Source of the DNA: Candidatus Omnitrophota bacterium
Lineage (GTDB): Bacteria; Omnitrophota; Gorgyraeia; Gygaellales; Profunditerraquicolaceae
Length of the DNA stretch: 64,000 nt
Assembly: GCA_041651115.1 (NCBI GenBank)
Contig: JBAZJY010000003.1
Location: 73,829 to 137,828 of the forward strand
Reading direction: 5' to 3'
Shown: piece by piece, positions 1-64,000 of the stretch
Layout of the letters: the number at the start of each line of letters is the position of its first letter
How positions within the stretch are numbered: the first letter of the stretch is position 1
Notes under the pieces: model-generated
What the model was told of the DNA's origin: nothing
The model's database searches: none
Seen by the model: only the letters and a program-made list of their open reading frames with translations
Position numbers and translations under genes: made by a program

Positions 1-396
1 GCGCTTGAACTTTTCGTCGGTATCCTCGATCTTCTTTGCCAGATCAATCTCGTTTTCACGGGAAAGCAGCGATATCGAACCCATCTGCTTGAGATACATC
101 TTTACCGGGTCATCCAGGGGCATAAACCGTTCTGCCGCGGCAACGCTCTCATTCATTGCCTCTTCTTTTAATGCCAGTGCCTGCTGTGTTTGCTGCGCCG
201 GAGATTTCTCTTCGACATTTTCCACTACTTGGATATCCTCATTACCAAGAAGCTCAAATATCTTATCTATCTCTTCAGACGAAGATACGTCATCCGCCAG
301 CAGGTCATTTACTTCGTCATAGGTGAGATATCCTTTTTGCCTGCCTAAGGCAATGATCTTCTCAACATTCTTTTTATTCAGTTCCTTCTTCTTCAT
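1..396 (-). CDS. rpoD: RNA polymerase sigma-70 RpoD. N-terminal part only; the gene runs off the window start.
   Basis: Reverse-strand translation from the ATG at 394-396 gives MKKKELNKKNVEKIIALGRQKGYLTYDEVNDLL...VKMYLKQMGSISLLSRENEIDLAKKIE, the typical sigma-70 region 1.1/1.2. It lies immediately downstream of dnaG, the conserved dnaG-rpoD arrangement. The frame stays open to position 1. Confidence 0.85.
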   Translation of the reverse strand, partial: MKKKELNKKNVEKIIALGRQKGYLTYDEVNDLLADDVSSSEEIDKIFELLGNEDIQVVENVEEKSPAQQTQQALALKEEAMNESVAAAERFMPLDDPVKMYLKQMGSISLLSRENEIDLAKKIEDTDEKFKR

Positions 397-401
397 GGCG
401 C

Positions 402-2165
402 TTACCCCTTTTTTATTAAAAGATGGAATTCCTGCATTAGTGAATTGAGCCGTTTATTATCGCCCAAACGCTGCGCAGCCTTGATCTGATCATGCAAATC
501 ATGCTGCCTTGATTTTATTTTCTCGCTCTTTAACCTGCGGATACATTCTCCGACGACTTTTTCCCGCTGCTCATCGGAAACTTCCGGCATGAACGCCGAT
601 TCACAGACAACGTGCAAGATATCTTCATCGCCGAAATGATCTATTAATACGGCTTTATTTATATCCCTGCCTTTACCGGCCAGGTCGTACATCGCAGAAA
701 CGATCTTGCAAGTCAGCGCGCCTTGAAAATCTTCCGGGCTAAGGTGCTGCCGGACATGGTCAATAAGGTTATCCTCTTCCAGCATCAACTTTATCAGCAG
801 CTTTTCCGTCGGGTTGACATCTGCCGCTTTTTTCCTGTCCGCGTAAGACGTTGAAGCCGGAAAGCCGGGCTTAATTTCCTTAAGCTTACCTATCTCCGCA
901 AGCAGGGCATCTTCATTAACGCTTAATTCATCGGCAAGCTTTTTAATATATTCCGACTTTAAGACCGCGTCCGTGAATTTATTTATCGTCGGAAGCATTT
1001 CCGCGGATATCTTCGCCTTGCCTTCTATGCCCTTGGAGCCGTATTGCGCCCTTAATATCTTAAGCTTATAATCAAAGAGATTTTCGGCGTTGGCAATCTT
1101 TTCCCTGAACGCGGCAATGCCGTGCTTGCGCACAAAAGTATCCGGGTCAAAGCCTTCGGGAAGCGGCGCCACCCTGACAGTTAAACCTTCCGCGATGAAC
1201 ATATCCAGCGCGCGTAAAGTCGCCATCTGGCCGGCAGAATCGCCGTCATAAACCATGACGATGTTATGGGTAAACCTTTTTAAAAGCCGGATCTGTTCTT
1301 CAGTAAGCGCAGTGCCGGATGAAGCAACAATATTTTTCAGGCCTTCCTGATAGGGAATGATAAAATCGAGATAACCTTCAACAACTACCGCGGAATCTTC
1401 CTGCCTTATGGCGTCTTTGGCAAAATTCAGGCCGAAAAGGCATTTGCCCTTGACGTAAACCGGGGTTTCCGGCGAATTCATATATTTGGGCATGGAGGCG
1501 TCCAGCACCCTGGCGCCAAAACCCACGACCTTGGACTTTATGTCAAAAATCGGAAAGATTATCCGGTTACGGAACCGGTCATAATACCCGCCGCCGTCTT
1601 TGGCAAGGATCAGCCCTGCCTTTTCTAAAAGTGACAGCGGCGCATTTTTCTGCCTTAGGTGATTGATCAGTCCGTCCCATTTATCAAAAGAAAAACCCAA
1701 TTTGAATAATTTCGCCGTATCCTCTTTTATACCCCGGCTGATCAGGTATTTCCTGGGCCCGGAAGCATCCGGCGAATGCAGATTAGTTTCATAGAACGCT
1801 GCTGCCAGTTCATTGATCTTATAAAGCTGGGATGAGATACTTGCGCTGGCAGGCGAAACATCCGGGTTTTGAGGAAGGATCACCCCGGTCTTTCTTGCCA
1901 GCTGCTCCACTGCCTCAGGGAATTCAAGGCGCTCATAGCGCATCAAGAACTTAAAGGCATTCCCCGATTCTCCGCAGCCAAAACAATGGTAGATCTGGCG
2001 GTCAGGCGAAACCATAAAAGACGCTGTTTTCTCGTGATGAAAAGGACAGTTAGCCTTAAAGTTCCTGCCTGCGCGCTTAAGCGGTATATAGCCGGAAATA
2101 ACTTCAACAATATCTACCCGGCTTAAAACATCCTCTAATATATTTTCCGGAATAAGGCCGGCCAT
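402..2165 (-). CDS. dnaG: DNA primase DnaG
   Basis: 587 aa. N-terminal CHC2 zinc finger (NCPFHHEKTASFMVSPDRQIYHCFGCGESGN), followed by the TOPRIM region (VVVEGYLDFI ... VYDGDSAGQ). Confidence 0.92.
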   Translation of the reverse strand: MAGLIPENILEDVLSRVDIVEVISGYIPLKRAGRNFKANCPFHHEKTASFMVSPDRQIYHCFGCGESGNAFKFLMRYERLEFPEAVEQLARKTGVILPQNPDVSPASASISSQLYKINELAAAFYETNLHSPDASGPRKYLISRGIKEDTAKLFKLGFSFDKWDGLINHLRQKNAPLSLLEKAGLILAKDGGGYYDRFRNRIIFPIFDIKSKVVGFGARVLDASMPKYMNSPETPVYVKGKCLFGLNFAKDAIRQEDSAVVVEGYLDFIIPYQEGLKNIVASSGTALTEEQIRLLKRFTHNIVMVYDGDSAGQMATLRALDMFIAEGLTVRVAPLPEGFDPDTFVRKHGIAAFREKIANAENLFDYKLKILRAQYGSKGIEGKAKISAEMLPTINKFTDAVLKSEYIKKLADELSVNEDALLAEIGKLKEIKPGFPASTSYADRKKAADVNPTEKLLIKLMLEEDNLIDHVRQHLSPEDFQGALTCKIVSAMYDLAGKGRDINKAVLIDHFGDEDILHVVCESAFMPEVSDEQREKVVGECIRRLKSEKIKSRQHDLHDQIKAAQRLGDNKRLNSLMQEFHLLIKKG

Positions 2166-2174
2166 GTTTGGCTC

Positions 2175-3041
2175 CTAATTCCTGCTGAACCTGGTAAATC
2201 CCGAACAACTGATGATGGAAAACTTTTCTTTCTTCTCCAGTTTATCCAAGATAAGATTCAGCCCCAAAGTGTCCGAAGATATGTGCCCGGCGATCACAAC
2301 GTTAAGGTCGCCGTCTTTGATCTTGCGAAAATGCTCTTCGCTTAAATGCATTGAAACAATGGTCCGCACGCCGTTTTTATAAAGGCTATCAAATGCCTCT
2401 TTCGGGCCTTCAGTGCCGCCGGTCATTTCTACGAAGACCTTCCCTACTGCCCGCTTGGGATTGCCTAAGATCACTTTTGGCCCGGCTGACTGTTCTTGCG
2501 CATGTTTATACTCGGGTTCAGCCAATAGTATATCCACGATATCAGCCACTTTCTTAGGCCTGGCATCGCGCATCAACTTTTCAATGAAAAAGGACGCGTG
2601 GTTATCCGCCGGAGTATGACAACAGGCAAACGGCAAGTCCAAAAGCCTTGCCGCATCCACTGCGCGCGTATGGTTATTGGGCAGAAGCTTTCTCTCCACT
2701 TCCCTTTTGCGCTCGACAAGCATTCCTTCGGCAGCCCTGCGACTGACACCTGCCTTTATCAAAAGGTCAACCTGCAGCTGCATCACATCATAAAGCGCTG
2801 CCCATGCCTTTCCTTCCGGATGATGCGATAAAACAAGGTCCAGGCTTGATTCTCTGCGTATCTTATCCGCCAGGAGCAACTCGCCTACTTCAATGTCTAT
2901 GCCGACGAGGATCTTATTGACCTGCGTATCGGCTGAACCGTAGAGTATGGCAGTATCGGCGTAAGAGCTTATTTTACGGCAACGAGGGTCTAAATCGCTG
3001 CCGGCCTTTACCAGGCTTGCGTAAAAATCGGATAATTTCAT
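2175..3041 (-). CDS. Nif3-family dinuclear metal-centre protein (GTP cyclohydrolase 1 type 2 homologue)
   Basis: 288 aa. HHP motif (LVLSHHPEG) and a C-terminal GH motif (IAGHISSD) resemble the NIF3/YbgI/YqfO metal-binding motifs. Nif3 genes are commonly linked to dnaG/sigA. Confidence 0.5.
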   Translation of the reverse strand: MKLSDFYASLVKAGSDLDPRCRKISSYADTAILYGSADTQVNKILVGIDIEVGELLLADKIRRESSLDLVLSHHPEGKAWAALYDVMQLQVDLLIKAGVSRRAAEGMLVERKREVERKLLPNNHTRAVDAARLLDLPFACCHTPADNHASFFIEKLMRDARPKKVADIVDILLAEPEYKHAQEQSAGPKVILGNPKRAVGKVFVEMTGGTEGPKEAFDSLYKNGVRTIVSMHLSEEHFRKIKDGDLNVVIAGHISSDTLGLNLILDKLEKKEKFSIISCSGFTRFSRN

Positions 3042-3632
3042 TTATTGTATTTCTGCGAAATAGCTTTGCTGGATTTCGGTAACCGTATTGTTATACTTTT
3101 CTTTCGGGGCAAGCTTGTTCATTAAGCCATCCCAGACCGCAGTATAAGTAGAAATACTGACATTGAATATCCGGCGGCCGATATAGGAATCTTTGGCGCT
3201 GGCGCTCAAATAATTAGTCGTGGAAACAAACATCATAAAAACTACCAGGCTTGCGGCAATAAGCCCCCTGCCGATACCCAAAATAAGCCCGCCCCATTTG
3301 CTTAGCGTCGGCACTGCCTCCATCTTTACAAAATGGCAAAAAAGGCTGCGCAGGAATACAGAAACCAGGTAAACGCTGACCAAAAGTGCGAGGCAAACTA
3401 CATAATCCATGAATTCCAGCGGAAAACCATGCTCTTCAGGCACGCGCCTCATGAAGAAATCGGAAAGAATCGTAAAATAATGAAAGGCGATATAAACAGA
3501 AAAAACGGTTCCCAAGAACTTAAACAGTTCCACGATGAAACCGTTTTTTACAGCGGCGTAAATTATTTTCAATAAAAGGAATACGATAAAAACGTCAAGC
3601 CAATTGAACTGCCGGAAAATCCCTAAGAGCAT
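3042..3632 (-). CDS. CvpA-family membrane protein
   Basis: 196 aa with four predicted TM helices. The N-terminus (NWLDVFIVFLLLKIIYAAVKNGF) is typical of colicin V production protein CvpA. Confidence 0.5.
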   Translation of the reverse strand: MLLGIFRQFNWLDVFIVFLLLKIIYAAVKNGFIVELFKFLGTVFSVYIAFHYFTILSDFFMRRVPEEHGFPLEFMDYVVCLALLVSVYLVSVFLRSLFCHFVKMEAVPTLSKWGGLILGIGRGLIAASLVVFMMFVSTTNYLSASAKDSYIGRRIFNVSISTYTAVWDGLMNKLAPKEKYNNTVTEIQQSYFAEIQ

Positions 3633-3699
3633 GCGTTTACTCCGTTAAATTTTTAAAAGTATAACATATTGTAGGTAAGTTGTCAAGGAAAGCGCTTTC

Positions 3700-4470
3700 C
3701 TAAAAATCCAGGGACATGCCGTCATAGGCAGCTACAACTTCTATACCCAGCTTGCGCGATAATGCCTCGGCTTGCAGGTGCGGTTTTGCCTTAAGCATGG
3801 TCATCCCAAAATGCGTCAGGATGGCTTTTTTAGGCCTGATTTTACGGATTATCTCTTCTGCCTCCGGCAGCGAAAGATGGGCAATCTCCGGGCGCGGCTC
3901 CAAAAAGACTACGCTGATAATCAGGATATCGGACTTATAAAAATCCGTAAGCGCCGAAAATGACCTGGTATCCGTGATTAAGCCTACCGTAGTTTTTTTG
4001 ATCTTGAACTTCAGGCCATAGGTAGCGCAAGGATGGATATGCTCCATTGAGGTTTGAAACTTAAAACCTTTTACGCTGTAGCTGCGCTTTGCTTCCAACT
4101 CAATGATACTCTCCGGAAATTTCCTCAGGTATTTCAGGACTACGGGATCATCCTGCAGCGCATCTTTTGGGCAAAAAACGATTCCCCGCTTTTTAAAGCC
4201 CCCTTCAGTCATTGCCTCAATGATCACGTTAATATCTCCGGAATGATCAAGGTGCCGGTGGGTCAGGATTACCGCGTCTAAAAGCGAAGGGTTCAATTTT
4301 GGCCGGCTGGCTGCGCAGCGGACAATGCTGCCCGGCCCGGGATCGATCAAGATATTTACCCCGGCGCAAGACACCCAAATGCCTCCGGAAGCGCGCAGCT
4401 GTTTGATCATTACAAAGCGCGCGCCGGCAGTGCCGAGGAATTTTATAAAGTCACCCTTCACTTCAACCAT
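3700..4470 (-). CDS. MBL-fold metallo-hydrolase
   Basis: 256 aa with the HxHxDH motif (THRHLDHSGD) and a C-terminal His (ILTHFG) characteristic of the metallo-beta-lactamase superfamily. Confidence 0.7.
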   Translation of the reverse strand: MVEVKGDFIKFLGTAGARFVMIKQLRASGGIWVSCAGVNILIDPGPGSIVRCAASRPKLNPSLLDAVILTHRHLDHSGDINVIIEAMTEGGFKKRGIVFCPKDALQDDPVVLKYLRKFPESIIELEAKRSYSVKGFKFQTSMEHIHPCATYGLKFKIKKTTVGLITDTRSFSALTDFYKSDILIISVVFLEPRPEIAHLSLPEAEEIIRKIRPKKAILTHFGMTMLKAKPHLQAEALSRKLGIEVVAAYDGMSLDF

Positions 4471-4946
4471 AGTTTTTTAAGCTCTTCGTTAATTTTGGCT
4501 GTCTGGCTGTAATTCAACACGGGCTTTGTGTCATTTTCCCGCGCCTGCCTCTGCGCAGCCGAGCGCCGCGGCAAACCGATAAATTCTTCCACGCTCATTG
4601 CCTTTGCCCCGCAGTGCCTGGCAAAAGAAGCTATTTCCCTGTCGTCGGAGACAACAACGGTATTTTTTCTGTCCTGCAGATTTTCAAGCATACTCTTTAT
4701 TTTCTCATCTGCGCTGGAGTCCCCGGAAAAAACCACGCTGAAACGGCCCTCTTGCCGCTTGAGGCCCGGCTCGGAAGCATAACCGTCAAAGACCAGCGTT
4801 GCTTTATTCTTCAGGCTCCCGCAGAGGTTATTTGTTGTGATCAGGTTTATCAGCGAAGACGCAGAGTTCCGCGTTTTTCTACTTGGCCGGGGAAACAGGC
4901 GGTGATTTGTGATATTGTAGCCGTCGATTACGAACTGTAAAGACAT
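4458..4946 (-). CDS. NYN-domain (YacP-like) protein
   Basis: An N-terminal FVIDGYNIT motif and a later LVFDG motif resemble the YacP/LabA NYN nuclease fold. The start is placed at the internal Met ([12 protein letters not shown]); the ORF track extends it to 4988. Confidence 0.5.
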   Translation of the reverse strand: MSLQFVIDGYNITNHRLFPRPSRKTRNSASSLINLITTNNLCGSLKNKATLVFDGYASEPGLKRQEGRFSVVFSGDSSADEKIKSMLENLQDRKNTVVVSDDREIASFARHCGAKAMSVEEFIGLPRRSAAQRQARENDTKPVLNYSQTAKINEELKKLWLK

Positions 4947-5886
4947 AAATAATGCCTCCGAGGCTCCCGCAGATGAGAATGAATACAAAGTTCAAAAGCG
5001 ACATCGCAAAAGCCAGGTCTTTACCCACTCCTGCCTTGGCAAAGAAATATATCATGCTGGCATCGCGCAGGCCCAGGCCGCCGATGGAAAGCGGCAGGAG
5101 CGTGATCGCTCCGACGATCGGCACAAATACGAGAAAATAAGTAAAACTTATCTTAATGCCCAGCGACAGACCGATAAGATAAAATGCCAGCGGCCCGGTA
5201 AATTGGATCAATATGGACAACCCGATGTTCTTAATGACCAGTCTTTTGTCTTTCCCAAAAAGGTGCATCTCCTGGTGCAGGCTGGTTATTGCCTCCCTTA
5301 TCCTTCCGGCAGTGGGCGAATCCAAAAATTTATTCACTTTAGAATGCGCGAAATTATTAAAAAGAACCAGCAGGATAACAACAAGAAGCCCTGCGATTAT
5401 CAGGACGGGGACAACCACGGATACGTCTCCCACCAATCTCCAGCCAAGAATGACCGCTGCCAGCGCAACCAGCGCCAGGGCAATGTAGCCACTAAGCCGG
5501 TCCAGGAGCACAGTGGCAACGATCTGGCGGGGTTTTTTGGTATGTGAGGCAAGATCGACGCTGCGCACAAGGTCTCCGCCGATAGTGGAAGGCAGGAATA
5601 AATTAAAAAATATGCCGCCGGCATAAGATATAATCACCCGTTTAAGCGGCAGGCGGATCTGGGCTGCTTTAAGCAGCATTTCCCAACGGAAAAGGCACAG
5701 CGGGTAGGCGATAAAAAAAATAATAAAACCGAAAAACAAGAGCGGCTTATCGGCATTCCTGACCAGTTCCAGCAGGACTTTTTCATCGGCCTTACGAAAA
5801 ATGAATACCAGGAGCGCGATACTGATCGCTACCCGGAAAATGATCGACAAGGTTTTTTTTAGGATTGCCATTACTTTAGGCCTCAA
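4879..5886 (-). CDS. Flippase-like (lysylphosphatidylglycerol synthase TM region / UPF0104) integral membrane protein
   Basis: 335 aa with about 8 TM helices. N-terminal RKADxxxL followed by GGFxNxxLPSxxGGDxxR is typical of the YbhN/MprF-C flippase-like domain. Confidence 0.5.
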
Positions 5887-6772
5887 GCTTTCTACCGGTC
5901 AGGCGCTGGTAAGCTTCGAGGTATTTTTGGCTGGTCTTCTCTATGATCTCCGGAGGCAATGCCGGGGCAGGCGAAGTTTTATTCCAATCCAGGCTCTCAA
6001 GATAATCCCGCACAAACTGTTTATCAAAGCTCGGCTGCGATTGTCCCGGTTTATACTCATCAGCCGGCCAGAAACGCGAAGAATCCGGGGTCAATACTTC
6101 ATCAATAATAATGATCTCATCGCGGTATATGCCGAATTCAAATTTCGTATCGGCAATGATAATGCCTTTATCGCGGGCATAGCGGCTTGCTTTTTCATAA
6201 ACCGCGATGCTCAACTGCTTTAATTTATCAGCGACAGTTTTGCCTAATAGACCCTCTACGTGTTCCTGGCTGACATTAATATCATGGCCCTTATCTTCTT
6301 TTGTGGATGGCGTAAAGATGGTCTGGGGAAGCTTATCCGACTCAACCAGCCCGGCAGGCAGCTTTATGCCGCAGATAGAGCCGTTTGCCTTGTATTCTTT
6401 CCATCCCGAGCCGGACAAATACCCCCTGACAATGCATTCCACAGGAAGCGGTTTGGTTTTTTTAACCAGCATTGACCTGCCGGAAAGTTCGGCTGTATAT
6501 TCGCGCGCCTCGGCAGGATATTTGTTTACATCAGAAGTTATGAAATGATGCGGGACTATGCCCTTTATGAGGCCAAACCAAAAAGCGGAAATACTGGTAA
6601 GCACCTTGCCTTTATGGGGAATACCGTTGGAAAGAACAACGTCAAAACAGGAAATGCGGTCAGTAGAGACGATCAACAACTCATCGCCCAGGTCATACAC
6701 ATCCCTGACCTTACCGCGGCGGCAAAGCTTTAAGTCTTTAAAATCCGTATATAGTAAAACGTCTTTATCCAT
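5876..6772 (-). CDS. purC: Phosphoribosylaminoimidazole-succinocarboxamide synthase (SAICAR synthetase)
   Basis: 298 aa. The N-terminal motifs ([49 protein letters not shown]) are diagnostic of PurC. Confidence 0.9.
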
Positions 6773-8566
6773 TTAACCGGCTTTCAGCCGCCTGAACAAA
6801 TCTTCATATTCCTGCCATAATTCCGGCGGCAGATCTTTTTTGAACTGTGTAAAAAAGTGTTTTATGCCCTTGAGCTCTTCCAACCACTCGTTATTATTAA
6901 CGCTAAAAAGTTTTTCCATGGTTTCCCGGCTGATCTTTAAACCCGTAAGGTCAAGGTCGTATGCTGCTGGGACAAAACCTATAGGCGTATTTACCGCTTC
7001 CACGCGGTTGTTGCAACGGTCAAGTATCCATTCCAGCACGCGTAAATTCTCCCCAAATCCCGGCCAGAGGAATTTTCCCGATGCTTCGGTCCTGAACCAA
7101 TTCACGTTGAAAATCTTTGGCGGTTTTTTCATCTGTTTGCCGATCTTCAGCCAATGCCGGAAATAATCCGCCATATTGTAGCCGCAGAAAGGGATCATTG
7201 CCATGGGATCGCGCCTTACCTGGCCAAGCTTTCCCACCTGCGCTGCCGTAAGCTCCGAAGACATGATCGCGCCCACAAATACGCCATGCTGCCAGCTGAA
7301 AGATTCATAAACTAAAGGCGCGAGATGCGCTCTCCTGCCGCCAAAAACAATCGCGGAAATCGGCACGCCGTGATGCTGATCAAGGCGGAATGATGCTGTC
7401 GGGCAATTTACGATCGGAGTAGTAAAGCGGCTGTTAGGATGCGCGCCTTTTACGGGATTACCGCTTGCGTCAACCATGCCCGGTTTCCAAGCCCTGCCTT
7501 GCCAGTCTATGCCTTCAGACGGAACAGGGCCGTCTGAACCCTCCCACCAGACAGTGCGGTCAGGCTTAAATAAAACATTAGTATAAATGGTATCTTTACG
7601 GATCGTCGCAACCATATTTGGGTTAGTCTTAGAATTAGTGCCCGGCGCAACCCCAAAAAATCCGGTTTCCGGATTGATTGCCCACAAAGAACCATCGGAA
7701 TCTATCCTCATCCAGGCGATATCATCGCCTACGGTCCAGATCCGGTAACCTTTTACCTTAAGCCCTTCCGGCGGGATGAGCATGGCAAGATTGGTCTTTC
7801 CGCAGGCGCTGGGAAATGCCGCGGCAATATATTCAACATGGCCGTTAGGTTCCTCAATGCCCATGATCAACATATGCTCGGCAAGCCAGTTTTCTCTCTT
7901 TCCCATATGGCTGGCAATGCGCAGCGACAGGCATTTTTTACCCAATAGCACGTTCCCGCCATAGCCTGAACCCACGCTCCAAATAGTATTATCTTCGGGA
8001 AAATGCAGGATCAGCCTTTTATTTATATCAAGTTCCGCCTTTGAATGCAGGCATTTAGTGAAGCTGGTGTCGTCTTTTTCCAGCTGGCGCAGCACGCTTG
8101 AGCCGCAGCGCGTCATAACCAGCATATTCAATACTACGTACTTGGAATCGGTCAGCTCCACGCCGATCTTGCTGAAAGGCGAACCTACCGGGCCCATGGA
8201 AAACGGGATCACGTACATGGTCCTTCCGGCCATCGAGCCTTTAAAGATCGCCGTGGCTTTACGATAAGCCGCGAAAGGCGACATCCAATTATTCGTCGGT
8301 CCGGCATCACTCTTTTTCTTCGTACAGATAAACGTAAGATGTTCCGTGCGCGCGACATCGTCGGGGCTGGTGCGGTGCAGGAAACATCCGGGAAGTTTTT
8401 CCTGGTTCAGCTTGATCAGCTCTCCGCCGGCAACGCATTCATCTTCAAGCCGTAGCTTTTGCTCAAGTGAGCCATCAACCCAAACAATTTCATCCGGCTG
8501 ACAAAGCCGCGCCATCTTGCTCACCCAATCGCTAAGCCTCTTGCTGCTGGTAAGAGAATTTTTCAT
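6773..8566 (-). CDS. pckG: Phosphoenolpyruvate carboxykinase (GTP)
   Basis: 597 aa. Characteristic GTP-PEPCK motifs: the kinase-1a P-loop AFPSACGKTNLAM, GDDIAWM and FGGRRA. Confidence 0.9.
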   Translation of the reverse strand: MKNSLTSSKRLSDWVSKMARLCQPDEIVWVDGSLEQKLRLEDECVAGGELIKLNQEKLPGCFLHRTSPDDVARTEHLTFICTKKKSDAGPTNNWMSPFAAYRKATAIFKGSMAGRTMYVIPFSMGPVGSPFSKIGVELTDSKYVVLNMLVMTRCGSSVLRQLEKDDTSFTKCLHSKAELDINKRLILHFPEDNTIWSVGSGYGGNVLLGKKCLSLRIASHMGKRENWLAEHMLIMGIEEPNGHVEYIAAAFPSACGKTNLAMLIPPEGLKVKGYRIWTVGDDIAWMRIDSDGSLWAINPETGFFGVAPGTNSKTNPNMVATIRKDTIYTNVLFKPDRTVWWEGSDGPVPSEGIDWQGRAWKPGMVDASGNPVKGAHPNSRFTTPIVNCPTASFRLDQHHGVPISAIVFGGRRAHLAPLVYESFSWQHGVFVGAIMSSELTAAQVGKLGQVRRDPMAMIPFCGYNMADYFRHWLKIGKQMKKPPKIFNVNWFRTEASGKFLWPGFGENLRVLEWILDRCNNRVEAVNTPIGFVPAAYDLDLTGLKISRETMEKLFSVNNNEWLEELKGIKHFFTQFKKDLPPELWQEYEDLFRRLKAG

Positions 8567-9492
8567 TACTTTAGATTAAGTAAATACCTGTGCGCGGAAT
8601 CCGCGGCTGCCGCGGCCTCTCCGCAGGCATTGACTACTTGATAAAGATTTTTCTTTATACAATCGCCGCAGGCAAACACTCCTTTGGCCGACGTCTTCAT
8701 ATCCTGTTCGGTAACTATAAAATTTGCTTCATCCAGGTGTAACAGGTTTTTTGCGAAGTCCGTATTTGGTTTTATTCCGACGAAAATAAAAACGCCCTGG
8801 CAGGAATAATCTTCGGTTGCCCCGGATGAAACGTTCTTTATTTTTATGGCTTCAACTTTATTCGTGCCGGTTATTTTTTCAATGACGCTGTCCAGCTTAA
8901 AATTTATCCCGGGGTTTTGCCTTGCCTTTTCTTCCAGTATTCTAGACGCCCGCAGTTCCTGCCGACGGTGGATAAGCGTAACCTTGGAAGCATATCCGGC
9001 CAAAAATATCGCCTCTTCCACGGCGCGGTCGCCTCCGCCGACAACCACGATTTCTTTATTCTTAAAAAACGGCGCGTCGCAGGTGCCGCAATAAGAAACC
9101 CCCCGGCCGATGAATTCTCCCTCTCCGGGCACAGCCAGTTTCTTGGAATAAGCGCCGCTGGCAATGATAACGGTTTTTGCCTGGTAATTATTATCGGGCG
9201 TTTTCACGGTGTAAACCGGAATGCCGGAATTATCAGCCGCGGAAACCTCCAAAACGCCTTCCGTAACCATCCGCACGCCTACCTCATCAACCTGCTTCTT
9301 GATCCTTTCGATCAATTCAGCGGTAGATACACCCGAAGGAAACCCCGGAAAATTTTCTATCGTCGGAGAAAGCACGATCTGTCCGCCGGCATTTATTTTT
9401 TCAATGATCAGGGTATTCAGCCTGAACCTGCCGCAGTAAAGCCCGGCAACAAGGCCGGCAGGGCCGGCGCCGATAATGATCACATCATACAT
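8566..9492 (-). CDS. trxB: Thioredoxin-disulfide reductase
   Basis: 308 aa. FAD site GAGPAG, redox-active CxxC (SYCGTCDAPF), NADPH site GGGDRAVEEA and C-terminal GDC motifs. Confidence 0.88.
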   Translation of the reverse strand: MYDVIIIGAGPAGLVAGLYCGRFRLNTLIIEKINAGGQIVLSPTIENFPGFPSGVSTAELIERIKKQVDEVGVRMVTEGVLEVSAADNSGIPVYTVKTPDNNYQAKTVIIASGAYSKKLAVPGEGEFIGRGVSYCGTCDAPFFKNKEIVVVGGGDRAVEEAIFLAGYASKVTLIHRRQELRASRILEEKARQNPGINFKLDSVIEKITGTNKVEAIKIKNVSSGATEDYSCQGVFIFVGIKPNTDFAKNLLHLDEANFIVTEQDMKTSAKGVFACGDCIKKNLYQVVNACGEAAAAADSAHRYLLNLK

Positions 9493-10316
9493 TTCACTGC
9501 TCCTTCATACAGATGTTTTGCTTCGTAAGAGCTTCTTGCCAGGGGCGCTGAAGAGGCTGCTTTAAAACCTAAGGATAACGCAATGTCCCTGTAATTTAAA
9601 AATTGCTCCGGCCGGACAAATTCTTTTACCGGATAATGCAGCGGAGAAGGCGCCAAATACTGCCCCAGGACAATGATATCGCAATCAACGCTTTTTAAAT
9701 CCCGCATTGCCGCGATGACTTCCGCTTTGCTTTCGCCAAGCCCGAGCATAACCGATGATTTCGTGACCAACTGCCGGTTATATTTTTTTGCCAGCCTTAA
9801 TACATCCAGCGAACGCCGGTAATCTGCCTGCGGGCGCAATTCCGGGGTAAGCCGTTTTACAGTTTCAAGGTTATGGCCAAATACCTGCGGCAAAGCATCA
9901 ATGATTGCCTTAACCGCTGACGGCCTGCCTTGAAAATCAGGTGTTAAAACCTCTACGCCGGCCTTGTTATTCAGGCTGCGAATTGCCTTTATTGTCCGGA
10001 CAAAATAGCCTGCTCCGCCGTCGGAAAGATCATCCCTGGTAACCGACGTGACTACCGCGTAATCCAATCCGATCCGGCTTACCGCTTCCGCGACCCTTTC
10101 CGGCTCAGTTTCATCAACGCTTAAACTGCGGCCAACGGCTTTTTCTACCGCGCAAAAACGGCAGTTACGCGTGCATGCATCGCCGAGAATGATAAAGGTC
10201 AACTCGCGGTTATTAAAACAACGGTTCAGATTGGGGCAACGCGCCTTAGCGCATACGGTGTTAAGCTTTAAGCCGGCAAGCAGCTCTTTACTCTCCCGCG
10301 CCAAAGCAGCCGGCAT
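9480..10316 (-). CDS. lipA: Lipoyl synthase
   Basis: 278 aa. N-terminal auxiliary-cluster cysteines (CxxxxCxxxxxC: CAKARCPNLNRC) plus the radical-SAM CTRNCRFC motif. Confidence 0.9.
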   Translation of the reverse strand: MPAALARESKELLAGLKLNTVCAKARCPNLNRCFNNRELTFIILGDACTRNCRFCAVEKAVGRSLSVDETEPERVAEAVSRIGLDYAVVTSVTRDDLSDGGAGYFVRTIKAIRSLNNKAGVEVLTPDFQGRPSAVKAIIDALPQVFGHNLETVKRLTPELRPQADYRRSLDVLRLAKKYNRQLVTKSSVMLGLGESKAEVIAAMRDLKSVDCDIIVLGQYLAPSPLHYPVKEFVRPEQFLNYRDIALSLGFKAASSAPLARSSYEAKHLYEGAVKCMM

Positions 10317-10341
10317 TTCCTGCCTGAACCAACCGGGTAAA

Positions 10342-10833
10342 TTAGATTTCCTTGATCTTTTTGCCGTATTTTATCCTGTCAATCAATGACGCGTGGTCAA
10401 CGATCAACGTGCCGTTCAAATGGTCTATTTCATGCTGAAACACGCAGGCAAGCAAGCCTTCTGCTTCAATAGTCACGGGTTTGCCGTTCTCATCTAACCC
10501 TTCCACCACTACGGATTGCGCGCGTTTGACCCTTACCCCGACTTCCGGCACACTTAAACATCCCTCTTCGCTTACCTGCTGGCCGCGGGTTTCCACGATC
10601 CGCGGGTTTACCAGTTTATAGAGCCCGCTTCCCGCGTCAACCACGATCAGCGATTCAGTAATGCCTACCTGCGGAGCGGCAAGGCCAATGCCGGAAACCG
10701 CATACATCAGCCGCGCCATTTCGCTTAAAAGCCTACGGTGGTTATCGGTTACTTTTTCAACCTGCTGCACGCCGTTCTTCAAAACTTTATCGCCCAGCGT
10801 CCTAATTTTTAATTCGGTTTCTTTCATCGACAT
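10342..10833 (-). CDS. def: Peptide deformylase
   Basis: 163 aa. [17 protein letters not shown] and QHEIDHLNG motifs. Confidence 0.92.
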
Positions 10834-11152
10834 TGACTATTTTAGGTAAAACTTTTTTTGCCTCTTTATCTTCAATAATGGCATAGGACAAAACGATCAC
10901 CTGATCGCCGACGCATACCCCGCGTGCTGACGGGCCATTAAGGCAGATTATGCCTGAACCGGCCTTACCTTCTATCGCGTATGTTTCAAGCCGGTGCCCG
11001 TTATTGAGGTTAAGCACTTCCACTTTTTCACCCGGCAAGATATCCGCTTTTTTCATCAGCTTCGCGTCAATGGTAATGCTGCCTTTATAATAGAGGTTGG
11101 CCTCAGTCACCCTGGCACGATGGATCTTTGATTTTAGCATAGTTCTTAACAT
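10802..11152 (-). CDS. panD: Aspartate 1-decarboxylase
   Basis: The [30 protein letters not shown]-terminus includes the Gly-Ser self-processing site. The start is taken at the conserved MLRTML rather than at the ORF-track Met at 11179, which would lie inside the palindromic element. Confidence 0.88.
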
Positions 11153-11163
11153 ATTTACTCCTT

Positions 11164-11239
11164 TAGGGACGGTTCTCAAGCCAAGGGAAAAGTGTCCCCA
11201 TGCGGGGACATTTTTCTCCTTGGTTGAGAACCGTCCCTA
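11164..11239. mobile_element. MITE/REP-like palindromic element, family A copy 1: TA-flanked, 16-nt terminal inverted repeats TAGGGACGGTTCTCAA
   Basis: 76-nt near-perfect hairpin: tagggacggttctcaa-gccaagggaaaa-gtgtcccc-atgc-ggggacat-ttttctccttgg-ttgagaaccgtcccta. A second copy with identical termini is at 45771. It sits in the ackA 3' end / panD RBS junction. Confidence 0.7.
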
Positions 11240-12291
11240 ATCGTTATTAAATGTACTGCCTTACGCGCGATCATTAATTCTTCGTTTGTCGGGACAACCA
11301 GCACCTTGGGTTTTTTCCTTAAATGCGAAAATGCCCCGCTTGATACGCGGTCGCGGATGCTCTTCTGATTCTCTCCGATACCGGCGGTAAATATCAGCGC
11401 GTCGCATCCTGCCATTACCGCGGTATAGGCGCCGATATATTTCTTGATCCGGTAGACAAAGATCTCCAATGCCAGCTTTGCCCGCTTATTCCCCGCTTTG
11501 GAAGCAGCCTCCAGCATACGCATATCATTGCTGATGCCGGAAACGCCCTTAAGCCCGCTCTCTTTATTCAAAATGCCGTCTATCCGGGAAGCGGTCAATT
11601 TAGCTTTATTCATAATATGGGTTACCAGCGCAGGGTCAAGATCTCCGCAGCGCGTACCCATTAAAAGCCCTTCCAGCGGAGTAAAACCCATGCTGGTATC
11701 AATTGATTTACCTTTATCCACTGCCGTAATGCTGCAGCCATTGCCCAAATGACAGGTGATCATCTTTAAACCGGCAAGAGGCTTATGTAAAATTTTTGCC
11801 GCCTCATGCGCAACGTATTCATGGCTGGTGCCGTGAAAGCCGTATTTCCTTATCCCGAATTTACGGTAATACGCATAAGGCAAGCCGTAAATATAAGCGT
11901 ACTCCGGAAGGGTCTGGTGAAAGGCAGTATCAAATACCGCCACCTGTGTTACTCCGGGCAATAATTTTTTACAGGCAAGGATGCCGGTAAGATTTGCCGG
12001 ATTGTGTAATGGCGCAAGGCTCGAACATTGCTTGATCTTATTGATCACTGCCGCATTGATCACTACCGGCCGGCGGAATTTTTCCGCGCCGTGCACTACG
12101 CGGTGGCCGATCAGATGGACGCCGTCAACTTTTTCTAAAATTATTTCCAAGCCCCTATGATGGTCTTTTATTTCCGAGCCTTTTTCTCCGATATGCTCAA
12201 CAAGGCCTTTTGATATAAGCCTGCCCCTGGGCATATCAAAAAGCTTGTATTTTATTGAAGAACTGCCGCAGTTAATAACAAGTACTTTCAT
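11176..12291 (-). CDS. ackA: Acetate kinase, with a C-terminal tail encoded by a palindromic repeat insertion
   Basis: [16 protein letters not shown]-terminus and the later FHGTSH and GNGCS ... EELMIAR motifs. The start ATG overlaps the pta stop (TAATG). The last ~21 codons are read from repeat element A1. Confidence 0.85.
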
Positions 12292-13220
12292 TACTGAGCC
12301 CTGATCGCGGTTACTGCCACACAATCAACCACATCATCAACAGAACAGCCGCGCGAAAGGTCGCTGCACGGCTTATTTAACCCTAAAAGCAGCGGGCCTA
12401 AGGCGCGCGCGTTAGCCAGGCGCTGCACCAGCTTGTAGCCGATATTGCCGGCTTCCAGGTCCGGGAAAACCAATACGTTTGCCTGGCCGGCGATAGGGCT
12501 ATCGGGATATTTTATCTGCGCTACCTCCGGCACGATCGCCGCGTCAACCTGCAGCTCTCCGTCAACCAAAAGTTCCGGGGACATTGTTTTTACTGTCTTC
12601 AGGGCCTCGGTAATCGTATCAATATTTTTTCCCTTTGCCGAACCTTTTGTGGAATAACTTAAAAATGCCACCTTCGGCTTGATGTCTAAAACTTTTTCCG
12701 CCAACTCTGCCGAAGCAACGGCAATACAGGCAAGCTGCCGGGAATTCGGGTCCGGGATAATGCCGCAATCGGCAAAAACGAAGTTCCCTTTTTCGCCGTA
12801 CGGACAGTCCGGCACGGCCATGATAAAACAACTGCAGACAATACTGATGCGCTGGTCGATCTCCAGACAATGGATTGCCGCTCTTGCCACGTCCGGAGTG
12901 GTATGGCTTGCTCCGGCGACAAAACCGTCGGCTTTGCCTTCGCGGGTCATCATTGCCGCGTAATAAAGCGTATCATCAAACATCTTCCTTGCTTCATCCG
13001 GGGTAATGCCTTTGGCTTTACGCAGGTTGTAATATTGCTCAATATACTTTTCTTTAGCCTGCGGATCCATCATCTCTTTAGTCAACAGAATGACGTTCGC
13101 AATGCCTTCCCGCTCAATGATTTTTGCCGCTTCCGCTACGCGGCTATCGTGATATTCCGGCAGGATGATCGTCTTCCTTTTTGCTCCTGCGCGCTGGCGT
13201 ATTAATCCGATAGTATCCAT
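12291..13220 (-). CDS. pta: Phosphate acetyltransferase (short-form Pta/Ptb)
   Basis: 309 aa. The ILPEYHDSRVAEAA and C-terminal SRGCSVDDVVDCVAVTAI motifs match short phosphotransacetylases. It sits immediately upstream of ackA. Confidence 0.85.
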   Translation of the reverse strand: MDTIGLIRQRAGAKRKTIILPEYHDSRVAEAAKIIEREGIANVILLTKEMMDPQAKEKYIEQYYNLRKAKGITPDEARKMFDDTLYYAAMMTREGKADGFVAGASHTTPDVARAAIHCLEIDQRISIVCSCFIMAVPDCPYGEKGNFVFADCGIIPDPNSRQLACIAVASAELAEKVLDIKPKVAFLSYSTKGSAKGKNIDTITEALKTVKTMSPELLVDGELQVDAAIVPEVAQIKYPDSPIAGQANVLVFPDLEAGNIGYKLVQRLANARALGPLLLGLNKPCSDLSRGCSVDDVVDCVAVTAIRAQ

Positions 13221-13222
13221 TT

Positions 13223-14311
13223 TTACATCCCTTTCAATATCTTATCCATATCTACGTTATTCCTGACCAATCTAACGGCAGTCTTGATCTTTTCGCTGTC
13301 TTGCGGCGTGATCTTTACCGTCAGGTCGTGCACGGAAGAAGCAACATCGTAAGTGTCAGATTTGGCAAGCATGACCGGAACAGCGGCGTTCTTTAAAGAC
13401 TCCATTGTCTGTGACTCAAGGGTAATACCGCCGGTAAGAATGACTCCGGCAATTTTAAGTTTCTTTTTCGCGCTGTCACGGAAACAATCCAGAGCAGCGG
13501 TGATGATATCGTCGCGGTCCCCGGGAGTAATAAGCAGGCTGTCGTCTACGATATATTTTACCGCATCCTGGGGCTTCATTGCCCCGACAATGACTCTGGC
13601 GACGTAATTAGCAAGGTACTCCCTGCCGCAGAGCAGCTCAAAACTGGTCTCATCCAGCACTTGTTTTATCGTCGGCCAGGCCAGCGAAGGATCGTAGGGA
13701 ATAATACCCAGGACCGGAACACCTTTTCTCTCCAGCCCCTTCCTTACCAGTTGGCTGATCCTGTCAAATTTTGCAGGAAGGACCTTGTTGACAATAACGC
13801 CGAGGACCTTGACCCCTTCTTTTTCAAAAAGCGCCTTGTTCAGCACTATCTCATCAATCGGCCTGCCAATGCCGCCGGAAGAGATGATAATTACTTTTGA
13901 GCCCAAGAGCCTGGCGACCGTGGCGTTTGAATGGTCAAATACCGAGCCCACTCCGGCATGGCCCGTGCCTTCAATAATTACCAGGTCATTGCCCTGGGAA
14001 ACGCGCTTAAACGACTTCTTTATTTGTTCGGTGATCGATTTCTTATCGGGCCGGCTGATGTATTTTTCCGTAAAACCCTTTTCTACCGCGATCGGGCTCA
14101 TATCTTTAAGCCCGCATTTTATCTTGCAAACTTCTTCAATAAGGTAGGAATCTTCGTCGAACTTTACGCCTTCTTCCTCAAGGTAGCGCTGGCCGATCGG
14201 CTTGATAAACCCGACCTTTTTAAACCGGCTTTGAAAATTACAGACCAAACCCAGCGATGCTGTGGTTTTACCGTCATTCTGCTTGGTGGCAGCGATAAAT
14301 ATGCGCTTCAT
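13223..14311 (-). CDS. Pta N-terminal-like regulatory protein (BioD/CobQ-like P-loop plus DRTGG domain), encoded separately
   Basis: 362 aa. The N-terminal IFIAATKQNDGKTTASLGL P-loop, a central segment and a C-terminal DRTGG-type region resemble the N-terminal half of long E. coli-type Pta. It is directly adjacent to the short pta. Confidence 0.55.
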   Translation of the reverse strand: MKRIFIAATKQNDGKTTASLGLVCNFQSRFKKVGFIKPIGQRYLEEEGVKFDEDSYLIEEVCKIKCGLKDMSPIAVEKGFTEKYISRPDKKSITEQIKKSFKRVSQGNDLVIIEGTGHAGVGSVFDHSNATVARLLGSKVIIISSGGIGRPIDEIVLNKALFEKEGVKVLGVIVNKVLPAKFDRISQLVRKGLERKGVPVLGIIPYDPSLAWPTIKQVLDETSFELLCGREYLANYVARVIVGAMKPQDAVKYIVDDSLLITPGDRDDIITAALDCFRDSAKKKLKIAGVILTGGITLESQTMESLKNAAVPVMLAKSDTYDVASSVHDLTVKITPQDSEKIKTAVRLVRNNVDMDKILKGM

Positions 14312-14316
14312 CCAGC

Positions 14317-14637
14317 TTAAAGGTTTTCCTGGATCTTCTTTTTCAATTCCGGCTTGCTTAAGGCTCCGACGGACTGGTCCATGACTTTGCCGGCCTTAAA
14401 GAACATCAGCGTCGGTATGGACATGATGCCGTATTGCGTGGCAACGGCCGGGCTTTCGTCAACATTGACCTGGGCAACTTTAAGTTTTCCTTCGAATTCC
14501 CTGGCTGACTCTTCCACCAGCGGCCCGATCATTTTGCATGGCCCGCACCACGGCGCCCAGAAATCAACCAAAACAGGCAAATCCGATTCCAAGACTTCTT
14601 TCTTGAAACTATCATCAGTTAAATGCACTAGAGCCAT
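14317..14637 (-). CDS. trxA: Thioredoxin
   Basis: 106 aa with the WCGPC active site. Confidence 0.95.
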   Translation of the reverse strand: MALVHLTDDSFKKEVLESDLPVLVDFWAPWCGPCKMIGPLVEESAREFEGKLKVAQVNVDESPAVATQYGIMSIPTLMFFKAGKVMDQSVGALSKPELKKKIQENL

Positions 14638-14731
14638 ATTGACCTTCTTTTTTAAAAAGGGTTAATAAACATCGGTAGGATAGGTTATTACATTATCATA
14701 AAAGAGGCGGATTTGCAATACCCTTTTTACT

Positions 14732-16174
14732 TCAACTCCGGGTCAAAAGAAGCCCGCGGAATTGCCTGAGCGTCCTCTTTGGCTCAACTCTCAACCTGCA
14801 GATAAAGTCGCGGACTCTCCGGAGAAAATAAAGCGGGACCAGCCCCCTCCTGAACCTGGCGCAAGCTGCTTTAAGCTCCTCCCTTGTAAAACCCTCCGGG
14901 AGAAAACTTGGAATGCAAGGATGCGCGAAAAATGACGGGCTTGTTACCTCGGGCGTATATATATATTCCTGCCAGTTCTTTACCGGCTGCAGCTGTTCAA
15001 GCTTTGTGCCGGGATAAACCCAGGCAATGCCAACGCCTGATTCGCTGGCTTTAAGCTCCCGGACAAACTTGCGGGTTATTCTAATTGTCTCCCTTGTCTC
15101 TCCGGGATGGCCGATCATGAAAAAGGCATACGCGTCCATTTTGGCAGCCCGGATAATCGCTACTGCCTTGCGTGCCTGTTCCAGGCTGATGCGCTTATTT
15201 ATATTCTTGAGGATCTCCGGCGAGCCGCTTTCAATGCCCAAATATACCATTGCGCAGCCTGCTGACCTTAAGGCATGCGCTATCTCTTCGTCTATCTGGT
15301 CCACACGCGACTGGCACATCCACCTGTGCTTATGCAATCCTGCTGCCTTTAACAAAGCGCAAAAACGCAAAGTCCTTTGCCTGTCCCCGGTAAAATCATC
15401 GTCCATAAAAGTGAACGAAGCGGCTTTGGGGTAATTGGCAAATATCCATTTGATCTCGGCAATGATATTTTCCGGGCTCCGCGGCCTCCATTTACCAAAA
15501 AAATGCGCGGAAGCGCAGAATACACAGCGGTTGGTACAGCCGCGCGAAGAGACTATGCTCACGTTTTTTTCTAATATCCCGAAATACTGGACATAGCGGC
15601 TAAAATCTACCAGCTCCCTTGCGGGAAAAGGCAGGCTGTCCAGATCTTCTATCAGCGGACGGCCCGGGGTTTTTATGATCCTCTTATTGCCGTCGCGGTA
15701 AGCAATTCCTTTTATGTCTTCTGTTGATTCATGCTTTTTAATTTTTTCGCAGAGCTCAAGAAAAGTATATTCTCCCTCTCCGACCACGGCATAATCTATA
15801 AAATCCAGGCTTAACAAGCCTGCATAATCGTAAGTGGCATGCGGGCCGCCGAATATCACCTTGGTCTGTTTATCGTGCTGTTTTATTTTTGCCGCCAGCT
15901 CCAATGCGCTTTTTAAGAGATGGGTCAGGCAGGAAATACCGACCACATCGGGGTTAAAACGTTTTATTTCCGCGATAAGGCCGTCCATAGAAAGACGCCA
16001 GTCAAAAAGCGAGCTGTCCAGGATAGAAACAGTAAAGCCGTTCTGCTTGAGAACGGCTGCAATGTAACCTAACCCAATGGGAAAACCCCAGTCTAAAAGC
16101 GGCGGTTTTTTCGGGGATGATTTAAACGGCTCAACAAAGCTGACATCAGGAGGCAGGACCAGCATTACGCGCAT
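14732..16174 (-). CDS. B12-binding-domain radical SAM enzyme (class B)
   Basis: 480 aa. N-terminal cobalamin-binding Rossmann-like region, then a CxxxCxxC radical SAM motif (GCTNRCVFCAS). Confidence 0.8.
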   Translation of the reverse strand: MRVMLVLPPDVSFVEPFKSSPKKPPLLDWGFPIGLGYIAAVLKQNGFTVSILDSSLFDWRLSMDGLIAEIKRFNPDVVGISCLTHLLKSALELAAKIKQHDKQTKVIFGGPHATYDYAGLLSLDFIDYAVVGEGEYTFLELCEKIKKHESTEDIKGIAYRDGNKRIIKTPGRPLIEDLDSLPFPARELVDFSRYVQYFGILEKNVSIVSSRGCTNRCVFCASAHFFGKWRPRSPENIIAEIKWIFANYPKAASFTFMDDDFTGDRQRTLRFCALLKAAGLHKHRWMCQSRVDQIDEEIAHALRSAGCAMVYLGIESGSPEILKNINKRISLEQARKAVAIIRAAKMDAYAFFMIGHPGETRETIRITRKFVRELKASESGVGIAWVYPGTKLEQLQPVKNWQEYIYTPEVTSPSFFAHPCIPSFLPEGFTREELKAACARFRRGLVPLYFLRRVRDFICRLRVEPKRTLRQFRGLLLTRS

Positions 16175-16190
16175 TTACCGCGCTCCGGGA

Positions 16191-16682
16191 TCAATAAGAA
16201 CTTGCAGGCGGCGCAAGCTGAGGATACCCCGGCGTTGGCGTCAGCTCTTCCGGCGGAGAATTACGGTCGGAAAAGCTCCCGCCTTTATATTCTTTATATT
16301 TCAGGTCGGGCTTGTCTTCCTGCTTGAGCGTGTAATACACAAAGAGATCAGTAGAGGCGTCAAAATTGGGGAAACGCGGGACAAACAGCTTAAGAATACC
16401 GTCAACGGATTTCTTGAGATTTTCATCTGTCGCCTGTGCCGCTTGGCCGTTGGCATAAACCACGACTTTTCTCATCTTCCTATCGTATTGTATTTTGTCT
16501 AAGGTAAACGGATCGGTCGGGGTTGTGGTACCGCGATAAGCAGCAGTCCAGTTCAAGATAACCCATTCAATTTGTGAAATATCATATGGATAGGTATAGC
16601 CTTTAAGTTTTGCCTGGGCAGGGAAAGCAGAAAATAGAAATAACAAAATAAAAAGTGCGGAAATTTTTAAACCGGTCTTCAT
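16191..16682 (-). CDS. Secreted hypothetical protein
   Basis: 163 aa with an N-terminal signal peptide (LFILLFLFSAFPAQA). There is an AAGGAGG RBS before the ATG and a sigma-70-like promoter 15 nt upstream. Confidence 0.4.
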   Translation of the reverse strand: MKTGLKISALFILLFLFSAFPAQAKLKGYTYPYDISQIEWVILNWTAAYRGTTTPTDPFTLDKIQYDRKMRKVVVYANGQAAQATDENLKKSVDGILKLFVPRFPNFDASTDLFVYYTLKQEDKPDLKYKEYKGGSFSDRNSPPEELTPTPGYPQLAPPASSY

Positions 16683-16704
16683 CGCGCCTCCTTATGTTCC
16701 TTTA

Positions 16705-16733
16705 TTCTACTGCCGGATTAAAAATAGGTCAAC
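16705..16733 (-). promoter_or_regulatory. Sigma-70-like promoter TTGACC-N17-TAGAAT, copy 1, upstream of the secreted-protein gene
   Basis: The minus-strand sequence reads ctgTTGACCtatttttaatccggcagTAGAATaaag. The ATG at 16682 follows about 22 nt later with an AAGGAGG RBS. Confidence 0.5.
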
Positions 16734-16797
16734 AGAAATGATTTTACTTCAGGCCGTTGTTCAGATGAGAACATTTTGGGCGCAAGATAATTTACTC

Positions 16798-17280
16798 TTA
16801 ATAGTCAAATTGATTAGACGGATAACCAAAACAGGCAGAACCGTTGTCTTCATAATAACAGTTCCAAATAGACCGCTGTGATTGTGGATAATACTCTAAC
16901 CAGAAGACATACTCCCTTGAGACATCCGGGGCTTTCCCGTCACTAGTGCATCTGCGCGCTACAAGGCAAAATCTTCCATCGGGGTCGTTAGTAGTACACT
17001 CCAAGGAATACCGATAGAAACTACTTGGGCCGCATGAGGTTAAATCTTCTCCCAGATCATCAATGGTTACAGTTTCCGCAGTACCATGTTCCATATAATA
17101 TGCGCAAATATGCTGGCGCATAGCGCCTAGGTGCATTATAGCTTCCGCAAGGCGGGAATTTTCTATTACTCTGCTGTATTGAAAAACACCCAAGGTAGCA
17201 AGGATGCCTAAGACCACTATTACAATAATTAGCTCAAGCAGAGTAAAAGACCTACGGGAAGATTTTGAAGTTAGGCTCAT
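16798..17280 (-). CDS. Prepilin-type N-terminal cleavage/methylation-domain protein (type IV pilin or pseudopilin)
   Basis: The N-terminal RRSFTLLELIIVIVVLGILATL is the classic class III signal peptide (G/FTLxE). The body is Cys-rich and about 160 aa. Confidence 0.75.
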   Translation of the reverse strand: MSLTSKSSRRSFTLLELIIVIVVLGILATLGVFQYSRVIENSRLAEAIMHLGAMRQHICAYYMEHGTAETVTIDDLGEDLTSCGPSSFYRYSLECTTNDPDGRFCLVARRCTSDGKAPDVSREYVFWLEYYPQSQRSIWNCYYEDNGSACFGYPSNQFDY

Positions 17281-17397
17281 CTTTTGCCATTTATGAATTT
17301 ATTTTATAACTTCATAAATCATATCAACTTGTGTAAAGCGTCTTAAACCTTACTTGCACAGAAAGTACACACAACCTATCTTTTTAGGTTTAGCTAT

Positions 17398-17426
17398 ATT
17401 CTACTGCCGGTTTAAAAATAGGTCAA
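17398..17426 (-). promoter_or_regulatory. Sigma-70-like promoter TTGACC-N17-TAGAAT, copy 2, upstream of the pilin gene
   Basis: The 32-nt block (attctactgccggNttaaaaataggtcaaNag) is near-identical to the one at 16704-16735. It lies about 118 nt upstream of the pilin ATG and overlaps the stop of the BNR gene. Confidence 0.45.
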
Positions 17427-18955
17427 GAGCTATTGCGGGAAAAATACCCGCCGGTAAGGCCGTCAAGCATTGCCGTCAGCTCGCGCAAGCGCAGTTCCTT
17501 TTCAAACCTCTTCTTCCTGTCTTCGATCGCCAGATTATCCAGTTCGGCCTTGACGCGGATGCGCTCAAAATACAGCTTTGTTACTTCATCAAGTATGTCG
17601 CCGCGCAGCTGCACCATCAGCCTGGAGCGCGTATCAATTGATGTCTGCTCACTATTCCAGACGATCTCACTCAAATCCCAACTTAATGATACATCCCAGC
17701 CGATACTATCCCTGCCCCGCATTAATACATCATCGCAGGTTTTTGTGCTGGAGCCCGATTCCCAATGCCAGAGATCGCCGGTGTCTCTGTCGATACCTAC
17801 GGTAAATCTAGGCATGAATGCTTTTTTGGCAGCCTGCCTTCTCCAACGGATGATCTTTTCCGGTTCAACTTCCGCGTATTTGATCGCGGCTTTCTGGACC
17901 TTATCAATCTCCGGTTCGCCGTTAAGATACAAAGCTTCTATTTTATTGCCGCTATTGTCTACGCAGGAACCAATACGGCCTTTAAACAAACCGCTGTTGC
18001 AGGCAGCATATATATTGCCCTGCCTGTCAGAATCAAGCCCGCGGATATCCTGCGCAATTAAGCCGACAGATACCTCAAACCACCGATCATCCTGCAAAAG
18101 AAATATGCCTTTCTTTACGCAGGCAAAGAGCCGGGAATCAATAGATATTAACAGCAGATTTATATATTTATCGAACAAACCGTAATCCGGCAACAATTCC
18201 CATGTATTTCCGCTGTCAATGCTTTCATAAGTCTTCCCTGCTGCAGCAAGATACAAATGCCCTGGTTTACGGTAATCAACGGCTAAAGAACATGTTTCGC
18301 TAACTTCATCTGCGGCTTCTTCAGCCGCTTCTTCCGGAGCCTCATTATCAATTCCGGCAGAAGGAACAAAAACTCTTTGCCAATTACCTGTGCCGGATTG
18401 CATCTTAAATACTCCCTGTGCGGAAGCAGCATAAATATTGCCTGCGTCAACGCTAATCGTGCATATCCGGCTGTTTGCTAAAATGCCGGCTTCTTTTTGC
18501 CAGCTGCGGCAGTTATCTTTACTGACAAATAATCCTGCTTTTGTCCCTAAATAGATACGATTATTAAACAGCGCAACAGAGCTACAATTACTTTCCAGAT
18601 AATCCCTGCCCTTAAATACCCTTTTCCAATTTGAGCCCTGATCACGGCTTAAATATAACCCATTCCCCGTAGCTGCCAGTAAAAGGTTGGTTCCGCTTAC
18701 CGCAACAAAAAAATTGACCTGCTGCCTTACGGTTAAAACATGTCTCCATTGTTTACCGGCATTCTCGGTTTTTATGATCCCGCCTGCTGAACCGGCTACG
18801 ATCACTGATGCGTTATCAGGATTCACCCAAACCGCGCTGAAGCGCAAGTTACCACCTCCGATATCCTGCCATTCTGCCTGTTGCGCTGCCAGGCTGTTTG
18901 CCACAGTCACGGCTATTAAAAACATGACCGTAAAAATAAGTTCACGTTTCTTCAT
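17423..18955 (-). CDS. Secreted BNR/Asp-box repeat protein with a C-terminal coiled-coil region
   Basis: 510 aa. Signal peptide, then several SxDxGxxW Asp-box motifs (SRDQGSNW, SKDNCRSW, SIDSGNTW). Confidence 0.5.
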   Translation of the reverse strand: MKKRELIFTVMFLIAVTVANSLAAQQAEWQDIGGGNLRFSAVWVNPDNASVIVAGSAGGIIKTENAGKQWRHVLTVRQQVNFFVAVSGTNLLLAATGNGLYLSRDQGSNWKRVFKGRDYLESNCSSVALFNNRIYLGTKAGLFVSKDNCRSWQKEAGILANSRICTISVDAGNIYAASAQGVFKMQSGTGNWQRVFVPSAGIDNEAPEEAAEEAADEVSETCSLAVDYRKPGHLYLAAAGKTYESIDSGNTWELLPDYGLFDKYINLLLISIDSRLFACVKKGIFLLQDDRWFEVSVGLIAQDIRGLDSDRQGNIYAACNSGLFKGRIGSCVDNSGNKIEALYLNGEPEIDKVQKAAIKYAEVEPEKIIRWRRQAAKKAFMPRFTVGIDRDTGDLWHWESGSSTKTCDDVLMRGRDSIGWDVSLSWDLSEIVWNSEQTSIDTRSRLMVQLRGDILDEVTKLYFERIRVKAELDNLAIEDRKKRFEKELRLRELTAMLDGLTGGYFSRNSS

Positions 18956-19046
18956 TTCTCCACCTCTCTACGTGGACCCCGCCTTTGGCGGGGTAAGTTC
19001 GGACATATGAGTTATGTCGCCCTGCTCCATAACTCATGTCCTCACT

Positions 19047-19076
19047 TAATAGACGAAAAAGGTGGCGAAATCTAAC
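19047..19076 (-). promoter_or_regulatory. Copy 2 of the TAATAGACGAA-N11-AATCTAAC motif, about 90 nt upstream of the BNR-repeat gene
   Basis: Same two conserved blocks and spacing as copy 1. It is located downstream of the CHAT gene. Confidence 0.35.
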
Positions 19077-19086
19077 TAAAAAATAT

Positions 19087-19137
19087 GGGGACGGTTCTAT
19101 TTTTCAACTAAAAATAGAACCGTCCCCGGTTTTTCAA
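19087..19137. repeat. Perfect 18-bp-stem hairpin related to the family A termini
   Basis: ggggacggttctattttt-caact-aaaaatagaaccgtcccc. It shares the GGGACGGTTCT core with family A. It lies in a 334-nt hairpin-rich intergenic region. Confidence 0.6.
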
Positions 19138-19289
19138 ATAAAAACGGCAAGGGGGAAATTGGAAAGTTTTTGCTTTTTGCCGGGCATTGCCTGCCCGCTG
19201 GTAGTTTCACCCCTCGCCGCACTCTTACTCTACAGCTAAAGCATAACACATTAACCGCTGATTTTCAAGGGGACGGAGAAAATATTTTT

Positions 19290-21503
19290 TCAGCTGTTTT
19301 CTAAATCAATGAATTCCTTGCGGATATTTTCATGCGCCGGCGTATCTATGCGGCGGTAGATTTCCTGCGCCTGCCGGAAATATTCCTTTGCCGCTGCCTT
19401 ACGGTTTTTGGACTTTTCCAGCAACCCTAAATTATAATATGCTCCCGCAAGATCAGGCATCAGGCTTATTTCTTTGGAAACGGCAACCGCTTTATCAAAA
19501 TATTTTTCCGCCTCCTGAAGATTGCCCATTTTCATATATAATTCTCCGATCATATTATAATCAGAAGCAAAAGCAAGACGGTTACCATGAGATTCATCTA
19601 TCTTCAGACCTTTAAGATAACATTCCATTGCCTGGCTATATTGCTTTTCCAGAAGATGCATTTCACCCAGGTTAAAATAATAATCGCTAAGCTCGCTCTT
19701 CAGGTCCATTTTTTCAAATATCTGCAGGCTTTTTTGATAAAATTCCCTGGCAGCGCTATAATCGTTTTTATTAGAAAAAACCAGCCCAAGATCAAAATAA
19801 TCACAGGCAAGATTATATCTGTACCGGCGGTCAGACTGGTTCTCCCGGTTGATCTCGGCGCTTTTAGTTAAAAGCTCAAGCGCTTTATCATAGTCCTCTT
19901 TATCAATATACCATACGGCAAGCTTACGCAAACCGGAAGCTTCATTCAATCGGTCCTTTGCCCCCTTGCTGGTTGAGATCGCTTTATTATAAAATTCAAA
20001 TGCCTTGGGGTAATCTCCGAATAGATGATGGATCCAGCCTATACCTATATATGCTTCGGAAAGATTCTTCCAATCACCCCTTTTCTGACTGTATAACGCA
20101 TAGTCAAAATAGTACTTTAATGCGTTTTCCCGTTCACCCATCCGCTGATAGGTATTCGCCAGCAGGGAATACGCCGGCAGGAACATCGGGTCATTTTTAA
20201 TAATCTTACGCGAAAGCGCGATGATCTCTGCATTACCGCCTTTTTCAAACAGTTTATTTGCCCTCAAATATAAGGGGTATGACGCCGGATTACGAAAAGG
20301 CAGGATAGAATATAAATACGCACCGGCTCCGATGAACAGCGCAATCACAGCCAGTTTCAAGATCCTGCTTTTACTACTGCGTATTGCCTTGCGTATCTTT
20401 GCCGGCGCCTGCGCAGGCATTTTTTGCTTAAATAAACGAAACGCCGGATCTCCGTAAAGAATATATCCTGCCCAACAAACTGCTGCCGGGCCATATTCTT
20501 TAACTAAACGCTGCCGGCTTAAGCGTATGCATTCTCCGATTGACGCGCCTTTGATCAGCCGGTCGTAGAATTCTTTGGCGAACATAAGGCTCACCGGGTC
20601 CTCTATCTGCCAGATCGTGCCGATATAATGCCTGACCCCGGAAAATAAAAATGCCGCTGCCAAACTGTACGTCTTCTCCTGGTAATCATCATTCATCAAG
20701 CCATTAGACGACTTTGCTGAACTACAGGCATTAGAAAAAATAAGGCCTGGCAGAGAAAGATTTTGATTTTCTCCCAATGCAAGTATATCCTGGGCGGTAA
20801 ATCTGCCGTCGCTTAACAGCCATCCTCCGGCAGCATGGCCGCCGGAGCCGTATTCACAATGCCCGGCAAAATGCACAATGTCGTAATCGCGCAGGTTTTT
20901 CTTTACGTAAACCGTATCTATGTCCGTAGACTTAAAATCAATCCTCACCTGCTGCCTGAGCCGGTCAAACTGGTTTCTTATATGCACGCCTTCAAGGTAG
21001 GCAGACTTTAAGTCTGCCGTGGGATCAGCGAGCACAAGCATCTTCAGCACGTTGCTCACCGATGACCGGTATTGCACAACTTTCTCCTGCTGCTGCGTCT
21101 TTACTAACCTGCCTAAATTAAACTTAAGGCAAAGGAAATCGTTTCCGTCATACAAAAGTTCCCACGGAATGCCGATCAGGTCTTCGTCTAAAGAAAGGAT
21201 AAGCTCCCTGCCTTCCGCGTTTCTTAACCGGCTTTTTACCTGACTGGTAAGCAGATGGTCCCAAAGGAATTGGCCTGCCTTTTGCATGCGATTAAGCTGT
21301 TCGGGCTCACAACGGAATTTTCCGGATTCGCCAAGTATTGAGGTGATTTCCCGGCAAAGCCGGTTGATTTGAGGAAAGGATACGGGGATCTGGCTGTAAT
21401 GTTTAAGTGTCGGAGAAAGGCTTCCTGAATTAAAAATGCCCATTATCAGGATGCCGGGCTGCCGAGCCACTTCCAGGACATAAGCGTTTTTCTCTGCGGG
21501 CAT
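19290..21503 (-). CDS. CHAT-domain (caspase-like protease) protein with one TM helix and C-terminal TPR repeats
   Basis: 737 aa. CHAT His/Cys dyad context (DIVHFAGHCEYGSGG ... LIFSNACSSAK), a TM segment (ILKLAVIALFIGAGAYLYSIL), then about 8 TPR-like repeats (e.g. AYYNLGLL). Confidence 0.75.
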   Translation of the reverse strand: MPAEKNAYVLEVARQPGILIMGIFNSGSLSPTLKHYSQIPVSFPQINRLCREITSILGESGKFRCEPEQLNRMQKAGQFLWDHLLTSQVKSRLRNAEGRELILSLDEDLIGIPWELLYDGNDFLCLKFNLGRLVKTQQQEKVVQYRSSVSNVLKMLVLADPTADLKSAYLEGVHIRNQFDRLRQQVRIDFKSTDIDTVYVKKNLRDYDIVHFAGHCEYGSGGHAAGGWLLSDGRFTAQDILALGENQNLSLPGLIFSNACSSAKSSNGLMNDDYQEKTYSLAAAFLFSGVRHYIGTIWQIEDPVSLMFAKEFYDRLIKGASIGECIRLSRQRLVKEYGPAAVCWAGYILYGDPAFRLFKQKMPAQAPAKIRKAIRSSKSRILKLAVIALFIGAGAYLYSILPFRNPASYPLYLRANKLFEKGGNAEIIALSRKIIKNDPMFLPAYSLLANTYQRMGERENALKYYFDYALYSQKRGDWKNLSEAYIGIGWIHHLFGDYPKAFEFYNKAISTSKGAKDRLNEASGLRKLAVWYIDKEDYDKALELLTKSAEINRENQSDRRYRYNLACDYFDLGLVFSNKNDYSAAREFYQKSLQIFEKMDLKSELSDYYFNLGEMHLLEKQYSQAMECYLKGLKIDESHGNRLAFASDYNMIGELYMKMGNLQEAEKYFDKAVAVSKEISLMPDLAGAYYNLGLLEKSKNRKAAAKEYFRQAQEIYRRIDTPAHENIRKEFIDLENS

Positions 21504-21512
21504 AGACGAAGA

Positions 21513-22214
21513 TCAGGTTTTGATATCGAGTAAAATTGCCGCGAGCTTTTCCTTAAGGTCCGCTATCTCTACGGTGTATTTACCCAGCGTCACATGCTCA
21601 AAAACTACTTTTCCCGAATCATTTATATAAGATTCAAGCTCTGTATCGCCTTTTAAGAGAGTAATTCTTAAATCTTTAATCACCCGTAAATTTTGCTTGT
21701 CCCTGACGCTGACTGACAAACCAAATGCTGAACCGCCCCTTTTCTCTACTTTCATTTCCACGCGAATACCGGCAAAATCTTTTAATATCAACACTTCGTC
21801 CTTAAAACCTTTTATTTGACGGCTGCGCAGTACCGGCGCAGGGATCAATTCCTGCCCGACCAGGACATCGCCATTGGTAGCCAAGAGATCCATCAACCCT
21901 TCCTTAAGCTGCAAAAGCACCTCTAACACCGGAATTATTTTTGCTTGAGGGAAAAGGCTCTTTGTTTTAATAATCAAGTCATCTGATATCTCCGGAGCCG
22001 ATGAGATATCCAGATTGATCTGCGCTAAAAACACTTCGGCGCACAGGCTGCATTCTACCAGGTGGCGGCGGATATTCTGTTCTTCTGCCGGGCTAAGTTT
22101 TCCCTCCACAAAACAAGCCATAGTTTCTTCATCCGGATGCTCCTTGGGTATAGGGCTTCCGGACTTATGTTTCCTATATACAAGCTTAATCAGTTTTTCC
22201 AGGTCATTCGGCAT
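21513..22214 (-). CDS. Anti-sigma factor, zf-HC2 type
   Basis: 233 aa. N-terminal HxxxCxxC motif (HLVECSLCAEVF). It lies directly downstream of the ECF sigma gene with a 35-nt gap. Confidence 0.55.
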   Translation of the reverse strand: MPNDLEKLIKLVYRKHKSGSPIPKEHPDEETMACFVEGKLSPAEEQNIRRHLVECSLCAEVFLAQINLDISSAPEISDDLIIKTKSLFPQAKIIPVLEVLLQLKEGLMDLLATNGDVLVGQELIPAPVLRSRQIKGFKDEVLILKDFAGIRVEMKVEKRGGSAFGLSVSVRDKQNLRVIKDLRITLLKGDTELESYINDSGKVVFEHVTLGKYTVEIADLKEKLAAILLDIKT

Positions 22215-22232
22215 AGTTTTATCCTTCCAACA

Positions 22233-22262
22233 TAATAGACGAAGCAGGACTAATAATCTAAC
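22233..22262 (-). promoter_or_regulatory. Conserved 30-nt motif TAATAGACGAA-N11-AATCTAAC (minus-strand reading GTTAGATT-N11-TTCGTCTATTA), copy 1, between the ECF sigma and anti-sigma genes
   Basis: The motif recurs at 19047-19076 with identical flanking blocks and the same 11-nt spacing. Confidence 0.35.
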
Positions 22263-22858
22263 GTAAATCCCTTGGATTTAAAACAGTCTCTTAACCGGCT
22301 GACGATCCGCGATTTGCGCATGTCTATTGCACCGCGGGAAACCCTGAACAGGCCTTTCATTGCCTCCAGGCTCAAGCCGCGGCTGATATGAAACTCAAGA
22401 AAATACTTATCATCCGCATCCAGCGCCTCTATGCATTCTTCAAGCCCGGTGATTTTTTCTTCCACTGCAGCCGTATCCCGGGCAGAAGCCGAATTATCGG
22501 AAAGCTTGCCTGCCAGGGTCAAGCCGTCGTCGTCTTCTTGGTCCAAAGACAACATGGCCCTTTGCTTTCTTAAATAATCCAGGGTGTAATTTACCGTTAC
22601 CTGCCTTAGCCAACTGGCAAGGCTACAGCCGTTCTTTGCTTTAAAAGTCTTGAGTTTTTTGAAATTATCCCGGGAGAGGATAACAACGATCTCGTGAAAG
22701 ATATCGTCGGTATTTTCTTCGGTGGCAAGAGCGGGGTTATTTTGCCTTAAAGCGGAGTTGATATACCTATAGATGAGGCGAAAATATTTATCTACGAATC
22801 CATCCCAAGCTTGCTTGTCGCCTGAAGCGCAGCGCTGGACAAACTCCAGATCCGTCAT
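22250..22858 (-). CDS. RNA polymerase ECF-type sigma factor
   Basis: 202 aa. Sigma region 2 (FVDKYFRLIYRYI, DIFHEIVVIL) and a region 4 HTH (LSLEAMKGLFRVSRGAIDMRKSRIVSRLRD). It contains an acidic insertion between the regions. Confidence 0.8.
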   Translation of the reverse strand: MTDLEFVQRCASGDKQAWDGFVDKYFRLIYRYINSALRQNNPALATEENTDDIFHEIVVILSRDNFKKLKTFKAKNGCSLASWLRQVTVNYTLDYLRKQRAMLSLDQEDDDGLTLAGKLSDNSASARDTAAVEEKITGLEECIEALDADDKYFLEFHISRGLSLEAMKGLFRVSRGAIDMRKSRIVSRLRDCFKSKGFTLDY

Positions 22859-22902
22859 GACTTTATTTTAACACCAAAAACACAAAGCGTAAAACAAATA
22901 AA

Positions 22903-22950
22903 TAGGGACAGAGCCTACTTTTCTGTACAGAAAAGTAGGCTCTGTCCCTA
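22903..22950. repeat. Palindromic element family B copy 1 (TAGGGACAGAG...); likely bidirectional intrinsic terminator
   Basis: tagggacagagcctacttttctg-taca-gaaaagtaggctctgtcccta, flanked by an A-tract upstream and a T-tract downstream. It lies directly after the hppA stop. Confidence 0.65.
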
Positions 22951-22957
22951 TTTATTA

Positions 22958-25063
22958 TTATTTAAACAACGAATTCTTGACGATAAACGAAGCAAAGACT
23001 ATGGAAACCATGGACATCAGCTTGATCAGGATGTTTAAGCTGGGGCCGGAGGTATCCTTGAACGGGTCGCCCACGGTATCGCCGACAACACCGGCTTTAT
23101 GCGCTGCCGAGCCCTTGCCGCCATGATGCCCCTCTTCTATGTATTTCTTGGCATTATCCCAGGCGCCGCCGGAATTTGCCATCATAACCGCTAATACAAA
23201 CCCGCAAACCGTAGCGCCGATCAATAAGCCGCCTGCTGCTTCGATGCCGACTAAAAACCCTACGATGATGGGAGTGGCGATTGCCAGAAGCGAAGGCACG
23301 ATCATTTCCTTCTGCGCTGCGGCAGTAGCAATGCTCACGCAACGCGCGTAATCAGGCTTGCTCTTGCCTTCCATAATGCCTGCAATTTCCTTAAACTGCC
23401 TGCGCACCTCAACCACGATCTTTCCTGCAGCCCTTCCGACTGCGCGCATGGTCATTGAACAAAACAGGAACGGCATCATTCCGCCGATAAACAAACCCAC
23501 TAAAACATTGGGATTCATCAGGCTTAAGGTCATTTCCTTGCCGAATATGGCTACCTGATCACGGTAAGCAGCGATCAAAGCCAGGGCTGTCAAGGCAGCT
23601 GAGCCAATGGCAAAGCCCTTGCCGGTTGCGGCAGTAGTATTGCCTAAAGAATCCAATGCATCTGTTCTCTTCCTTACTTCCGGGGGTAAATGCGACATTT
23701 CCGCGTTACCGCCGGCATTATCAGCTACCGGGCCATAAGCATCGGTTGCCAAGGTTATGCCTAAAGTTGAAAGCATACCTACTGCGGAAATCGCTATGCC
23801 GTATAATCCGGCATTGTAATCCGCTGCTCCGCCTGATAAAAAGAAGCTCAACAATATTGCAACACAGACAATAATCACCGGAACCGCCGTAGACATCATC
23901 CCCACAGCCATACCGGCAATAATTACGGTTGCCGGGCCGGTTAAAGAAGCGTCGGCAATTGAACGCGTAGGCGAAGAACCGCTGGAAGTATAATATTCAG
24001 TGCAAAGGCCGATCAGAACGCCGGCAACTAAACCGGCGATCACTGACCAATAAACTCCCATGTGCTGCGCGCCTAAAGTGTACTTAACGAGAAAGTAAGA
24101 AGCGATCGCCACGATAAATGAGCTGGCAAAAACGCCTTTTCTTAATGCTGCCAGCAGGACTTTTTGGCTTGCCTCTTCCCTGCTTTTTACAAAGAACGTT
24201 CCTATGATCGAAGAAAACACGCCTACTGCTGCCATAACCATCGGGACTGTCACGCCTGCTACGCCTAATCCTGCGGCAACGCCTAATGCCGAAGTAGCCA
24301 CGATCGAACCGACATATGATTCATAAAGGTCGGCGCCCATGCCTGCCACATCGCCGACGTTGTCGCCTACATTATCGGCAATAACTGCCGGGTTACGCGG
24401 GTCATCTTCAGGAATGCCTGCCTCTACCTTACCTACTAAATCAGCCCCCACGTCCGCGGCTTTGGTAAAAATACCGCCGCCAACACGGGCAAAAAGCGCC
24501 ATTGAACTTGCGCCCATGCCAAAACATAACATCGTGGAAGTGATTGCCGCGATCTTATCCGTGCCCAGCGGCGTAGGATTAAAAGAATAATACCAATTAA
24601 GGAAATAATACCAGACGCTTAAATCAAGCAGGCCAAGGCCGACTACGGTCAGGCCCATAACCGCGCCGCTTGAGAATGCCACGCGCAAGCCGGAGTTCAG
24701 GCTCTTCATTGCCGCGGCTGCAGTACGGTTTGAAGACTCGGTAGCAATTGTCATTCCGATAAAACCGGAAAGCCCGGAGAAGAACCCGCCGGTCAGGAAG
24801 GCAAACGGCACAAACATTACTAAATACCCCTTAAATGCCATTGCCATAAGGATAAAAAAGACTACCACAAAGAAAAGCGACACGCCCAGATATTGCCTCT
24901 TTAAATACGCCCTTGCCCCGATCTTTACTGCGAGGGCAATTTCCTGCATCCGGTCGCTTCCCTTATCTTGTCTTAAAAGAAAAGGGACAAGATACAAAAA
25001 CGCAAAACCCAGCGCTACTATTGAGCCGATCGGTGCAAGAAGTAAGAAATCAAAACCTGCCAT
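22958..25063 (-). CDS. hppA: Membrane-bound proton/sodium-translocating pyrophosphatase
   Basis: 701 aa, polytopic. Diagnostic motifs GGxxxNAKK ([12 protein letters not shown]), [12 protein letters not shown] and [19 protein letters not shown]. Confidence 0.95.
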
Positions 25064-25153
25064 TTTGCTACCTCCTAAGCTTAGTTATTATATAGGGGAA
25101 TTCTTGAATTAAACGAGGTGTAATCTAACACACCGGGATATTATTGTCAATAT

Positions 25154-25561
25154 TTATTCTGCCTTTGCTGCGATGTTGAGCTTTCTTATGCCAAGGCCGT
25201 TCAAGGTGTCTAATACCGCGACAATGTCCTTAAAACGCACCAGCTTGTCGGAAAACAGGACTACCTCGATACCCGGGTTACCTTCGCGCAGGGCGTGGAT
25301 CCGCTCTTTAAATTCTTTACGCGTTACCAGGATATCGTCAACATAAATAGTCCCCTCATTTGTTACCGTGATATTTACCTGCTGCCGGGCGTTTTCGTTA
25401 GGCTTGGCGCTGGCGGCGTTAGGGAGATTAACCTTGATACCCGAGTGGACGATCAGCGGAGTAGTGATCATAAATATGATCAACAACGTGAGGGCAATAT
25501 CGGTAAGCGGCGTGATATTGATTTCCGTGATCAGTTTTTGTTTTCTGGCGTTGACGTTCAT
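25154..25561 (-). CDS. exbD: Biopolymer transport protein ExbD/TolR
   Basis: 135 aa. A single N-terminal TM helix with the INITPLTDIALTLLIIFM motif. Confidence 0.8.
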   Translation of the reverse strand: MNVNARKQKLITEINITPLTDIALTLLIIFMITTPLIVHSGIKVNLPNAASAKPNENARQQVNITVTNEGTIYVDDILVTRKEFKERIHALREGNPGIEVVLFSDKLVRFKDIVAVLDTLNGLGIRKLNIAAKAE

Positions 25562-25562
25562 T

Positions 25563-26174
25563 TTATTTAGGCGCGGTCAGGTCCATTGTTTCGGAAGCGC
25601 AAAGCTCCATATCTTTGATAAAACTGTCGATCTTCTTAATAAAATAATTATAGGCGGTAATTGCCGGGACAGCAACGCAAAGCCCGGCCGCGGTGGTAAC
25701 AAGCGCTTCGGATATACCATTAATCACTACGCCTACCCCTCCGGTGCCGCTTGCGGAAAGGTCATGAAAAACCCGCATTATGCCTAATACCGTGCCAAAA
25801 AGCCCGATATATACCGCAACGCTGGCGATCGTCCCGATGATGGCGGTAAACCTTTCCAGGGTGGTCGTTTCTACGACGATCTCGCGGTCCATATTATTGG
25901 ATATTTCCTTTTCGCTGTGATTATAGAAGCTCAAGCCGGCGTAAACCACGCTGGAAAACGGAGTATCGCTTTTCTTGCATATTGAGAGGGCTGTTTCAAC
26001 GCTCCCTTTCTCCAGCTCTTTTCTTACTTTTTTCATAAAATCAAGCCTTTTAACCCGCGAGCGCCTGCGGTAATACAGATACCTCTCAATAATAATCGCC
26101 AGGGAAACGATTGAACAAAACAAGAGTATTATTAAGGTAAAGCCGCCGGTCCGGAATAATTGCCACGTTGACAT
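25563..26174 (-). CDS. exbB: MotA/TolQ/ExbB proton-channel protein
   Basis: 203 aa with three TM helices. Conserved GLFGTVLGIM and EALVTTAAGL motifs. Confidence 0.8.
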   Translation of the reverse strand: MSTWQLFRTGGFTLIILLFCSIVSLAIIIERYLYYRRRSRVKRLDFMKKVRKELEKGSVETALSICKKSDTPFSSVVYAGLSFYNHSEKEISNNMDREIVVETTTLERFTAIIGTIASVAVYIGLFGTVLGIMRVFHDLSASGTGGVGVVINGISEALVTTAAGLCVAVPAITAYNYFIKKIDSFIKDMELCASETMDLTAPK

Positions 26175-26193
26175 ACGATCACCCCCAGATTGT

Positions 26194-26685
26194 TTATTGT
26201 TCTAAAGCCGTATTAATCGCGCTGCAAACCTGCGTTATAGCCGCTGCAACTGCCTTTGTCGGCCGGCTGCAGAAAGTAAAGCTCTTCGGCTGGATGCCGA
26301 TAACTATTATCTCACACTTAAGCAAACGGACAAGATATTCAATCATTATTTTAAGCGGAAGCTTATGCGTGCAAAACGACGCTCCGCCGAAATCCTGCGT
26401 TTCAATCAGCTTTACCCTGCCTGCCGGCTTGCCGAAATCCGCGGAATCCACGATAATCAAGTGGCTTGGCTTAAATTGCCTTATCTGGCCGGTCAGGTTC
26501 TCGGGAGCAGTTGCCCCGATAAAAACCCGGAATTTCCTGCGGCGATTAGCCATTTTCCTGCCGAGCCGCTCTGCCACGATCACCCCGGCTGCGTCATCTC
26601 CCCGGATATCAGAGCCTACGCCAAGGACAGCAACCCTGTCGGCTCCTTTAAGTTTATTTTTCAGGGTTTTCTTTAGGGGCAACAT
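26194..26685 (-). CDS. Hydrogenase maturation endopeptidase (HycI/HyaD family)
   Basis: 163 aa. The VLGVGSDIRGDDAAG motif (GxGNxxxxDDGxG) matches this family. It is the last gene of the hydrogenase operon. Confidence 0.7.
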   Translation of the reverse strand: MLPLKKTLKNKLKGADRVAVLGVGSDIRGDDAAGVIVAERLGRKMANRRRKFRVFIGATAPENLTGQIRQFKPSHLIIVDSADFGKPAGRVKLIETQDFGGASFCTHKLPLKIMIEYLVRLLKCEIIVIGIQPKSFTFCSRPTKAVAAAITQVCSAINTALEQ

Positions 26686-27067
26686 TTAAAATTACTTTTA
26701 GTTTTCCGGAATTCAGCTCTGCCAGCTCAAATTCATCCGTTACTGCCAATGCCTTTTTAAGGCAGGAGTCCACGCACTGGCCGCAAAATATGCATTTACC
26801 AAGGTCTATCTCGGCAACGATCTTTTTATCCTCTGTTTGCCGGATGGTTATTGCCTTTGCCGGGCAGTCTCTCATGCATAATTTACAACCCACGCATTTT
26901 TCCGCAGAGAACTTGATCTTGCCGCGGGAGCCCTTGATCGCGCCGGATTTCACATAGGGATACCTGGTCGTAGCCGGTTTTTTAAACAATGAAAACAAAA
27001 CCGCCTTGATCATTTTTCCCGGCCTTCTCATTTTCATCTTGATTCCTTTTATCTTACTACGAACCAT
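26654..27067 (-). CDS. Hydrogenase 2x[4Fe-4S] ferredoxin subunit (NuoI/HycF/MbhN-like)
   Basis: Two CxxCxxCxxxCP motifs (CVGCKLCMRDCP, CIFCGQCVDSC). The true start is probably the internal Met at about 27013 (MIKAVLFSLFKKPATTRYP). Confidence 0.75.
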   Translation of the reverse strand: MVRSKIKGIKMKMRRPGKMIKAVLFSLFKKPATTRYPYVKSGAIKGSRGKIKFSAEKCVGCKLCMRDCPAKAITIRQTEDKKIVAEIDLGKCIFCGQCVDSCLKKALAVTDEFELAELNSGKLKVILNVAPKENPEK

Positions 27068-27990
27068 TTTACCGTCAGGTCAACGAGCACCTGTAAAAAT
27101 GCCAGCGGCGCAATATATTTCCAGCATAAATTAACCATCTGGTCTATGCGCAGCCGCGCCAACACTGTGCGGAATAAAGAAATTATACTCACGATCAGGA
27201 ATATCTTAACTAAAAAAAGGAGAAAACCGACAGCCGGGCCAAGGTCAAGCCCGAACGGCAGGAAAACCGCTGCCAAGAGGCTTGCGCCGACTATCATTTC
27301 TACGTCAATAGTAAGCCGGAACATCCCCAGCAGCCTCCCGCTATATTCTGTCAGGCTTCCGGCAACGATCTCGGTCTCCGCTTCAGGTATGTCAAACGGC
27401 CCTTTTTCCAGTTTACCCATTAGCGCGACTACGGAGATCGCAAAACCAAGGAGATTAAACGCCCAAAGCCCCGGGTGCCGGCTGTAAAAAACCGTGATCT
27501 CGCTTAATGTCCAGGTATTTGCCAGAAGCGCGGAAGCTAAAACGCTGCTCAATAACGGTATCTCGTAAGCAAATAACTGCGTCAATGAGCGCATAGATCC
27601 GATCGTAGAATAGACCGAACGCGAATACCAGCCTGCCAAAAACAAAGTCATTGTCGGGATGGTCAAAAGATAAAGCACGACGATAACATCGCCCTGAAAA
27701 GAAAACAAGGCTTGCGTTTTCCAGAGCGGTATATAGAGGAACGCCGTAACCGTTGAGGCAAAGGCGAATATCGGCATCAGCCTGAACGGCCGCGGGTCCG
27801 CTTCTTCGGGGATAAGGTCTTCTTTCCCTGCCAGCTTTATAAAATCCGCAAACGGCTGGAACCACGGCGGCCCGACCCTGTTTTGCATCCGCGCGTAAAC
27901 CTTGCGGTCGTAGAATTCAACAATAAACCCGAAGACGATCAAAAACAGCGCCCCGGGGAAAATAATGATCTCAAATAACGCCTTAAACAT
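27049..27990 (-). CDS. Hydrogenase membrane subunit (NuoH/HycD/MbhM-like)
   Basis: 313 aa with about 8 TM helices. The N-terminal E..DRK..AR.Q.R.GP motif (EFYDRKVYARMQNRVGPP) defines the complex-I subunit-1 family. Confidence 0.8.
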   Translation of the reverse strand: MFKALFEIIIFPGALFLIVFGFIVEFYDRKVYARMQNRVGPPWFQPFADFIKLAGKEDLIPEEADPRPFRLMPIFAFASTVTAFLYIPLWKTQALFSFQGDVIVVLYLLTIPTMTLFLAGWYSRSVYSTIGSMRSLTQLFAYEIPLLSSVLASALLANTWTLSEITVFYSRHPGLWAFNLLGFAISVVALMGKLEKGPFDIPEAETEIVAGSLTEYSGRLLGMFRLTIDVEMIVGASLLAAVFLPFGLDLGPAVGFLLFLVKIFLIVSIISLFRTVLARLRIDQMVNLCWKYIAPLAFLQVLVDLTVKWFVVR

Positions 27991-27993
27991 CGG

Positions 27994-29217
27994 TTAACCC
28001 GCTTTACTTTTTAGTTTTTTGTTCAACTTCGTAAAATCGATGCCCTGCCTGCTGTACCATTCTATGCCTTCTACGCGCAGGCTTTCCCAGGTAACGATCT
28101 TTCTGCCTTTTTTCTCATGGTTTTTAAGCGCGATCAGCCGGTCTGTGCAGGAGAAACAGGGATCGATCGCTGCCACAACAATAGGCATATCTGCCAGATA
28201 ACGGTCTTCAAGCATAAAAGCTACGGTTTGGATATTGGCAAGGGTAGGCGCCCTTACTTTTACCCTTTCGGGCTTATCCGTTCCGTTAGCCTTGACATAA
28301 TGCAGGTCCTCTCCGCGCGGCGCCTCATAGCGGCTTACTGCTTCGCCGGCAGGGATCTTGCGCGGCACTTTTACGGCGATCTCGCCGCCGGGAAGATTCT
28401 TTAAAACTTTTCGGATAATACTATAGCTTTCCATCAACTCGCCTAAACGCACGATGGTGCGGCCGTAAATATCATTATGGCTGTCCGTGATCACCTTAAA
28501 ATCGATTTCCGCGTAAGCAGCATACGGATCGTCTTTTCTCACATCCCTTGCCACGCCGGATGCGCGGGCAGTCGGGCCGACCGCACCTAAACGCAAGACA
28601 TCTTCCTTAGACATCACCCCAACCCCGGAAAGCCGCTTTATCAAAGTAGTTTCTCCGGTGGCTACCTCAATATAATACTTGGTCCTTTCTTCCAGGGTAT
28701 CCATTGCCTTAAGCATGTCCTTCACCTGCTCAGCTGAAATATCGCGCCTGACCCCGCCCAGACAATTTATGCCGTAATTCACGCGGTTACCCGTAAGCCC
28801 GGCAAGGATATCCATGACGATCTCGCGGTCGCTCCACGTATACATCAATAAGGTATCAAATCCAACTTCATGGCCTGCCACTCCCAGCCATAAAAGATGG
28901 CTGTGGATCCTTTCCAGCTCGCCTACCAGCGTGCGGATGTATTCCGCGCGCTTAGGGACACTGATGCCGACGATCTCTTCTACTGCCTGCGCAAAACAAG
29001 TGGAATGCGCGTGCGAACAAATGCCGCAGATGCGCTCAATAAGATAAAGGCCCTGAATATACGTCCTCTCTTCACAAGCCTTCTCAATGCCGCGGTGATT
29101 ATAGCCAAGCCGCACGCCTGCTTCCAATATTTTTTCCCCGCTTAAAAGCAGGCTGAAACTGGCCGGTTCCTTTAAAGCCGGGTGCTGCGGCCCAACGGGT
29201 ATTTTTATGTCATGCAT
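27994..29217 (-). CDS. [NiFe]-hydrogenase large subunit, group 4 (membrane-bound, energy-converting)
   Basis: 407 aa. N-terminal RxCGxCxxxH (RICGICSHAHS) and C-terminal DPCxxCxxR (DPCFSCTDR) are both present, so the NiFe-binding cysteines are retained. This distinguishes it from NuoD. Confidence 0.9.
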   Translation of the reverse strand: MHDIKIPVGPQHPALKEPASFSLLLSGEKILEAGVRLGYNHRGIEKACEERTYIQGLYLIERICGICSHAHSTCFAQAVEEIVGISVPKRAEYIRTLVGELERIHSHLLWLGVAGHEVGFDTLLMYTWSDREIVMDILAGLTGNRVNYGINCLGGVRRDISAEQVKDMLKAMDTLEERTKYYIEVATGETTLIKRLSGVGVMSKEDVLRLGAVGPTARASGVARDVRKDDPYAAYAEIDFKVITDSHNDIYGRTIVRLGELMESYSIIRKVLKNLPGGEIAVKVPRKIPAGEAVSRYEAPRGEDLHYVKANGTDKPERVKVRAPTLANIQTVAFMLEDRYLADMPIVVAAIDPCFSCTDRLIALKNHEKKGRKIVTWESLRVEGIEWYSRQGIDFTKLNKKLKSKAG

Positions 29218-29689
29218 TTTTACTGCCCTCCTGCAACATTTCTTTTTTCCAGTCTTTACGCAAGGGGTATTGGCCTTCAGGCCAATTATCCGGCAAAGGA
29301 TAACGCTTGCCTTTCTTAAGCCCTTCTACCTTTGTCCCCAATAGATCAACCAATTCTCTTTCATAAATTTCCGCGCCGGGAAAATAACTTGTTATTGTCT
29401 TTATAACCGGATCATTTTTGGCTACGCCGGTCTTAATGCTCAAGACAATCCCGTTTTCGCTGGACAAATGGTAAATAAATGAAAGTTTTTCGCCCTCGTC
29501 CATGCCGGTAATACCGGAAAGTATGCAAAAACCTAGAGCTTCTATCGCGTAGTCAAATACATTGAAGAATTTATCCGGAGAAACTTCGGCATAGATCCTC
29601 CTTTGCCTCTGGACCCTTATGCCATTTCCCAGAAAATTAAAATTCTTCAGCAATTCCTGCCGTATTCTTTCTTCTTCTGACATGTTCAC
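29210..29689 (-). CDS. Hydrogenase NuoC-like (30 kDa) subunit
   Basis: 159 aa. The central ERExxDxxG motif (ERELVDLLG) is shared by NuoC, the HycE N-terminus and MbhK. Confidence 0.7.
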   Translation of the reverse strand: MNMSEEERIRQELLKNFNFLGNGIRVQRQRRIYAEVSPDKFFNVFDYAIEALGFCILSGITGMDEGEKLSFIYHLSSENGIVLSIKTGVAKNDPVIKTITSYFPGAEIYERELVDLLGTKVEGLKKGKRYPLPDNWPEGQYPLRKDWKKEMLQEGSKNA

Positions 29690-30135
29690 TTTTTTACCGC
29701 TTCTTTTTCTTCCAGGCTTGCCAGCAGCTTTACTATCCCGTCAATTATTGCTTCCGGGCTTGCCGGGCATCCCGGGATATAGGCAGCCACGGGGATCACG
29801 GAGTCTATGCCGTGCTCAACATTATAACAGCCTTCAAAAACGCCTCCGGAAGCAGCGCAAGAGCCTACGGCAACCACAAGCTTGGGTTCAGGCATTTGCT
29901 CATAGATCCTGACCACCCTGTCGGCGGTCTGGCGGGTGATCGGCCCGGAACAGACAAGAATGTCCACGTGCCGGGGCGTAGCTTTTAACTGCACGCCAAA
30001 ACGCTCAAGGTCATAACGCGGAGTGAGCGCGGCAATGATCTCTATGTCGCAGGCATTGCAGGCGCCGGTATTAAAATGAAGTATCCACGGCGACTTCAAC
30101 CTTGACCAGTTTACCATTTTTTTGATCAATCCCAT
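29686..30135 (-). CDS. Hydrogenase small subunit (NuoB/MbhJ-like, [4Fe-4S] N2-type)
   Basis: 149 aa. The N-terminal region, GSCAASGG and GCPASP motifs carry the cysteines of the proximal cluster. Confidence 0.85.
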   Translation of the reverse strand: MGLIKKMVNWSRLKSPWILHFNTGACNACDIEIIAALTPRYDLERFGVQLKATPRHVDILVCSGPITRQTADRVVRIYEQMPEPKLVVAVGSCAASGGVFEGCYNVEHGIDSVIPVAAYIPGCPASPEAIIDGIVKLLASLEEKEAVKK

Positions 30136-30140
30136 TGCTG

Positions 30141-30476
30141 CTATCTCCTAAAAAGAATCACCAGCCCGGTGATCGCGCCGACAATATAAACCACGGCGAT
30201 AAAAAAAGAATCTATCGTTTCTATAGGCACGGTAGCGACGATCAAAGCGACTACGTGCAGGATAGTAAAGAAAAAGGCAAACGGGAAAAACTGCCCGTAG
30301 TTAACCTGTACCCTGTGTTCAGGCAGGTCTTCGCCGCAGGCATACGCCTTTCTTGAGCCGCTTTTTAAGACAGTGCTGCGCCGGAAGGCAAGCCTGGACA
30401 ATGAGCCGGAAAGGGTCAGGGTCAACCCGAGGATGATTATAAAAGCTATGGGAGGAAAAAGCAGCCATTCATACAT
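30141..30476 (-). CDS. Small membrane subunit (NuoA/MbhI-like)
   Basis: 111 aa with 3 TM helices. Its position immediately upstream of the NuoB-like gene matches the mbhI-mbhJ order. Confidence 0.4.
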   Translation of the reverse strand: MYEWLLFPPIAFIIILGLTLTLSGSLSRLAFRRSTVLKSGSRKAYACGEDLPEHRVQVNYGQFFPFAFFFTILHVVALIVATVPIETIDSFFIAVVYIVGAITGLVILFRR

Positions 30477-30484
30477 AACGATAC

Positions 30485-30805
30485 CTATCCCTTAAGGTTC
30501 CTGAGATTATCCACGTCCAGCGATTCATCGTGCCGGTAAACACTTAAGATCACGCCTCCGGCAACGACAATGAGCACAACTTCAATTACGATCATCGTGA
30601 TCACGAATGCCTGCACCAGCGGCTCCTGCTTAGTAATGTGGCCGATGACCACAAAAAGTAAGGTTACGCCTTTATTCAGGATCTCCAGGCCGATCAACAC
30701 CTTGATCATATTACGCGTCACCAGCATGCAGTAAACGCCGGTTGCGCAAAGCATGATTATAAAAATAACGAATGTCCAGAATAATACCAGAACATCACCA
30801 CTCAT
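30485..30805 (-). CDS. NuoK/MnhC-like membrane subunit
   Basis: 106 aa with 3 TM helices. The LIGLEILNKGVTLLFVVIG motif resembles NuoK/MrpC. Confidence 0.65.
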   Translation of the reverse strand: MSGDVLVLFWTFVIFIIMLCATGVYCMLVTRNMIKVLIGLEILNKGVTLLFVVIGHITKQEPLVQAFVITMIVIEVVLIVVAGGVILSVYRHDESLDVDNLRNLKG

Positions 30806-31292
30806 TGTCTTCTCTTTCTTTAAATAACATTACCGCGCCAAAACCTCCGGCAAGTAAGATAATGATCTGGCCGAAGAGGTCTAACTGCCGCAGATTCCAA
30901 AGCACGTGCCGGGGATCGGTCTCTACTGTCCGCTGCACAAAAATTATGGTGATCGGCAGCCCTACAAGAAATAAGGCCATTACCCCGGAACAGATTATCC
31001 ACAGCGGCAGGTAACGATAACGCTTCAAGCGCTCTTTTGTCACAGAGCTAAGCTGTTCTCCGGAAATCGGCTTAGTCAGGCCTATGGTGCTTAAGAATAT
31101 CACGGTGATCAGGCCGGTACATACGGAAAGCTCAAAAACCGCTGCCAATGGAGAATTAAAACGGAACATAAAAATGCTGACTATGGCGCTGACAACTGCC
31201 AGTCCGATAGCGGTCTTCAGCAGGCTCCTGACCATCACGCCCCAGACTGCCGCTACCACCATAATTACCAAAAGTGTTAAAATTAAGATCAT
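30795..31292 (-). CDS. NuoJ/MnhB-like membrane subunit
   Basis: 165 aa with 4-5 TM helices. It is located between the antiporter-like and NuoK-like genes. Confidence 0.4.
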   Translation of the reverse strand: MILILTLLVIMVVAAVWGVMVRSLLKTAIGLAVVSAIVSIFMFRFNSPLAAVFELSVCTGLITVIFLSTIGLTKPISGEQLSSVTKERLKRYRYLPLWIICSGVMALFLVGLPITIIFVQRTVETDPRHVLWNLRQLDLFGQIIILLAGGFGAVMLFKEREDNEW

Positions 31293-32722
31293 GGCAATAA
31301 AATTTGTTTTACCGGTTCAAACACAGACACGAATACCGCGGGGAAAAATAATCCCGCCATTATTGTGACCAATGCCAACGCTATAGAAACCAGCGAAAAA
31401 CCCAAACCTGCCTCTTTTACGCTTTCCAGGCCCGGCGCAAGCTTTCCAAAAAAAACTTTCCTTTGCATAATCAGCAGATAAGCCAAAGTAAGGATGCTTG
31501 CCAGGGCTGCTGCCAGCGCATAAAAATGCTGGCCAGCGCTCCACAGCGCGATGATAATGAGCAGCTTGCTCCAAAATCCGGACAAAGGCGGAATGCCGCT
31601 TGCGGAAAGAAAACCGATGATCGAAGTAACGGAAGTAACCGGCATCCTTGATGAAAGGCCTCCCAGATCATCCATTTCAGTCGTCCCTGCCTGTAAACCG
31701 ACTGCCGCAGAATTTACGAATAAAAGAGATTTGAACATTGAATGATTAAACAGGTGGAATACCGCAGCAATCACCCCAAGGCCGGTGCCGCTTCCTAATG
31801 CCAATATTATATAACCGACCTGGCTGATACTTGAATAAGCCAGCATCCGTTTAAAATCAGTTTGGCCCAAAGCTGCCAGCGCAGCGGTAATAATCGAAAC
31901 TAACCCTACGAATAAGAGCAACGCATTAAGCCCCGGGCTAAACCCGAAAACCCCGGTTACCAGCCTGATCAAAGTGTAAACGCCGCATACTTTTGTTACG
32001 ATCCCGGCCAATAATACCGATACTGCCGGCGGCGCGCTGGAATAAGCGTCCGGCAGCCAGCCGTGGAAAGGCATCAGTCCGCCCTTGATAAAAAGCCCGC
32101 AGATAAAAATCGCGATACTGAAAATAACAACATAATTATGCTTGGAATTCGCCAAGGCGCTCTGCAGCCCGGGAAAAGAAGTATCTCCGGAAGTAAATAA
32201 AAGCAGCGCGATGGAAGTAAGCATCATTATGGTCGCCACCGAAGAAAGAACCGTATATTTGAACGCGCCTTCAAGGCTGGCCCTGCCCCTGCGAAAAGCG
32301 ATCAGGATAAACGAAGATATCGCGGTGATCTCAAGGAATACGTATAATGAAAACATGTCTTTTGTCATCGCAATACCGTTCATGCCGATAAAAGCGATGA
32401 TCAGGACATTAATAAAATTAAACCTTTGCTTCTTATCGGTAAGGGTGTACCTGCCGATGATCAGGCTCACCAGGCAGACAGCCGCGATACAGAAAAGCAT
32501 GATCAGCGCCAGGCGATCCGCTCCAAGGTGGACCGTAAAGAATGAATTGATGCGGTCAAGCCCGGGATTATAAAAAAAGTAATTATGCATCAGCACAGCC
32601 AGGATCTGGAAGACAAACAACGCGGCAGCAGACCATAGCGCTATCCTGGTCATTTGGATGCCGAAGAAAAGATTAAAAAATATGATTTCCAGCAGCGGAA
32701 CCAAGATCAACAAAGAAGGCAT
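31289..32722 (-). CDS. Proton-conducting antiporter-like subunit (NuoM/MrpD family)
   Basis: 477 aa, polytopic. Conserved SSISQVGYI and FxGxxxxxLxxxxLP motifs of the NuoL/M/N-MrpA/D family. Confidence 0.8.
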   Translation of the reverse strand: MPSLLILVPLLEIIFFNLFFGIQMTRIALWSAAALFVFQILAVLMHNYFFYNPGLDRINSFFTVHLGADRLALIMLFCIAAVCLVSLIIGRYTLTDKKQRFNFINVLIIAFIGMNGIAMTKDMFSLYVFLEITAISSFILIAFRRGRASLEGAFKYTVLSSVATIMMLTSIALLLFTSGDTSFPGLQSALANSKHNYVVIFSIAIFICGLFIKGGLMPFHGWLPDAYSSAPPAVSVLLAGIVTKVCGVYTLIRLVTGVFGFSPGLNALLLFVGLVSIITAALAALGQTDFKRMLAYSSISQVGYIILALGSGTGLGVIAAVFHLFNHSMFKSLLFVNSAAVGLQAGTTEMDDLGGLSSRMPVTSVTSIIGFLSASGIPPLSGFWSKLLIIIALWSAGQHFYALAAALASILTLAYLLIMQRKVFFGKLAPGLESVKEAGLGFSLVSIALALVTIMAGLFFPAVFVSVFEPVKQILLP

Positions 32723-32741
32723 TGCTTATTCTTCTCCTAAG

Positions 32742-34574
32742 CTAAACCGATTTCAATAAAAATACCACTACCATCGCGGCGCCGGTAATGGCCCAGATAA
32801 CATAAAGAGAATAATTACCGTTATGCGCTTTTCTTATTCCATAACTGAACGCAAAGGCAAGCTTTACCGCAAATACGTCATACATCCAGTCTATTGTCCG
32901 GTCAAAACACCATGCGGCATGCGCAAATATCCTGACTAATCCCATGCCGATATTATAGGGATCAAAATACCCGCGCTGCGCTTTATCATATATCCAGCCC
33001 AAGAGCGGGGCATAATGAATATGGTCTACCGCCCTTAAGCCGCTTCCGGTTTTCCTTACTCCGTATAAATGATCCAGCAGCGCAGCGATCAAGACGGCGA
33101 TCGTAACCGCAAAGAGAAAAACATTCACGTGCAATCCGCTGAAATCATGGCCCCCGAGCCTCTCCTGCCCGATTACCGGCTGGATAAGATAGCGTAACGG
33201 AATAAAATTCAGCAGGCCGAAAATAACGCAGGTCGCGGCAACCACAAGCATCGGCGCCAACATGCGCAGCGGCGCTTCCTTTACTGCCTTGTTTTTCTCA
33301 TTTAACCTGCCCAGGAACGCGGCATGCCCAAGTTTTAAGAATGAAGCCGCGGTAAGAAAAGACCCGCCAACCGCAGCCAGGTAAAATATCCAGCCTCTTT
33401 CCAGCGCCCCGCCATAAATCAGCTCTTTGGAGAAAAACCCGTTAAACGGCGGCACGCCGGATATTGATAAGGCGGCTATAGTAAAACAAATAAAAGTTAT
33501 CGGCATCTTCAGCCTCAAGCCTCCGAGGCTCTCTAAGTCTGTGCTGCCGGCTTGTTTCTCCACGGAACCCGCAGAGAGGAACAAACAGCTTTTATATAAA
33601 GCGTTATTAATCAAATGGAATAGGCCGCCGACAATGCCTGCCGGGACTAAAGTGCCGATGCCCAAAATCATATAGCCTACCTGGCTGACCGCGTGGTAAG
33701 AAAGCAGGCGTTTAAAATCTTTCTGCACCAGGGCCATCATTACCGCAAACAAGATCGTCACTGACCCAACGATCATCAGCAGGCTGCTTGCCCATGAACC
33801 GGCAGCAAGCTTAAACATATCCAAAGATATCCGGGCAAGAAAATAAATACCTAGTAATTTTTCCAGCGATGCCGGCAGGATCGCCATGAACGGCAATGGC
33901 GCGTTTTCCGCTGCGTCAGGGATCCAGCTATGGAAAGGCATTGATCCGGCTTTAGAAATTGCTCCGATCACCAGGAGAATAAAGGCAACTCCGGCAAGGC
34001 CGCTTAAAGGAAGGCTGATCCTGGAGATCGTCAGCGTTCCCGCGAGATGGCCGGTCATGATAATACCCAGCATCAGGCAAAAGTCTGAAGCCCCGGCAAT
34101 GATCAGGGCCTTTGTTGCCGCCTTAAACGCATTTCTGCCGCCTATGGCGATCAGGCCAAAAAGAGTAAGCAGCAGGCCTTCCCAGAAAAACAACATCAAC
34201 AAAAGATTATCCGCCAGTAAAGCGGCATTAATAAAAGCGAGTGTTATCAGGATGTAGGCATAAAACTGGTTCAGGTAATCCCTGCCGCGCATAAATACGC
34301 TTGAATATAGAATGACCAGGAATCCGAATACTGCCGCGGCAAGAATCATGAACGAACTGAAATTATAGAGCCTTAGAGAAAATTCTCCTGCCTGCCCCAA
34401 TAAAGGTAAAGAATAAACCGCCCGGCTGTTTAAAAATAATACTGCCAAGAGAAGATTTACCAACCCGGCAAACAAAGCAGTTACTTCCCTTAAGCCGGCC
34501 AGCCTGCGCATCAACAGGCACAATACGCCTGCCGATAAAGGCGCTAATATAAATAACAACAGTATCTTTTCCAT
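32742..34574 (-). CDS. Proton-conducting antiporter-like subunit (NuoL/MrpA family), longest of three
   Basis: 610 aa. Antiporter-family motifs (LSYHAVSQVGYMILGIG, GSMPFHSWIPDA) plus a C-terminal extension typical of NuoL/MrpA. Confidence 0.8.
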   Translation of the reverse strand: MEKILLLFILAPLSAGVLCLLMRRLAGLREVTALFAGLVNLLLAVLFLNSRAVYSLPLLGQAGEFSLRLYNFSSFMILAAAVFGFLVILYSSVFMRGRDYLNQFYAYILITLAFINAALLADNLLLMLFFWEGLLLTLFGLIAIGGRNAFKAATKALIIAGASDFCLMLGIIMTGHLAGTLTISRISLPLSGLAGVAFILLVIGAISKAGSMPFHSWIPDAAENAPLPFMAILPASLEKLLGIYFLARISLDMFKLAAGSWASSLLMIVGSVTILFAVMMALVQKDFKRLLSYHAVSQVGYMILGIGTLVPAGIVGGLFHLINNALYKSCLFLSAGSVEKQAGSTDLESLGGLRLKMPITFICFTIAALSISGVPPFNGFFSKELIYGGALERGWIFYLAAVGGSFLTAASFLKLGHAAFLGRLNEKNKAVKEAPLRMLAPMLVVAATCVIFGLLNFIPLRYLIQPVIGQERLGGHDFSGLHVNVFLFAVTIAVLIAALLDHLYGVRKTGSGLRAVDHIHYAPLLGWIYDKAQRGYFDPYNIGMGLVRIFAHAAWCFDRTIDWMYDVFAVKLAFAFSYGIRKAHNGNYSLYVIWAITGAAMVVVFLLKSV

Positions 34575-34582
34575 AGCTTATT

Positions 34583-36022
34583 TTACCCGCCGGTTATTTG
34601 CCGGACGATCACTTCAGCGAAACCAAAAGGATACTTAATGAAAATGCCGGCGGCAAGGGATAACAGCGCCAGAAGCGCTACGCTTGCGGTCATTAATGAA
34701 GAACCCTCTCTCTGGCTTTGCGCTTTAGGCTCGCCGAGAAATACCATATTAAAGGCCCTTAAAAGATATAATACCGTTAAAACTGCTCCGGCTAAAAACA
34801 CAAAAGCGCTGGAATACTGCTTTGCCCCCACCGCTCCGGCAAAAACCATATATTTGCTCCAGAAACCGCCCAACGGCGGCAACCCCATCACGGAAAACGC
34901 GCAAAGTAAAAAAGATGCGGCGGTAACCGGCATCGTATGGATAAGGCCGCCAAGCTCTGTAATATTTTTAGTCTTTGCCTTTTGTTCAACTATGCCTGCG
35001 CAAAGAAACAAACCTGCTTTTGACAGGCCGTGCATCAAGATATATAAAAGCCCGCCGATGATCCCGATATCATTGCCGGTAGAGAGCCCAAAAAAGATAA
35101 AACCGATCTGACTGACCGTAGAATAGGCAATGATGCGTTTTAGGTCGGTTTCAATAAGCGCTGCGCCCGCGCAAACAAGCGCGCTTATCGCGGCAACTGC
35201 CGCTACGTCAGAATACCACAGCGCCGATAAAGTGATCGTGGCGATAAAAAGCCGGGCAAAGGCATAAACACCGATCTTAACTAATAACGCCGCGTGCAGC
35301 AGCGCAGTAACCGGCGAGGGCGCCACGCCTGCATCCGGCAGCCAGGTGTGGAACGGTAAAGTGGCGGATTTGGAAAATATACCGATAAGGATCAGCAATA
35401 CGGCAAAACCGGGTGCGTTACCGGCTTTAAAACTTTCTTTTACCACTGCCAGGTCAAACGACCCGCATTGCTGGTATATGCCGATAAACCCGATGAGCAT
35501 TGCCAGCGCGCCAAAGCCGGTTACCAAAAAGGATTTATCCGCTTTTAAAACATGCGTTTTTTCCCGGAAAAACCCGATCAAGCGCCAGCTGGTAACTGCC
35601 GTAAGCTCCCAGAATATGTACATAAATATCAAGTTAGCCGAAAAGATCAAACCCATCATCGCGCCGAGGAACAGCGCCACCATAGAATAATATTCGTTCT
35701 GGTTTTCATAATGGCTGATATAGCTGAAAGAATACAGGATGATCACCGCGCTGATCAGCCCGGAAACGCAGCCCATGAATACAGCCAGGCTGTCTGCGCT
35801 AAATGCGGTATTGAACCACGGGGCAAGGCTTCCGGGAATGATTACTATTTTTGCGGATGAAGCCAGGGGCAGCATTGTTAACAGTAAGGCAAGCGGGACC
35901 AAAACAAAAAGCAGCGCCGCCAGGTTCCTTAATGCCGCAGAGACCCTTCCTGCTATCGGCAGAATAAAAGCCCCGGCAAGCGGGATGAAAATAATGCTTA
36001 AAAGCATTGCTCCATAATTCAT
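34583..36022 (-). CDS. Proton-conducting antiporter-like subunit (NuoN/MrpD family)
   Basis: 479 aa. The AYSTVSQIGFIFFG and LPFHTWLPDA motifs. Confidence 0.8.
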   Translation of the reverse strand: MNYGAMLLSIIFIPLAGAFILPIAGRVSAALRNLAALLFVLVPLALLLTMLPLASSAKIVIIPGSLAPWFNTAFSADSLAVFMGCVSGLISAVIILYSFSYISHYENQNEYYSMVALFLGAMMGLIFSANLIFMYIFWELTAVTSWRLIGFFREKTHVLKADKSFLVTGFGALAMLIGFIGIYQQCGSFDLAVVKESFKAGNAPGFAVLLILIGIFSKSATLPFHTWLPDAGVAPSPVTALLHAALLVKIGVYAFARLFIATITLSALWYSDVAAVAAISALVCAGAALIETDLKRIIAYSTVSQIGFIFFGLSTGNDIGIIGGLLYILMHGLSKAGLFLCAGIVEQKAKTKNITELGGLIHTMPVTAASFLLCAFSVMGLPPLGGFWSKYMVFAGAVGAKQYSSAFVFLAGAVLTVLYLLRAFNMVFLGEPKAQSQREGSSLMTASVALLALLSLAAGIFIKYPFGFAEVIVRQITGG

Positions 36023-36026
36023 CTAT

Positions 36027-36254
36027 TTATTTAATTACCTTTCCCTCGGTATCAATGACATTGCCGCGGCCCTTACCTGAACGTTTACCCGGACGGCCGT
36101 AACGCAAAGTTACCCTCTTTATTAAGATAAACCCGCTTAGCGCAAAAAGGATGACCAACACGGCCTCAAGCAGCAGCCAGTGCAGCGGCTTTAAAAAAAT
36201 CCAGCCAAAAAATAAGTTAAAGATTATTAAAAACGGCAGGAGGCACCCGGACAT
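36027..36254 (-). CDS. Small 2-TM membrane protein, first gene of the hydrogenase membrane-arm block
   Basis: 75 aa. Two hydrophobic helices and a basic C-terminus. There is a 5-nt gap to the following antiporter gene. Confidence 0.3.
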   Translation of the reverse strand: MSGCLLPFLIIFNLFFGWIFLKPLHWLLLEAVLVILFALSGFILIKRVTLRYGRPGKRSGKGRGNVIDTEGKVIK

Positions 36255-36260
36255 ATTGTT

Positions 36261-37022
36261 TTATTCCCCGGTGCCGTGGACGATCCTGAGGACCTCTTCT
36301 GCTTCTTCCAGCTTTTTCTTAAGCGCCTCGTATTCCTTTCTCGGCACAGAATCCTGCGGCTCAATCTTCGGCGCAGCAGCCGCCTCTTGCGCGGCCTTAT
36401 CTATTTCTTTCCTGTATTGTACGATTTGCGTTTCCAGCATTTTGATCTTATTTAAAGCGTCCTCGTGATCTTTTTTCAACGCCTCTTCGCCTTTATTCTG
36501 TTGATTTTGCATGTCCGTCTTTAAAGAAGCTGTTTCTGTTTCTAACGCCTTTACTTTTTCCAGCGCGGCAACAAGCTTATTGTTTATTTCCTCGTGTTCT
36601 TTGCGCGAAACCTGCTCTTTAGACTGTTGCTGCTGCTTGGCAAGCTGTTCCTCTAATGCCGTAACTTTTTCTTTGGCCGCGGCCAATTCATTGCTTAGGC
36701 CGGGATCCGGGATGGATGCCTTTTCCAGTTCCCTGCTTTTTGCCAGCATTTCTTCCTTTAACTGCGTATTCTCCGCCTTAAGCCGGCTGCTCTCGTCACT
36801 CATCTGGTTGTTCTCTTTTTTTAACTGGTCAACATCCAGCTTGAGCTGCTGCAATTCGGCGTTATTAACCGGGGCCTTCGGTACTGCCGCGACATGCGGA
36901 AAGCGCAGGCCAGTTGGCTCTGCGCGTTCTTTTTCGCCAGCTCCCTCCTGCCGGTTCGGCAAAAACGCGTATACCGCAAGGGCTATGCCTACGAGAAAAA
37001 TAGCTGAAAGAAGAATAATCAT
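36261..37022 (-). CDS. Membrane-anchored coiled-coil protein, paralogous to the N-terminus of the EF-G fusion ORF
   Basis: 253 aa. The N-terminal anchor MIILLSAIFLVGIALAVYAFLP (compare [22 protein letters not shown] at 49845) is followed by about 200 aa of heptad-rich, E/K/Q-rich sequence. Confidence 0.5.
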   Translation of the reverse strand: MIILLSAIFLVGIALAVYAFLPNRQEGAGEKERAEPTGLRFPHVAAVPKAPVNNAELQQLKLDVDQLKKENNQMSDESSRLKAENTQLKEEMLAKSRELEKASIPDPGLSNELAAAKEKVTALEEQLAKQQQQSKEQVSRKEHEEINNKLVAALEKVKALETETASLKTDMQNQQNKGEEALKKDHEDALNKIKMLETQIVQYRKEIDKAAQEAAAAPKIEPQDSVPRKEYEALKKKLEEAEEVLRIVHGTGE

Positions 37023-37423
37023 GCCCGATCCACCTCCTGCGGCACCAAGGCCAGCTTTTTCTTAAGCTCTTCGGGAATAGCTTTGGGTTTTATCGCGGTA
37101 TCTACGCAAACCATTACCGCCTTTGCAGTATTAACAAGCTGGTTGTTTTGGTTTCTTGTTTCGTGGCTAAATTCTATCTTCGCGGTGGTCACGGCAGTTA
37201 TAGCCGTAGATATATCCAAAATGTCTCCGTAAAAAGCCGGCAGCTTATAATCTATTTCCTGGCGCGCCACGACGAATAAAGTACCGGAAGCCGCGAGCTC
37301 ACGGATAAAGATACCCCGTTGCTCGAAGAACTCCGTGCGTGCCTCTTCCATATATTTCAGGTAATTGGCGTAGTATACTACGCCGCCGGCGTCAGTGTCA
37401 TGATAATAGATTCTCTTTTTCAT
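37019..37423 (-). CDS. Acyl-CoA thioester hydrolase, YbgC/4HBT family
   Basis: The YYHDTDAGGVVYYANYLKYMEEARTEFF motif is the hot-dog fold 4HBT signature. The start is placed at the internal Met (MKKRIYYHDTD). Confidence 0.75.
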   Translation of the reverse strand: MKKRIYYHDTDAGGVVYYANYLKYMEEARTEFFEQRGIFIRELAASGTLFVVARQEIDYKLPAFYGDILDISTAITAVTTAKIEFSHETRNQNNQLVNTAKAVMVCVDTAIKPKAIPEELKKKLALVPQEVDRA

Positions 37424-37841
37424 TCTCCAGAACTTTCTCGGAACGCTGCGCTTTGCGTTTTTCGGCCCTGAAAACATTCAAGGCAACGTCAAAATCATAG
37501 ACATCTTCAAAATCGGACTTTTTGTCTTCTTCGGTGCTGCGCATCAACCCGGCATCTACCATATTAAAGACGATCTCTCCGAAGTCAGCCGTAACCCTGA
37601 CTCCCCAATGCCCGAATACCGTCTTTGCCATCGGGCCGTATTGACGGATGGCGAATTTCCTGATGCCGTCCAAAAGCTGCCTGCCGCTGACATGGCCTGA
37701 CTGCTTTAACTTTTTTTGCGTAAACCACAATGCCTGCATAACGAATTCATACGCATCGGGCTTATAGCGGCTGTCCTTGTTTGCAATCTCTTCTATTTTA
37801 CGAAAAAAATTAGCGTCCATTATGTTAATCGGTGATATCAA
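37398..37841 (-). CDS. Conserved hypothetical protein
   Basis: 147 aa, soluble. It contains KPDAYEFVMQAL ... FGHWGV ... VYDFD motifs. The family could not be assigned from sequence alone. Confidence 0.35.
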   Translation of the reverse strand: MISPINIMDANFFRKIEEIANKDSRYKPDAYEFVMQALWFTQKKLKQSGHVSGRQLLDGIRKFAIRQYGPMAKTVFGHWGVRVTADFGEIVFNMVDAGLMRSTEEDKKSDFEDVYDFDVALNVFRAEKRKAQRSEKVLENEKENLLS

Positions 37842-38055
37842 TGACCTTATCCCTGCTCTTTTCTCCTCTTACTATTATAATCCTACTTTTCGGGATGTCA
37901 AAATATTCGCTTAATAATTTTATTGCCGCTGTATTGGCCTTGCCTTCGTGCGCCGCGGCTTTGACGCGGATAAGAAAACTTACCTCTGTGAGCTTTTCAA
38001 TCTCTTCCTGCCGCGATCCCGGCTTGACTTTTACGGAAATCCTCGTTGCAGCCAT
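37825..38055 (-). CDS. DUF167 (YggU-like) protein
   Basis: ISVKVKPGS ... HEGKAN ... IVRGEKSRDKVI matches the DUF167 pattern. The start is taken at MAATRIS. Confidence 0.6.
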   Translation of the reverse strand: MAATRISVKVKPGSRQEEIEKLTEVSFLIRVKAAAHEGKANTAAIKLLSEYFDIPKSRIIIVRGEKSRDKVIDITD

Positions 38056-38056
38056 C

Positions 38057-38437
38057 TTATACCAGCACGGTTTCAACCAAAGGATTGGATTTTAAAGTAT
38101 TATGGACAGGACAGTTCTTTGTAAATTCCAAAAGCGCTTTTTGCCTGCGTTCATCAAGCTGTAGGCCTTTGAGATCCACAACCACTTTTATGGTTTTAAA
38201 GCGCAGCGGCGGCTCAGCGCTGAATTCCGATTCCACGCTGACGCTGAATTTACCTAAAGCCAATCCCGCTCCATCTGTATATTTACGTATATAAACGCCT
38301 ATGCAGCTGCCAAGCGCGGCAAGTAAGGCATCAGGCGGAGTAACTCCCTTATTTTTCATGTCCATGACAAACGAACCGCTTCCGGCTTTTACGCTAAATG
38401 CCCCATCAGGGCTGCTTTCGATATCAACGCGGTACAT
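38057..38437 (-). CDS. OsmC/Ohr-family peroxiredoxin-like protein
   Basis: 126 aa. Contains the two conserved Cys contexts (LGSCIGVY and NCPVHNTL). Confidence 0.8.
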   Translation of the reverse strand: MYRVDIESSPDGAFSVKAGSGSFVMDMKNKGVTPPDALLAALGSCIGVYIRKYTDGAGLALGKFSVSVESEFSAEPPLRFKTIKVVVDLKGLQLDERRQKALLEFTKNCPVHNTLKSNPLVETVLV

Positions 38438-38528
38438 AAAAACTCCTTAATATGTAAAGTAACATCTAATTTTAACACAACAAAATAGCACTGCAACTCT
38501 TATTTGACGATTTTAAATATGCGAGAAA

Positions 38529-39833
38529 TTAAGGAAGGTTTGTGTTTGAATCAAGCGCGGGCAGCCAGTGCAAACTTCGGTTACGCGATAACCATGTCTT
38601 CAATATCGCATGGCCCATAAAACGGAACATCGCGTTACGCAGATGCAGCTTAAATAAGAGCATAAAAGACCAGGAAAGCGAATAGAACTTAAGATAGACC
38701 GCAAGCACGGATAGCTGCAGTTCCTTGGCCCCAAGCAATTTTGGCTGAAAGACAATGTGCTGGCCGTCATAAAGGTCCCAGTCGCGGCTAAAAATACGTT
38801 TCTCGGCTTCCAGGTCAGCGTTAACTTTTGTACCGGGGAATGGCGTAAGGATGGACATCTGAATAGTGTCTATTTTTTGCTTTACGGCAAACCTGAAAGT
38901 GTCCCAGACAGTATTAGTATCGTCGTTATCGCTCCCCAGAACGAACATACCATGCACCTTAATCCGCTTTTCATGAAAAGAATGGATGGCATTGACGATA
39001 TCCCCCACTGACTGCTTCTTTTCGTATGCCTCCAGCGTCTTACTGTTTATGGATTCAAACCCGACACAGACTACCTTGCAGCCTGCATGGGCCATCAGCT
39101 CAAGCATTTCTTTGTTCCTGGTGACATCGCAGCGCACCTGGCAAGCCCATCTGCGGATCTTAAGCTTAAGCATCTGGCTCAATAATGCATGCGCGCGTTT
39201 GGGATACGCGGTAAAATTGTCATCGCAGAAGAAGAATTGCGCCGCTTCCCTTGATCGCAACTCCTCAATAACATTCTCTGCGCTGCGAAAACGGAATTTA
39301 CGGCCGAACATTTTTGTCACCGAGCAAAAACTGCAATCAAACGGGCAGCCGCGCGATGTAGAAATAGGCACAAGCCCGGACGCATTATAGCCCTTTATCA
39401 GGGAAAAATCCGGAATAGGCAGACTGTCTAAGTCCTGGATCGGCTTGGCATGGACGATCGAATCCTTGATAGTGCCTTCCGCGACAGCCGTAATCACTTC
39501 TTCCGCTTCCCCGACCACTATCTGCCGGGCATATTGGCTGGCCTCTTGAGGCATAAGGCTGGCATGCACGCCGCCGATGATCACTTTGTCACGCGGGAAC
39601 TTTTTCGCTATTTCATAGCCGCGCTTGGCAGTAGACGTCAAAATAGAGATCCCGACAAGATCGGCATCTAATTTTGAATAATCCGGAGCGCATATGTCTT
39701 CATGATAAACCCTTACTTCATGCCCGCGGTCCCTAAGTATCGTTGCTAAGTACACCGGGCCTAATAGCGGCATATGCAGCTTGCTATATACGCTTGCTCC
39801 TGAAGAACGCGGCTCAATAAATACTACTTTCAT
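38529..39833 (-). CDS. B12-binding-domain radical SAM enzyme (class B), second copy
   Basis: 434 aa. N-terminal B12-binding region, then a CxxxCxxC motif (GCPFDCSFCS). Confidence 0.8.
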   Translation of the reverse strand: MKVVFIEPRSSGASVYSKLHMPLLGPVYLATILRDRGHEVRVYHEDICAPDYSKLDADLVGISILTSTAKRGYEIAKKFPRDKVIIGGVHASLMPQEASQYARQIVVGEAEEVITAVAEGTIKDSIVHAKPIQDLDSLPIPDFSLIKGYNASGLVPISTSRGCPFDCSFCSVTKMFGRKFRFRSAENVIEELRSREAAQFFFCDDNFTAYPKRAHALLSQMLKLKIRRWACQVRCDVTRNKEMLELMAHAGCKVVCVGFESINSKTLEAYEKKQSVGDIVNAIHSFHEKRIKVHGMFVLGSDNDDTNTVWDTFRFAVKQKIDTIQMSILTPFPGTKVNADLEAEKRIFSRDWDLYDGQHIVFQPKLLGAKELQLSVLAVYLKFYSLSWSFMLLFKLHLRNAMFRFMGHAILKTWLSRNRSLHWLPALDSNTNLP

Positions 39834-39852
39834 TCCTATTTATAGTTTAGCC

Positions 39853-40059
39853 TTATTCAGCGAGTATTTTAACGTTTATCGCGCGCGGCCCTTTATTTGA
39901 AGTCTCAACGTCAAATTCAACCTTTTGCTCTTCGGTCAGGCTGTCGAATTTGGAATCCATCACGCCGGACTGATGAAAAAACACTTCCCTGCCGTCCGTA
40001 TCGCTGATAAACCCGAAGCCTCTGTCGCGGATTATCTTTTTGATCTTACCAGTATGCAT
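39853..40059 (-). CDS. Cold-shock protein (CspA family)
   Basis: 68 aa. RNP1-like GFGFI and a FFH RNP2-like motif. Confidence 0.9.
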   Translation of the reverse strand: MHTGKIKKIIRDRGFGFISDTDGREVFFHQSGVMDSKFDSLTEEQKVEFDVETSNKGPRAINVKILAE

Positions 40060-40087
40060 TTACCCCTCCTGTTTTTCTTAAAAGACA

Positions 40088-40122
40088 GGCCCGGCGGAAA
40101 GCCCGCCGGGCCGCTGTTTTTT
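40088..40122 (-). terminator. Rho-independent terminator after the upstream csp gene (stem symmetric, so possibly bidirectional)
   Basis: ggcccggcgg-aaagc-ccgccgggcc followed by gctgtttttt. The reverse strand has tgtctttt after the stem. Confidence 0.6.
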
Positions 40123-40126
40123 AAGG

Positions 40127-40327
40127 TTATAACCTGACTACTTTCGTAGCCTGTTCTCCCTTGGGGCCTTTTTCGATGTCGAATTCGACCTCTTCGCCTT
40201 CTGCTAAAGTCTTGTAACCATCGCCTTGTATCGCGGTATGGTGCACAAAGACATCGCTTCCGGACTCAGGAGTGATAAAACCATAACCCTTCTGGTTATT
40301 GAACCACTTCACTTTACCTCTTGCCAT
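40127..40327 (-). CDS. Cold-shock protein (CspA family)
   Basis: 66 aa. [20 protein letters not shown] ... VFVHH is the canonical cold-shock-domain sequence. It is preceded by a 160-nt 5' leader. Confidence 0.95.
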
Positions 40328-40487
40328 TACTTACTACCTCCTTTCTACGATATTCTGTATAGTAAATAATGGCAGAAACTAAAAAACCGCAAAGGCTAGT
40401 TATCCCCTGCGGCACAAGATTTCTAATCCTTTATTTACTACTACTACAAGCGTAAGTATACCACATTTATGCCCTTTGTCAAAGGAT

Positions 40488-40769
40488 TTAATAGCCGCCT
40501 TCGATCATTATCTCATACCTGTCTATCGCCGTAATTTTAACGGCAGTATCCATGGCAACATAAGCGCGGAAGGGCTTGGTCATGTCTCTTTTAAAATCAT
40601 ATACCTTTATTACCCCTGAGCCGACAAGCTTATGCCTGCTGTATAAAACGATCTTAAACATCGCCATATTATAGTCCCGGCTGGAGTCGTTCTTGATGTC
40701 TCCGGTTACGACCACGGATTCATCAAAACCGCTCTTCTCAAATTGGACTTCATAAGTCGGAAAGATCAT
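40488..40769 (-). CDS. Hypothetical protein
   Basis: 93-aa ORF with no recognisable motif. It occupies the gap between the helicase and the csp genes. Confidence 0.3.
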   Translation of the reverse strand: MIFPTYEVQFEKSGFDESVVVTGDIKNDSSRDYNMAMFKIVLYSRHKLVGSGVIKVYDFKRDMTKPFRAYVAMDTAVKITAIDRYEIMIEGGY

Positions 40770-40780
40770 ACTTATCCTTC

Positions 40781-42805
40781 CTAAAAGTAACCGGAGGCGC
40801 GCTCAAGCAGGGACTTCTTGCTATATAATGACCGGCCCGCGCCTGCCCATTCCTCTATTTCATCGTCGTCAATATCCGGCTCGAATATTGCCTGATTATT
40901 CAGCCGCGCCATGATGTTCGGCGAGTCGATAAAACGGCATATCCGGTTAAACTGCGAGATGCCCGGCCTGCTTGCTTCATGGTGCAGCGATAAGAACAGA
41001 TTATTGCGCGGCCGGGTCACGGCAACGTAAAATAACCTGTGCTCTTCTTCAATTTCTGATTCATCATCCAGCGCAAAACTTACCGGCAAAACGCCTTCCG
41101 CCAGCCCCAGGACAAACACGCAATCCCATTCCAGGCCCTTGGCAGAATGTATGGTAGAAAGTGTCAGCGGCCTCTCGTCTTCCGGAACACCGGGGTCTAC
41201 CCGGCTCACTCCTGCTTCCGGAGATTCAATGGTAAAATCCGCCAGCAACTGCTCCAATGAATCATACCTGCAGGCGATCTGCCTTAAAGTTTCCAGGTCG
41301 TTCAACCGCAGGCTCCAATCATCAAATTTTTCTTTTAACAATGGTATGTAGTAATCAAGCGCGGCTCCGAACCTCTCACCCACGCCGATATCTTTGGCAG
41401 AAGCGCTCTTTAAGGCTGACTCCAGCTTACCTAAACCCGCGCCGAATTTATTCTTGTCATAAGCGGAAAACGACTTGTCAAGGATATCTCCGAGCCTCGC
41501 ATTGATAGAAATACCCCCCATTACCTTATCTGCGGTTTTCGGTCCGATGCCGGGGATCAGCATTAAAATGCGCAGCCAGCTTAATTCGTCTTTCGGATTG
41601 GAAATTACGCGCAGGTGCGCTAACAAGTCTTTTACATGCGCGGTTTCATAGAATTTCAGGCCGCCAAATACCCGATAGGGGATATTTCTTTTGCTCAATT
41701 CTGCCTGAAGCGGAATAGAAATATATGCGGAGCGAAAAAGCACTGCCTGCTCGCAGAGATGCACGCCTTCATCCCTCAGCTCTTTGATCTTAGAGGCAAT
41801 CCACTCTGCCTCGTTATAGGCATTATTAAAAAAAAGCATTTCCGGTTTATCGCCGGATGATTTCCTCGCCGAAACAAGGCACTTAGAGTATTTATTGCGC
41901 ATATTTTCCAGCACGGAATTCGCTAAATCAAGTATTGACTGGCTGCTGCGGTAATTTTCTTCAAGCTTGATGATCTTGCATTCCTTGAACCGGGTGGGAA
42001 ATCCCATAATGTTCTCATGGGAAGCGCCGCGGAAGCCGTAAATACTCTGGGCATCATCTCCGACTACCATAATGTTATTATGCCCATGGGCAAGCAGACA
42101 GGCAATATCCGCCTGCAATTTATTCGTATCCTGATATTCATCCACCATAACATAGCGGTAGCGCGCGGATATCCGCTGCCTGATCCGGGGATTCTCCAAA
42201 AGCAGCTTCAGGTAAATCAGAAGATCGTCGTAATCAAAAAGGTTTCTCTCAAGTTTATATGCCGCGTATTTTTTACCAAGCTGCTCGATCTCCGGGGCAT
42301 AAACGATAAAATCCGGGTATTCTTTTTCCAGTATCGCCGCCACCTGCAGGTTGCGGTTTATGCAGCCGCTTAAGATCGCGCGCAGCGTATCTTTTTTGGG
42401 AAAGCGTTTTTCCTTATCAAACAGGCCCATGCTCGCGGCACAGCGCTGGATCGCTTCGCCGGCGTCATTCTCATCGATCACGGAAAACGATTCTGCCATT
42501 CCCATTGCCCGGCTGTATTTTTTCAGGGTTTTGTAGGCAAACGAATGGAACGTGCCGCCGTCAACCAATTCGCAGCGGCTGTCATGCTGCGTGGCGCGGC
42601 TAAGCATGCGACGGGAGGCTTCCCGGGTAAAGGTCAGCAGAAGTATGGACGACGGCGCGATATTATGCCTAATGAGGTTTAAGACACGGTATTCAATGAC
42701 CCGGGTCTTGCCTGAGCCTGCGCCGGCAATCACCAGCACCGGGCCGTCAATCACGCTTACCGCTTCCAACTGCGCGGGATTAAGCTTATCTTTCAGTTCA
42801 ATCAT
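40781..42805 (-). CDS. ATP-dependent DNA helicase, UvrD/PcrA/Rep family
   Basis: 674 aa. Walker A (AGAGSGKT), motifs II (VMVDEYQDTN), III (VGDDAQSIYGFRGA) and VI (VAVTRPRN). Confidence 0.85.
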   Translation of the reverse strand: MIELKDKLNPAQLEAVSVIDGPVLVIAGAGSGKTRVIEYRVLNLIRHNIAPSSILLLTFTREASRRMLSRATQHDSRCELVDGGTFHSFAYKTLKKYSRAMGMAESFSVIDENDAGEAIQRCAASMGLFDKEKRFPKKDTLRAILSGCINRNLQVAAILEKEYPDFIVYAPEIEQLGKKYAAYKLERNLFDYDDLLIYLKLLLENPRIRQRISARYRYVMVDEYQDTNKLQADIACLLAHGHNNIMVVGDDAQSIYGFRGASHENIMGFPTRFKECKIIKLEENYRSSQSILDLANSVLENMRNKYSKCLVSARKSSGDKPEMLFFNNAYNEAEWIASKIKELRDEGVHLCEQAVLFRSAYISIPLQAELSKRNIPYRVFGGLKFYETAHVKDLLAHLRVISNPKDELSWLRILMLIPGIGPKTADKVMGGISINARLGDILDKSFSAYDKNKFGAGLGKLESALKSASAKDIGVGERFGAALDYYIPLLKEKFDDWSLRLNDLETLRQIACRYDSLEQLLADFTIESPEAGVSRVDPGVPEDERPLTLSTIHSAKGLEWDCVFVLGLAEGVLPVSFALDDESEIEEEHRLFYVAVTRPRNNLFLSLHHEASRPGISQFNRICRFIDSPNIMARLNNQAIFEPDIDDDEIEEWAGAGRSLYSKKSLLERASGYF

Positions 42806-43193
42806 AATTTAATAGATTTTGCGTCTACCTTGTCTTGCTTCTCGCAGCAACGCTCGTCCCGCCCCTGCGAGGCGGGACTTCGCTCGGAAGTCGGCTTTCG
42901 CTCTGCCCACGGAAAATAAAGGCATCCATGCCCGCTCAAGCCTCCTACGTGCTGCTCAAAGCAAGCCAAGTCAGCCGTAAAATCAGTAGCGCTAGAGCGT
43001 ATTGATAAATTTACGCTTTTTTGTTCGCAGGCGCATTTGCAAACTTCTGCCAACTCGTTTTTAGGGTTCGGTCGGCAAGGCTTTACGGCGAGCGGAAGCT
43101 CTAATGTTACGAAAGTATGCCTGAGAGCGAGCTGTAAACCGTAGCCGACGGCAGAATGTTTGCAGCGCCGAGAACAAAAAGGCGGAAATTAGA
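42806..43193. other. 388-nt non-coding, structure-rich region between pgi and the helicase gene; candidate ncRNA
   Basis: There is no credible ORF here; track ORFs either overlap pgi or are short. Several stems are visible (gtcccgcc-cctgcga-ggcgggac at 42856-42878; a long-range inverted repeat gcgcatttgcaaacttctgcc at 43031-43051 pairing with ggcagaatgtttgcagcgc at 43150-43168). GC content is higher than in the surrounding sequence. Confidence 0.3.
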
Positions 43194-44690
43194 TCAAATA
43201 ATATACCGCGAATGCTTAACCAGCGGATTGTTTTTGATCTCTTCGGTGATTGCCGGGGCAATGCCGGGTTTGCGCAGTTTATAGTACATATAATTCTTAT
43301 AGCCTTCCACTCCCGGCTGATCAAAGGCATTGACGTCAAGTAGCTCGCCCTCATAGGCAGTTGCCATCTCAAAAAAGAACAGCAGACCTCCCCAGTAAAA
43401 CGGATTGATCTCCGGCATGATCACCGTGCAATTGGGCCGCTCTTGCCTTACCAGCGCCCATTCGGTTGCTTCCTGCGCCAGGTTAAGCAATTCGGAAAAT
43501 TTCTTTCCGGCGAGAAGATCGCCTTTTTTAGCGCTAACTTTAATATCGCTGCTAAATTTCCCCACGCGAATAAAAGTAATAACCTTGTCATTCTCCCCTT
43601 CGATATTATTCTGCTGGATGGAATGCAGGTCGTTTGTTCCGCGGCTGGATACCGGGGTGCGGCCGACATTAACAATGCGATTCAAATCCTTGAGCCATTC
43701 TTCCGTGCCGTCCGGCTTAATCCGTATCCTGCGGCCGTATTTTTTCCCCAGGCTTTCCGCCAAGAGCTGGCAATACCAATCGGCGGTAGATTTAAGGGTT
43801 TCGGAAAACGGCATCATGATCGCGATCGGCTTGGCTTTGTTCTTATAAAGAATGGTGTGCAGCGTAGCATACATCAATGCCGGATTCTTAGATAATTCCG
43901 CTGTTGCGCATTTTTTTGCCATTGCTGCTGCCCCATCCAAGACTGCCTGCAGGTTAACGCCTGCAACTGCCAGATGCAACAGCCCCATATTTAATTCGGA
44001 AAACCTGCCACCTACCCCTTTTAATAAAGGCAGGCTGCGGAAACTCCGCTTGTCTTTTACCTGCGCTGCGTTGACTTTTTTGCGTAAAGACCCGGAAGCC
44101 GGATCAGTGATCGCGATTATTTGCCGGCCATAGTTCTTGCCTGCTCCCTTTTTCAACCAACCTTCAACGATCTCAAATGCCGCCTTGGTTTCCGTGGTTT
44201 CTCCGGATTTTGAGATCACCACCACAAATGTCTTTTTGGCTTTAAGATTTTTCAACAGCGCGCTTAAAGTATCAGGATCAAGGTTATTGCCTTCAAAATA
44301 TATCTTTGGGGTGCCTTTCCTTAATGTAGAAAATTCATTGTGATACGGCTTAAGCAAGGCGTCCTGCGCTGCCTTAAGGCCGAGATATGAGCCGCCAATA
44401 CCCAAGAATACGGCATTTTCATATTTCCTGATCTCTCTTGCCAATGAATTGATCCGGCTTAAAACCTGCTTGCTTTGAAAAGGAAGCTGTGTCCATTCAA
44501 GGGAGAGATCAACCCGGTTGCGGTTGTCTTTAAGTAAACCGCTGAAGTGCCGATGCGCCTTTTTTGCGGCTACTGCCATTGCCGAAAGGTCTTCTGCGCT
44601 GACCCCGTGGCTTGAGCCTATGCTTTCGCTGAACATATTATTAAAGTCAAACTTGATATCCTTCATTACCATATCCTTTCTTCTATCCAA
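43194..44690 (-). CDS. pgi: Glucose-6-phosphate isomerase
   Basis: 498 aa. SIS-domain motifs (FLGIGGSYLG, VISKSGETTET) characteristic of PGI. The true start may be an internal Met (MVMKDIKFDF). Confidence 0.85.
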   Translation of the reverse strand: MDRRKDMVMKDIKFDFNNMFSESIGSSHGVSAEDLSAMAVAAKKAHRHFSGLLKDNRNRVDLSLEWTQLPFQSKQVLSRINSLAREIRKYENAVFLGIGGSYLGLKAAQDALLKPYHNEFSTLRKGTPKIYFEGNNLDPDTLSALLKNLKAKKTFVVVISKSGETTETKAAFEIVEGWLKKGAGKNYGRQIIAITDPASGSLRKKVNAAQVKDKRSFRSLPLLKGVGGRFSELNMGLLHLAVAGVNLQAVLDGAAAMAKKCATAELSKNPALMYATLHTILYKNKAKPIAIMMPFSETLKSTADWYCQLLAESLGKKYGRRIRIKPDGTEEWLKDLNRIVNVGRTPVSSRGTNDLHSIQQNNIEGENDKVITFIRVGKFSSDIKVSAKKGDLLAGKKFSELLNLAQEATEWALVRQERPNCTVIMPEINPFYWGGLLFFFEMATAYEGELLDVNAFDQPGVEGYKNYMYYKLRKPGIAPAITEEIKNNPLVKHSRYII

Positions 44691-44728
44691 GCTGATCCTT
44701 AAACACTAATTTTAACACAAGTCAACGG

Positions 44729-45763
44729 CTAAGCAAGCAAAAAGGGGAAATTGCCCTTTTTTATACCAACTATCCTTCGGGCAACTGCGGTGATGACGCC
44801 GAATGCGGAAATCAAATGCTCAATATAGGTAAATAGGAAAGATAATATCTTAAAAACCGGTTTTTGGCCTTTCCATTGGAAGCGCCAAAAATCAAAATTG
44901 GAGATCGCTGTAATGGCTGCAAGGACCACCCCTATCGCAACAAACCCGACCGAAGGAAAAAACGGCAATAAACAAAGATCAATAAATAACAGGAACGTTG
45001 CTACTGTCGCAAACATCTGGCTGCGGCTGATAGACAAAATCCCTTTTTCACCGGGATGCCGGCGGATCGCACCGCGGCGGTTTAAAAAAAGATGCGCCAT
45101 GTTTACCGCTTTTATGAAATCGTCGCTGATCAGGCCGGGCAATGAAAAATAACGGCTGTGCACCACTTCAAGGCCTTTATCGTTATAGATATTAAATCCG
45201 GCCGCGGCAAAGCGCTGACTGAATTCAAAATCCTCGCAGGTAAGCATATCCGGGTTAAACCCGCCGGTTTTCTCAAAACTTACCTTCCTTACTGCCAGCA
45301 AAGCAGTATTTGCAGTGCAGGTAAACTCCGCTGCATTGGCAAATTTATACCTTAAATAAAGGTTTTTATAACGGCTGGAAAAATTTGTATACGCCGGCTG
45401 AACGGAATATAGCCCGGTTATCGCGTCCGCGCCGTTACTTGCGCCCAGGAAATCCGCAACGCGCTGCATGGTATCCGGCGCAATAAAGATATCCGCATCA
45501 ATGAATAATAATATTTCACCGCGGGCATTTTGGCTGGCAATATTACGCGCTGCTGCCGGCCCCTGCCTCTGCCCAAGCCTGATTATAAAAAAAGGGACGT
45601 CTCTATAAAAACGCCCCTTGTCCGCGATTTGGCTTGAAGCATCGGAAGAACAATCATCCACTATGATGATCTCATAGTCTTTATACGTTGAAATAAAGAT
45701 ATGCTTCAGGCAATCTTCCAGGTGCTTTTGACCATTATAGACAGGAATAACGATCGAGATCAT
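44729..45763 (-). CDS. Family 2 glycosyltransferase
   Basis: N-terminal ISIVIPVYNG ... IIIVDDCSSD and a later DAD motif form the GT-A fold. C-terminal TM helices are present. Confidence 0.8.
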   Translation of the reverse strand: MISIVIPVYNGQKHLEDCLKHIFISTYKDYEIIIVDDCSSDASSQIADKGRFYRDVPFFIIRLGQRQGPAAARNIASQNARGEILLFIDADIFIAPDTMQRVADFLGASNGADAITGLYSVQPAYTNFSSRYKNLYLRYKFANAAEFTCTANTALLAVRKVSFEKTGGFNPDMLTCEDFEFSQRFAAAGFNIYNDKGLEVVHSRYFSLPGLISDDFIKAVNMAHLFLNRRGAIRRHPGEKGILSISRSQMFATVATFLLFIDLCLLPFFPSVGFVAIGVVLAAITAISNFDFWRFQWKGQKPVFKILSFLFTYIEHLISAFGVITAVARRIVGIKKGNFPFLLA

Positions 45764-45770
45764 TTTAATG

Positions 45771-45847
45771 TAGGGACGGTTCTCAACTCAAAGCTAAAGT
45801 GTCCCCTTTATGGGGACACTTTAAGATTGGCTTGAGAACCGTCCCTA
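45771..45847. mobile_element. MITE/REP-like palindromic element, family A copy 2
   Basis: 77 nt. Termini are identical to copy 1 (tagggacggttctcaa ... ttgagaaccgtcccta) and the inner gtgtcccc/ggggacac stem is the same. The internal loop sequence differs. It is intergenic and TA-flanked. Confidence 0.7.
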
Positions 45848-45850
45848 AAA

Positions 45851-46792
45851 CTAAATGGTTATGTCGACACGGAATTCCGAATACATGCCGCTGTCCACGC
45901 TCACTTTGCCTAAACTGTCGCGATACTGCATCCTGCGGCCGAATACCCCGCCTACGGAAACAGAACTCTCAATATGCTTATTAAATTTATAGTTAATCCC
46001 TGCGCCTCCGCGGTAGGATTTATACTCTAAAACGACATTTTTTCTGCCGTCCTTATCCACTTCAAATTCGTCGCAGAGCATGCCGCCTTCGGCAAATAAA
46101 GTGATCTTGTCATTAAGCATATAGTTTATACTCGGGTTATCCGGGATGATATTGAATAATAATTTATCATTTGGCTTATAAATAAACCCCAGTATCGGGC
46201 AGACCTTATTGCGGTAATCCGGAAAAGTTGCCACCCCGGCGACAAACGTCCATTTCTTATCCGGCTGGTAGATCATAAAAGTATGTATCGGCATACGGAA
46301 AGCCGATGACCGGGCATTCCAATTCTCCGAGCGAAAAGAAGGATATAGGCTTAAGCGGAAATATGTTTTATCAATGCCGAAAAACGGAAGCGTTGTTTGA
46401 ATACCGGCGATCAAGCTGGTCAGATGCGACGGAAGCTTAACTTCAGCGGAATTATTGATACTGATATAGCCGGTTTCAAAAGAAAGTTCCATCGGCAGTT
46501 TACCGAAAGCCTTTAGATTATAGCTGCATTCATTGCCCGACTCGATGATTCCGACCTTGCCTGCCATGGCATCTACGCGGCGCTGCGGCATGTACCTTAC
46601 AAAGGTATCTGCCTCAAAAGGCATTTCTTTCTCTTCTTCCGGCTCTTCGCTGATCAATGATTCCAGGCGCTGGCGATATTCCTTCTGAGCGCCGCTATCA
46701 GATTCTTCAGCGGCAATAAGCGCGCATGGACAAATAAAAACGGAAATAATAATAGCGCACGCCAACCCTACCCATTTCTTATTTTGTAACAT
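45851..46792 (-). CDS. Secreted hypothetical protein, possibly an outer-membrane beta-barrel
   Basis: 313 aa. Signal peptide (VGLACAIIISVFICPCALIAAEE), alternating hydrophobic beta-strand-like segments and a C-terminal aromatic residue context (EFRVDITI). Confidence 0.4.
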   Translation of the reverse strand: MLQNKKWVGLACAIIISVFICPCALIAAEESDSGAQKEYRQRLESLISEEPEEEKEMPFEADTFVRYMPQRRVDAMAGKVGIIESGNECSYNLKAFGKLPMELSFETGYISINNSAEVKLPSHLTSLIAGIQTTLPFFGIDKTYFRLSLYPSFRSENWNARSSAFRMPIHTFMIYQPDKKWTFVAGVATFPDYRNKVCPILGFIYKPNDKLLFNIIPDNPSINYMLNDKITLFAEGGMLCDEFEVDKDGRKNVVLEYKSYRGGAGINYKFNKHIESSVSVGGVFGRRMQYRDSLGKVSVDSGMYSEFRVDITI

Positions 46793-46806
46793 AACCCCCT
46801 CCAGCG

Positions 46807-49800
46807 TTAAGCATTCTCTTTTCTCTTCTTTTTCTCTTCCAATATCTTCGCGGCGATCTCAAAAGGAACCTGCATATATTTTTCAAAATGCATGGACGCG
46901 TTTGCCCTGCCGCTGGACAAAGAACGGAAATTCGTGGCATAGCCGAACATTTCTGCCAGCGGCGCTTCCGCATCAATGATCTTTTGTTTGCCCTTGGTGT
47001 CCATGCCAAGGATCTTACCGCGGCAGGAACAGATGTATCCGACAACGGCATTGACATATTCTTCGGGAGTAACGACTTCCAACGACATATATGGCTCAAG
47101 CAAAACCGGATCTGCCCGCATAAACGTCTCTTTAAAACAGCCGATCGCCGCCAGCTTAAACGCCAGTTCCGAAGAATCAACATCGTGAAAAGAACCGTCG
47201 GTAAGGTTAACTTTAATATTTACCACCGGATACCCGGCGTAAGCTCCGTTACGCATTGCCTCAACAACGCCTTTTTCTACTGCCGGGATGAACGACCGGG
47301 GGATCGCACCGCCCTTGATGCTGTTAATAAATTCAAATTCTTCTCCGGGTTCAGCCGGGATCAATTCCATCACTACGTGGCCGTATTGGCCGCGTCCGCC
47401 TGACTGCTTGATGTGCTTATATTCGCCCGAGACTTTCTTTAGTATGGTTTCCCGGTAAGCGACCTTGGGTTTGCCGACAACCGCGTCAACGCCGAATTCT
47501 ACTTTTAGCCGGTCGACAATAATCTCAAGATGCAGCTCGCCCATGCCGGTAAGGATCGTCTCTTTCGTTTCTTCGTCGGTTTCTACCTTGAATGTCGGGT
47601 CCTCTTCGGTAAGCTTTGCCAGGCCTTTGCCAAGCTTGTCCTGGTCTGCCTTGCCGGCCGGAGTAATACTAAGCGAAACTACCGGCACAGGGAACTCGAT
47701 CGCTTCCAGGAGCACCGGATGCTCCGGATCGCAAAGCGTATCGCCGGTTACAGTATTGCCGAGGCCGATCACTGCCACGATCTCTCCGGCAAGCGCCCTA
47801 TCCCTTGCTTCACGCTGATTAGCATGCATCTGCAATATCCTGCCGATGCGTTCCTTTTTATTTTTCGTAACATTAAAGACATAGGATCCGGTATCAAGGA
47901 ATCCGGAGTAGATCCTTAAATAAACAAGCTTGCCCATATGCGGGTCTGACTGGATCTTAAACGCCAGCGCGGAAAACGGCTCGCCGGTATCGGGCTTACG
48001 GCTGATCACCTTTTGCGCGTCATTTGGATCATGGCCGTCTACCGGAGGGACATCTAACGGCGAAGGCAAATAAGCGACAACCGCGTCCAAGAGTTTCTGC
48101 ACGCCCTTGTTCTTGAAAGACGCGCCGCAAAGCACCGGCACCATTTTATTGGCAACCGTTCCCTTGCGAATAGCCTGGGATAATTCTTCCGCGGTCAGCG
48201 AATCCGCGGACTCAAGGTATTTTTTCATCAGGGTATCGTCAAAGGCAGCCACGCGTTCAACCATGATATGCCGGTATTTGGCAGCAGCTTCCTTGTAATC
48301 CGCGGGGATCTCTTCAACCCTGTAACTCTTGCCCAGCGATTCGTCTTCATAATAATAAGCCTTCATTTCCAAAAGATCTACTACTCCCTGGAAATTCTCT
48401 TCCGCGCCGATGGGGATTTCAAGCGGAATGACGTTACCGCCCAGCTCCTCTTCGATCCCTTTGATCACCGCGAAAAAATCCGCGCCCATGCGGTCCATTT
48501 TATTGATAAAGGCGATCTTGGGGACGTTATATTTATTGGACTGATGCCAGACAGTTTCCGATTGCGGCTCGACTCCGCCTACGGCGCAAAATACCGCTAC
48601 TGCCCCGTCTAATACGCGCAGGCTGCGCTCGACCTCCGCGGTAAAATCAACGTGGCCGGGCGTATCGATGATATTAATCCGGTAATCCTTCCAGTAACAG
48701 GTAGTTGCCGCGGAAGTAATGGTAATGCCGCGCTCCTGCTCCTGCTTCATCCAATCCATCTGTGCCTTGCCTTCATGGACCTCGCCGATCTTGTGCGACC
48801 TGCCGGTATAAAAAAGAATACGTTCTGTTGTGGTAGTCTTACCGGCGTCGATATGCGCCATGATCCCGATATTGCGCACCATATTTAAATCTACTTTAGG
48901 AGCAGGCGCAGCTTCTTTGGGTGTTTCCGGGGCTGGCGGCTCGGACTCCGGAGTTTCAGGCTGCGGTTCAGGCGCAGATGGTTCAGGTTGCGGCTCCGGT
49001 ACAGCTGGCTCAGGCTGCGGTTCAGGTACGGTTAATTCAGGCTGCGGGGCTTCTTCCGGAACGGGCGCCGGGGTTTCTTCCGGAGTTGGCTGCGCGGTTT
49101 CTTCCTGCGCTGGTTGCGGAAGCTCTTCTTGCGCAGGCTGCGGCTGCGCCTTAAACTTCATCAGCTCATCAAATAATGCCTGCGCTTTATTCTCCTGCGC
49201 TTCCAGTTCCTTTTCCAGATCGCTGTATTCTTCGTTAAGCTTGACAAATTCCTGCTTCGGGACCCACTCGCTGGTTTCCTGCTGTTTTTTAAATACGGTG
49301 ATCGTATTAAGATGGTCTTTTAATTCTTTACTGAATTCATCAACCTGAAGCTTCAAGCGCTGGTTTTCTTCGTCTAACTTTTTATTTTTTTCTTCCAACG
49401 ACTGGTATTTTAAGTCAGCTTCGCGCATCTGCCGCGTTAAATCCACATTTTTGGCAAATTCATCCTGCAGGTCTTTTTCCTTTTTTATAAATCTTTTTTC
49501 CAGTTCATCAAATTGCGCTTTAAGTTTTACCGCCAACTCTTCTTCTTTAGCAACCCAGTCCTGCCTCCTGGCAAGTTCTGCTTTAAGGTCAGCTTCTCTT
49601 TTTAAAGCTGCGTCCAGTTCCGGACGAAGATTTTCCTGGGCGGGCTTTTGCTCTTGTGTATCCGGCAGAACAACGGCAGGCAACTCTTCTTTGTGTTTGC
49701 CAAACGAAAAGACTGGGGCCGGCTTAACCGGCTTGGGAGTTTTTGGGGGTTTTTTTGCCTTTTTGGAAGATGTATCTGACGGCAACAGGGCATAAGTTGC

Positions 49801-49845
49801 CAAGCCTACGCCGCAGAGGAATAGCGCCGCAAGTAATATGATCAT
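46807..49845 (-). CDS. fusA: Elongation factor G with a 320-aa N-terminal extension: TM anchor, coiled coil and Pro/Glu-rich linker
   Basis: 1012-aa continuous ORF. Residues ~325-1012 are canonical EF-G (G1 [10 protein letters not shown]3 DTPGHVDF, G4 NKMD, domain IV HDVDSSE). Residues 1-22 form a hydrophobic anchor, ~60-260 are heptad coiled coil, and ~262-320 are the (PEPQPEP)n repeat. Confidence 0.85.
48955..49060 (-). repeat. Imperfect tandem repeat of about 24-27 nt inside the EF-G-fusion ORF, encoding the (PEPQPEPxxP)n linker
   Basis: Plus-strand units ggctgcggttcaggcgcagatggttcaggttgcggctccggtacagctggctcaggctgcggttcaggtacgg. These translate on the minus strand to [24 protein letters not shown]. 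Confidence 0.6.
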
Positions 49846-49855
49846 ATGCTAGTGC

Positions 49856-52333
49856 CTAGACCGGAACATTCCATATTTCTTTGGCGTATTCCTTTATTGT
49901 CCGGTCGCTGGAAAATTTTCCGGACTTTGCAACGTTGATGATCGATTTTTTGGTCCACGCGGTCTTATCGTGGTAAAGCGCTGAAACTTTCTCTTGCACC
50001 GCGCAATATTGGTCAAAATCCGCGCAGATAAAATACGGATCCGAAAAAATAATGCTGTCCACAATCGGGCCAAAGAGGTTATAGTCTACGGGAGAAAAGA
50101 AATTGCTCTTGATCAGCTGTATTACCTCTTTTAACACCGGCGAGCGCTCAATATATTGCTGCGGGTCATAGCCGCCCTGCCTTATTTTTTCTATCTCTTC
50201 CACGGTCAGCCCGAAAATGAATATGTTATCATTACCCACAGCCTCCGCGATCTCTATGTTAGCTCCGTCAAAGGTGCCCACGGTAAGCGCGCCGTTCATC
50301 ATAAATTTCATGCACCCCGTGCCTGAGGCTTCGGTACCGGCAGTGGATATCTGCTCGGAAAGTTCGGATGCCGGAAATATTTTTTCCGCCAGCGACACGC
50401 GGTAATTTTCCAGAAAAACCACCTTCAACCGGTCATTTATATCTTTATCTTTATTGACTACGCCGGCAATGCTATTGATGAATTTAATGATCAGCTTGGC
50501 CATAAAATAACCCGGGGCGGCCTTGCCGCTGACAATGAACGTGCGCGGGATAATCGCGGCATGCGGGTTCTTTTTTATCCTTAAATACTGCGCGATGATA
50601 AAAAGGCCGAACAAAAGCTGGCGCTTATACTCATGGATCCTTTTTATGTGCACGTCAAACATTGATTCCGGATGCACGGAAATACCGGTTGTTTTATGGA
50701 TATAATCCACCAGGGCTTTTTTGTTTACTTTTTTAACCTCCTGCCAGCGCTTGCGAAAGGCATCGTCCTCTGTCAGGGGAAGCAGCTTTTCCAGCTCGAA
50801 CAGGTCGGATATCCACTTGTCCCCGATCGTATCCGAAATCAGGCCGGAAAGCCGGATATTGGATTTTTGCAGCCACCGTCGCTGGGTGATGCCGTTAGTC
50901 TTATTATTGAACCGTTCGGGAAAAAATTCAAAGAAATCTTTAAAGAGCTGCGTCTTTAAAAGTTCGCTGTGCAGGCGGGAAACCCCGTTAACCGAATGCG
51001 AGCCGATCAGAGAAAGAAAAGCCATACGGATCCGCTTGGGGTCGCCCTCTTCAATGATCGACATCCTGCGGATGCGGTCGGTATCGCCGGGGAAACGCGT
51101 GGCCACTTCGTGCAGAAAACGCATGTTTATTTCATAGATCAATTGCAGGTGGCGCGGCAGCAGTTTTTCAAATAAATTCACCTTCCATGACTCCAGGGCC
51201 TCCGGCATCACGGTGTGATTGGTATAGGCGAACGTGCGGACCGTGATATCCCAAGCCGTATCCCAATCAAGGTTTTCTTCGTCTATAAGGATGCGCATCA
51301 GCTCGACGATTGCCAGGGATGGGTGCGTATCGTTAAGCTGTATCGCCACCTTATCGGGGAAAGAACGGAAATCGGAATTCTCCATCTTGAACCGGCGGAT
51401 AATATCGGCAATGGAAGCGGCAGTAAAGAAATATTCCTGCTTTAAACGCAGCTCCCTGCCCTGGCTGACACTGTCATTGGGATAAAGGACTTTGGAGATA
51501 TTTTCCGAAAATACTTTATTATATACTGCGTGCTCATAATCGCCGTCGTTAAAATATTTCAGGTCAAACTCTTCGGTACTGCGCGCCGACCAAAGGCGCA
51601 GGGTATTAACGACATCGCTCTTAAACCCTGCTACCGGGATATCATAAGGGCTTGCCAATACATCTTCCGTATCCACCCATTTTACGCGCAGCTTCCCCTT
51701 ACCGTCGTTAAACATATAGGTATGGCCGTTAAAATGCACCTTTACCGTATATTCCGGCCGGGCAAATTCCCAGGGGCTGCCGCGCCGCAGCCATTCATCG
51801 GGAAATTCAATCTGATAACCGTTGATTATCCGTTGGTTAAATATCCCGTATTCATATCTTATGCCGTAGCCGTGCGCGGGAATGCCCATCGTAGCCATTG
51901 AATCAAGAAAACATGCCGCCAGCCTGCCCAAACCGCCGTTACCCAAGCCGGCGTCAGGCTCGCAATCTCGTATTTCCTCAAGGTTAAAACCGAGGTCTTC
52001 CATCGCCTCCCGCACCTCATCCCAAAGCCCTAAATTCAGGATATTTGTGCCTAAAAGCCTGCCGATAAGGAATTCAAGCGAAAAGTAATAGACCCTTTTC
52101 ACGTTATCGCGATGGTATCTTTGCTGGGTGGCGATCCAGCGCTCAATCAGCCTGTCCCTGATGCCGATTGCCAGCGCCCAGAAATCATCGGTAAGAGTAG
52201 CAGTATACTGATCTTTGGCAAGGGTATATTCCCGGTTGGCAAGGAAAGAGCGCTCCACTCCTTCCTTGGTCATGTCTTTATGAATGCTTACCCAACTGGT
52301 ATCGTTACGGTTATCCATCTTTACCCGCTCCAC
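49856..52333 (-). CDS. glgP: Glycogen/alpha-glucan phosphorylase
   Basis: 825 aa. The PLP-site motif EASGTGCMKFMMNGA is diagnostic. Confidence 0.95.
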   Translation of the reverse strand: MERVKMDNRNDTSWVSIHKDMTKEGVERSFLANREYTLAKDQYTATLTDDFWALAIGIRDRLIERWIATQQRYHRDNVKRVYYFSLEFLIGRLLGTNILNLGLWDEVREAMEDLGFNLEEIRDCEPDAGLGNGGLGRLAACFLDSMATMGIPAHGYGIRYEYGIFNQRIINGYQIEFPDEWLRRGSPWEFARPEYTVKVHFNGHTYMFNDGKGKLRVKWVDTEDVLASPYDIPVAGFKSDVVNTLRLWSARSTEEFDLKYFNDGDYEHAVYNKVFSENISKVLYPNDSVSQGRELRLKQEYFFTAASIADIIRRFKMENSDFRSFPDKVAIQLNDTHPSLAIVELMRILIDEENLDWDTAWDITVRTFAYTNHTVMPEALESWKVNLFEKLLPRHLQLIYEINMRFLHEVATRFPGDTDRIRRMSIIEEGDPKRIRMAFLSLIGSHSVNGVSRLHSELLKTQLFKDFFEFFPERFNNKTNGITQRRWLQKSNIRLSGLISDTIGDKWISDLFELEKLLPLTEDDAFRKRWQEVKKVNKKALVDYIHKTTGISVHPESMFDVHIKRIHEYKRQLLFGLFIIAQYLRIKKNPHAAIIPRTFIVSGKAAPGYFMAKLIIKFINSIAGVVNKDKDINDRLKVVFLENYRVSLAEKIFPASELSEQISTAGTEASGTGCMKFMMNGALTVGTFDGANIEIAEAVGNDNIFIFGLTVEEIEKIRQGGYDPQQYIERSPVLKEVIQLIKSNFFSPVDYNLFGPIVDSIIFSDPYFICADFDQYCAVQEKVSALYHDKTAWTKKSIINVAKSGKFSSDRTIKEYAKEIWNVPV

Positions 52334-52641
52334 ATTGAAAGGTGCTTACCGTCGTCAAACCAAAGCGTAATGTTTTTACCGGAATCCGGCCGGTAGATCA
52401 ATCTTACTATACAGCCGGCAATAAGCATATCATCCGCGTTGCCGTATTCTGAACGAATGCTATCCAGGGTCGCGCCGACTGCTATTTTACCCGAAGTCAA
52501 GTCCTGTAACAGGCTGTTTTTTGAGGCTGCGGTTGACGCGGCATAAGTCTTTACAATATCCTCTTTCTGACACGGAATGCCTGCCGTAGTGCACCCGGAC
52601 AAAAATAACCCGATAACCAGCAAAATAACCGCCTTTTTCAT
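52321..52641 (-). CDS. Hypothetical lipoprotein
   Basis: 106 aa. Signal peptide with lipobox LSGC. Confidence 0.45.
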   Translation of the reverse strand: MKKAVILLVIGLFLSGCTTAGIPCQKEDIVKTYAASTAASKNSLLQDLTSGKIAVGATLDSIRSEYGNADDMLIAGCIVRLIYRPDSGKNITLWFDDGKHLSMWSG

Positions 52642-52716
52642 CTTTAGCCCCTCCGATTATAGAAAACACCGTACTTTAGTGTTCTATTATATCACTTTAT
52701 CGCCAAAAAAAAAGCA

Positions 52717-53850
52717 TTATGCCATTCGTTTCCTGAACCGCAAAGTGCTAAGGGTGATCACGATAAAACCGGTAACCAAAAGCGGGATAAATTGCGGCCA
52801 AAGTACCTCTATGCCCACGCCCTTTAAAAATATACCCCTGATTATCGTCAGAAAATAACGCATTGGATTAATCAATGTGAACCATTGTATCACCTGCGGC
52901 ATATTCGCGATCGGATAGGCAAACCCGGAAAGCAGGAAAGTCGGCATATAAAAAAGAAACACCGACATCATTGCTTCCTGCTGGGTGGAAGCAATCGTAG
53001 AAATGAACAGGCCTGCCCCTAAAGTAGTAAACAGGTAGGTGCAGGTGGCAAGGAACAATAAAAATAAACTGCCTCTAAAAGGTATATGGAACCAGAAAAT
53101 TCCCAGAGAAGTAATAAGTGTGGACTGGATCAGCGCGATCACGCCGAAAGGCAGGAGCTTGCCGAAGATAAGTTCAAGCGGTTTTAAAGGGCTAACGATC
53201 AACTGCTCCATCGTGCCGATCTCTTTTTCCCTGACAATCGCCATAGCCGTAAGCAAAAGCGACATGATCGTGACGATAGAAGCAATTACTCCCGGCAGAT
53301 AATAATTGCGGGAGATGAGGTTCTCGTTGAACCAGGCGCGGTCCCTTAGATCAACGTTCGGCAGGCTGATCTCTTTGCCTGTTTCGGCAATCCGCTCCTT
53401 AACCAGGTCAGACTGGTATTTGCTGATGATCGTGCCGGCATAGCCTGAAATGATCATTGCGGTGTTTGAATCAGTACCGTCAACGATCAGTTGGATATCC
53501 GCGTTCTTCCCGGCCTTCACGTTGCGGCCAAAACCGCGGTCAATGCGTAACACCGCGCTTACCTGGCTTTTATCAATCACGCGGTCCTGTTCGCCTTCGC
53601 TGTGAATATAATATTTCGGCACAAAATATTTGGAATAAGTGAACCTGCGCAGGAGCTGGCGGCTTTCTTTAGTATTATCCTGGTCATAAATTACAGTGGG
53701 AATAAAATCAATGTCTTTGTTGGCGGCATAGCCAAAAAGGATGATCTGGATAAGCGGAGAAATAAAAATAACCGTCTTCATCCGCGGGTCGCGCAAGACC
53801 TGCTTGAATTCTTTGATCAATACAGCTTTTGCCCTTTCAAAACTGAACAT
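52717..53850 (-). CDS. ABC-2 type transporter permease
   Basis: 377 aa. N-terminal TM helix, large periplasmic loop, then 5 C-terminal TM helices (YbhR/YbhS-like topology). Confidence 0.75.
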   Translation of the reverse strand: MFSFERAKAVLIKEFKQVLRDPRMKTVIFISPLIQIILFGYAANKDIDFIPTVIYDQDNTKESRQLLRRFTYSKYFVPKYYIHSEGEQDRVIDKSQVSAVLRIDRGFGRNVKAGKNADIQLIVDGTDSNTAMIISGYAGTIISKYQSDLVKERIAETGKEISLPNVDLRDRAWFNENLISRNYYLPGVIASIVTIMSLLLTAMAIVREKEIGTMEQLIVSPLKPLELIFGKLLPFGVIALIQSTLITSLGIFWFHIPFRGSLFLLFLATCTYLFTTLGAGLFISTIASTQQEAMMSVFLFYMPTFLLSGFAYPIANMPQVIQWFTLINPMRYFLTIIRGIFLKGVGIEVLWPQFIPLLVTGFIVITLSTLRFRKRMA

Positions 53851-53851
53851 T

Positions 53852-54985
53852 TTATGCTACCTTTTTTTTGAACCCTCTGATCGCCAGGCTGAACATCAAA
53901 AGCGCGAACAAAAACAAAAAAACCGCCTCATCCCACATCACGTCTATGCCGTTACCTTTCAGGAACAACCCCCTTAAGATAATAATATAATAACGCGCGG
54001 GAATGAAATAAGTCACTCCCTGGATCACCTGCGGCATATTAAAGATCGGATAAATGAACCCAGACAAAAGCATAGTCGGAATAAAGGTGGTCAGGGTCGC
54101 CAGCTGGCTGGCTAATAATTGCGTGCGGGTAACCGTAGAGATCAATATTCCCTGCGACAGGGCTCCGATCAGAAATAATGCGCTTAGAATGACCAATACG
54201 ATATAGCTGCCCCTGAACGGGACGCCGAATAAGAACCTGGCCATGATCACGCCCACAAAAAGGTCAAAAAAACCAATAGTAAAATACGGCAGGAATTTCC
54301 CGATCACAAGCTCCGGCGGCTTAACAGGCGTAGAGATCAGCTGCTCCATTGTGCCTCTTTCCCATTCCTTGGCAATACAGATAGAAGTAAGCAGCGCTGC
54401 GATGATCATAATAATCATCGCGATCACGCCGGGGACAATGAACCATCTGCTATTTAAGCCCATATTAAACCAAACCCGCGAACGCATATCTACTGCCGCA
54501 GCAGGCTTAATGCCGTAATGGGCAAGCGTGTCCGACAATAACCGCACATTATACCTGGAAACTACCGCGCGCACGTAATTCATGGCAATGGTAGCGGTAT
54601 TAGAGTCGCTGCCGTCAACCAAGAGCTGCAGCGGAGCGGTCTTGCCGGAATCAAGATAATGGGAAAAATCTTTAGGGATAACCAGCGCCATCATTGCCTC
54701 GCCGCTGTTGATCAGGCGTTCAATCTCTCTATAGTTATCCGTATAGCGGATTATTTTAAAATATTTGGAATATTTGAAATTAAGCAAAAAATCTCGGGTA
54801 ACCTGCGAAGAAGCATCCTGGTTCCATACCACTGTGCGCACCCGGTCAATATCCAGGGACAAACCGTAGCCAAAGATCAAAAGCAGGATCACCGGGATAA
54901 CTATTGCCAGGCCTAAAGAACGCGGGTCGCGCTTGATCTGGATGAATTCTTTACTGGAGATGGCCAATATTCTTTTTAAGTTCAT
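53852..54985 (-). CDS. ABC-2 type transporter permease (second paralogue)
   Basis: 377 aa, same topology. It is paralogous to the preceding gene, sharing MEQLIxxPxKPxELxxGK. Confidence 0.75.
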   Translation of the reverse strand: MNLKRILAISSKEFIQIKRDPRSLGLAIVIPVILLLIFGYGLSLDIDRVRTVVWNQDASSQVTRDFLLNFKYSKYFKIIRYTDNYREIERLINSGEAMMALVIPKDFSHYLDSGKTAPLQLLVDGSDSNTATIAMNYVRAVVSRYNVRLLSDTLAHYGIKPAAAVDMRSRVWFNMGLNSRWFIVPGVIAMIIMIIAALLTSICIAKEWERGTMEQLISTPVKPPELVIGKFLPYFTIGFFDLFVGVIMARFLFGVPFRGSYIVLVILSALFLIGALSQGILISTVTRTQLLASQLATLTTFIPTMLLSGFIYPIFNMPQVIQGVTYFIPARYYIIILRGLFLKGNGIDVMWDEAVFLFLFALLMFSLAIRGFKKKVA

Positions 54986-55932
54986 GTTGCCTTATGCTCC
55001 GCGTCGTAATTTTCAATCAGGGAAACAAAGACATCTTCCAGGGAAGCCTTGATCTTAAGGATAGAAAAACCTGTTGCCCCTTCCTTCTCTAAAAGGCTTT
55101 TTATTTCCCGGCCGGCTTTTTGGGCCTCATAGACCACGGCATGAATATTCACCCCGAAAAGCGCGACCTCCTTGACCGACTCAAGCCCGGAAATCTTCTC
55201 TGTCCATTTTTCGGCCTGCGGCATGATTATTTCAAGGATATCATTCTGCATGATCCTGGTCTTCATCTCTTCGGGGCTGCCCATCGCGATCATCGTGCCG
55301 TGATAGATCATTACCAGGCGGTTGCAGTTCTCCGCTTCATCCATATAATGCGTGGTCACAAAGATCGTCCTGCCCTGCGAAGCCATTTCCCTGATGATCT
55401 TCCAGAAATTACTGCGGGTGATCGGGTCAACCCCGGACGTCGGCTCATCCAAAAAAATAATATTCGGCTGATGGATGATCGCGCATCCTAATGCCAGGCG
55501 CTGTTTCCATCCTCCGGAAAGCGTGCTGGTCAGGCTTGAGCGGAATTCTTCAATGCCGGCTAATTTTATCGTTTCATCACTGCGTTTTTTTCTTTCGTTT
55601 TCAGGGATGCCGTAAATGCGGCTGTAAAAATCAACGTTCTCTTCCACGGTAAGGTCGTCATAAAGAGAAAACTTCTGGGACATATAGCCGATGTGCTGCT
55701 TGATCTTATACTGCTCTTTGATTATGTCAAAGCCGCCTACCGTACCGCTTCCGGAAGTAGGCGAGTAAATGCCGCAGAGCATCCTGATAGTCGTGGATTT
55801 TCCCGCGCCGTTAGGGCCGAGAAACCCAAAGATCTCCCCCTGCCTTACTTCAAAATTGATCTGGTTAACCGCGATAAATTCCCCAAACCTTTTTTCCAGG
55901 TTTTTTACGCTTACCGCGATATTATCGTTCAT
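54982..55932 (-). CDS. ABC transporter ATP-binding protein
   Basis: Walker A (GPNGAGKST), signature (LSGGWKQR) and Walker B (IIFLDEPTSGVD). Confidence 0.9.
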   Translation of the reverse strand: MNDNIAVSVKNLEKRFGEFIAVNQINFEVRQGEIFGFLGPNGAGKSTTIRMLCGIYSPTSGSGTVGGFDIIKEQYKIKQHIGYMSQKFSLYDDLTVEENVDFYSRIYGIPENERKKRSDETIKLAGIEEFRSSLTSTLSGGWKQRLALGCAIIHQPNIIFLDEPTSGVDPITRSNFWKIIREMASQGRTIFVTTHYMDEAENCNRLVMIYHGTMIAMGSPEEMKTRIMQNDILEIIMPQAEKWTEKISGLESVKEVALFGVNIHAVVYEAQKAGREIKSLLEKEGATGFSILKIKASLEDVFVSLIENYDAEHKAT

Positions 55933-56714
55933 GCCTTGTTTGCCTCATAATCACCGACGATCTTAATAAACGCCTCTTCCAAAGTCTTGACATTGTATTC
56001 CTGTTTGATCTTATCCGGGGTCTCGCATCTTAAAAGCCTGCCTTTATGGATCAAGCCGACCCTGCGGCAGCGCTCTGCCTCATCAAGATAAGAAGTAGAA
56101 TACAATATGGTTACTTTTTCTTTTAAAAGGTCGTAGAGTATTTTCCAGAAATCGCGGCGGGAAACCGGGTCAACGCCATTGGTCGGTTCATCAAGGAATA
56201 AAACTTTGGGGGTATGGATCAACGCGCAGGAAAGCCCGAGTTTTTGCTTCATGCCTCCGGAAAGCTTGCCTGCCAGCCGCTGTTTAAAAGGAGTCAGCCC
56301 GGAGAAACCCAAGAGCCTTTCAATGGTAGCTCCGCGGCTTTGTTTCGGCACGCAGAAAACATCGGCATAAAAATTAATATTTTCTAAAACCGTCAATTCT
56401 TCATAAAGCCCGAAGCGTTGAGACATATAAGCGATATTCTCTTTCAACGCTTCAGCTTCCTTGACGATGTGTTTATTATATACCCAGCCTTCGCCTTCCG
56501 TGGGGTCAAGTATGCCGGTCAAAAGCCGCATAGTCGTGGTCTTGCCTGCGCCGTCAGGCCCGACCAGCCCGAAGATCTCGCCTTCCTCGATCTCAAGGTC
56601 AAGCTTATTTACGGCAGTATTATTGCCGAATTTTCTTGTCAGGCCGGTTGCTTTTATGGTTATCATACTATTCGATGATATAGGCGTCCGCAGGCATGCC
56701 GGGCTTAAGCTCAA
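55929..56714 (-). CDS. ABC transporter ATP-binding protein (second)
   Basis: Walker A (GPDGAGKTT), signature (LSGGMKQK) and Walker B (VLFLDEPTNGVD). Confidence 0.9.
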   Translation of the reverse strand: MSLSPACLRTPISSNSMITIKATGLTRKFGNNTAVNKLDLEIEEGEIFGLVGPDGAGKTTTMRLLTGILDPTEGEGWVYNKHIVKEAEALKENIAYMSQRFGLYEELTVLENINFYADVFCVPKQSRGATIERLLGFSGLTPFKQRLAGKLSGGMKQKLGLSCALIHTPKVLFLDEPTNGVDPVSRRDFWKILYDLLKEKVTILYSTSYLDEAERCRRVGLIHKGRLLRCETPDKIKQEYNVKTLEEAFIKIVGDYEANKA

Positions 56715-57519
56715 GGCTGGAATTATCTACTCTCACCTTTATCCTGTAAACTAGCTTTACCCTTTCTTCCGTGGTCTGGATGGTCTTGGGAGTGAATTCT
56801 GCTTCGCTGGAAATGAAAGAAACCCTGCCCTTATATTTCTTTCCCGGATACGTATCAGTAACAACCTCTGCCTCCTGATTAAGTTTTACCCTGGCCAGGT
56901 CTGTCTCATTAATATAAGCAGTAACCCATATATTATTCAAATCAATGGCGGTAAATACGGGCGTACCCGGCTGGACTACCTCTCCGGCAAGAGAACTTTT
57001 CACTAGAACAAAACCGTTTAACGGCGAGGCCAGCTCCGCAAAACCAAGCCGTGTCTCAGCAAGCTCCAAAGAAGCTTTTAACTGTTCAACATCTGCCCTG
57101 TCCGCGTCAAATTTTGTCTGCGCCTCGTCTCTTTTTTGGGCGGAAACTGCCCCGGCCTCAAAAAGGTTTTTTGCCCTTTGGTAATCAAGCCGCGATAATT
57201 CATAATCATATTCCGCAGCTTTCAGGCTTGCCGCTGCTTCGTTCCTTATCTTGCTCAATTCATCGGTATTCAAGCGGGCTACTGTCTCGCCCTGCTTGAC
57301 TACCTTGCCTTCGTCGGTCAAGAGCTCAATGATCTGGCCGTTGACGCGGAAAGAAATACGCACGTCATCACCTTCAATGTTACCGGAAACTTTTATCCAT
57401 TTATCATGGATCCTCTTCTTAATGAAAGATCCCGCGCCCCAGAATAACGCAGCGATGCCTAACGCGATGATCACGATCACCCGGATAGACTTCTTATCTA
57501 ATTTAATCGGTTTTTTCAT
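56668..57519 (-). CDS. HlyD-family membrane fusion protein
   Basis: 283 aa. N-terminal TM anchor, coiled-coil hairpin and beta-barrel-like C-terminus. It sits upstream of the two ABC ATPase and two ABC-2 permease genes, as in YbhG. Confidence 0.8.
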   Translation of the reverse strand: MKKPIKLDKKSIRVIVIIALGIAALFWGAGSFIKKRIHDKWIKVSGNIEGDDVRISFRVNGQIIELLTDEGKVVKQGETVARLNTDELSKIRNEAAASLKAAEYDYELSRLDYQRAKNLFEAGAVSAQKRDEAQTKFDADRADVEQLKASLELAETRLGFAELASPLNGFVLVKSSLAGEVVQPGTPVFTAIDLNNIWVTAYINETDLARVKLNQEAEVVTDTYPGKKYKGRVSFISSEAEFTPKTIQTTEERVKLVYRIKVRVDNSSLELKPGMPADAYIIE

Positions 57520-59047
57520 TACCTGCCTCCTTAATAAGGCTTTCTGCCATATTCCTGTCCAAATATGCCTTGGCCATCAGATAATTATATGTTCCCTCTG
57601 CAAGGTTCTTCTGTATTTGCGCCAAAGAGACCTGCGCATCCAATACGTCAAGATTGATCGCCACCCCGTTATCATAACTCACCTCGGCGATCCTTAATGC
57701 CTCGGCAGCTTCTTCAATATTGTCTTTCTGCGAAATAATGATCGCTTCTGCCTCTCTCAAGTCAAGACAGCCTTTACGGATATCTACGGCGATCTGGTCA
57801 GTCAGATTGTCTTTATCTAAAAGCGCCTGCGCATACTGCGCTTTTGCCGCATCTACTTTCGCCTTAGTGGAAAATCCTTCAAATATGGGAACGGTAACCG
57901 ACACCCCGGCATTCCAATTCCTGTGTTTTGCGTCAAAAATATTACCCGTATTATTTGAGCGTTGAAGTAGCTCCGCCTGTATGCTGATATCCGGCCGGTA
58001 GCCTGACTTAGCCATGCTGATCGACCACTTATTTATATCCACGCCTAATTCTTTAAGGATCAATTCCGGCTTTTTCAAATATGCGGTTTTCAGGAACTCG
58101 TCTTCCCTTATCTCAATGGGAGCGTATTCCAATTTTTCCTCTGTCTCTATCGGGGTATTTACCTTCCGGCTAAAAAGCTTATTTAATTCGGCTTTTATAT
58201 AATTAATATCATTGCCGGCCTGGATTAATTGCGGTATCAGCAAAGAAACCTGTACCTTTGACTGCAGCACGTCAAAACGCGAAGCTGTGCCGTGGGTAAA
58301 TTTATCTTCCACGTTTTGATAGTGCTCTTTTGCCTGGCCGACTAAATCCCTGGCAATCCGCTCCGATTCATAAGCCAGAAGCAGACCGTAATAAAGCCGC
58401 TTTGCTTCAAATTCCACGTCTAATTTTTTGGCGCGTAATGTTTCTTCCGCCACCTGCAGATTGATCCGGGACTGCTTAAGGTTGGCAAGATTAGCCCCTC
58501 CATTATAGACCGATTCATTAATGAACAGGCCTATCTGATTGTCGTTATGAAAACCGGTAACGATAGTCTCGGCAAAGACTTTATCGTTATGAGTATAGGA
58601 TGCGCCTAAGTTTATGTGCGGCAGGAACCGGCTGCGCGCGTCAAGGATATTTGCCTTGGCTACCGCGATCCCCTGTTCCTGTATCTGGATATCTTTATTG
58701 CCCTGGAAAGCAATGGTGATCGCATCTTTAAGGGTAAGCGGCTGTTCCTGTGCGTATAAAAGCGGGGCACAGAAAAGTAAGACGATCAGGCACATCTTCG
58801 CGGATTTGGAAACTATGCTTTTTAATTCATTATATATAGGATAGCCTTTATTGATGCGGAAAAACCGGGCATTGGCCTTATATTCGCTCAAAAGCAGCCC
58901 TTCCTTATGCAGGCTGTATAAAGCAGACTGGAACACGCCTGGCCGCTTGCCCAGCCGGCGGCCGATTTCCTGTATATAGAACTGCTGCTCCGGATGCGCG
59001 TAAAACAGCTTAAGCAGATTAAGTTTATTCTTGCCTAATAGCTTCAT
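57503..59047 (-). CDS. TolC-like outer-membrane efflux protein whose ORF begins in frame with an 84-aa winged-HTH domain
   Basis: Residues 85-514 have a signal peptide (MCLIVLLFCAPLLYAQE) and TolC/OprM-type coiled-coil/beta-barrel repeats. Residues 1-84 (MKLLGKNKLNLLKLFYAHPEQQFYIQEIGRRLGKRPGVFQSALYSLHKEGLL...) look like a wHTH DNA-binding domain. There is no stop codon between them. A start for the TolC part alone would be at 58795. Confidence 0.65.
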   Translation of the reverse strand: MKLLGKNKLNLLKLFYAHPEQQFYIQEIGRRLGKRPGVFQSALYSLHKEGLLLSEYKANARFFRINKGYPIYNELKSIVSKSAKMCLIVLLFCAPLLYAQEQPLTLKDAITIAFQGNKDIQIQEQGIAVAKANILDARSRFLPHINLGASYTHNDKVFAETIVTGFHNDNQIGLFINESVYNGGANLANLKQSRINLQVAEETLRAKKLDVEFEAKRLYYGLLLAYESERIARDLVGQAKEHYQNVEDKFTHGTASRFDVLQSKVQVSLLIPQLIQAGNDINYIKAELNKLFSRKVNTPIETEEKLEYAPIEIREDEFLKTAYLKKPELILKELGVDINKWSISMAKSGYRPDISIQAELLQRSNNTGNIFDAKHRNWNAGVSVTVPIFEGFSTKAKVDAAKAQYAQALLDKDNLTDQIAVDIRKGCLDLREAEAIIISQKDNIEEAAEALRIAEVSYDNGVAINLDVLDAQVSLAQIQKNLAEGTYNYLMAKAYLDRNMAESLIKEAGNEKTD

Positions 59048-59060
59048 CTCTCTTTTCCCA

Positions 59061-59121
59061 TATATGCTTTTAGCATATAATTATATTATCTTAAATACAA
59101 TTATATGCTTTTTTCATATAT
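59061..59121. promoter_or_regulatory. Two operator-like palindromes, TATATGC-N5-GCATATA (59061-59079) and TATATG-N7-CATATA (59103-59121)
   Basis: Both are seen directly in the sequence. One sits inside the promoter spacer and one in the 5' UTR, about 20 nt before the ATG at 59047, which is the classic autorepressor layout. Confidence 0.45.
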
Positions 59122-59127
59122 TGTCAA
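59100..59127 (-). promoter_or_regulatory. Perfect consensus sigma-70 promoter TTGACA-N16-TATAAT upstream of the wHTH-TolC ORF
   Basis: The minus strand reads tgcTTGACAatatatgaaaaaagcaTATAATtg. The 16-nt spacer consists of the palindrome TATATG-N7-CATATA. Confidence 0.55.
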
Positions 59128-59135
59128 GCAAAAAA

Positions 59136-59184
59136 TAGGGACAGAGACTACTTTTCTATAATAGAAAAGTAGTCTCTGTCCCTA
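59136..59184. repeat. Palindromic element family B copy 2
   Basis: tagggacagagactacttttct-ataata-gaaaagtagtctctgtcccta flanked by aaaaa/ttttt. It differs from copy 1 by paired compensatory changes (agcc/ggct versus agac/gtct) that keep the stem intact. Confidence 0.65.
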
Positions 59185-59598
59185 TTTTTTCCTACGCATT
59201 AAAAGCCGGATAGTAAATAGCAAAAGCATAACAAATATCGCTGCCGTACGCAGGTTTTTCAACATCATGACCGTGTTTCTTTTTTCCGAAACAATATTTT
59301 TCAGGTATCCTTGAGGGTCTTCTATGCCTGGCAGCTGGCTTTGGAACTGCCTTGCCAGTTTTGATACACGGGGCATGCTATTATTGGAAAGTATTGCCGT
59401 AAGCTCTTTTTCCATGCCTTCGGCTGAACCGATATCATAGGCAACCGAAAGCCTGTCATAGAAAAGAAGGTCCAGGCCGTAACGCTCCATTTTTCTTACA
59501 GCGTAAAAGTTGGCAAAGAGCACGCAGAAAAAAAACATCACGGTAAGGGCGATCTTCATTTTAAGATGCCTCCTACTTTCCATTTCCGAGAAAAACAT
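59182..59598 (-). CDS. Hypothetical small membrane protein
   Basis: 138 aa with N- and C-terminal hydrophobic helices and no recognisable motif. Confidence 0.3.
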   Translation of the reverse strand: MFFSEMESRRHLKMKIALTVMFFFCVLFANFYAVRKMERYGLDLLFYDRLSVAYDIGSAEGMEKELTAILSNNSMPRVSKLARQFQSQLPGIEDPQGYLKNIVSEKRNTVMMLKNLRTAAIFVMLLLFTIRLLMRRKK

Positions 59599-61723
59599 CT
59601 TTAAAGGTCTTTATAATATCCACTACCGCGGTCTTAAATTTAAATTTAGGCTCTTTAAGGGTGCCGCTGACCCTGATCACCCCTACTTTGGTGGCTTGGC
59701 CGAGGATGGCGGTAGTAAAATCTTTTATTGTACCGGTCAGCGGAGCATCCGGCATGACTTCAGTATTCAGTTCAGCCTCAAGCGAGCCGTTAAAGCCGAT
59801 CCTTGCCTGCCCGGTGATCGCCATGAGCTGGCTTTGCATCTTTATGCTATCGGTAGAAACATATTCATTTTGAATAACAAAACCGCATGAGCCTTCGCTA
59901 AACATGACATTGGTAAAATCGCTGGTAAAGAGAAGCGCGCCAATGCCTTTAAAGAAATTCAGTTCCCAGAGCTTGCCTTCGGTGACCGCGATGGCGCCTG
60001 CGCCGCTTAATTTGGAAAGGTCGTTAGAAAAACCGTTTATCTTAACCTGCGCCTTTATTGAGCCGGCAATGTTATTTGAAGCCAACGCGGTATCGTTCTT
60101 TAATTTCTCTATTTTTACCCCCTCAATGCCGGCGCTTATCCAATATGGAAGGTTTTCCGATTTTAAGTTCATTTTCGCAGATGCCTCAATAAAGCCGTCA
60201 TATAGAGCCATGCGCATTGTCGGGATATCGGCAATGCCATTATCCTGCGTATAATGCATAACAAAATCGCCGGATTTCAAGCCATAAAAACCTACGGAGC
60301 CGGAAGACAGGCCTGCTTCAATAAAACATGATTTGATGTCCTTTATGTTGCCGTCAAGCCTTCCCTCTACGGCCAGGATCCCCCGAAGATTTATCTTATC
60401 CAGCATCTCCTTATGTTTTCTTAACGGCTCTCTTATATCATCAAGATTAACATTCATCCGGTATGAAGCAGATGTTTCAATAACGGAGGGCTCGCTAAAA
60501 TCAAGGTCAGCCAAACAGGAGAACTCTGATCCGGCGTAACGTCCGTTAAGACTTGAGACGGTTAGTTTTTTCCCGGCAACTGTAAATGCCGATTCCAGGG
60601 TTAATTTATCCGAACCCAGCCTGAGCTGCACCTGCGGAGAATTAAAATTGGTAAGTTCTCCGGATGACATGTAGACCTGGTCCGCATATTTAAAATTAAT
60701 GTTTTCCCAAGCGAGATGATCCGGCCTAAGCTTAAGCGCGCCATTAAGAGAACTGATTCCGGCTGCGGAATCCCCGAACTTTATGTCCGCGTCTGAAATT
60801 CCCATATCCGCTGAATAATCAAACTTTCCGGCATCCGGGCCATACCGCGCATCGACTCTCACAGCCGAAACAATGCGCCCGCTTACTCCATCTTTCACAA
60901 AAGATATTTGTTGCGGCTTGATATTCAGATCTGCGGACACGACATTGTCTTTGAAGCGTATGTTTGCCGTGGCGTCAATACTGCCTTCGGTCAGGCAAAC
61001 CCCTAATCCGCGGCAATAAGTATTAAGACTGCCTGCCACCAGCCCCTTGACCGCGGCCTCAACTGCCAATGCCTTATCGGCAATAACATATTCTCCGGAG
61101 GCAACTACCCTGGCTGCGGGGCCAACGATGCTCTCGTGCCTGGCTTCAAACTGCAAATTAAATTTTATTTTTGCCGGCAGCGATAAAAATACGGATAAAT
61201 TAACCTTATCCGCCAGGACGGAAAATGCCGGGCTGCAGGTATTATCGCAGAAATCAACCTTACCTCCGGTAATACTGACCCTTGGGACGAGCAGCTTAAA
61301 ACCGGTACTGCCTGAACCCGGCGCTGGCCGATCGGAAAATAATCCGGAAACGTTGAACGAGCCATCCTGCCTGCGCTCCAGGAACAGCACCGGAGACCTG
61401 ACTTTTAAAGCCGGCACAATAATCTGCTTTTTAAAAAACGGCCAGATAAGAAAAGTACATGAAGCTTCTTTTATTTTTAAGAGTTCTTTATCGCCGTCAT
61501 ATACCGTAATGCCTCGCAATACCAGACCCTTAAAAATATTGAACTGCAGGGATTCTAAAACAGTCCTTTTTTGCAGCGAATCGCTGATCCCCTTGATCAC
61601 CACTGCCTTTAATTTCTGCGGCAGGACTACCTGGTTCAAATAGATGATGCCTCCGGCTGCCAGCAAAAATAAAACTACAAGGCTGAAAATAATCGCCTTC
61701 TTTATCTTCGTCTTTTTTCCCAT
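59573..61723 (-). CDS. AsmA-family (TamB-like) envelope protein
   Basis: 716 aa. N-terminal anchor (IIFSLVVLFLLAAGGIIYLN) followed by a long beta-rich domain. Confidence 0.55.
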   Translation of the reverse strand: MGKKTKIKKAIIFSLVVLFLLAAGGIIYLNQVVLPQKLKAVVIKGISDSLQKRTVLESLQFNIFKGLVLRGITVYDGDKELLKIKEASCTFLIWPFFKKQIIVPALKVRSPVLFLERRQDGSFNVSGLFSDRPAPGSGSTGFKLLVPRVSITGGKVDFCDNTCSPAFSVLADKVNLSVFLSLPAKIKFNLQFEARHESIVGPAARVVASGEYVIADKALAVEAAVKGLVAGSLNTYCRGLGVCLTEGSIDATANIRFKDNVVSADLNIKPQQISFVKDGVSGRIVSAVRVDARYGPDAGKFDYSADMGISDADIKFGDSAAGISSLNGALKLRPDHLAWENINFKYADQVYMSSGELTNFNSPQVQLRLGSDKLTLESAFTVAGKKLTVSSLNGRYAGSEFSCLADLDFSEPSVIETSASYRMNVNLDDIREPLRKHKEMLDKINLRGILAVEGRLDGNIKDIKSCFIEAGLSSGSVGFYGLKSGDFVMHYTQDNGIADIPTMRMALYDGFIEASAKMNLKSENLPYWISAGIEGVKIEKLKNDTALASNNIAGSIKAQVKINGFSNDLSKLSGAGAIAVTEGKLWELNFFKGIGALLFTSDFTNVMFSEGSCGFVIQNEYVSTDSIKMQSQLMAITGQARIGFNGSLEAELNTEVMPDAPLTGTIKDFTTAILGQATKVGVIRVSGTLKEPKFKFKTAVVDIIKTFKDVFLGNGK

Positions 61724-62601
61724 ACGAAAAATTTTCTTATCAGCCGCGGCCGGAATAAAATAATGAATCCCCAGCCAACAAGATCATAGAGGATAATAAA
61801 CGGAAGGCTAAATAAAAATCCAAACAAGCTGTCGTTTTTGATCATCGCCAGATACCTGTTCTTGATCAGGTCAAAATACAGTTCATCGCTTAAATAACGG
61901 CGCGCAAGCCTCTTGCCATGCCCGGCAACAGGCCGGGCAGTGCCTCCCCGGAGATGATAAGCTACGGCCGCGGGCATATAATATCCTTTCCATCCCCGGT
62001 TCTGGCCGCGCCAGGCAATATCCAGGTCTTCATAAAAAAAACCAAAATCTTCGTCAAGATATTCCCCGTTGCGCTTTAACGCTTCCAGCATTTCCCGGCG
62101 ATAAAAAGCCGCTGCACCGCTTACTCCGAATACATAACCCTCGCTTTCAAATCTTCCCGCAGCGGGCTTGCCGTGGCCGCGCTCGCAGGCAGTCCGCGAA
62201 AACGTCAGGAACAACCCGGTAGAATCCAGCGTCTTTTTGTCAAAACGCAGGATCCTGCCTGAAACCATGCCGATCCGCGGATCGCGGCCAAAACCTTTTA
62301 AGGCCTCGGCAATAAAATCCTTTTCCAATACCGCGTCGTCATTCAGGCAAAGTATGAAATCTCCGCTGCTGGCTTCAATGCCTTTATTCAAAGAGCGGCA
62401 ATAAGTCATATTCCGGTTTTCGGAATATATTTTTACCTCCGCATACTGCCGGATGCCATATTCCTCTAACTTACCGCAGGAATTATCAATAACGATTATT
62501 TCCTTATCCGGATGGCTTTGCTGCAATGCCGAATCAAGGCATTGCCGGAAATAACTCTCCTTGCCGGTAGTCGCTATGATAATACTTACTTTACTTGACA
62601 T
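61702..62601 (-). CDS. Family 2 glycosyltransferase
   Basis: VSIIIATTGKESYFRQCLDSALQQ ... CLNDDAVLEKDF carries the GT2 DxD context. Confidence 0.75.
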   Translation of the reverse strand: MSSKVSIIIATTGKESYFRQCLDSALQQSHPDKEIIVIDNSCGKLEEYGIRQYAEVKIYSENRNMTYCRSLNKGIEASSGDFILCLNDDAVLEKDFIAEALKGFGRDPRIGMVSGRILRFDKKTLDSTGLFLTFSRTACERGHGKPAAGRFESEGYVFGVSGAAAFYRREMLEALKRNGEYLDEDFGFFYEDLDIAWRGQNRGWKGYYMPAAVAYHLRGGTARPVAGHGKRLARRYLSDELYFDLIKNRYLAMIKNDSLFGFLFSLPFIILYDLVGWGFIILFRPRLIRKFFVWEKRRR

Positions 62602-62631
62602 TTTTTTTTGCTTTGTTAGAATTATATCACA

Positions 62632-63762
62632 ATGGTTCCGTTCCTGCTAATCCTAATCTTCATCCGGCCATTCATTTCATCACTGGCCTTCCCTGAAATA
62701 AACCTCTGTTTTTCCTTCCTGCTTCTCCTGACGCTGGGCATTTGCCTGGTACAAAAAAAGAATGTGCCCGGGATATCCAATCACTTGAAACTGGCGCTGA
62801 ACTTTTTCTTCCTGGCCCTGTGCGTATCGCTTGTCTTCTCGGCGGACATCATCGCCGGCGTGGCGGAATTATATAAGTACATAACCGCGGTATTAATCTT
62901 AATAACCGTTTCCCGCTTTGACCGCGAAGAAAGAGAAAACACCATCCGCATCATTGCTTTATCCGGGTTGATCGTCAGCATTGTCTCCATATACCAGTAT
63001 TTTTTTGGTTTCCAGCACCTGATTGATTATTTATCCCGGAAAAAGATCAACGATCCCTTCATCCTGGATATCATCAGCCGCAAACGCGTATTTTTCCCCT
63101 TTGTCACGCCGAACACCCTGGCAGGATTCCTGGTAATGGTAATACCTCTTACCATGGCAGTCAAAAGCAGATGGCTATTCCTCGTGCCGATGCTGGCTGC
63201 GCTTTTACTCACTAAATCGTTAAGCGGGCTTTTTTGCCTGCTTTTGGCTTTAGGGCTGTATAGTTACTTAAGGGTGGCGATCGACAGGAAAAAAATCATT
63301 TTCCTGATCGGCATAGCCGTGGCCGGGGTGATCGTGTTGTTTATAAGGTCAAATGCACCCGGCGAACACACCCATCCGCTGTTTTCGTCATTAATGCGCT
63401 GGAATTACTGGAAACAGACCTTTGCGCTGATCAAGTCTTCGCCGTTTACCGGAACAGGGATCGGTAATTTTAACCTTAACCTCTCGCGCTACGCGCATAA
63501 CTCTTATCTGCAGATCTGGGCGGAAATGGGTTTATTGAGCGTGGCAAGTTTTCTGTGGATGGTTTTCTTGAGCTTCCGGGACTGCGCAAATAACTCAAGG
63601 CGGCTGCCTGCCAAAAGCCGGACCCCTCTGGCCGCGGGATTAATGGCTGCCAGCGCCGCTTTCCTTATTCATAACCTGATTGATTTTAGTTTTTTCCTGC
63701 CGGAAGTATCGCTGTTTTGGTGGGTGATCCTGGGGTTAATGTCCTGCGCTCATCTCCAATAA
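62632..63762 (+). CDS. O-antigen ligase-family (Wzy_C) membrane protein
   Basis: 376 aa with about 10 TM helices. The periplasmic loop with the HNSYLQIWAEMGLL motif resembles the Wzy_C signature. It is the only plus-strand gene in the window. Confidence 0.7.
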   Translation: MVPFLLILIFIRPFISSLAFPEINLCFSFLLLLTLGICLVQKKNVPGISNHLKLALNFFFLALCVSLVFSADIIAGVAELYKYITAVLILITVSRFDREERENTIRIIALSGLIVSIVSIYQYFFGFQHLIDYLSRKKINDPFILDIISRKRVFFPFVTPNTLAGFLVMVIPLTMAVKSRWLFLVPMLAALLLTKSLSGLFCLLLALGLYSYLRVAIDRKKIIFLIGIAVAGVIVLFIRSNAPGEHTHPLFSSLMRWNYWKQTFALIKSSPFTGTGIGNFNLNLSRYAHNSYLQIWAEMGLLSVASFLWMVFLSFRDCANNSRRLPAKSRTPLAAGLMAASAAFLIHNLIDFSFFLPEVSLFWWVILGLMSCAHLQ

Positions 63763-64000
63763 TTCGCTTACCGTAACAAAGCGATAACCTTTTTCTTTCA
63801 GCTTTTCAATCAGCCTGGGAAGGGTCTTAGTTGTCTGCTTGCGGTTACCGCCTTCTATTCTAAAAGCGCCTCCGGCATCGTGAAAAAGCACGATGTCTCC
63901 GGGCCGGGCGTTCTTATAGATATAGTTTCTGATATGTTTGTCGTCAAATCTTACCCAATCCTTGGAATTAAGCGACCAAAGGACAGTCGTATAACCAAGG
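63736..64000 (-). CDS. Polysaccharide deacetylase (NodB-homology domain). C-terminal part only; the 5' end lies beyond the window.
   Basis: Reverse translation gives ...TVLWSLNSKDW ... GDIVLFHDAGG ... KGYRFVTVSELLEMSAGH*. LWSxDSxDW and hydrophobic-HD are NodB motifs 4/5. The stop codon is at 63736-63738, inside the 3' end of the convergent ligase gene. Confidence 0.8.
   Translation of the reverse strand, partial: LGYTTVLWSLNSKDWVRFDDKHIRNYIYKNARPGDIVLFHDAGGAFRIEGGNRKQTTKTLPRLIEKLKEKGYRFVTVSELLEMSAGH

Follow-up and report, generated by a model that had tools for sequence, protein, structure and literature searches.

The acetate kinase gene ackA lies on the minus strand of the 64,000-nt stretch of Candidatus Omnitrophota DNA analysed here (the window), at positions 11176-12291, and encodes a protein of 371 aa as deposited. 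Like ackA, the other genes nearby, pta (12291-13220), panD (10802-11152, 116 aa) and def, are all carried by the minus strand. The junction of ackA and panD is occupied by a 76-nt palindromic element (11164-11239, not assigned to either strand) that is recognised by its terminal repeats, its folding and its absence from the orthologous loci of two relatives, L001 and L002. The outer terminal repeat of this element, TAGGGACGGTTCTCAA (11164-11179, plus strand), holds a core, GGGACGGTTCT, that is found across phyla, and matches exactly the inverted copy at 11224-11239 on the minus strand. The two repeats enclose an inner hairpin, GTGTCCCC-ATGC-GGGGACAT (11192-11211, likewise without strand), in which the same core recurs as a degenerate inverted pair and whose family form, GGGGACAC, is consistent with the published GGGGWSAS motif (PMC3733652). 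The exact matches and the folding z-scores bear out the original prediction of a 76-nt palindrome with exact 16-nt terminal repeats that forms one long hairpin. The element it placed at 11164-11239 is real, but the palindrome extends by one further base on each side, to 11163-11240 (78 nt).

Exact TAGGGACGGTTCTCAA sites occur at four places in the window, 11164-11179(+), 11224-11239(-), 45771-45786(+) and 45832-45847(-), against 0.3 expected by chance, and none of 100 shuffled sequences reached four; no further match was found in the window with up to three mismatches allowed. The second pair delimits copy 2, a 77-nt element at 45771-45847 (no strand) whose identical termini had been predicted correctly. 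Each copy folds into a single long hairpin of -54 to -64 kcal/mol (z -10.7 to -13.1), and both share the inner hairpin GTGTCCCC-loop-GGGGACAY, whereas the approximately 12 nt between outer and inner repeats are unlike in the two. Copy 2 falls within the 87 nt that separate a 313-aa gene (stop at 45851) from a GT2 glycosyltransferase gene (start at 45763). The corresponding spacer of a 76%-identical relative measures 33 nt, as judged from gene coordinates alone, and therefore cannot accommodate the element. A third copy is located between ruvA and scpB, about 10 kb beyond the start of the window; it differs from the first at 6 of 76 positions (92% identity), and its terminal TAG serves as the ruvA stop codon. 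All three have TA on both sides. A short relative of the family at 19086-19128 (no strand) consists of one inverted core pair, GGGGACGGTTCT ATTTTT caact AAAAAT AGAACCGTCCCC, flanked by A/T runs, which brings the count for about 74 kb of source genome to three long copies and one short relative.

The reading frame of ackA crosses copy 1 and ends at a TGA (11178-11176) in the far arm, so that the codons from 11238 down to 11179 and the stop are element sequence and the 20 C-terminal residues of AckA are encoded by the element. This tail is present in the deposited protein (P0001; 'MAG: acetate kinase [Candidatus Omnitrophota bacterium]'). The ackA stop codon is 23 nt from the panD start in the window compared with 2 nt ancestrally, and a hairpin of 35 bp now stands beside the panD start region.

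The two closest ackA-panD loci for which DNA is available, L001 (AckA 85% identical) and L002 (79% identical), are both devoid of the element, and AckA there ends ...KE* inside AAGGAGTAAATATG. The L001 sequence reads ...CACTTGGTGAAGGAGTAAATATGTTAAGAAC with the junction ...GCAATGCACTTGGTG-AAGGAGTAAATATGTTAAGAAC, and that of L002 reads ...TTGATAAAGGAGACGCGATAATG with the junction ...CAGTTGATAAAGGAGACGCGATAATG; the junction in the window runs from ...GCAGTACATTTAATAACGA through the element (TTAGGGAC...GTCCCTAA) into AGGAGTAAATATGTTAAGAAC. The window is 78-81 nt longer than L001 and L002 at exactly the position of copy 1, and a MAFFT alignment opens a single 81-column gap in both relatives exactly at the element. 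Among 119 AckA homologues, nearly all of which are 349-359 aa long and mostly end 7-12 residues past the conserved ...EELMIAR, none carries the window tail. Since both of the closest loci lack the element, the tail is a product of insertion; copy 1 and its insertion into ackA are real. The proposed lengthening of acetate kinase, by 20 residues, thus agrees with the comparison of AckA homologues.

The AAGGAG ribosome-binding site of panD (11158-11163, minus strand), which the original prediction took to be supplied by the right terminus of the element, lies just outside it. In the relatives, ackA has AAG GAG (K E) as its final pair of sense codons, and the empty site of L001 contains the same AAGGAGTAAATATG; the element is therefore not the source of this site, and the AAGGAG-TAAAT-ATG start region of panD is ancestral. 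Excision of 78 nt (11163-11240) in silico restores an AckA end of ...HLITKE*, close to the ...HLVKE* of L001. In-frame excisions of 72, 75, 78 and 81 nt all give plausible ancestral tails, however, and with no empty site closer than 85% protein identity the insertion boundary is ambiguous to the nucleotide. Removal of the element together with one TA (74 nt) has a different outcome, as ackA then loses its stop codon and is fused in frame to panD. This argues against a simple duplication of TA on insertion, and given the ambiguous boundary the claim is limited to precisely that.

A scan of JGI metagenome contigs with the pattern GGGACGGTTCTCAA-N30-60-TTGAGAACCGTCCC recovered at least 116 metagenome loci, which with the two window copies amount to at least 119 distinct elements (123 matches). 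Most of the elements listed are 71-75 nt long, and all share one architecture: (Y)A-GGGACGGTTCTCAA, about 12 nt, AA[C/G]TGTCCC(C), a loop of 4-7 nt, (G)GGGACA[C/G]TT, about 12 nt and TTGAGAACCGTCCC-T(R). Each arm of approximately 36 nt is thus composed of (Y)AGGGACGGTTCTCAA, about 12 variable nt and GTGTCCCC. Contigs that bear the family have around 16 extra copies per Mb of flanking sequence. The earlier view of the element as a non-autonomous, palindromic mobile repeat is upheld. Viral contigs scanned with the 16-mer gave six single-arm matches, which is the chance level. No Rfam model matched the window at its gathering threshold, and a relaxed search at the locus returned generic long-hairpin miRNA models far below threshold.

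The flanks and arms of the family are informative as to how it inserts. Among the matches listed, 107 distinct copies carry the flank pairs CA/TA (33), TA/TA (28), TA/TG (21) and CA/TG (12). In these copies the base immediately outside GGGAC/GTCCC is A on one side in 97% and T on the other in 96%; the second base outward is a pyrimidine (C or T) 5' of the element and a purine (A or G) 3' of it, and tests for direct repeats in the flanks are at or near chance. As CA/TA, TA/TG and CA/TG predominate, A...T and Y...R belong to the inverted repeat and not to a direct duplication. The TA boundaries noted at the outset stand for both window copies but are not general in the family. The palindrome is also imperfect in a regular manner: at positions 15, 16 and 20-22 the two arms of the listed copies match more rarely than they do with shuffled partners, with 9 Watson-Crick matches versus 34 expected at position 15 and 3 versus 40 at position 22. 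On reading the copies, one arm is CTCAAAGCAGAAC (named X1) and the other is one of three alternatives. This systematic difference between the arms means that the element has polarity, and the ends of IS200/IS605-type elements show a comparable asymmetry. The idea that each arm forms a stable subterminal hairpin was tried and rejected for the window copies, whose single arms fold at -4.3 to -4.5 kcal/mol (z about -1); the common arm variant of the family folds alone at -8.6 kcal/mol (z -4.2).

AckA is not the only protein to have been extended in this way. In 31 of the 121 copies listed, an upstream frame open for at least 120 codons runs into the element and acquires a tail such as RDGSQ..., GRFS... 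or GTVL..., a count that is based on open frames as opposed to curated genes. The AckA extension is therefore typical of the family, and the comparison originally drawn with the in-frame palindromic elements of Rickettsia (RPEs) is apt. The terminal TAG ends the upstream frame in 15 more of these copies; altogether 46 of the 121 adjoin or overlap the 3' end of a long upstream ORF, and many listed copies lie 5-15 nt upstream of a GGAG and ATG. One copy, at L134, is apparently in frame within a long ORF.

The likely enzymatic partner of the element is encoded between the same arms in a full-length unit. A tblastn search with a Y1 protein, described further below, led to a homologue on the Omnitrophota contig L202, which bears both this Y1 gene and a 73-nt copy of the element. 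The left arm, CAGGGACGGTTCTCAAGTCGTTCGTAAAGTGTCCCC (287-322), lies 2 nt past a stop codon, the Y1 ORF (322-807, 161 aa) is read on the opposite strand, and the right arm, GGGGACACTTTTGCTTTGAGTTGAGAACCGTCCCTA (857-892), directly precedes the ribosome-binding site of mnmG. The protein contains the sequences MPNHVHLVVEV and YIEANPIRASL, corresponding to the HUH and tyrosine motifs. The full-length unit of about 600 bp is thus composed of two 36-nt arms facing one another around a single Y1 gene (158 aa), and Y1 is the only gene that was found between the element termini. From this arrangement the 73-77-nt elements can be read as the two ends of the unit joined together with the gene missing. The arms flank the Y1 gene in all five Omnitrophota loci examined (L202 and L245-L248, the latter set including three NCBI MAGs), with the downstream arm of L245 visible in part as the contig ends within it. 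The outer flanks of the Y1-bearing full-length units are TA/TG, CA/TA, CA/TG and CA/TA. In three units (L202, L247 and L248), by reading of the sequences, an X1-type arm lies upstream of the Y1 start.

The gene order mnmG-Y1-apgM is found in four loci and is followed by a ribonucleotide reductase gene in L246-L248, while that of L202 was read as far as mnmG. Y1 protein clusters comprise 1-10 contigs each. The conserved neighbourhood points to a Y1 gene that in Omnitrophota would be single-copy and vertically inherited, as is the case for RAYTs. The 432 Y1 homologues collected are all around 158 aa in length and match PF01797, those that are named all derive from Candidatus Omnitrophota, and their source labels are 'transposase' or 'REP element-mobilizing transposase RayT'. 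Y1 features the motifs HVH and Y..NP and scores 74 bits against the NCBIfam model NF047646 'REP-associated tyrosine transposase', which is 6 below the cut-off of 80, and 26.6 against the IS200 model; a sequence search of the PDB with the Y1 protein gave no match at E<=0.01. The window contains no visible Y1 gene, and neither does the annotated source sequence, some 52 kb made up of about 42 kb of the window and 10 kb beyond its start; for the source MAG, a partner acting in trans is therefore assumed from the relatives.

The core GGGACGGTTCT extends far beyond Omnitrophota. When one genome per species was scanned for GGGACGGTTCT-N22-52-AGAACCGTCCC, for which we estimate about 2 chance matches, the core palindrome came up at no fewer than 119 loci. 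The phyla that bear it include Bacillota and Bacteroidota, with representatives in Lachnospiraceae, Bacillus/Neobacillus/Falsibacillus (including complete genomes), Syntrophomonas, Prevotella and Muribaculaceae, as well as Actinomycetota, Atribacterota, Elusimicrobiota and Omnitrophota. The core occurs singly, as inverted doublets, as nested doublets and in tandem arrays with a period of 21-23 nt, and its two flanks are usually complementary to each other, as in GGAGACAg-core-gTGTCTCC. At least six consecutive base pairs can form between the immediate flanks in 40% of the 334 cores listed compared with 4% for shuffled partners. Outside the long form of Omnitrophota, the core makes up the loop of a short hairpin, with a stem that co-varies freely from one genome to another. 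A PF01797 gene of a Clostridiales MAG (L029) is flanked by six direct and four inverted core units. Its product of 258 aa is 39% identical to the Y1 protein of L202 and has a C-terminal extension of 120 aa with no Pfam match at E<=0.01.

It is tentatively proposed that the 11-12-nt core (G)GGGACGGTTCT may serve one clade of RAYT-like Y1 enzymes as an 'address' shared across phyla, a reading to which we give somewhat less than even weight. Were it true, the defining feature of this REP system would be a conserved loop and not a conserved stem, its distribution would far exceed that of the lineage-specific REPINs known to date, and protein C-termini would be routinely remodelled by it. If the core is tied to one Y1 clade it would also provide a compact substrate for the first biochemistry of TIRYT-type enzymes. 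The cross-phylum core with its co-varying stems is the part of this work that most merits following up. A full-text literature search for the exact core string returned only unrelated primers; neither the Omnitrophota family nor the GGGACGGTTCT core was found described in any paper, and the papers that mention RAYTs and Omnitrophota together do so merely in passing.

Since the same 36-nt arms flank a Y1 gene in Omnitrophota, the element is probably a REPIN/TIRtron-type non-autonomous repeat that has a Y1/HUH (RAYT-like) partner and would insert without target duplication. To our knowledge, activity has been established for no enzyme of the TIRYT-like clade. In the proposed mechanism, the arms in single-stranded form are substrates for a Y1 enzyme supplied in trans, which would recognise the structured ends and, by analogy with IS200/IS605 TnpA and E. 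coli TnpA-REP (PMC6006769), cut and rejoin them via a 5'-phosphotyrosine intermediate. The doublet would then be moved or copied without duplicating its target, and the lack of a consistent direct repeat at the flanks fits such an insertion. Most copies would settle in the gap of a few bases that separates a stop codon from the ribosome-binding site of the next gene. Copy 1 went in some 7 nt ahead of the stop codon that ackA formerly used; the frame now runs on for 20 extra codons through the palindrome to the TGA in the far arm, and the AAGGAG-TAAAT-ATG of panD is left untouched, now directly 3' of the foot of the hairpin. A ribosome would have to unwind the hairpin to reach the TGA in its 3' arm, and the insertion may in this way affect the expression of ackA or panD. 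This scheme builds on the directly supported anatomy, insertion, family size and link to Y1 genes.

The original prediction instead regarded the element as a MITE moved by a DDE transposase of the Tc1/IS630 family with duplication of a TA target site. The TA dinucleotides that bound the two window copies and the third one, the terminal inverted repeats and the lack of coding capacity are all in keeping with such an origin, but the family is not: TA/TA is found in just 28 of the 107 listed copies, the Y1-bearing full-length units have TA/TG, CA/TA or CA/TG flanks, TA-based excision leaves ackA without a stop and fused to panD, and the one gene between such ends is Y1. The suggested check for an IS630/Tc1 transposase revealed none in the approximately 52 kb of annotated source sequence, where no DDE transposase Pfam match was seen. 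The Tc1/IS630 reading is thereby largely refuted, and we consider it highly improbable. We consider it equally improbable that the hairpin is a resident cis-regulatory RNA of the ackA-panD junction (a terminator, attenuator or mRNA stabiliser) that never inserted. In favour of this are the high stability of the hairpin on the transcribed strand, the flagging of the inner hairpin and its CTTTTCCCTT tail as terminator-like, and the preference of family copies for the gaps between stop codons and the next ribosome-binding site; against it, both of the closest orthologous junctions are without the hairpin, the same sequence recurs at more than 100 unrelated loci, there is no match to an Rfam family, and with the ackA stop in the 3' arm translating ribosomes would melt the structure. 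An intrinsic terminator was likewise rejected, as the full hairpin is followed by AAAGGAGTAAAT and not by a U-tract, so that it is not a canonical terminator, and only the 7-bp inner hairpin has a weak tail, CTTTTCCCTT.

Compatible with the preferred REPIN/TIRtron-type reading is an additional co-option of the mobile repeat, which as an RNA hairpin or a target of the RNase III type would uncouple or stabilise the ackA and panD messages. Co-option would explain the strong bias towards spacers between stop codons and ribosome-binding sites that is evident in the 46 of 121 listed copies adjoining or overlapping an upstream ORF end and in the many that precede GGAG and ATG by 5-15 nt, and there is precedent in the known effects of REP/BIME and Correia elements on mRNA stability (PMC3733652). 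The positional bias, however, could equally reflect a target preference or purifying selection against insertions elsewhere, and co-option is possible but doubtful. We regard it as unlikely that the spread of the family is unrelated to Y1, with palindrome recombination, gene conversion or another enzyme being responsible and the Y1 gene merely lying inside one copy. In favour of this, Quentin et al. (2018) report no REP-like sequences beside Y1 genes of subclass 2.1 (PMC6006769), and the 52 kb of annotated source sequence contains no visible Y1 gene. Such independence is at odds with the arms standing at the same distance from all five Omnitrophota Y1 genes and in the same polarity (partially visible downstream in L245), and with the unrelated Clostridiales Y1, 39% identical to that of L202, being flanked by arrays of the same 11-nt core.

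With the assignment of the element to the REPIN/TIRtron type, a repeat that is abundant and unannotated in an uncultivated phylum gains a place in a known class of mobile elements and a likely enzyme. Gene callers yield C-terminal extensions from such repeats, as in AckA and in the RDGSQ..., GRFS... and GTVL... tails of about a quarter of the listed copies, and recognition of the family should help to clean up annotations. The extended proteins are also natural tests of how far enzymes tolerate C-terminal variation.

The family had been thought to be new, but the RAYT/REPIN and TIRYT/TIRtron class to which it belongs has already been described, and it is an undescribed member of this known class (PMC3733652, PMC6006769, PMC3116915). 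Repeats of the same kind around a Y1 gene are the defining pattern of RAYT/REPIN systems (PMC5581495). Like REPINs, the element pairs two inverted copies of a short conserved sequence around a variable middle and folds into one hairpin, and its repeats flank a single Y1/HUH gene that has kept its neighbourhood (PMC3116915, PMC5581495). Its dispersed extragenic copies probably number in the tens, the figure per genome being extrapolated from the three long copies in about 74 kb of source genome and from the density in other contigs. Unlike REPINs it has no 5' GTAG tag; its ends read YAGGGACGGTTCT, that is T/C-A-GGGAC, and a GTAG is not conserved at the 5' foot, being present only at the upstream end of copy 2. 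Further differences are that the host phylum Omnitrophota is outside those covered in PMC3116915 and PMC5581495, that many copies overlap the 3' ends of genes and that Y1 falls just under the NCBIfam cut-off for RAYTs.

TIRtrons are RAYT-like Y1 genes (TIRYTs) set in long inverted repeats that are not GTAG REPs, and their repeats share the GGGGWSAS motif and are found singly, in dimers or in clusters (Di Nocera et al. 2013, PMC3733652). The Omnitrophota system is similar in that 36-nt inverted arms flank Y1 and that singles, dimers and core arrays are all present. The inner GGGGACAC/GGGGACAG fits the motif, whereas the outer GGGGACGG/AGGGACGG departs from it at position 7. Of the published TIRYTs, 20 of 26 were placed in TnpA-Y1 subclass 2.1 (Quentin et al. 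2018, PMC6006769). The Omnitrophota Y1 is short (158 aa) and devoid of the C-terminal HTH/Bac_DnaA_C-like domain typical of that subclass, while the Clostridiales protein of L029 (258 aa) does have a C-terminal extension.

Other palindromic repeats resemble the element less closely. Like RPEs and intragenic REPs it is palindromic, its in-frame insertion is tolerated and it adds residues to proteins; RPEs, which have a CGTC tag and no known transposase (PMC3733652), bear no sequence relationship to it, and the additions here are mostly C-terminal. Membership of the CGTC-tagged REP superfamily was considered on account of the CGTC in AGAAC-CGTC-CCC and rejected, as the tag is internal here and those repeats are without an associated transposase (PMC3733652). 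With Correia/NEMIS elements and TA-duplicating MITEs the family has in common its size, its terminal inverted repeats, its proximity to genes and its folding into RNA hairpins. Correia/NEMIS and similar bacterial MITEs duplicate TA on insertion, whereas TA is not constant in the present family and the partner is a Y1 gene. IS200/IS605 elements and their gene-less derivatives (PATEs) share with it a Y1/HUH enzyme, ends that are structured yet not perfectly symmetric and the expectation of no target duplication. The ends of IS200/IS605 elements are, however, not inverted repeats of each other, and these elements are multi-copy together with their gene, unlike the Omnitrophota Y1 gene, which is apparently single-copy and syntenic and scores far better against the RAYT than the IS200 model.

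A third long copy of the main palindromic family is located on the same contig, approximately 10 kb beyond window position 1, between ruvA and scpB (L251, the source contig outside the window, 21602-21677), and is 92% identical to the copy at the end of ackA. The first three bases of this third copy, TAG, are the stop codon of ruvA. Both it and the ackA copy contain an internal AAGGAGAAAAATG, a perfect ribosome-binding site plus ATG, which opens an 11-codon mini-ORF.

The window also harbours a second type of palindrome with the sequence TAGGGACAGAG[C/A]CTACTTTTCT.. / ..AGAAAAGTAG[G/T]CTCTGTCCCTA. Its two copies are placed at the stop codons of minus-strand genes: one, at 22903-22950, lies just after the codon and was flagged as a bidirectional terminator-like site; the other, at 59136-59184, overlaps the codon with its last three positions (59182-59184). 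Both palindromes are perfect, near-identical to each other and bordered by A/T runs. The TAGGGAC end is common to these palindromes and the main family; their opposite strand begins with GTAG, the classical REP tag. No copy of this type was found in any other retrieved locus.

The core of the main family, the short conserved sequence of its outer terminal repeats, occurs in other arrangements. A 43-nt palindrome at 19086-19128, flanked by an A-run and a T-run, consists of a single inverted pair of the core and is situated in the 334-nt spacer that separates a CHAT/TPR gene from its neighbour. Other Omnitrophota MAGs (L030, L066 and L084) contain this short form as well. Tandem arrays of the core with a period of 21 nt are found in a Clostridiales MAG (L029, 1302-1396, 4449-4564 and 5710-5783), and a further locus carries an array with a period of 23 nt and the orientation ++++---- (L101, 4809-4980). 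In the L029 arrays, CTTTCAAAA and its reverse complement take turns as the spacer, so that every core in them can be a hairpin loop.

L151, a metagenome contig bearing the main family, encodes a second, different homologue of the Y1 transposase, surrounded by a 26-nt inverted repeat (3653-3678 / 4477-4502; CTTGTAGACAGTCTACGTAACCCTAT) that is unrelated to the main-family repeats. These genomes therefore contain more than one Y1/repeat pair.

Other repeats in the window include a 36-nt direct repeat (16700-16735 and 17394-17429, 92% identical) in which the minus strand contains a promoter-like site close to consensus, TTGACC-17-TAGAAT. Two neighbouring genes, each of about 160 aa, have one copy apiece upstream, and one of these genes gives a weak prepilin N_methyl match. 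At 48936-49043, within the gene for a 1012-aa GTP_EFTU/EFG-domain protein (46807..49845, minus strand), a 27-nt unit, GCGG[C/T]TC[G/A]G..., is repeated in tandem three to four times; these repeats probably encode a repetitive low-complexity linker.

On the metagenome contig L134, a main-family copy (938-1010) is apparently in frame within a long ORF that remains open for 225 codons upstream and about 335 codons downstream, and it inserts the peptide RDGSQPEAKVSPKEGHFKIGLRTVP. The arrangement reflects either a genuine insertion into a gene, in the manner of the RPEs of Rickettsia, or two genes that have become fused.

Follow-up and report, generated by a model that had tools for sequence, protein, structure and literature searches.

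The locus examined here raises the question of whether a caspase-like protease, encoded beside an ECF sigma factor and its anti-sigma factor, frees the sigma factor by cutting its inhibitor. The genes lie in a 64 kb stretch of DNA from a Candidatus Omnitrophota bacterium (the window), and were compared with a sample of 83 loci, mostly Omnitrophota orthologues with 53-73% identity.

Organisation of the locus

Open reading frames were found at the positions, lengths and spacing described in the first-pass annotation, consecutively on the minus strand (as are all features given below): the ECF sigma factor gene at 22250-22858, the anti-sigma gene at 21513-22214 and the CHAT-TM-TPR gene at 19290-21503, with gaps of 35 nt (22215-22249) between the first two and 9 nt (21504-21512) between the last two. 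A terminator scan showed that the trio is bracketed on both sides by hairpins. On the upstream side the boundary of the unit is set by the intrinsic terminator that ends the H+-PPase gene (22904-22949, a perfect stem of 20 bp and then a T-run), and on the downstream side by a second terminator (19087-19127, an 18/19-bp stem with a T-run), 162 nt past the CHAT-TPR stop codon. A housekeeping-type promoter (22865-22893; TTTACG-17-TAAAAT, with an extended -10 TG at 22872-22873) precedes the sigma gene. As its -10 element ends only 6 nt ahead of the ATG, the sigma mRNA is predicted to be leaderless or nearly so, and in 43 of 53 non-identical loci a TA[TA]AAT starts 12-15 nt ahead of this ATG. These signals support the earlier proposal that the three genes form one transcriptional unit, with the refinement that an ECF-type promoter lies inside it, at the sigma/anti-sigma junction. 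The neighbouring genes belong to core metabolism and the envelope, and include those for H+-PPase, ExbBD, hydrogenase and Ack/Pta.

The first gene encodes a 202 aa ECF (group 4) sigma-70 factor, which matches the TIGR02937 ECF model at 61 bits (cut-off 42.9; residues 17-192) and Sigma70_r2 at 24.3 bits (GA 24). Its 176 matched residues occupy 163 model positions, so that only about 13 are extra in the acidic sigma2-sigma4 linker; the acidic insert originally noted between regions 2 and 4 is thus present, but is modest rather than unusual.

The anti-sigma factor

The 233 aa product of the second gene was assigned as a ZAS-type anti-sigma factor. Its N-terminal domain is helical and zinc-binding (H26, H51, C55, C58); a variable linker and then a conserved flexible loop lead on to a C-terminal beta-sandwich. 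The family comprises 545 matches, every one of about 234 aa. It had been described as a soluble zf-HC2 protein; the H51-x3-C55-x2-C58 motif is present, and no 19-residue window has a Kyte-Doolittle mean above 1.37, so that the protein lacks a hydrophobic span and is taken as soluble, but the Pfam zf-HC2 score of 20 bits falls short of the gathering score of 22.2.

Residues 113-139 (GDVLVGQELIPAPVLRSRQIKGFKDE; 21798-21878) are poorly structured but conserved. Block-mean pLDDT is about 50-57 over residues 111-140 and drops below 50 at residues 130-132, and the segment contains Arg130 (codon 21825-21827). Ten anti-sigma partners with 15-35% identity share only 12 invariant positions, which are Met1, E30, L40, three zinc ligands, five beta-sandwich residues and R130. 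From these sequence features the segment is predicted to be the docking and cleavage site, with the cut most likely after Arg130. The beta-sandwich that follows (residues 140-231; 21522-21797; pLDDT 80-88) has a generic Ig/FN3-like fold, for which comparison with the PDB returned generic beta-sandwich matches only, none with E <= 0.001, and is likely the recognition domain for the protease.

A ZAS motif could by itself support redox control, with no need for a protease: thiol oxidation would free the sigma factor as in RsrA, and the role left to the CHAT-TM-TPR protein would be that of an effector transcribed along with the pair or of a regulon member, perhaps an envelope-related protease, rather than that of the upstream regulator. 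The anti-sigmas compared all share the H/C26...H51-x3-C55-x2-C58 motif, the RsrA model TIGR03988 matches weakly (E 0.018), and the internal ECF-type promoter would drive the anti-sigma and CHAT genes, which formally makes the latter a regulon member. We nevertheless consider a redox or zinc switch unlikely. RsrA-type anti-sigmas are short and have neither the C-terminal beta-sandwich nor the invariant Arg loop, and zinc is structural rather than redox-sensing in many ZAS proteins, as is well established and is also raised in the discussion of DdvA. In addition, the anti-sigma gene is coupled to the CHAT gene or overlaps it, and the two remain a pair when the sensor is swapped, and the existence of cyclase-fused relatives argues that the CHAT chassis stands upstream of an output.

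The CHAT-TM-TPR protein

The third product (737 aa) has the order that had been proposed for it, a CHAT domain, a single transmembrane helix and some eight TPRs. The CHAT domain (caspase-like, clan CD; residues 74-352; 20448-21284) covers the entire PF12770 profile at 109 bits (E 3.9e-31) and matches Peptidase_C25 at 31 bits. The candidate catalytic residues, H215 (HFAGH; codon 20859-20861) and C260 (SNAC; codon 20724-20726), are 45 residues apart, and the dyad that the first-pass annotation had picked out is conserved, with H211, H215 and C260 invariant in 151 of 151 relatives. For the CHAT core (residues 132-370) AlphaFold gave pLDDT <50, and solved CHAT proteins are marginal sequence matches to the CHAT profile (E 0.08-0.19).

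A basic, variable juxtamembrane segment (residues 352-382) leads to the transmembrane helix (residues 383-403; 20295-20357), for which the highest 19-residue Kyte-Doolittle windows are 1.83-1.95 and the model gives a helix at 369-400. Its position is kept in 16 of 16 members, all of which show a positive-inside bias (5-8 K+R on the N-flank, 0-3 on the C-flank), and the protein has no signal peptide. The remainder is a TPR sensor domain (residues 404-737; 19293-20294) of about 8.5 repeats, or 17 helices, modelled at pLDDT >90, in which the NLACDYF motif (residues 564-570) is invariant. Relatives carry nucleotide cyclase domains fused on the CHAT side, and trypsin/S1-C, LpoB/CsgG-like or DUF4384 domains on the far side of the helix. 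Hydropathy, the positive-inside rule and domain logic place the CHAT domain, by prediction, in the cytoplasm and the TPR domain outside it, and the protease would then share a compartment with the soluble anti-sigma.

The same protein could act without cutting the anti-sigma, either as a non-proteolytic tether or partner switch, whose CHAT domain would bind the beta-sandwich of the anti-sigma and keep the sigma/anti-sigma complex at the membrane or let it go, or through juxtamembrane autoproteolysis only. DdvA gives some grounds for this, as its CHAT dyad is intact and yet dyad mutants resembled the resting state, and the hypothesis put forward for it goes no further than autoproteolysis in trans (PMC11506125). 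Substrate cleavage is moreover something we infer here, and the juxtamembrane segment is of basic and variable composition. This explanation is nonetheless improbable, since the fact that H211, H215 and C260 never vary among 151 diverse relatives implies catalysis, no conserved motif is seen in the juxtamembrane linker, and it is the anti-sigma that offers an invariant Arg within a flexible loop.

A promoter motif and a candidate target

The internal ECF-type promoter (site A, GTTAGA-N15-CGTCTA; 22236-22262) runs across the stop codon of the sigma gene (22250-22252), and 21 nt separate its end from the anti-sigma ATG, which is preceded by a Shine-Dalgarno sequence, GGAAGGA, at 22222-22228. A second site (site B, GTTAGATTTCGCCACCTTTTTCGTCTA; 19050-19076) lies upstream of a gene for a secreted BNR/sortilin-type beta-propeller of 510 aa (17423-18955) with a signal-peptide-like N-terminus. 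These are the two exact sites in the 64 kb, where 0.12 would be expected even with one mismatch allowed. Across loci, the spacer is exactly 15 in 115 of 121 matches and 114 of the 121 are on the strand of the module. The motif occurs at the sigma/anti-sigma junction in at least 56 of 70 loci, with about 18-30 nt between its end and the anti-sigma start, and is found there also in the divergent loci L003, L084 and L089/90; it is absent from loci in which the sigma factor is more divergent. The propeller gene is downstream on the same strand in 27 of 35 loci, at distances of 90-4692 nt, and is preceded by the motif in 39 of 43, independently of its distance to the CHAT gene. Judged from the position of these sites, the sigma factor of the module would read GTTAGA-N15-CGTCTA promoters, and the beta-propeller gene is a candidate member of its regulon.

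Comparison with known systems

In classical regulated intramembrane proteolysis (DegS/RseP-RseA-sigmaE; PrsW/RasP-RsiW-sigmaW) a membrane-spanning anti-sigma is the substrate of two distinct enzymes, a site-1 and a site-2 protease. The present module shares with it the operon order of sigma then anti-sigma and, as proposed, the path from an extracytoplasmic cue through anti-sigma proteolysis to release of an ECF sigma; here, however, it is the protease that spans the membrane and the anti-sigma that is soluble.

The statement in the first-pass annotation that no circuit of this kind had been characterised was too strong, as Craspase (PMC10028731), DdvA/DdvS (PMC11506125) and CalpL-CalpT-CalpS are precedents. 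In Craspase, the TPR-CHAT protease Csx29 was shown experimentally to cleave Csx30, a soluble inhibitor of the ECF-like CASP-sigma; the N-terminal domain of Csx30 binds CASP-sigma, and the cut falls in a loop of its C-terminal domain, within residues 427-429, where deletion of M427 alone stops cleavage (PMC10028731). Csx29 is the one CHAT protease whose site has been mapped in a setting of this kind, and its specificity is not for Arg at P1, which speaks against a cut after Arg130. As in Craspase, a CHAT cysteine protease with TPRs presumably controls an ECF-like sigma here via a two-domain soluble inhibitor, the predicted cut is in a loop in or next to the inhibitor C-terminal domain, which would be the recognition element, and the presumed target motifs of the sigma lie within its own locus. 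Csx29, unlike the protein described here, is soluble, has its TPRs N-terminal to CHAT and is switched on via Cas7-11 by target RNA. The module of the window has no CRISPR component, carries its TPRs C-terminally, beyond the membrane helix, uses as inhibitor a ZAS zinc-finger protein with a beta-sandwich rather than Csx30, has a predicted P1 Arg in place of a site within Csx30 residues 427-429, and sits in a core-genome setting and not a defence locus. The His-Cys spacing of 45 equals that of DdvA (H862/C907) and compares with 43 in Csx29 (H615/C658).

DdvA/DdvS of Myxococcus xanthus (PMC11506125) is similar in that a CHCC/ZAS zinc anti-sigma domain holds the ECF sigma and a TPR-CHAT with an intact His-Cys dyad is coupled to it over a single membrane helix. 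DdvA chain 8rlz was the top PDB match to the anti-sigma profile, at a marginal E of 0.17, and chain 8rot_B was second, after 8tl0, for the CHAT profile, also marginal (E 0.19). DdvA differs in being one polypeptide, with a cytoplasmic ZAS, a TM helix and a periplasmic TPR-CHAT, for which autoproteolysis followed by RseP intramembrane cleavage was proposed, whereas here the anti-sigma is separate and soluble, CHAT is predicted to be cytoplasmic with the TPRs alone outside, and a site-2 protease would not be needed. DdvA-like proteins have been reported only from Myxococcota and one Comamonas species (PMC11506125). CalpL, CalpT and CalpS are, respectively, a SAVED-Lon protease, an anti-sigma and an ECF-like sigma (bioRxiv 10.1101/2023.06.23.546230; 10.1101/2024.05.08.593097). 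As described in these preprints, this is likewise a three-gene system in which a signal-activated cytoplasmic protease cuts a soluble anti-sigma to free an ECF-like sigma, but the protease is of the Lon and not the CHAT type, is activated by cyclic oligoadenylate, has no membrane span and is CRISPR-associated.

Since the characterised CHAT/sigma or protease/anti-sigma/sigma trios of such kind are all defence-linked, the module could be an anti-phage regulator like Craspase, CalpL or DdvA, which senses infection and switches defence genes on. The type III-E RpoE-like model does match the sigma factor, but weakly (33.6 bits), far under its cut-off of 100 and below the generic ECF models. No CRISPR array was found and a PADLOC search gave generic matches to the TPR repeats and nothing beyond; the genes on either side serve core metabolism and the envelope, the module keeps its synteny throughout the phylum, apparently as a single copy, and its sole recurrent candidate target is a secreted beta-propeller, all of which makes a defence role very unlikely.

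Linkage of the three genes across genomes

The module occurs across the uncultured phylum Omnitrophota, with relatives elsewhere. Co-occurrence of the three genes in related genomes was borne out, as in 74 of 74 related loci the CHAT gene is immediately preceded, on its own strand, by the anti-sigma gene (median gap about 8 nt, with 4-nt overlaps at some), and the sigma gene is upstream in all 57 loci having enough DNA. The coupling of the genes is thus tight or translational. Look-ups anchored on the anti-sigma recovered the same trio in two of two cases. The PPase gene is upstream in 35 of 44 loci and, as the samples are mostly from one phylum with conserved synteny, the co-occurrence partly reflects shared ancestry.

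Remote relatives (CHAT identity 36-48%) have different outer domains: TPR arrays of 1237-1821 aa, DUF4384 plus trypsin, CsgG-like domains, and the trypsin part of a Nitrospinota CHAT-trypsin protein. In eight of eight of them, the CHAT gene adjoins or overlaps a gene for an anti-sigma-like protein of about 220-275 aa. The Nitrospinota partner, the only one profile-tested, matches the anti-sigma profile (hhalign 99.6%, E 9e-24), and the other seven, at 15-29% identity to the anti-sigma of the window, keep the zinc motif and Arg130. A sigma gene is upstream in six of the seven remote loci having enough DNA, and was not found adjacent in L093. Sigma and anti-sigma genes are absent at P0283, the sole locus of a cyclase-fused relative that was fetched, and about 31 of the best 150 representatives have an N-terminal extension ahead of CHAT; together these suggest a CHAT-TM-sensor chassis wired to alternative cytoplasmic outputs. 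In Nitrospinota-type relatives, the CHAT protein carries a DegS-like S1-C domain fused on its outer side.

That the linkage is only synteny inherited within one phylum, without functional meaning, is extremely unlikely, for although Omnitrophota orthologues predominate and PPase synteny is conserved, the trio persists with other flanks (L003, L039, L041, L074) and in remote architectures including Nitrospinota, which largely refutes this reading, and stop/start overlaps and the common promoter motif point to co-expression.

Proposed mechanism

The first-pass annotation suggested that a CHAT protease is coupled to the sigma/anti-sigma pair by regulated proteolysis. All of the comparative tests that were run favour this coupling: the co-occurrence of the genes, their persistence across sensor swaps and phyla, the invariant dyad, the shared predicted compartment and the Arg130 loop. 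The binding of sigma by anti-sigma, the cleavage and the site of cleavage are steps that we infer. Taken as a whole, a transmembrane signalling module in which CHAT cleaves the anti-sigma to free the sigma factor has, in our judgement, about even chances of being correct.

At rest, the ECF sigma would be made constitutively from the extended -10, leaderless-type promoter and kept inactive by the soluble zinc-binding anti-sigma. The single-pass receptor-protease would present its TPR array to the periplasm as sensor and its CHAT domain to the cytoplasm. An extracytoplasmic cue would activate CHAT, likely through dimerisation or a conformational change relayed via the helix, and the protease would then dock on the beta-sandwich of the anti-sigma and cut the flexible loop just before it, most likely after Arg130 (P-x-x-x-R|S). 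The sigma-bound fragment would be destabilised and the sigma freed to read its promoters; the one at the junction may re-supply anti-sigma and protease, giving feedback and reset, and that of the propeller gene may yield the secreted beta-propeller as output.

The novelty of the module lies in its architecture and setting, as the logic is already known, though demonstrated to date in CRISPR-linked defence systems alone, and a membrane-anchored form outside any defence locus appears to be undescribed. If the proposed mechanism is true, a membrane-spanning caspase-like protease would probably gate a transcription switch by cutting its inhibitor when an outer sensor is triggered.

Gene organisation and domain content

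Three consecutive minus-strand ORFs encode an ECF sigma factor (22250-22858, 202 aa), an anti-sigma factor (21513-22214, 233 aa) and a CHAT-TM-TPR protein (19290-21503, 737 aa), and the ORF listing placed them exactly as in the first-pass annotation, with intergenic gaps of 35 nt and 9 nt. The sigma factor matched the ECF profile TIGR02937 at 61 bits (cut-off 42.9) over residues 17-192 of 202, and Sigma70_r2 at 24.3 bits against 24. Membership of the ECF (group 4) sigma-70 factors was taken to mean sigma2 and sigma4 domains only, a length of ~170-220 aa and a score above the curated cut-off of an ECF profile, and on these sequence grounds the protein is assigned to that group. None of the subgroup-level NCBIfam models matched it at its cut-off, and no CHAT- or caspase-linked ECF group is mentioned in the main text of the ECF reclassification paper. 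The acidic insert previously singled out as unusual is present, but it exceeds the profile length by merely ~13 residues and is a minor feature.

The 737-aa protein matched CHAT (PF12770) at 109 bits (gathering threshold 24) over residues 74-352, covering profile positions 1-289 of 289, with a secondary match to Peptidase_C25 (31.4 bits against 23). A hydropathy scan detected one hydrophobic span in it, at 383-403, and none in the sigma or anti-sigma factor. As strong TPR matches follow at residues ~430 to 720, the proposed combination of a CHAT domain, a single TM helix and TPR repeats was confirmed. Within the TPR domain the un-TPR-like motif NLACDYF (residues 564-570, window 19791-19811) is invariant, including Cys567, and Tyr563, which completes YNLACDYF, is nearly so; it is a candidate site for the binding of a ligand or partner by the sensor.

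Relation to characterised systems

The suggestion that no such circuit has been characterised fails, as three systems precede this one. The TPR-CHAT protease Csx29 cuts Csx30 and so releases the ECF-like CASP-sigma from inhibition (PMC10028731). DdvA, a transmembrane anti-sigma factor of the ZAS type, bears a periplasmic TPR-CHAT domain and is described as the sole characterised anti-sigma factor with such a domain and as narrowly distributed (PMC11506125). CalpL/CalpT/CalpS follows the same logic with a Lon protease (bioRxiv 10.1101/2023.06.23.546230).

The locus differs from each of these in layout or setting. Craspase is CRISPR-linked, whereas the neighbours here are housekeeping genes, and no Craspase hallmarks were found at this locus (no CRISPR array, Rfam match or Cas7-11/gRAMP association). 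The sigma factor scored 33.6 bits against the type III-E RpoE-like model NF041236, weaker than its matches to the generic ECF models and far below the cut-off of 100, and a specific kinship to the type III-E sigma was therefore rejected. In DdvA a single polypeptide comprises the ZAS domain, the TM helix and the periplasmic TPR-CHAT, while the anti-sigma factor here is a separate protein; nor does it have the TM segment of the membrane-spanning RseA/RsiW-type anti-sigmas. Apart from Craspase, DdvA and CalpL/CalpT/CalpS, full-text literature searches turned up no published CHAT-linked ECF module, and nothing on one in Omnitrophota. Novelty must be narrowed accordingly to the architecture and setting of the module.

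The CHAT domain and its predicted topology

The dyad on which the protease assignment depended is conserved, as H215 (and also H211) and C260 are invariant in all 151 aligned CHAT domains. The His-Cys spacing of 45 residues is the same as in DdvA (H862/C907) and close to that in Csx29 (H615/C658), and the alignment with DdvA stays in register past the Cys. A search of the CHAT profile against PDB sequences gave marginal matches only (8tl0, E 0.084; DdvA 8rot, E 0.19). In the AlphaFold model the CHAT core (residues 132-370) has pLDDT <50, and is followed by a long helix at 369-400 and a TPR superhelix with pLDDT >90.

The CHAT domain is N-terminal to the membrane helix. Across 16/16 members examined, 5-8 Lys/Arg residues flank the helix on its N-terminal side and 0-3 on its C-terminal side, and no N-terminal signal peptide was found on the CHAT-TPR protein. 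Relatives carry cyclase domains, which are cytoplasmic enzymes, on the CHAT side and typical periplasmic modules on the opposite side of the helix. From these four features we infer that CHAT is cytoplasmic, together with the sigma factor and the soluble anti-sigma factor, and that the TPR array is outside. This positive-inside bias on the CHAT side contrasts with DdvA, in which CHAT is periplasmic.

The anti-sigma factor and a predicted cleavage site

The anti-sigma gene lies directly downstream of the sigma gene, and its product has the zinc motif H26...H51-x3-C55-x2-C58. With a maximum 19-residue hydropathy of 1.37 it has no TM segment, so that both the motif and the soluble nature attributed to this protein held. 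Its score against zf-HC2 (PF13490), 20.0 bits, is below the gathering threshold of 22.2; for some homologues the PF13490 match is precomputed. The best PDB match is the N-terminal domain of DdvA (E 0.17). H51, C55 and C58 are invariant across ten partners at 15-35% identity, and position 26 is His in the clade of the window and Cys elsewhere.

The model gives N-terminal helices (pLDDT 60-71), a disordered and variable linker (68-114) and a C-terminal beta-sandwich (140-231, pLDDT 80-88) with only generic Ig/FN3-like fold matches. Between linker and sandwich lies GDVLVGQELIPAPVLRSRQIKGFKDE (115-140), the most conserved stretch of the family, in a region of low confidence (block-mean pLDDT ~50-57 over 111-140, and <50 at 130-132). 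Only 12 positions are invariant in the alignment of the ten partners: Met1, E30, L40, the three zinc ligands, five sandwich residues and R130. The last is set in a P-x-x-x-R motif and is followed by a small or polar residue. Arg specificity is common among clan CD enzymes, including separase, the metacaspases and gingipain R, and we predict that the anti-sigma factor is cut by CHAT after R130. The layout resembles that of Csx30, in which an N-terminal domain sits on the sigma factor, a C-terminal domain serves for recognition by the protease and a flexible loop is cut, but the specificity reported for Csx29 is not for Arg (PMC10028731), unlike the site predicted here.

Transcription and a candidate target gene

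The three genes are flanked by two long perfect hairpin terminators, found by terminator scan and in the sequence, one after the upstream H+-pyrophosphatase gene (PPase; 22904-22949) and one after the CHAT-TPR gene (19087-19127), 162 nt past its stop. The hairpins are unusually long and perfect, at 18-20 bp, with stems that start GGGAC(A/G)G, and ...GTCCCTA(A/T)TT precedes the sigma promoter in many related loci; they may be a phylum-typical style of terminator or a repeat family. The 162-nt untranslated stretch between the CHAT-TPR stop and the terminator (19128-19289, minus strand) contains a promoter-like TTGAAA-17-TATGCT at 19240-19268 and could be a 3'UTR or a small RNA; a search of 18900-19350 against Rfam produced only chance, hairpin-driven matches.

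An extended -10 box, TG-T-TAAAAT, is located at 22865-22873, 6 nt ahead of the sigma ATG. TA[TA]AAT begins 12-15 nt before this ATG in 43/53 non-identical related loci, and because the box is so close and so conserved the sigma gene appears to be transcribed from a housekeeping-type promoter. In the same proportion of loci (43/53; window 22856-22893, minus strand) TGnTA[TA]AAT keeps a fixed offset of 6-9 nt from box to ATG and there is no Shine-Dalgarno sequence, and the sigma mRNA is therefore probably leaderless or near-leaderless. No autoregulatory ECF promoter was found ahead of the sigma gene, its position being occupied by the extended -10 box.

Related loci often have, after the module, a gene for a secreted BNR/sortilin-type beta-propeller protein (17423-18955, minus strand, in the window). 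Upstream of this gene a two-block motif was found, TGTTAGATTT-N12-TACGTCTATTA, that is GTTAGA-N15-CGTCTA; ECF promoters typically have a CGTC -10 element. The exact motif occurs twice in the window, both times on the minus strand; the expectation, even for a search that tolerates one mismatch, is only 0.12 matches. Site A (22236-22262) shares bases with the stop codon of the sigma gene, and the 21 nt between its end and the ATG of the anti-sigma gene contain a GGAAGGA ribosome-binding site. Site B (19050-19076) lies just past the terminator, ahead of the propeller gene. Across the 83 related loci sampled there were 121 matches in 72 loci, with a spacer of exactly 15 in 115 of the matches and the strand of the module in 114. 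The motif is at the sigma/anti-sigma junction in at least 56 of 70 loci, and most of the unclassified matches also fall at this junction, in loci where the gap is longer or the contig is cut. In 39/43 loci the motif stands ahead of the propeller gene, irrespective of whether this gene is 90 nt or 4.7 kb from the CHAT gene. It recurs at the junction in the divergent loci L003, L084 and L089/90; Nitrospinota-type loci, which have a more divergent sigma factor, have another sequence in its place.

The position of the motif suggests that it is read by the sigma factor of the module. On the simplest reading, the sigma factor would be made constitutively and, once freed, would raise expression of the anti-sigma factor and the protease, giving feedback and reset, and would switch on the secreted propeller protein.

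The spacing between site B and the propeller start is variable, and mobile elements seem to insert there. Hairpin-forming insertions were seen in the window (18956-19049, minus strand) and in L001 and L035, L057 having a small GIY-YIG-like ORF there instead. Other neighbours include a 160-aa protein with a prepilin-type N-methylation motif, encoded downstream of the propeller gene (16798-17280), and an ExbB/ExbD pair upstream of the PPase (25154-26174), all on the minus strand as is nearly every gene of the 64-kb window.

Distribution of the module

Neighbouring genes were scored by scripted tblastn analysis in 83 loci around CHAT-TM-TPR relatives, comprising three from the species-representative genome set and the best 80 of 277 from metagenomes. 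Of the loci that extend at least 750 nt upstream, 74/74 have an anti-sigma homologue immediately ahead of the CHAT gene in the same orientation, and of those that extend at least 1500 nt, 57/57 have a sigma homologue. The co-occurrence that the first-pass annotation put up for testing was thus observed, in counts that shared ancestry would inflate because much of the sample is syntenic Omnitrophota (PPase upstream in 35/44). Between the anti-sigma and CHAT genes the median gap is ~8 nt, and in four loci the two genes overlap by 4 nt; between the sigma and anti-sigma genes the median gap is ~39 nt. The trio is kept amid unrelated flanks in L003 (42% identity), L039, L041 and L074, and the same trio was recovered in 2/2 look-ups anchored on the anti-sigma factor.

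When 1.84 billion 50%-cluster representatives were searched exhaustively with only the cytoplasmic part of the CHAT protein, 722 proteins had E <= 1e-30. In the best 150 of these (36-64% identity), CHAT is N-terminal in ~119 and the C-terminal parts are very diverse, including TPR arrays of up to ~1900 aa, DUF4384, trypsin-like S1-C and CsgG/LpoB-like segments. An N-terminal extension, of ~215-260 aa in some, precedes CHAT in ~31. That this might be a fused anti-sigma factor was rejected, as a Pfam scan identified a class III adenylate/guanylate cyclase in 9/9, one further scanned member having CHASE2 instead.

The context of eight remote relatives with N-terminal CHAT, including a Nitrospinota CHAT-trypsin protein, showed in 8/8 that the CHAT gene abuts or overlaps a gene of ~220-275 aa. 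For seven of them the DNA extends far enough to show whether a sigma gene is upstream, and six have one; the exception, L093, has none adjacent. Profile comparison of the Nitrospinota partner with the window anti-sigma factor gave an hhalign probability of 99.6% (E 9e-24), and the other seven partners, at 15-29% identity, keep the zinc motif and Arg130. Judged by profile for the Nitrospinota protein and by shared residues for the rest, the remote partners appear to be homologues of the window anti-sigma factor. The single cyclase-fused locus examined has neither a sigma nor an anti-sigma gene. The CHAT-TM-sensor chassis thus has two alternative connections, a separate sigma/anti-sigma pair or a fused cyclase, the pattern expected if CHAT acts on a cytoplasmic output module, and the module is older and broader than the CHAT-TM-TPR family of the window and extends beyond one phylum.

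The cyclase-CHAT proteins form a sizeable sister group (P0264, P0268, P0271, P0283, P0284, P0288, P0293, P0297 and P0328 from this search, and locus L088). Their linkers are rich in Arg, and the cyclase might be freed or activated through cleavage. In L085/L086 (Nitrospinota) and L087 a periplasmic trypsin-like S1-C (DegS/HtrA-like) domain replaces the TPR, so that a single protein has one protease domain on each side of the membrane; an OmpA-family gene adjoins in L085/L086, followed in L086 by an alpha-2-macroglobulin-like gene. BNR/sortilin-type propeller or CsgG/Glucodextran_B-like genes are again beside the module in L093 (1-2140) and L092 (5110-7239), a hint that the module repeatedly has secreted propeller or CsgG-like envelope proteins as its partners or targets.

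Interpretation of the module

Proteolysis, with CHAT acting on the anti-sigma factor, is the best-supported functional interpretation, its key step being one that we infer. Redox control through the ZAS motif, with CHAT a mere co-transcribed effector, was considered as an alternative, as was non-proteolytic tethering or autoproteolysis alone. Both are opposed, to differing degrees, by the conserved beta-sandwich and Arg loop, the domain swaps, the cyclase fusions and the invariant dyad. The same evidence and the housekeeping neighbours weigh against a regulator of defence, and membership of a defence system was rejected as PADLOC returned nothing at this locus but generic matches to TPR repeats. 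Inherited synteny devoid of function would account for part of the counts among syntenic Omnitrophota, but the loci with unrelated flanks, the anti-sigma-anchored look-ups and the remote relatives all keep the trio, which speaks against inheritance alone.

Extending the proteolytic interpretation, CHAT-TM-sensor proteins may be single-pass receptor proteases that are widespread in bacteria and have gone unrecognised as a class. Their outer sensor, which is interchangeable (TPR arrays, DUF4384, S1-C/trypsin-like or LpoB/CsgG-like), would govern a cytoplasmic caspase-like domain, which would relay the signal by cutting a dedicated cytoplasmic partner. This partner could be a soluble beta-sandwich ZAS anti-sigma factor, cut after the invariant Arg with transcription as the output, or a class III nucleotide cyclase fused to the protease, with a second messenger as the output. 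Taken whole, with partner cleavage included, we put this forward tentatively, as a proposal that falls somewhat short of probable.

ECF sigma factors form the third pillar of signal transduction in bacteria, and the known routes from envelope to sigma factor are stepwise degradation of a membrane-spanning anti-sigma factor by several proteases, phosphorylation and partner switching. In this module the role of transmembrane receptor appears to fall to the protease itself, and the anti-sigma factor is soluble, which would make a simpler, one-step relay and, if true, a third route from an envelope signal to an ECF sigma factor beside intramembrane proteolysis and partner switching. The logic of Craspase would be reused in a chromosomal, non-defence setting, and the CHAT subfamily suggests a wiring of interchangeable sensors and outputs (sigma factor or cyclase). 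Despite the uncultured hosts, the dyad (H215/C260), predicted scissile R130, predicted promoter and predicted target gene are testable in E. coli as a heterologous host. Omnitrophota is a phylum of mostly ultra-small, uncultured bacteria, and the module would be a phylum-wide core pathway governing a secreted beta-propeller protein, and a first handle on gene regulation in these organisms.

Follow-up and report, generated by a model that had tools for sequence, protein, structure and literature searches.

What enzyme do the minus-strand genes at 26194-36254 of this Candidatus Omnitrophota MAG encode, and in which direction and with which ion would it work? The window, the whole stretch of 64,000 nucleotides analysed here, had been described in an earlier note as carrying a [NiFe] hydrogenase of 12-13 genes with a complex-I-like arm and three antiporter-like subunits. 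All 13 minus-strand ORFs are present at the coordinates given there. Subunit identities were assigned by Pfam, NCBIfam and PDB searches, with hhalign for the divergent subunits, and the matches confirm the described enzyme type. In order of transcription, the features are:

36027..36254, minus strand: 75-aa ORF, two hydrophobic segments by hydropathy; not a conserved component
34583..36022, minus strand: antiporter-like subunit 1, 479 aa, NuoL/MrpA/HyfD-class (PF00361, E 1.2e-69; NuoL-type N-domain, PF00662)
32742..34574, minus strand: antiporter-like subunit 2, 610 aa, NuoL-like (PF00361; NCBIfam NuoL model)
31289..32722, minus strand: antiporter-like subunit 3, 477 aa, MrpD/MbhH/MbsH/NuoN-class (PF00361, E 6.2e-67)
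30795..31292, minus strand: MbhD/NuoJ-like subunit, 165 aa, 5 hydrophobic segments (weak PF13244, MbhD, and PF00499, NuoJ)
30485..30805, minus strand: NuoK/MrpC/MbhG-like subunit, 106 aa, 3 TM (PF00420, E 7.4e-20)
30141..30476, minus strand: divergent NuoA/ND3-like subunit, 111 aa, 3 TM (PF00507 via orthologues; hhalign)
29686..30135, minus strand: hydrogenase small subunit, NuoB-like, 149 aa, one [4Fe-4S] (PF01058, E 3.5e-32)
29210..29689, minus strand: NuoC-like subunit, 159 aa (PF00329, E 1e-22)
27994..29217, minus strand: [NiFe] large subunit, 407 aa (PF00346 and PF00374)
27049..27990, minus strand: NuoH/MbhM-like membrane anchor, 313 aa, 8 TM by hydropathy (PF00146, E 9.9e-78)
26654..27067, minus strand: NuoI/MbhN-like 2x[4Fe-4S] ferredoxin-type subunit (Fer4 family matches)
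26194..26685, minus strand: HycI-type maturation endopeptidase, 163 aa (PF01750, E 2.5e-14)

The operon and its peripheral arm

Judged from its sequence, 26194-36022 on the minus strand is an intact operon of 12 closely packed genes whose product is a group 4 [NiFe] hydrogenase, membrane-bound and energy-converting, with a membrane arm like that of complex I. Homologues of the eleven "minimal" complex I subunits are all encoded: A, B, C, D, H, I, J and K, together with three of the L/M/N type. The metal ligands and the residues of the proton channels show no variation, or almost none, across 64-81 orthologous loci. Twelve of the genes first counted are conserved, and the thirteenth drops out: the 75-aa ORF is absent from the source's gene calls and has relatives in only 2 of the ~60 loci reaching far enough upstream, so the conserved unit has 12 genes, not 13. 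Those relatives, found by tblastn, occupy the same position in loci L011 (43% identity) and L016 (49%); the other ~60 loci have no conserved small ORF upstream of the first antiporter gene. The ORF, which has no Pfam or NCBIfam match, is possibly a lineage-specific small membrane protein.

The peripheral arm, made up of the NuoI-, NuoB- and NuoC-like subunits and the NiFe large subunit, is complete in its cofactor ligands. In the large subunit RICGICSHAH lies at residues 62-71 and DPCFSCTDR at 352-360. Both Ni-Fe ligand motifs had been said to be kept, and re-inspection finds all four cysteines; R62, C64, C67, H71, D352, C354, C357 and R360 occur without exception in the 81 orthologues. Eight cysteines in two CxxCxxCxxxC motifs of the NuoI-like subunit are likewise invariant (74/74), as are C26, C29, C93 and C123 of the NuoB-like small subunit (n = 75 orthologues), which scores above the cutoff of the NCBIfam NuoB subfamily model. 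The NuoI-like protein probably starts at Met19, giving 119 aa, the length in the source's gene call.

Past its DPCxxCxxR cleavage motif the large subunit has a C-terminal extension of 47 residues (40-51 in nearly all orthologues, 36 in one), which the HycI-type protease would, by homology, trim after Arg360. The deposited MbhL chain (6cfw_L) stops at the aligned ...CTDR, which fits cleavage at this point. Most related loci that reach that far have a HycI-type protease gene at the operon end. No hyp maturation genes were found in the window.

A membrane arm with three antiporter-like subunits

All three antiporter-like subunits retain the Glu/Lys/His/Lys proton-transfer residues, and two of them belong to classes other than those first assigned. 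The 479-aa subunit, previously called NuoN-like, instead joins NuoL/MrpA/HyfD with 98% bootstrap in a neighbour-joining tree; its best PDB matches are MrpA (6z16_A and 7qru_A), then NdhF and NuoL. It is without a C-terminal lateral helix, and E139, K218, H331, K335 and K390 are invariant (n = 67 orthologues), with K249 in 58/67. The 477-aa subunit had been taken as NuoM-like, but its best PDB matches, MbhH 6cfw_H (4.3e-55), MbsH 6u8y_H and MrpD 7qru_D, make it MrpD/MbhH/MbsH-class; E131, K213, K244, H323, H327, K331 and K386 are invariant or nearly so (n = 67 orthologues).

The NuoL-like assignment of the 610-aa subunit stands on a full-length alignment and a fold match. Residues 8-606 align end to end with 15-609 of E. 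coli NuoL, the NCBIfam NuoL model is matched over 2-607 of 615, and the best Foldseek matches of the AF2 model (pLDDT 82, pTM 0.79) are whole NuoL/ND5/NdhF chains (TM 0.74-0.77). In the model, TM15 spans 485-509, a lateral helix of ~69 residues spans 515-583 in three segments, and a terminal anchor helix, TM16, spans 588-609. The NuoL-specific D164 and E384 (E. coli D178 and D400) are retained, as are E132, K208, K239, H320, K328 and K383. In Margulisiibacteriota the 479-aa and 610-aa subunits are a single fused protein of ~1000 aa, and a Methanoregula relative has a 1094-aa antiporter-like protein at the equivalent position.

The homologues of NuoH, NuoA, NuoJ and NuoK retain conserved carboxylates. 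Among the small membrane subunits, the 165-aa NuoJ-like protein is the equivalent of MbhD plus MbhE in one chain. Its PDB matches are MbsD (6u8y_D, E 3.7e-5) and MbhD; in hhalign its residues 24-150 align with 29-152 of E. coli NuoJ (E 3.5e-4), and E54, aligned with MbsD E58, is invariant in 71/71. In the NuoK-like subunit E41 and E75 are invariant in 72/72. The 111-aa ORF (30141-30476) gave no match at default thresholds in the Pfam, NCBIfam and PDB searches. Its description as NuoA-like is supported, as a divergent NuoA/ND3, by 33/33 orthologues that match PF00507 (profile positions 17-89 of 99, best E 1.3e-5) and by hhalign with E. coli NuoA (E 1.2e-4). The protein carries a conserved Y-A-C-G-E loop; Y45, G48 and H74 show no variation, and C47 and E49 are nearly invariant.

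The 11-subunit core of complex I (NuoA-D, NuoH-N) has one-to-one homologues here for all 11 members, with like TM counts by hydropathy for A (3), K (3), J (5) and H (8) and a NuoL that the 610-aa subunit resembles over its full length and fold, channel residues included. In contrast to complex I, whose NuoD has a quinone pocket, the homologue here retains the NiFe site, the acidic pair of NuoA TM2 (E. coli D79, E81) is replaced by an invariant His and a Val, and the genes run L-type, L-type, D/N-type, J, K, A, B, C, D, H, I. Moreover, 2/3 antiporter-like subunits are NuoL/MrpA-class, whereas complex I has one each of L, M and N.

P. furiosus Mbh (group 4d, PDB 6CFW) is the best solved relative of both the large subunit and the 477-aa subunit (MbhH). 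The order of the back half of the operon, B-C-large-H-I, is that of MbhJ-K-L-M-N, the MbhD-like and MbhG-like carboxylates are kept, and ferredoxin would presumably enter through the NuoI/MbhN-like subunit. However, Mbh has one antiporter-like subunit and not three, has MbhA-C (MrpEFG), absent here, splits NuoJ into MbhD and MbhE, and bears the lateral helix on MbhI, where the present operon has it on the NuoL-like subunit and has a NuoA-like protein besides. E. coli hydrogenase 4/FHL-2 (Hyf, group 4a) shares the three antiporter-like subunits (HyfB, HyfD, HyfF), the NuoH-like and NuoK-like proteins, a HycI-type protease and a low-energy redox reaction on a long membrane arm. It differs in being coupled to formate through FdhH, HyfA and a NuoC-fused large subunit, in gene order, and in lacking NuoA and NuoJ homologues as separate proteins; its large subunit is only 37% identical.

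Relatives and neighbouring genes

Among solved structures, the large subunit is closest to MbhL (6cfw_L, E 4e-98) and then HycE (E 2.4e-80), with every NuoD behind them; its identities are 45% to P. furiosus MbhL, 38% to HycE, 37% to HyfG and 28% to E. coli NuoCD. In a neighbour-joining tree without bootstrap and with a star-like backbone, it falls outside the Mbh (4d) and Hyc/Hyf (4a) clades and groups with uncharacterised archaeal and bacterial clusters. The earlier call of group 4 holds, for a NuoD-related enzyme, and "Mbh/Hyf-type" fails as placement inside either clade; "evolutionary intermediate toward complex I" is a description of architecture, not a phylogenetic statement. The nearest named archaeal relative is from Methanoregula, a genus of hydrogenotrophic methanogens. 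One of the nearest clusters outside the family comes from Bathyarchaeota; a 4g enzyme from this phylum is recorded in HydDB.

The databases contain an identical large subunit, entered as [quoted passage not shown]. Group 4g Mbh-type hydrogenases have been described in other Omnitrophota MAGs (Ca. Saelkia, Ca. Gorgyraea) and in Cloacimonadota MAGs, and those of Omnitrophota were read as H2-evolving (PMC8542988). By description, the "ferredoxin-coupled, putative" 4g enzymes of Omnitrophota (PMC8542988) resemble the present one in phylum, in being membrane-bound group 4 enzymes with MrpA/D-like subunits, and in having no dedicated dehydrogenase partner. Group 4g is listed with "undetermined role" in HydDB (PMC5037454), and the clade of the present enzyme is biochemically uncharacterised. 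Group 4g is loosely drawn and polyphyletic; the T. kivui Ech2 type, which forms one of its clades, has a gene set that is smaller and unlike that of the present operon.

The neighbours named in the earlier note, exbBD and a pyrophosphatase immediately downstream (at 22958-26174) and ack-pta and GTP-PEPCK farther off, were located, the pyrophosphatase being of K+-dependent type:

25563-26174, minus strand: exbB (PF01618)
25154-25561, minus strand: exbD (PF02472)
22958-25063, minus strand: membrane pyrophosphatase, K+-dependent type (PF03030; GNTTAA motif)
12291-13220, in the window: pta
11176-12324, in the window: ack
6773-8566, in the window: GTP-PEPCK

The gap from the protease gene to exbB is 19 nt, and the sole strong terminator (20-bp stem) lies at 22904-22949, directly past the pyrophosphatase gene. 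The exbB, exbD and pyrophosphatase genes are probably co-transcribed with the hydrogenase operon; they are not part of the enzyme. Gradient machines recur beside the operon across related loci: pyrophosphatase in 26, ExbB/ExbD in 16-17 and an F1Fo ATP synthase operon in ~13. Genes for glycogen phosphorylase and PGI are also in the window and, with pta, ack and PEPCK, form a fermentative context. As the earlier note had said of NuoEFG, the window has no NuoE, NuoF or NuoG, and no formate or CO dehydrogenase; none of these modules is nearby in 80 related loci.

Energy coupling and the wider family

We consider it likely that the enzyme couples ferredoxin-driven H2 evolution to proton export, a reading in which we infer the direction, carrier, ion and stoichiometry. 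Neither the window nor the recurrent neighbours hold a dedicated electron-input module, which leaves a carrier in solution, ferredoxin for example, as Mbh and Ech use. Reduced ferredoxin from fermentation would dock onto the NuoI-like subunit, and three clusters would relay its electrons to the NiFe site, where protons become H2. The redox step would power a complex-I-style charge relay by way of NuoH/A/J/K to the antiporter-like subunits; the relay would export protons (Na+ is less likely), and the gradient would feed ATP synthase and other gradient users. The arm may run from NuoH-A/J/K through the 477-aa and 479-aa subunits to the distal 610-aa subunit, whose lateral helix would clamp the other two; we base this order on the gene fusion, the lateral-helix length and analogy with complex I. 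The four putative ion paths (three antiporter-like and NuoH/A/J/K) look like too many for the small free energy of the ferredoxin-to-proton step: an estimate from standard potentials allows no more than about 1-2 H+ per H2 when H2 pressure is low.

The number of paths bears on the opposite direction, in which H2 is oxidised and a proton- or sodium-motive force drives electrons onto ferredoxin, as in Eha, Ehb and Ech of methanogens. The fermentative genes of the window (ack-pta, PEPCK, glycogen phosphorylase, PGI), the absence of CO2-fixation genes from it, and E. coli Hyf, considered H2-evolving and likewise built with three antiporter-like subunits, lead us to think reverse operation unlikely, if well worth weighing. 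With several ion paths the ion-per-electron ratio would be high, and three intact antiporter-like subunits plus the NuoH/A/J/K path would suit a gradient consumer better thermodynamically than a pump working on ~50-100 mV. The gradient generators frequent beside the operon (pyrophosphatase, ATP synthase) could supply the gradient, and the nearest named archaeal relative is from a genus of hydrogenotrophic methanogens. Reduced ferredoxin is required by the Wood-Ljungdahl pathway, which Ca. Gorgyraea has alongside its reported 4g enzyme (PMC8542988). Because group 4 enzymes are reversible, sequence does not settle the direction.

As to the ion, a sodium-translocating Mrp-Mbh complex (HydDB 4d-like), which would exchange proton movement for Na+ export via an Mrp module, seems decidedly improbable. 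It draws on P. furiosus MbhL as the best solved relative, on homology of the subunits to MrpA, MrpD, MrpC and MrpB-like DUF4040, and on the adjoining K+-dependent-type pyrophosphatase; K+-dependent membrane pyrophosphatases include Na+ pumps. The Omnitrophota enzymes have also been termed "Mrp-linked" (PMC8542988). However, neither operon nor window has homologues of MrpE, MrpF or MrpG (MbhA, MbhB, MbhC), which in Mbh, MBS and Mrp belong to the proposed Na+ module; the lateral helix on the NuoL-like subunit with a separate NuoA-like protein is the arrangement of complex I, not of MbhI; and the large subunit lies outside the MbhL clade. We put very little weight on a hydrogenlyase of group 4a, 4b or 4c type that is coupled to formate or CO and has its dehydrogenase module elsewhere in the genome. 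Three antiporter-like subunits occur in Hyf and HyfD groups with the 479-aa subunit, but FdhH, HycB, CooS and CooF are absent from the window and from the recurrent neighbours of 80 loci, such modules usually lie in one cluster with the genes of the hydrogenase, and the large subunit is only 37-38% identical to HycE/HyfG and, unlike those, unfused to NuoC. It is hardly credible that the complex is a non-hydrogenase relative (Ehr, Mbx/MBS or 11-subunit complex I) reducing another acceptor. The top-scoring NCBIfam model for the large subunit is indeed NuoD, below its cutoff, and in its subunits the complex matches the 11-subunit core of complex I; yet the four NiFe cysteines and flanking Arg, His and Asp, invariant in 81/81, the conserved dedicated HycI protease and cleavable C-terminal extension, and 28% identity to E. 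coli NuoCD against 45% to MbhL uphold the original call of hydrogenase rather than NuoD, with MbhL and HycE closer than any NuoD.

The operon is much less unusual than was first suggested, being kept in hundreds of species: at least 557 species representatives encode a relative, and at least 80 species of Omnitrophota, Planctomycetota, Margulisiibacteriota/Saganbacteria, Krumholzibacteriaceae and Verrucomicrobia have the same gene order. With the family so widespread and the enzyme type already reported in Omnitrophota, this is a sound annotation and not a discovery. That the 12-gene order is kept in every long-enough related locus, across five phyla, indicates one selected functional unit.

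Gene content and active site

In the window, 13 consecutive open reading frames (ORFs) occupy positions 26194-36254 of the minus strand, their ends overlapping or nearly touching. Pfam, NCBIfam and PDB sequence searches, supplemented by profile comparison for the NuoA-like protein, gave the following assignments.

36027-36254, minus: 75-aa ORF
34583-36022, minus: antiporter-like protein, 479 aa (PF00361)
32742-34574, minus: antiporter-like protein, 610 aa (PF00361)
31289-32722, minus: antiporter-like protein, 477 aa (PF00361)
30795-31292, minus: 165-aa protein, N-terminal half resembling MbsD and MbhD
minus: NuoK homologue
30141-30476, minus: NuoA-like protein, 111 aa
minus: NuoB-type small subunit (PF01058)
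minus: NuoC homologue, encoded by its own gene
27994-29217, minus: large subunit, 407 aa, with NuoD (PF00346) and nickel-hydrogenase (PF00374) domains
minus: NuoH homologue, integral membrane anchor (PF00146, E 9.9e-78)
minus: NuoI-type 2x[4Fe-4S] protein (Fer4 matches)
26194-26685, minus: HycI-type endopeptidase (PF01750)

The three antiporter-like subunits described in the earlier note are thus all present, and the 13th gene that it allowed for is not conserved. The 75-aa ORF was skipped by the source gene caller and has relatives in two loci only; upstream of the first antiporter gene, the other related loci have no conserved small ORF. The 111-aa protein had no match at normal thresholds in Pfam, NCBIfam or PDB sequence searches, and the only PDB matches, to SecY and exportin, were discarded as chance. 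Its orthologues, 33 of 33, nevertheless match PF00507 (NuoA/ND3) weakly over most of the profile (best E 1.3e-5), E. coli NuoA aligns to the family profile (hhalign, E 1.2e-4), and there are three hydrophobic segments, as in NuoA. Because E. coli NuoJ aligns with residues 24-150 of the 165-aa protein, which has five hydrophobic segments, we regard this protein as an unsplit NuoJ equivalent.

The large subunit has both Ni-Fe ligand motifs quoted in the earlier note, the N-terminal RICGICSHAH at residues 62-71 and the C-terminal DPCFSCTDR at residues 352-360. On re-inspection both motifs, cysteines included, were invariant in 81 of 81 orthologues, and the Arg, His and Asp flanking the four NiFe cysteines are invariant or nearly so across the 64-81 orthologues aligned. 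Among orthologues of the small subunit C26, C29, C93 and C123, the ligands for a single proximal [4Fe-4S] cluster, are invariant, as are eight Cys of the NuoI-like protein. The cofactor chain is complete and conserved. Past Arg360 the large subunit has a tail of 47 residues (40-51 in nearly all orthologues, 36 in one), and the aligned Arg is the last residue of the mature MbhL chain as deposited, which fits cleavage by the co-encoded HycI-type protease. With a NuoD-related NiFe large subunit, NuoB- and NuoI-like FeS proteins, a NuoH-like anchor, antiporter-like subunits and a tail with its protease, the operon encodes a genuine group 4 [NiFe] hydrogenase, and the main reading of the earlier note was correct. 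In tblastn searches with E. coli HypA-E, hyp genes were absent from the window; near the operon they were found only at L073 among the 80 family loci, and at L088, a locus of the sister cluster.

Relatives and classification

A single large-subunit query found no relatives because its peptide patterns were too specific. A scan of the genome collection, one genome per species, with a 30-sequence alignment as query found relatives in at least 557 species. The best 80 of these, with large subunits 69-85% identical, span five phyla and come from Omnitrophota, Phycisphaerae/Sedimentisphaerales and other Planctomycetota, Saganbacteria/Margulisiibacteriota, Krumholzibacteriaceae and Verrucomicrobia. 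Every related locus long enough to show them has the 12 genes in identical order. Similar operons accompany a Methanoregula relative and the nearest cluster, P0121. On the Methanoregula contig, a second, smaller Ech-like module (NuoB, NuoC, a 359-aa large subunit and a ferredoxin; L087:1-2301) lies directly upstream of the operon relative.

In the earlier note the enzyme looked Mbh/Hyf-type. Among solved structures, MbhL (E 4e-98) and HycE (E 2.4e-80) are closest to the large subunit, and every NuoD chain scores lower. By BLASTP, identity is 45% to MbhL, 37-38% to HycE/HyfG and 28% to E. coli NuoCD. Clusters of uncharacterised proteins from Methanoregula, Anaerolineales and Bathyarchaeota are closer (53-58%), and one from Asgard archaea is 49% identical. 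In a neighbour-joining tree (the only tree method used), which is unbootstrapped and has a star-like backbone, the large subunit groups with those uncharacterised clusters, and MbhL and HycE/HyfG form clades separate from it.

These data bear on each of the named complexes to which the operon might belong. The large subunit of a respiratory complex I (NADH, F420H2 or Fd:quinone oxidoreductase), a NuoD that lacks NiFe ligands and makes up a quinone site with NuoB and NuoH, does not fit the four invariant cysteines, which are replaced by E, G, V and D in E. coli NuoCD, or the low identity to NuoCD; conservation of the same cysteines together with the HycI-type gene speaks against a hydrogenase-related complex of the Ehr or Mbx/MBS kind. 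Formate hydrogenlyase (group 4a) was rejected given the separate HycE/HyfG clade, the identity of 37-38%, and the lack of Fdh or HycB locally or among recurrent neighbours. Moreover, in Hyc/Hyf the large subunit is fused to NuoC, whereas here NuoC is a separate gene. HydDB group 4d, the Mbh group, was likewise set aside: the MbhL clade is separate in the unbootstrapped tree, and the enzyme is closer to the uncharacterised clusters than to MbhL.

HydDB subgroup 4g is the putative class of the enzyme, with indirect support of two kinds. Williams et al. (2021) listed a "Group 4g [NiFe] hydrogenase, Mrp-linked" for two genera of Omnitrophota and for Cloacimonadota (PMC8542988), and Bathyarchaeota, one source of the nearest clusters outside the family, is a phylum with a HydDB 4g enzyme (PMC5037454). 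HydDB describes 4g as a loose cluster and gives its role as undetermined (PMC5037454), and a 2026 survey found the class polyphyletic (PMC13582414). Saganbacteria are reported to have similar group 4 enzymes that are unplaced and come with antiporter-like subunits; for one of these the nearest sequences are in Zixibacteria and Omnitrophica (PMC6349859). An identical large subunit is deposited under a Candidatus Omnitrophota MAG. In the group 4g literature we found no report of this enzyme from Phycisphaerae. Taken together, the published record knows the family from surveys, yet it is uncharacterised.

The membrane arm

The earlier note had proposed a phylogeny of the antiporter-like subunits. 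By neighbour joining it gives strong support to one grouping, of the 479-aa subunit with NuoL, MrpA and HyfD (98% bootstrap), and the rest of the tree is not strongly resolved. That grouping, together with a NuoL-type N-terminal domain, contradicts the earlier description of the 479-aa subunit as NuoN-like. The 610-aa subunit aligns end to end with E. coli NuoL and keeps NuoL-specific acidic residues. Its AlphaFold2 model (pLDDT 82, pTM 0.79) places TM15 at 485-509, a three-segment lateral helix at 515-583 and a last TM at 588-609; the best Foldseek matches are whole NuoL, ND5 and NdhF chains (TM 0.74-0.77), and MbhH covers the core only. The 477-aa subunit is nearest to MbhH, MbsH and MrpD. 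Some Margulisiibacteriota encode the 479- and 610-aa proteins as a single fusion of about 1000 aa (P0337, P0345, P0371 and P0408), and at the equivalent operon position the Methanoregula relative encodes an antiporter-like protein of 1094 aa (L087:3776-7060). The two subunits are therefore probably adjacent in the complex; from gene fusion, lateral-helix length and analogy with complex I, the likely order along the arm is NuoH-A/J/K, then the 477-, 479- and 610-aa subunits.

The antiporter-like subunits each keep a TM5 Glu, TM7 Lys, TM8 Lys, TM11 His/Lys and TM12 Lys that show no or almost no variation among orthologues, and the same is true of both NuoK glutamates and the NuoJ/MbsD glutamate (64-81 orthologues). 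The set of ion-path residues is complete and conserved. The NuoA-like protein departs from complex I: at the positions aligned with the acidic pair of E. coli NuoA TM2, D79 and E81, the family has an invariant His (residue 74; 72 of 72) and, two residues on, a Val. By this alignment, the family differs consistently from complex I in what would be the first part of the ion path.

Mbh differs from the window operon in several respects. It has MbhA-C (MrpE, MrpF and MrpG), of which Pfam searches found no homologues in the operon or the window; its NuoJ is split into MbhD and MbhE, whereas the operon encodes a single chain with five TMs; and its lateral helix is carried on MbhI, whereas here it is on the 610-aa NuoL-like subunit and a separate NuoA-like protein exists. 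A review of complex I-like enzymes places this helix on MbhI for MBH and on MbsH' for MBS, and describes that of complex I as the longest, spanning three subunits (PMC8165549). Since NuoA-like is separate, NuoJ unsplit, the lateral helix of NuoL length, and MrpE, MrpF and MrpG absent, the arm is complex-I-like, not Mbh-like. Its parts are those of the complex I arm: NuoA-, NuoH-, NuoJ- and NuoK-like proteins and three antiporter-like subunits, of which one, probably the distal one, bears a lateral helix.

Neighbourhood, energetics and significance

Directly downstream of the operon lie exbB, exbD and a membrane pyrophosphatase gene (22958-26174, minus), as the earlier note had seen, with exbB starting 19 nt past the protease gene. 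The pyrophosphatase carries the GNTTAA motif of the K+-dependent class, so its earlier designation as an H+-pyrophosphatase is not established; by this motif it could pump Na+. Just past this gene, a perfect palindrome with a 20-bp stem and T-rich tails on both strands (22904-22949) is the sole strong terminator-like site within 22000-38600. The genes that lead into the hydrogenase operon have upstream of them, at 37901-37874, a perfect sigma-70 consensus (TTGACA, 16 nt, TATAAT).

All ORFs within 6 kb of the operon were clustered across the 80 related loci. Recurrent neighbours are membrane pyrophosphatase (26 loci), ExbB/ExbD (16-17, nearly all of them in Omnitrophota) and, in about 13, an entire F1Fo ATP synthase operon that follows directly downstream. 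No dehydrogenase or NuoEF module recurs in this 6-kb range. The window holds no NuoEFG, Fdh or CooS. It does carry pta, ack and GTP-PEPCK, as reported before, with glycogen phosphorylase and PGI. The phosphotransacetylase is apparently split (12291-14311, minus): the PTA_PTB catalytic protein (12291-13220) is separate, with a CbiA/DRTGG-domain protein (13223-14311) immediately upstream of it and acetate kinase next in line. Adjoining glycogen phosphorylase is a 1012-aa EF-G-family GTPase (46807-49845, minus) with all EF-G domains, about 300 residues longer than ordinary EF-G. Directly past the terminator (19290-22858, minus) are genes for an ECF-type sigma factor (22250-22858), a putative zf-HC2 anti-sigma protein (21513-22214) and a 737-aa CHAT/Peptidase_C25/TPR protein (19290-21503).

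The operon enzyme is predicted to couple H2 evolution or oxidation to ion translocation. Reduced ferredoxin would donate to the NuoI-like subunit, electrons would pass to the NiFe site and form H2, and this reaction would drive proton export through the complex-I-style arm. By our own estimate, ferredoxin-to-proton transfer pays for no more than one or two ions per H2, whereas four ion paths look intact in the sequence. Two readings are kept on account of this mismatch: the complex may run in reverse, the gradient driving electrons from H2 to ferredoxin, or part of the arm may serve in sodium/proton exchange.

A bolder reading, unlikely in our judgement, would make this widespread bacterial clade, of all extant hydrogenases, the one closest to the 11-subunit complex I, with a working NiFe site kept. 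With a genuine complex I topology, it would join a separate NuoA, an unsplit NuoJ and a full-length NuoL lateral helix over three antiporter-like subunits to the absence of an MrpEFG sodium module and to four paths exceeding the ferredoxin-to-proton energy, the enzyme acting mainly as a gradient-driven H2:ferredoxin oxidoreductase or with a gearing not seen in Mbh. If true, the clade would be a tractable model for assembly of the complex I pumping arm before quinone chemistry.

This kind of enzyme is already in the literature for Omnitrophota and neighbouring phyla, so the window alone adds no new biology; it is a further member of a known, widespread, uncharacterised family. For this genome, the hydrogenase is likely an outlet of fermentative reductant as H2 that also builds an ion gradient, and its operon sits directly beside gradient machines, ExbB/ExbD and the membrane pyrophosphatase here and ATP synthase in relatives. 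The clade is large, highly conserved and never purified, and combines a hydrogenase active site with the whole scaffold of an 11-subunit complex I. Structural or activity data for one of its members would bear on the relationship between group 4 hydrogenases and complex I, and on how many ions are moved per low-energy redox reaction.
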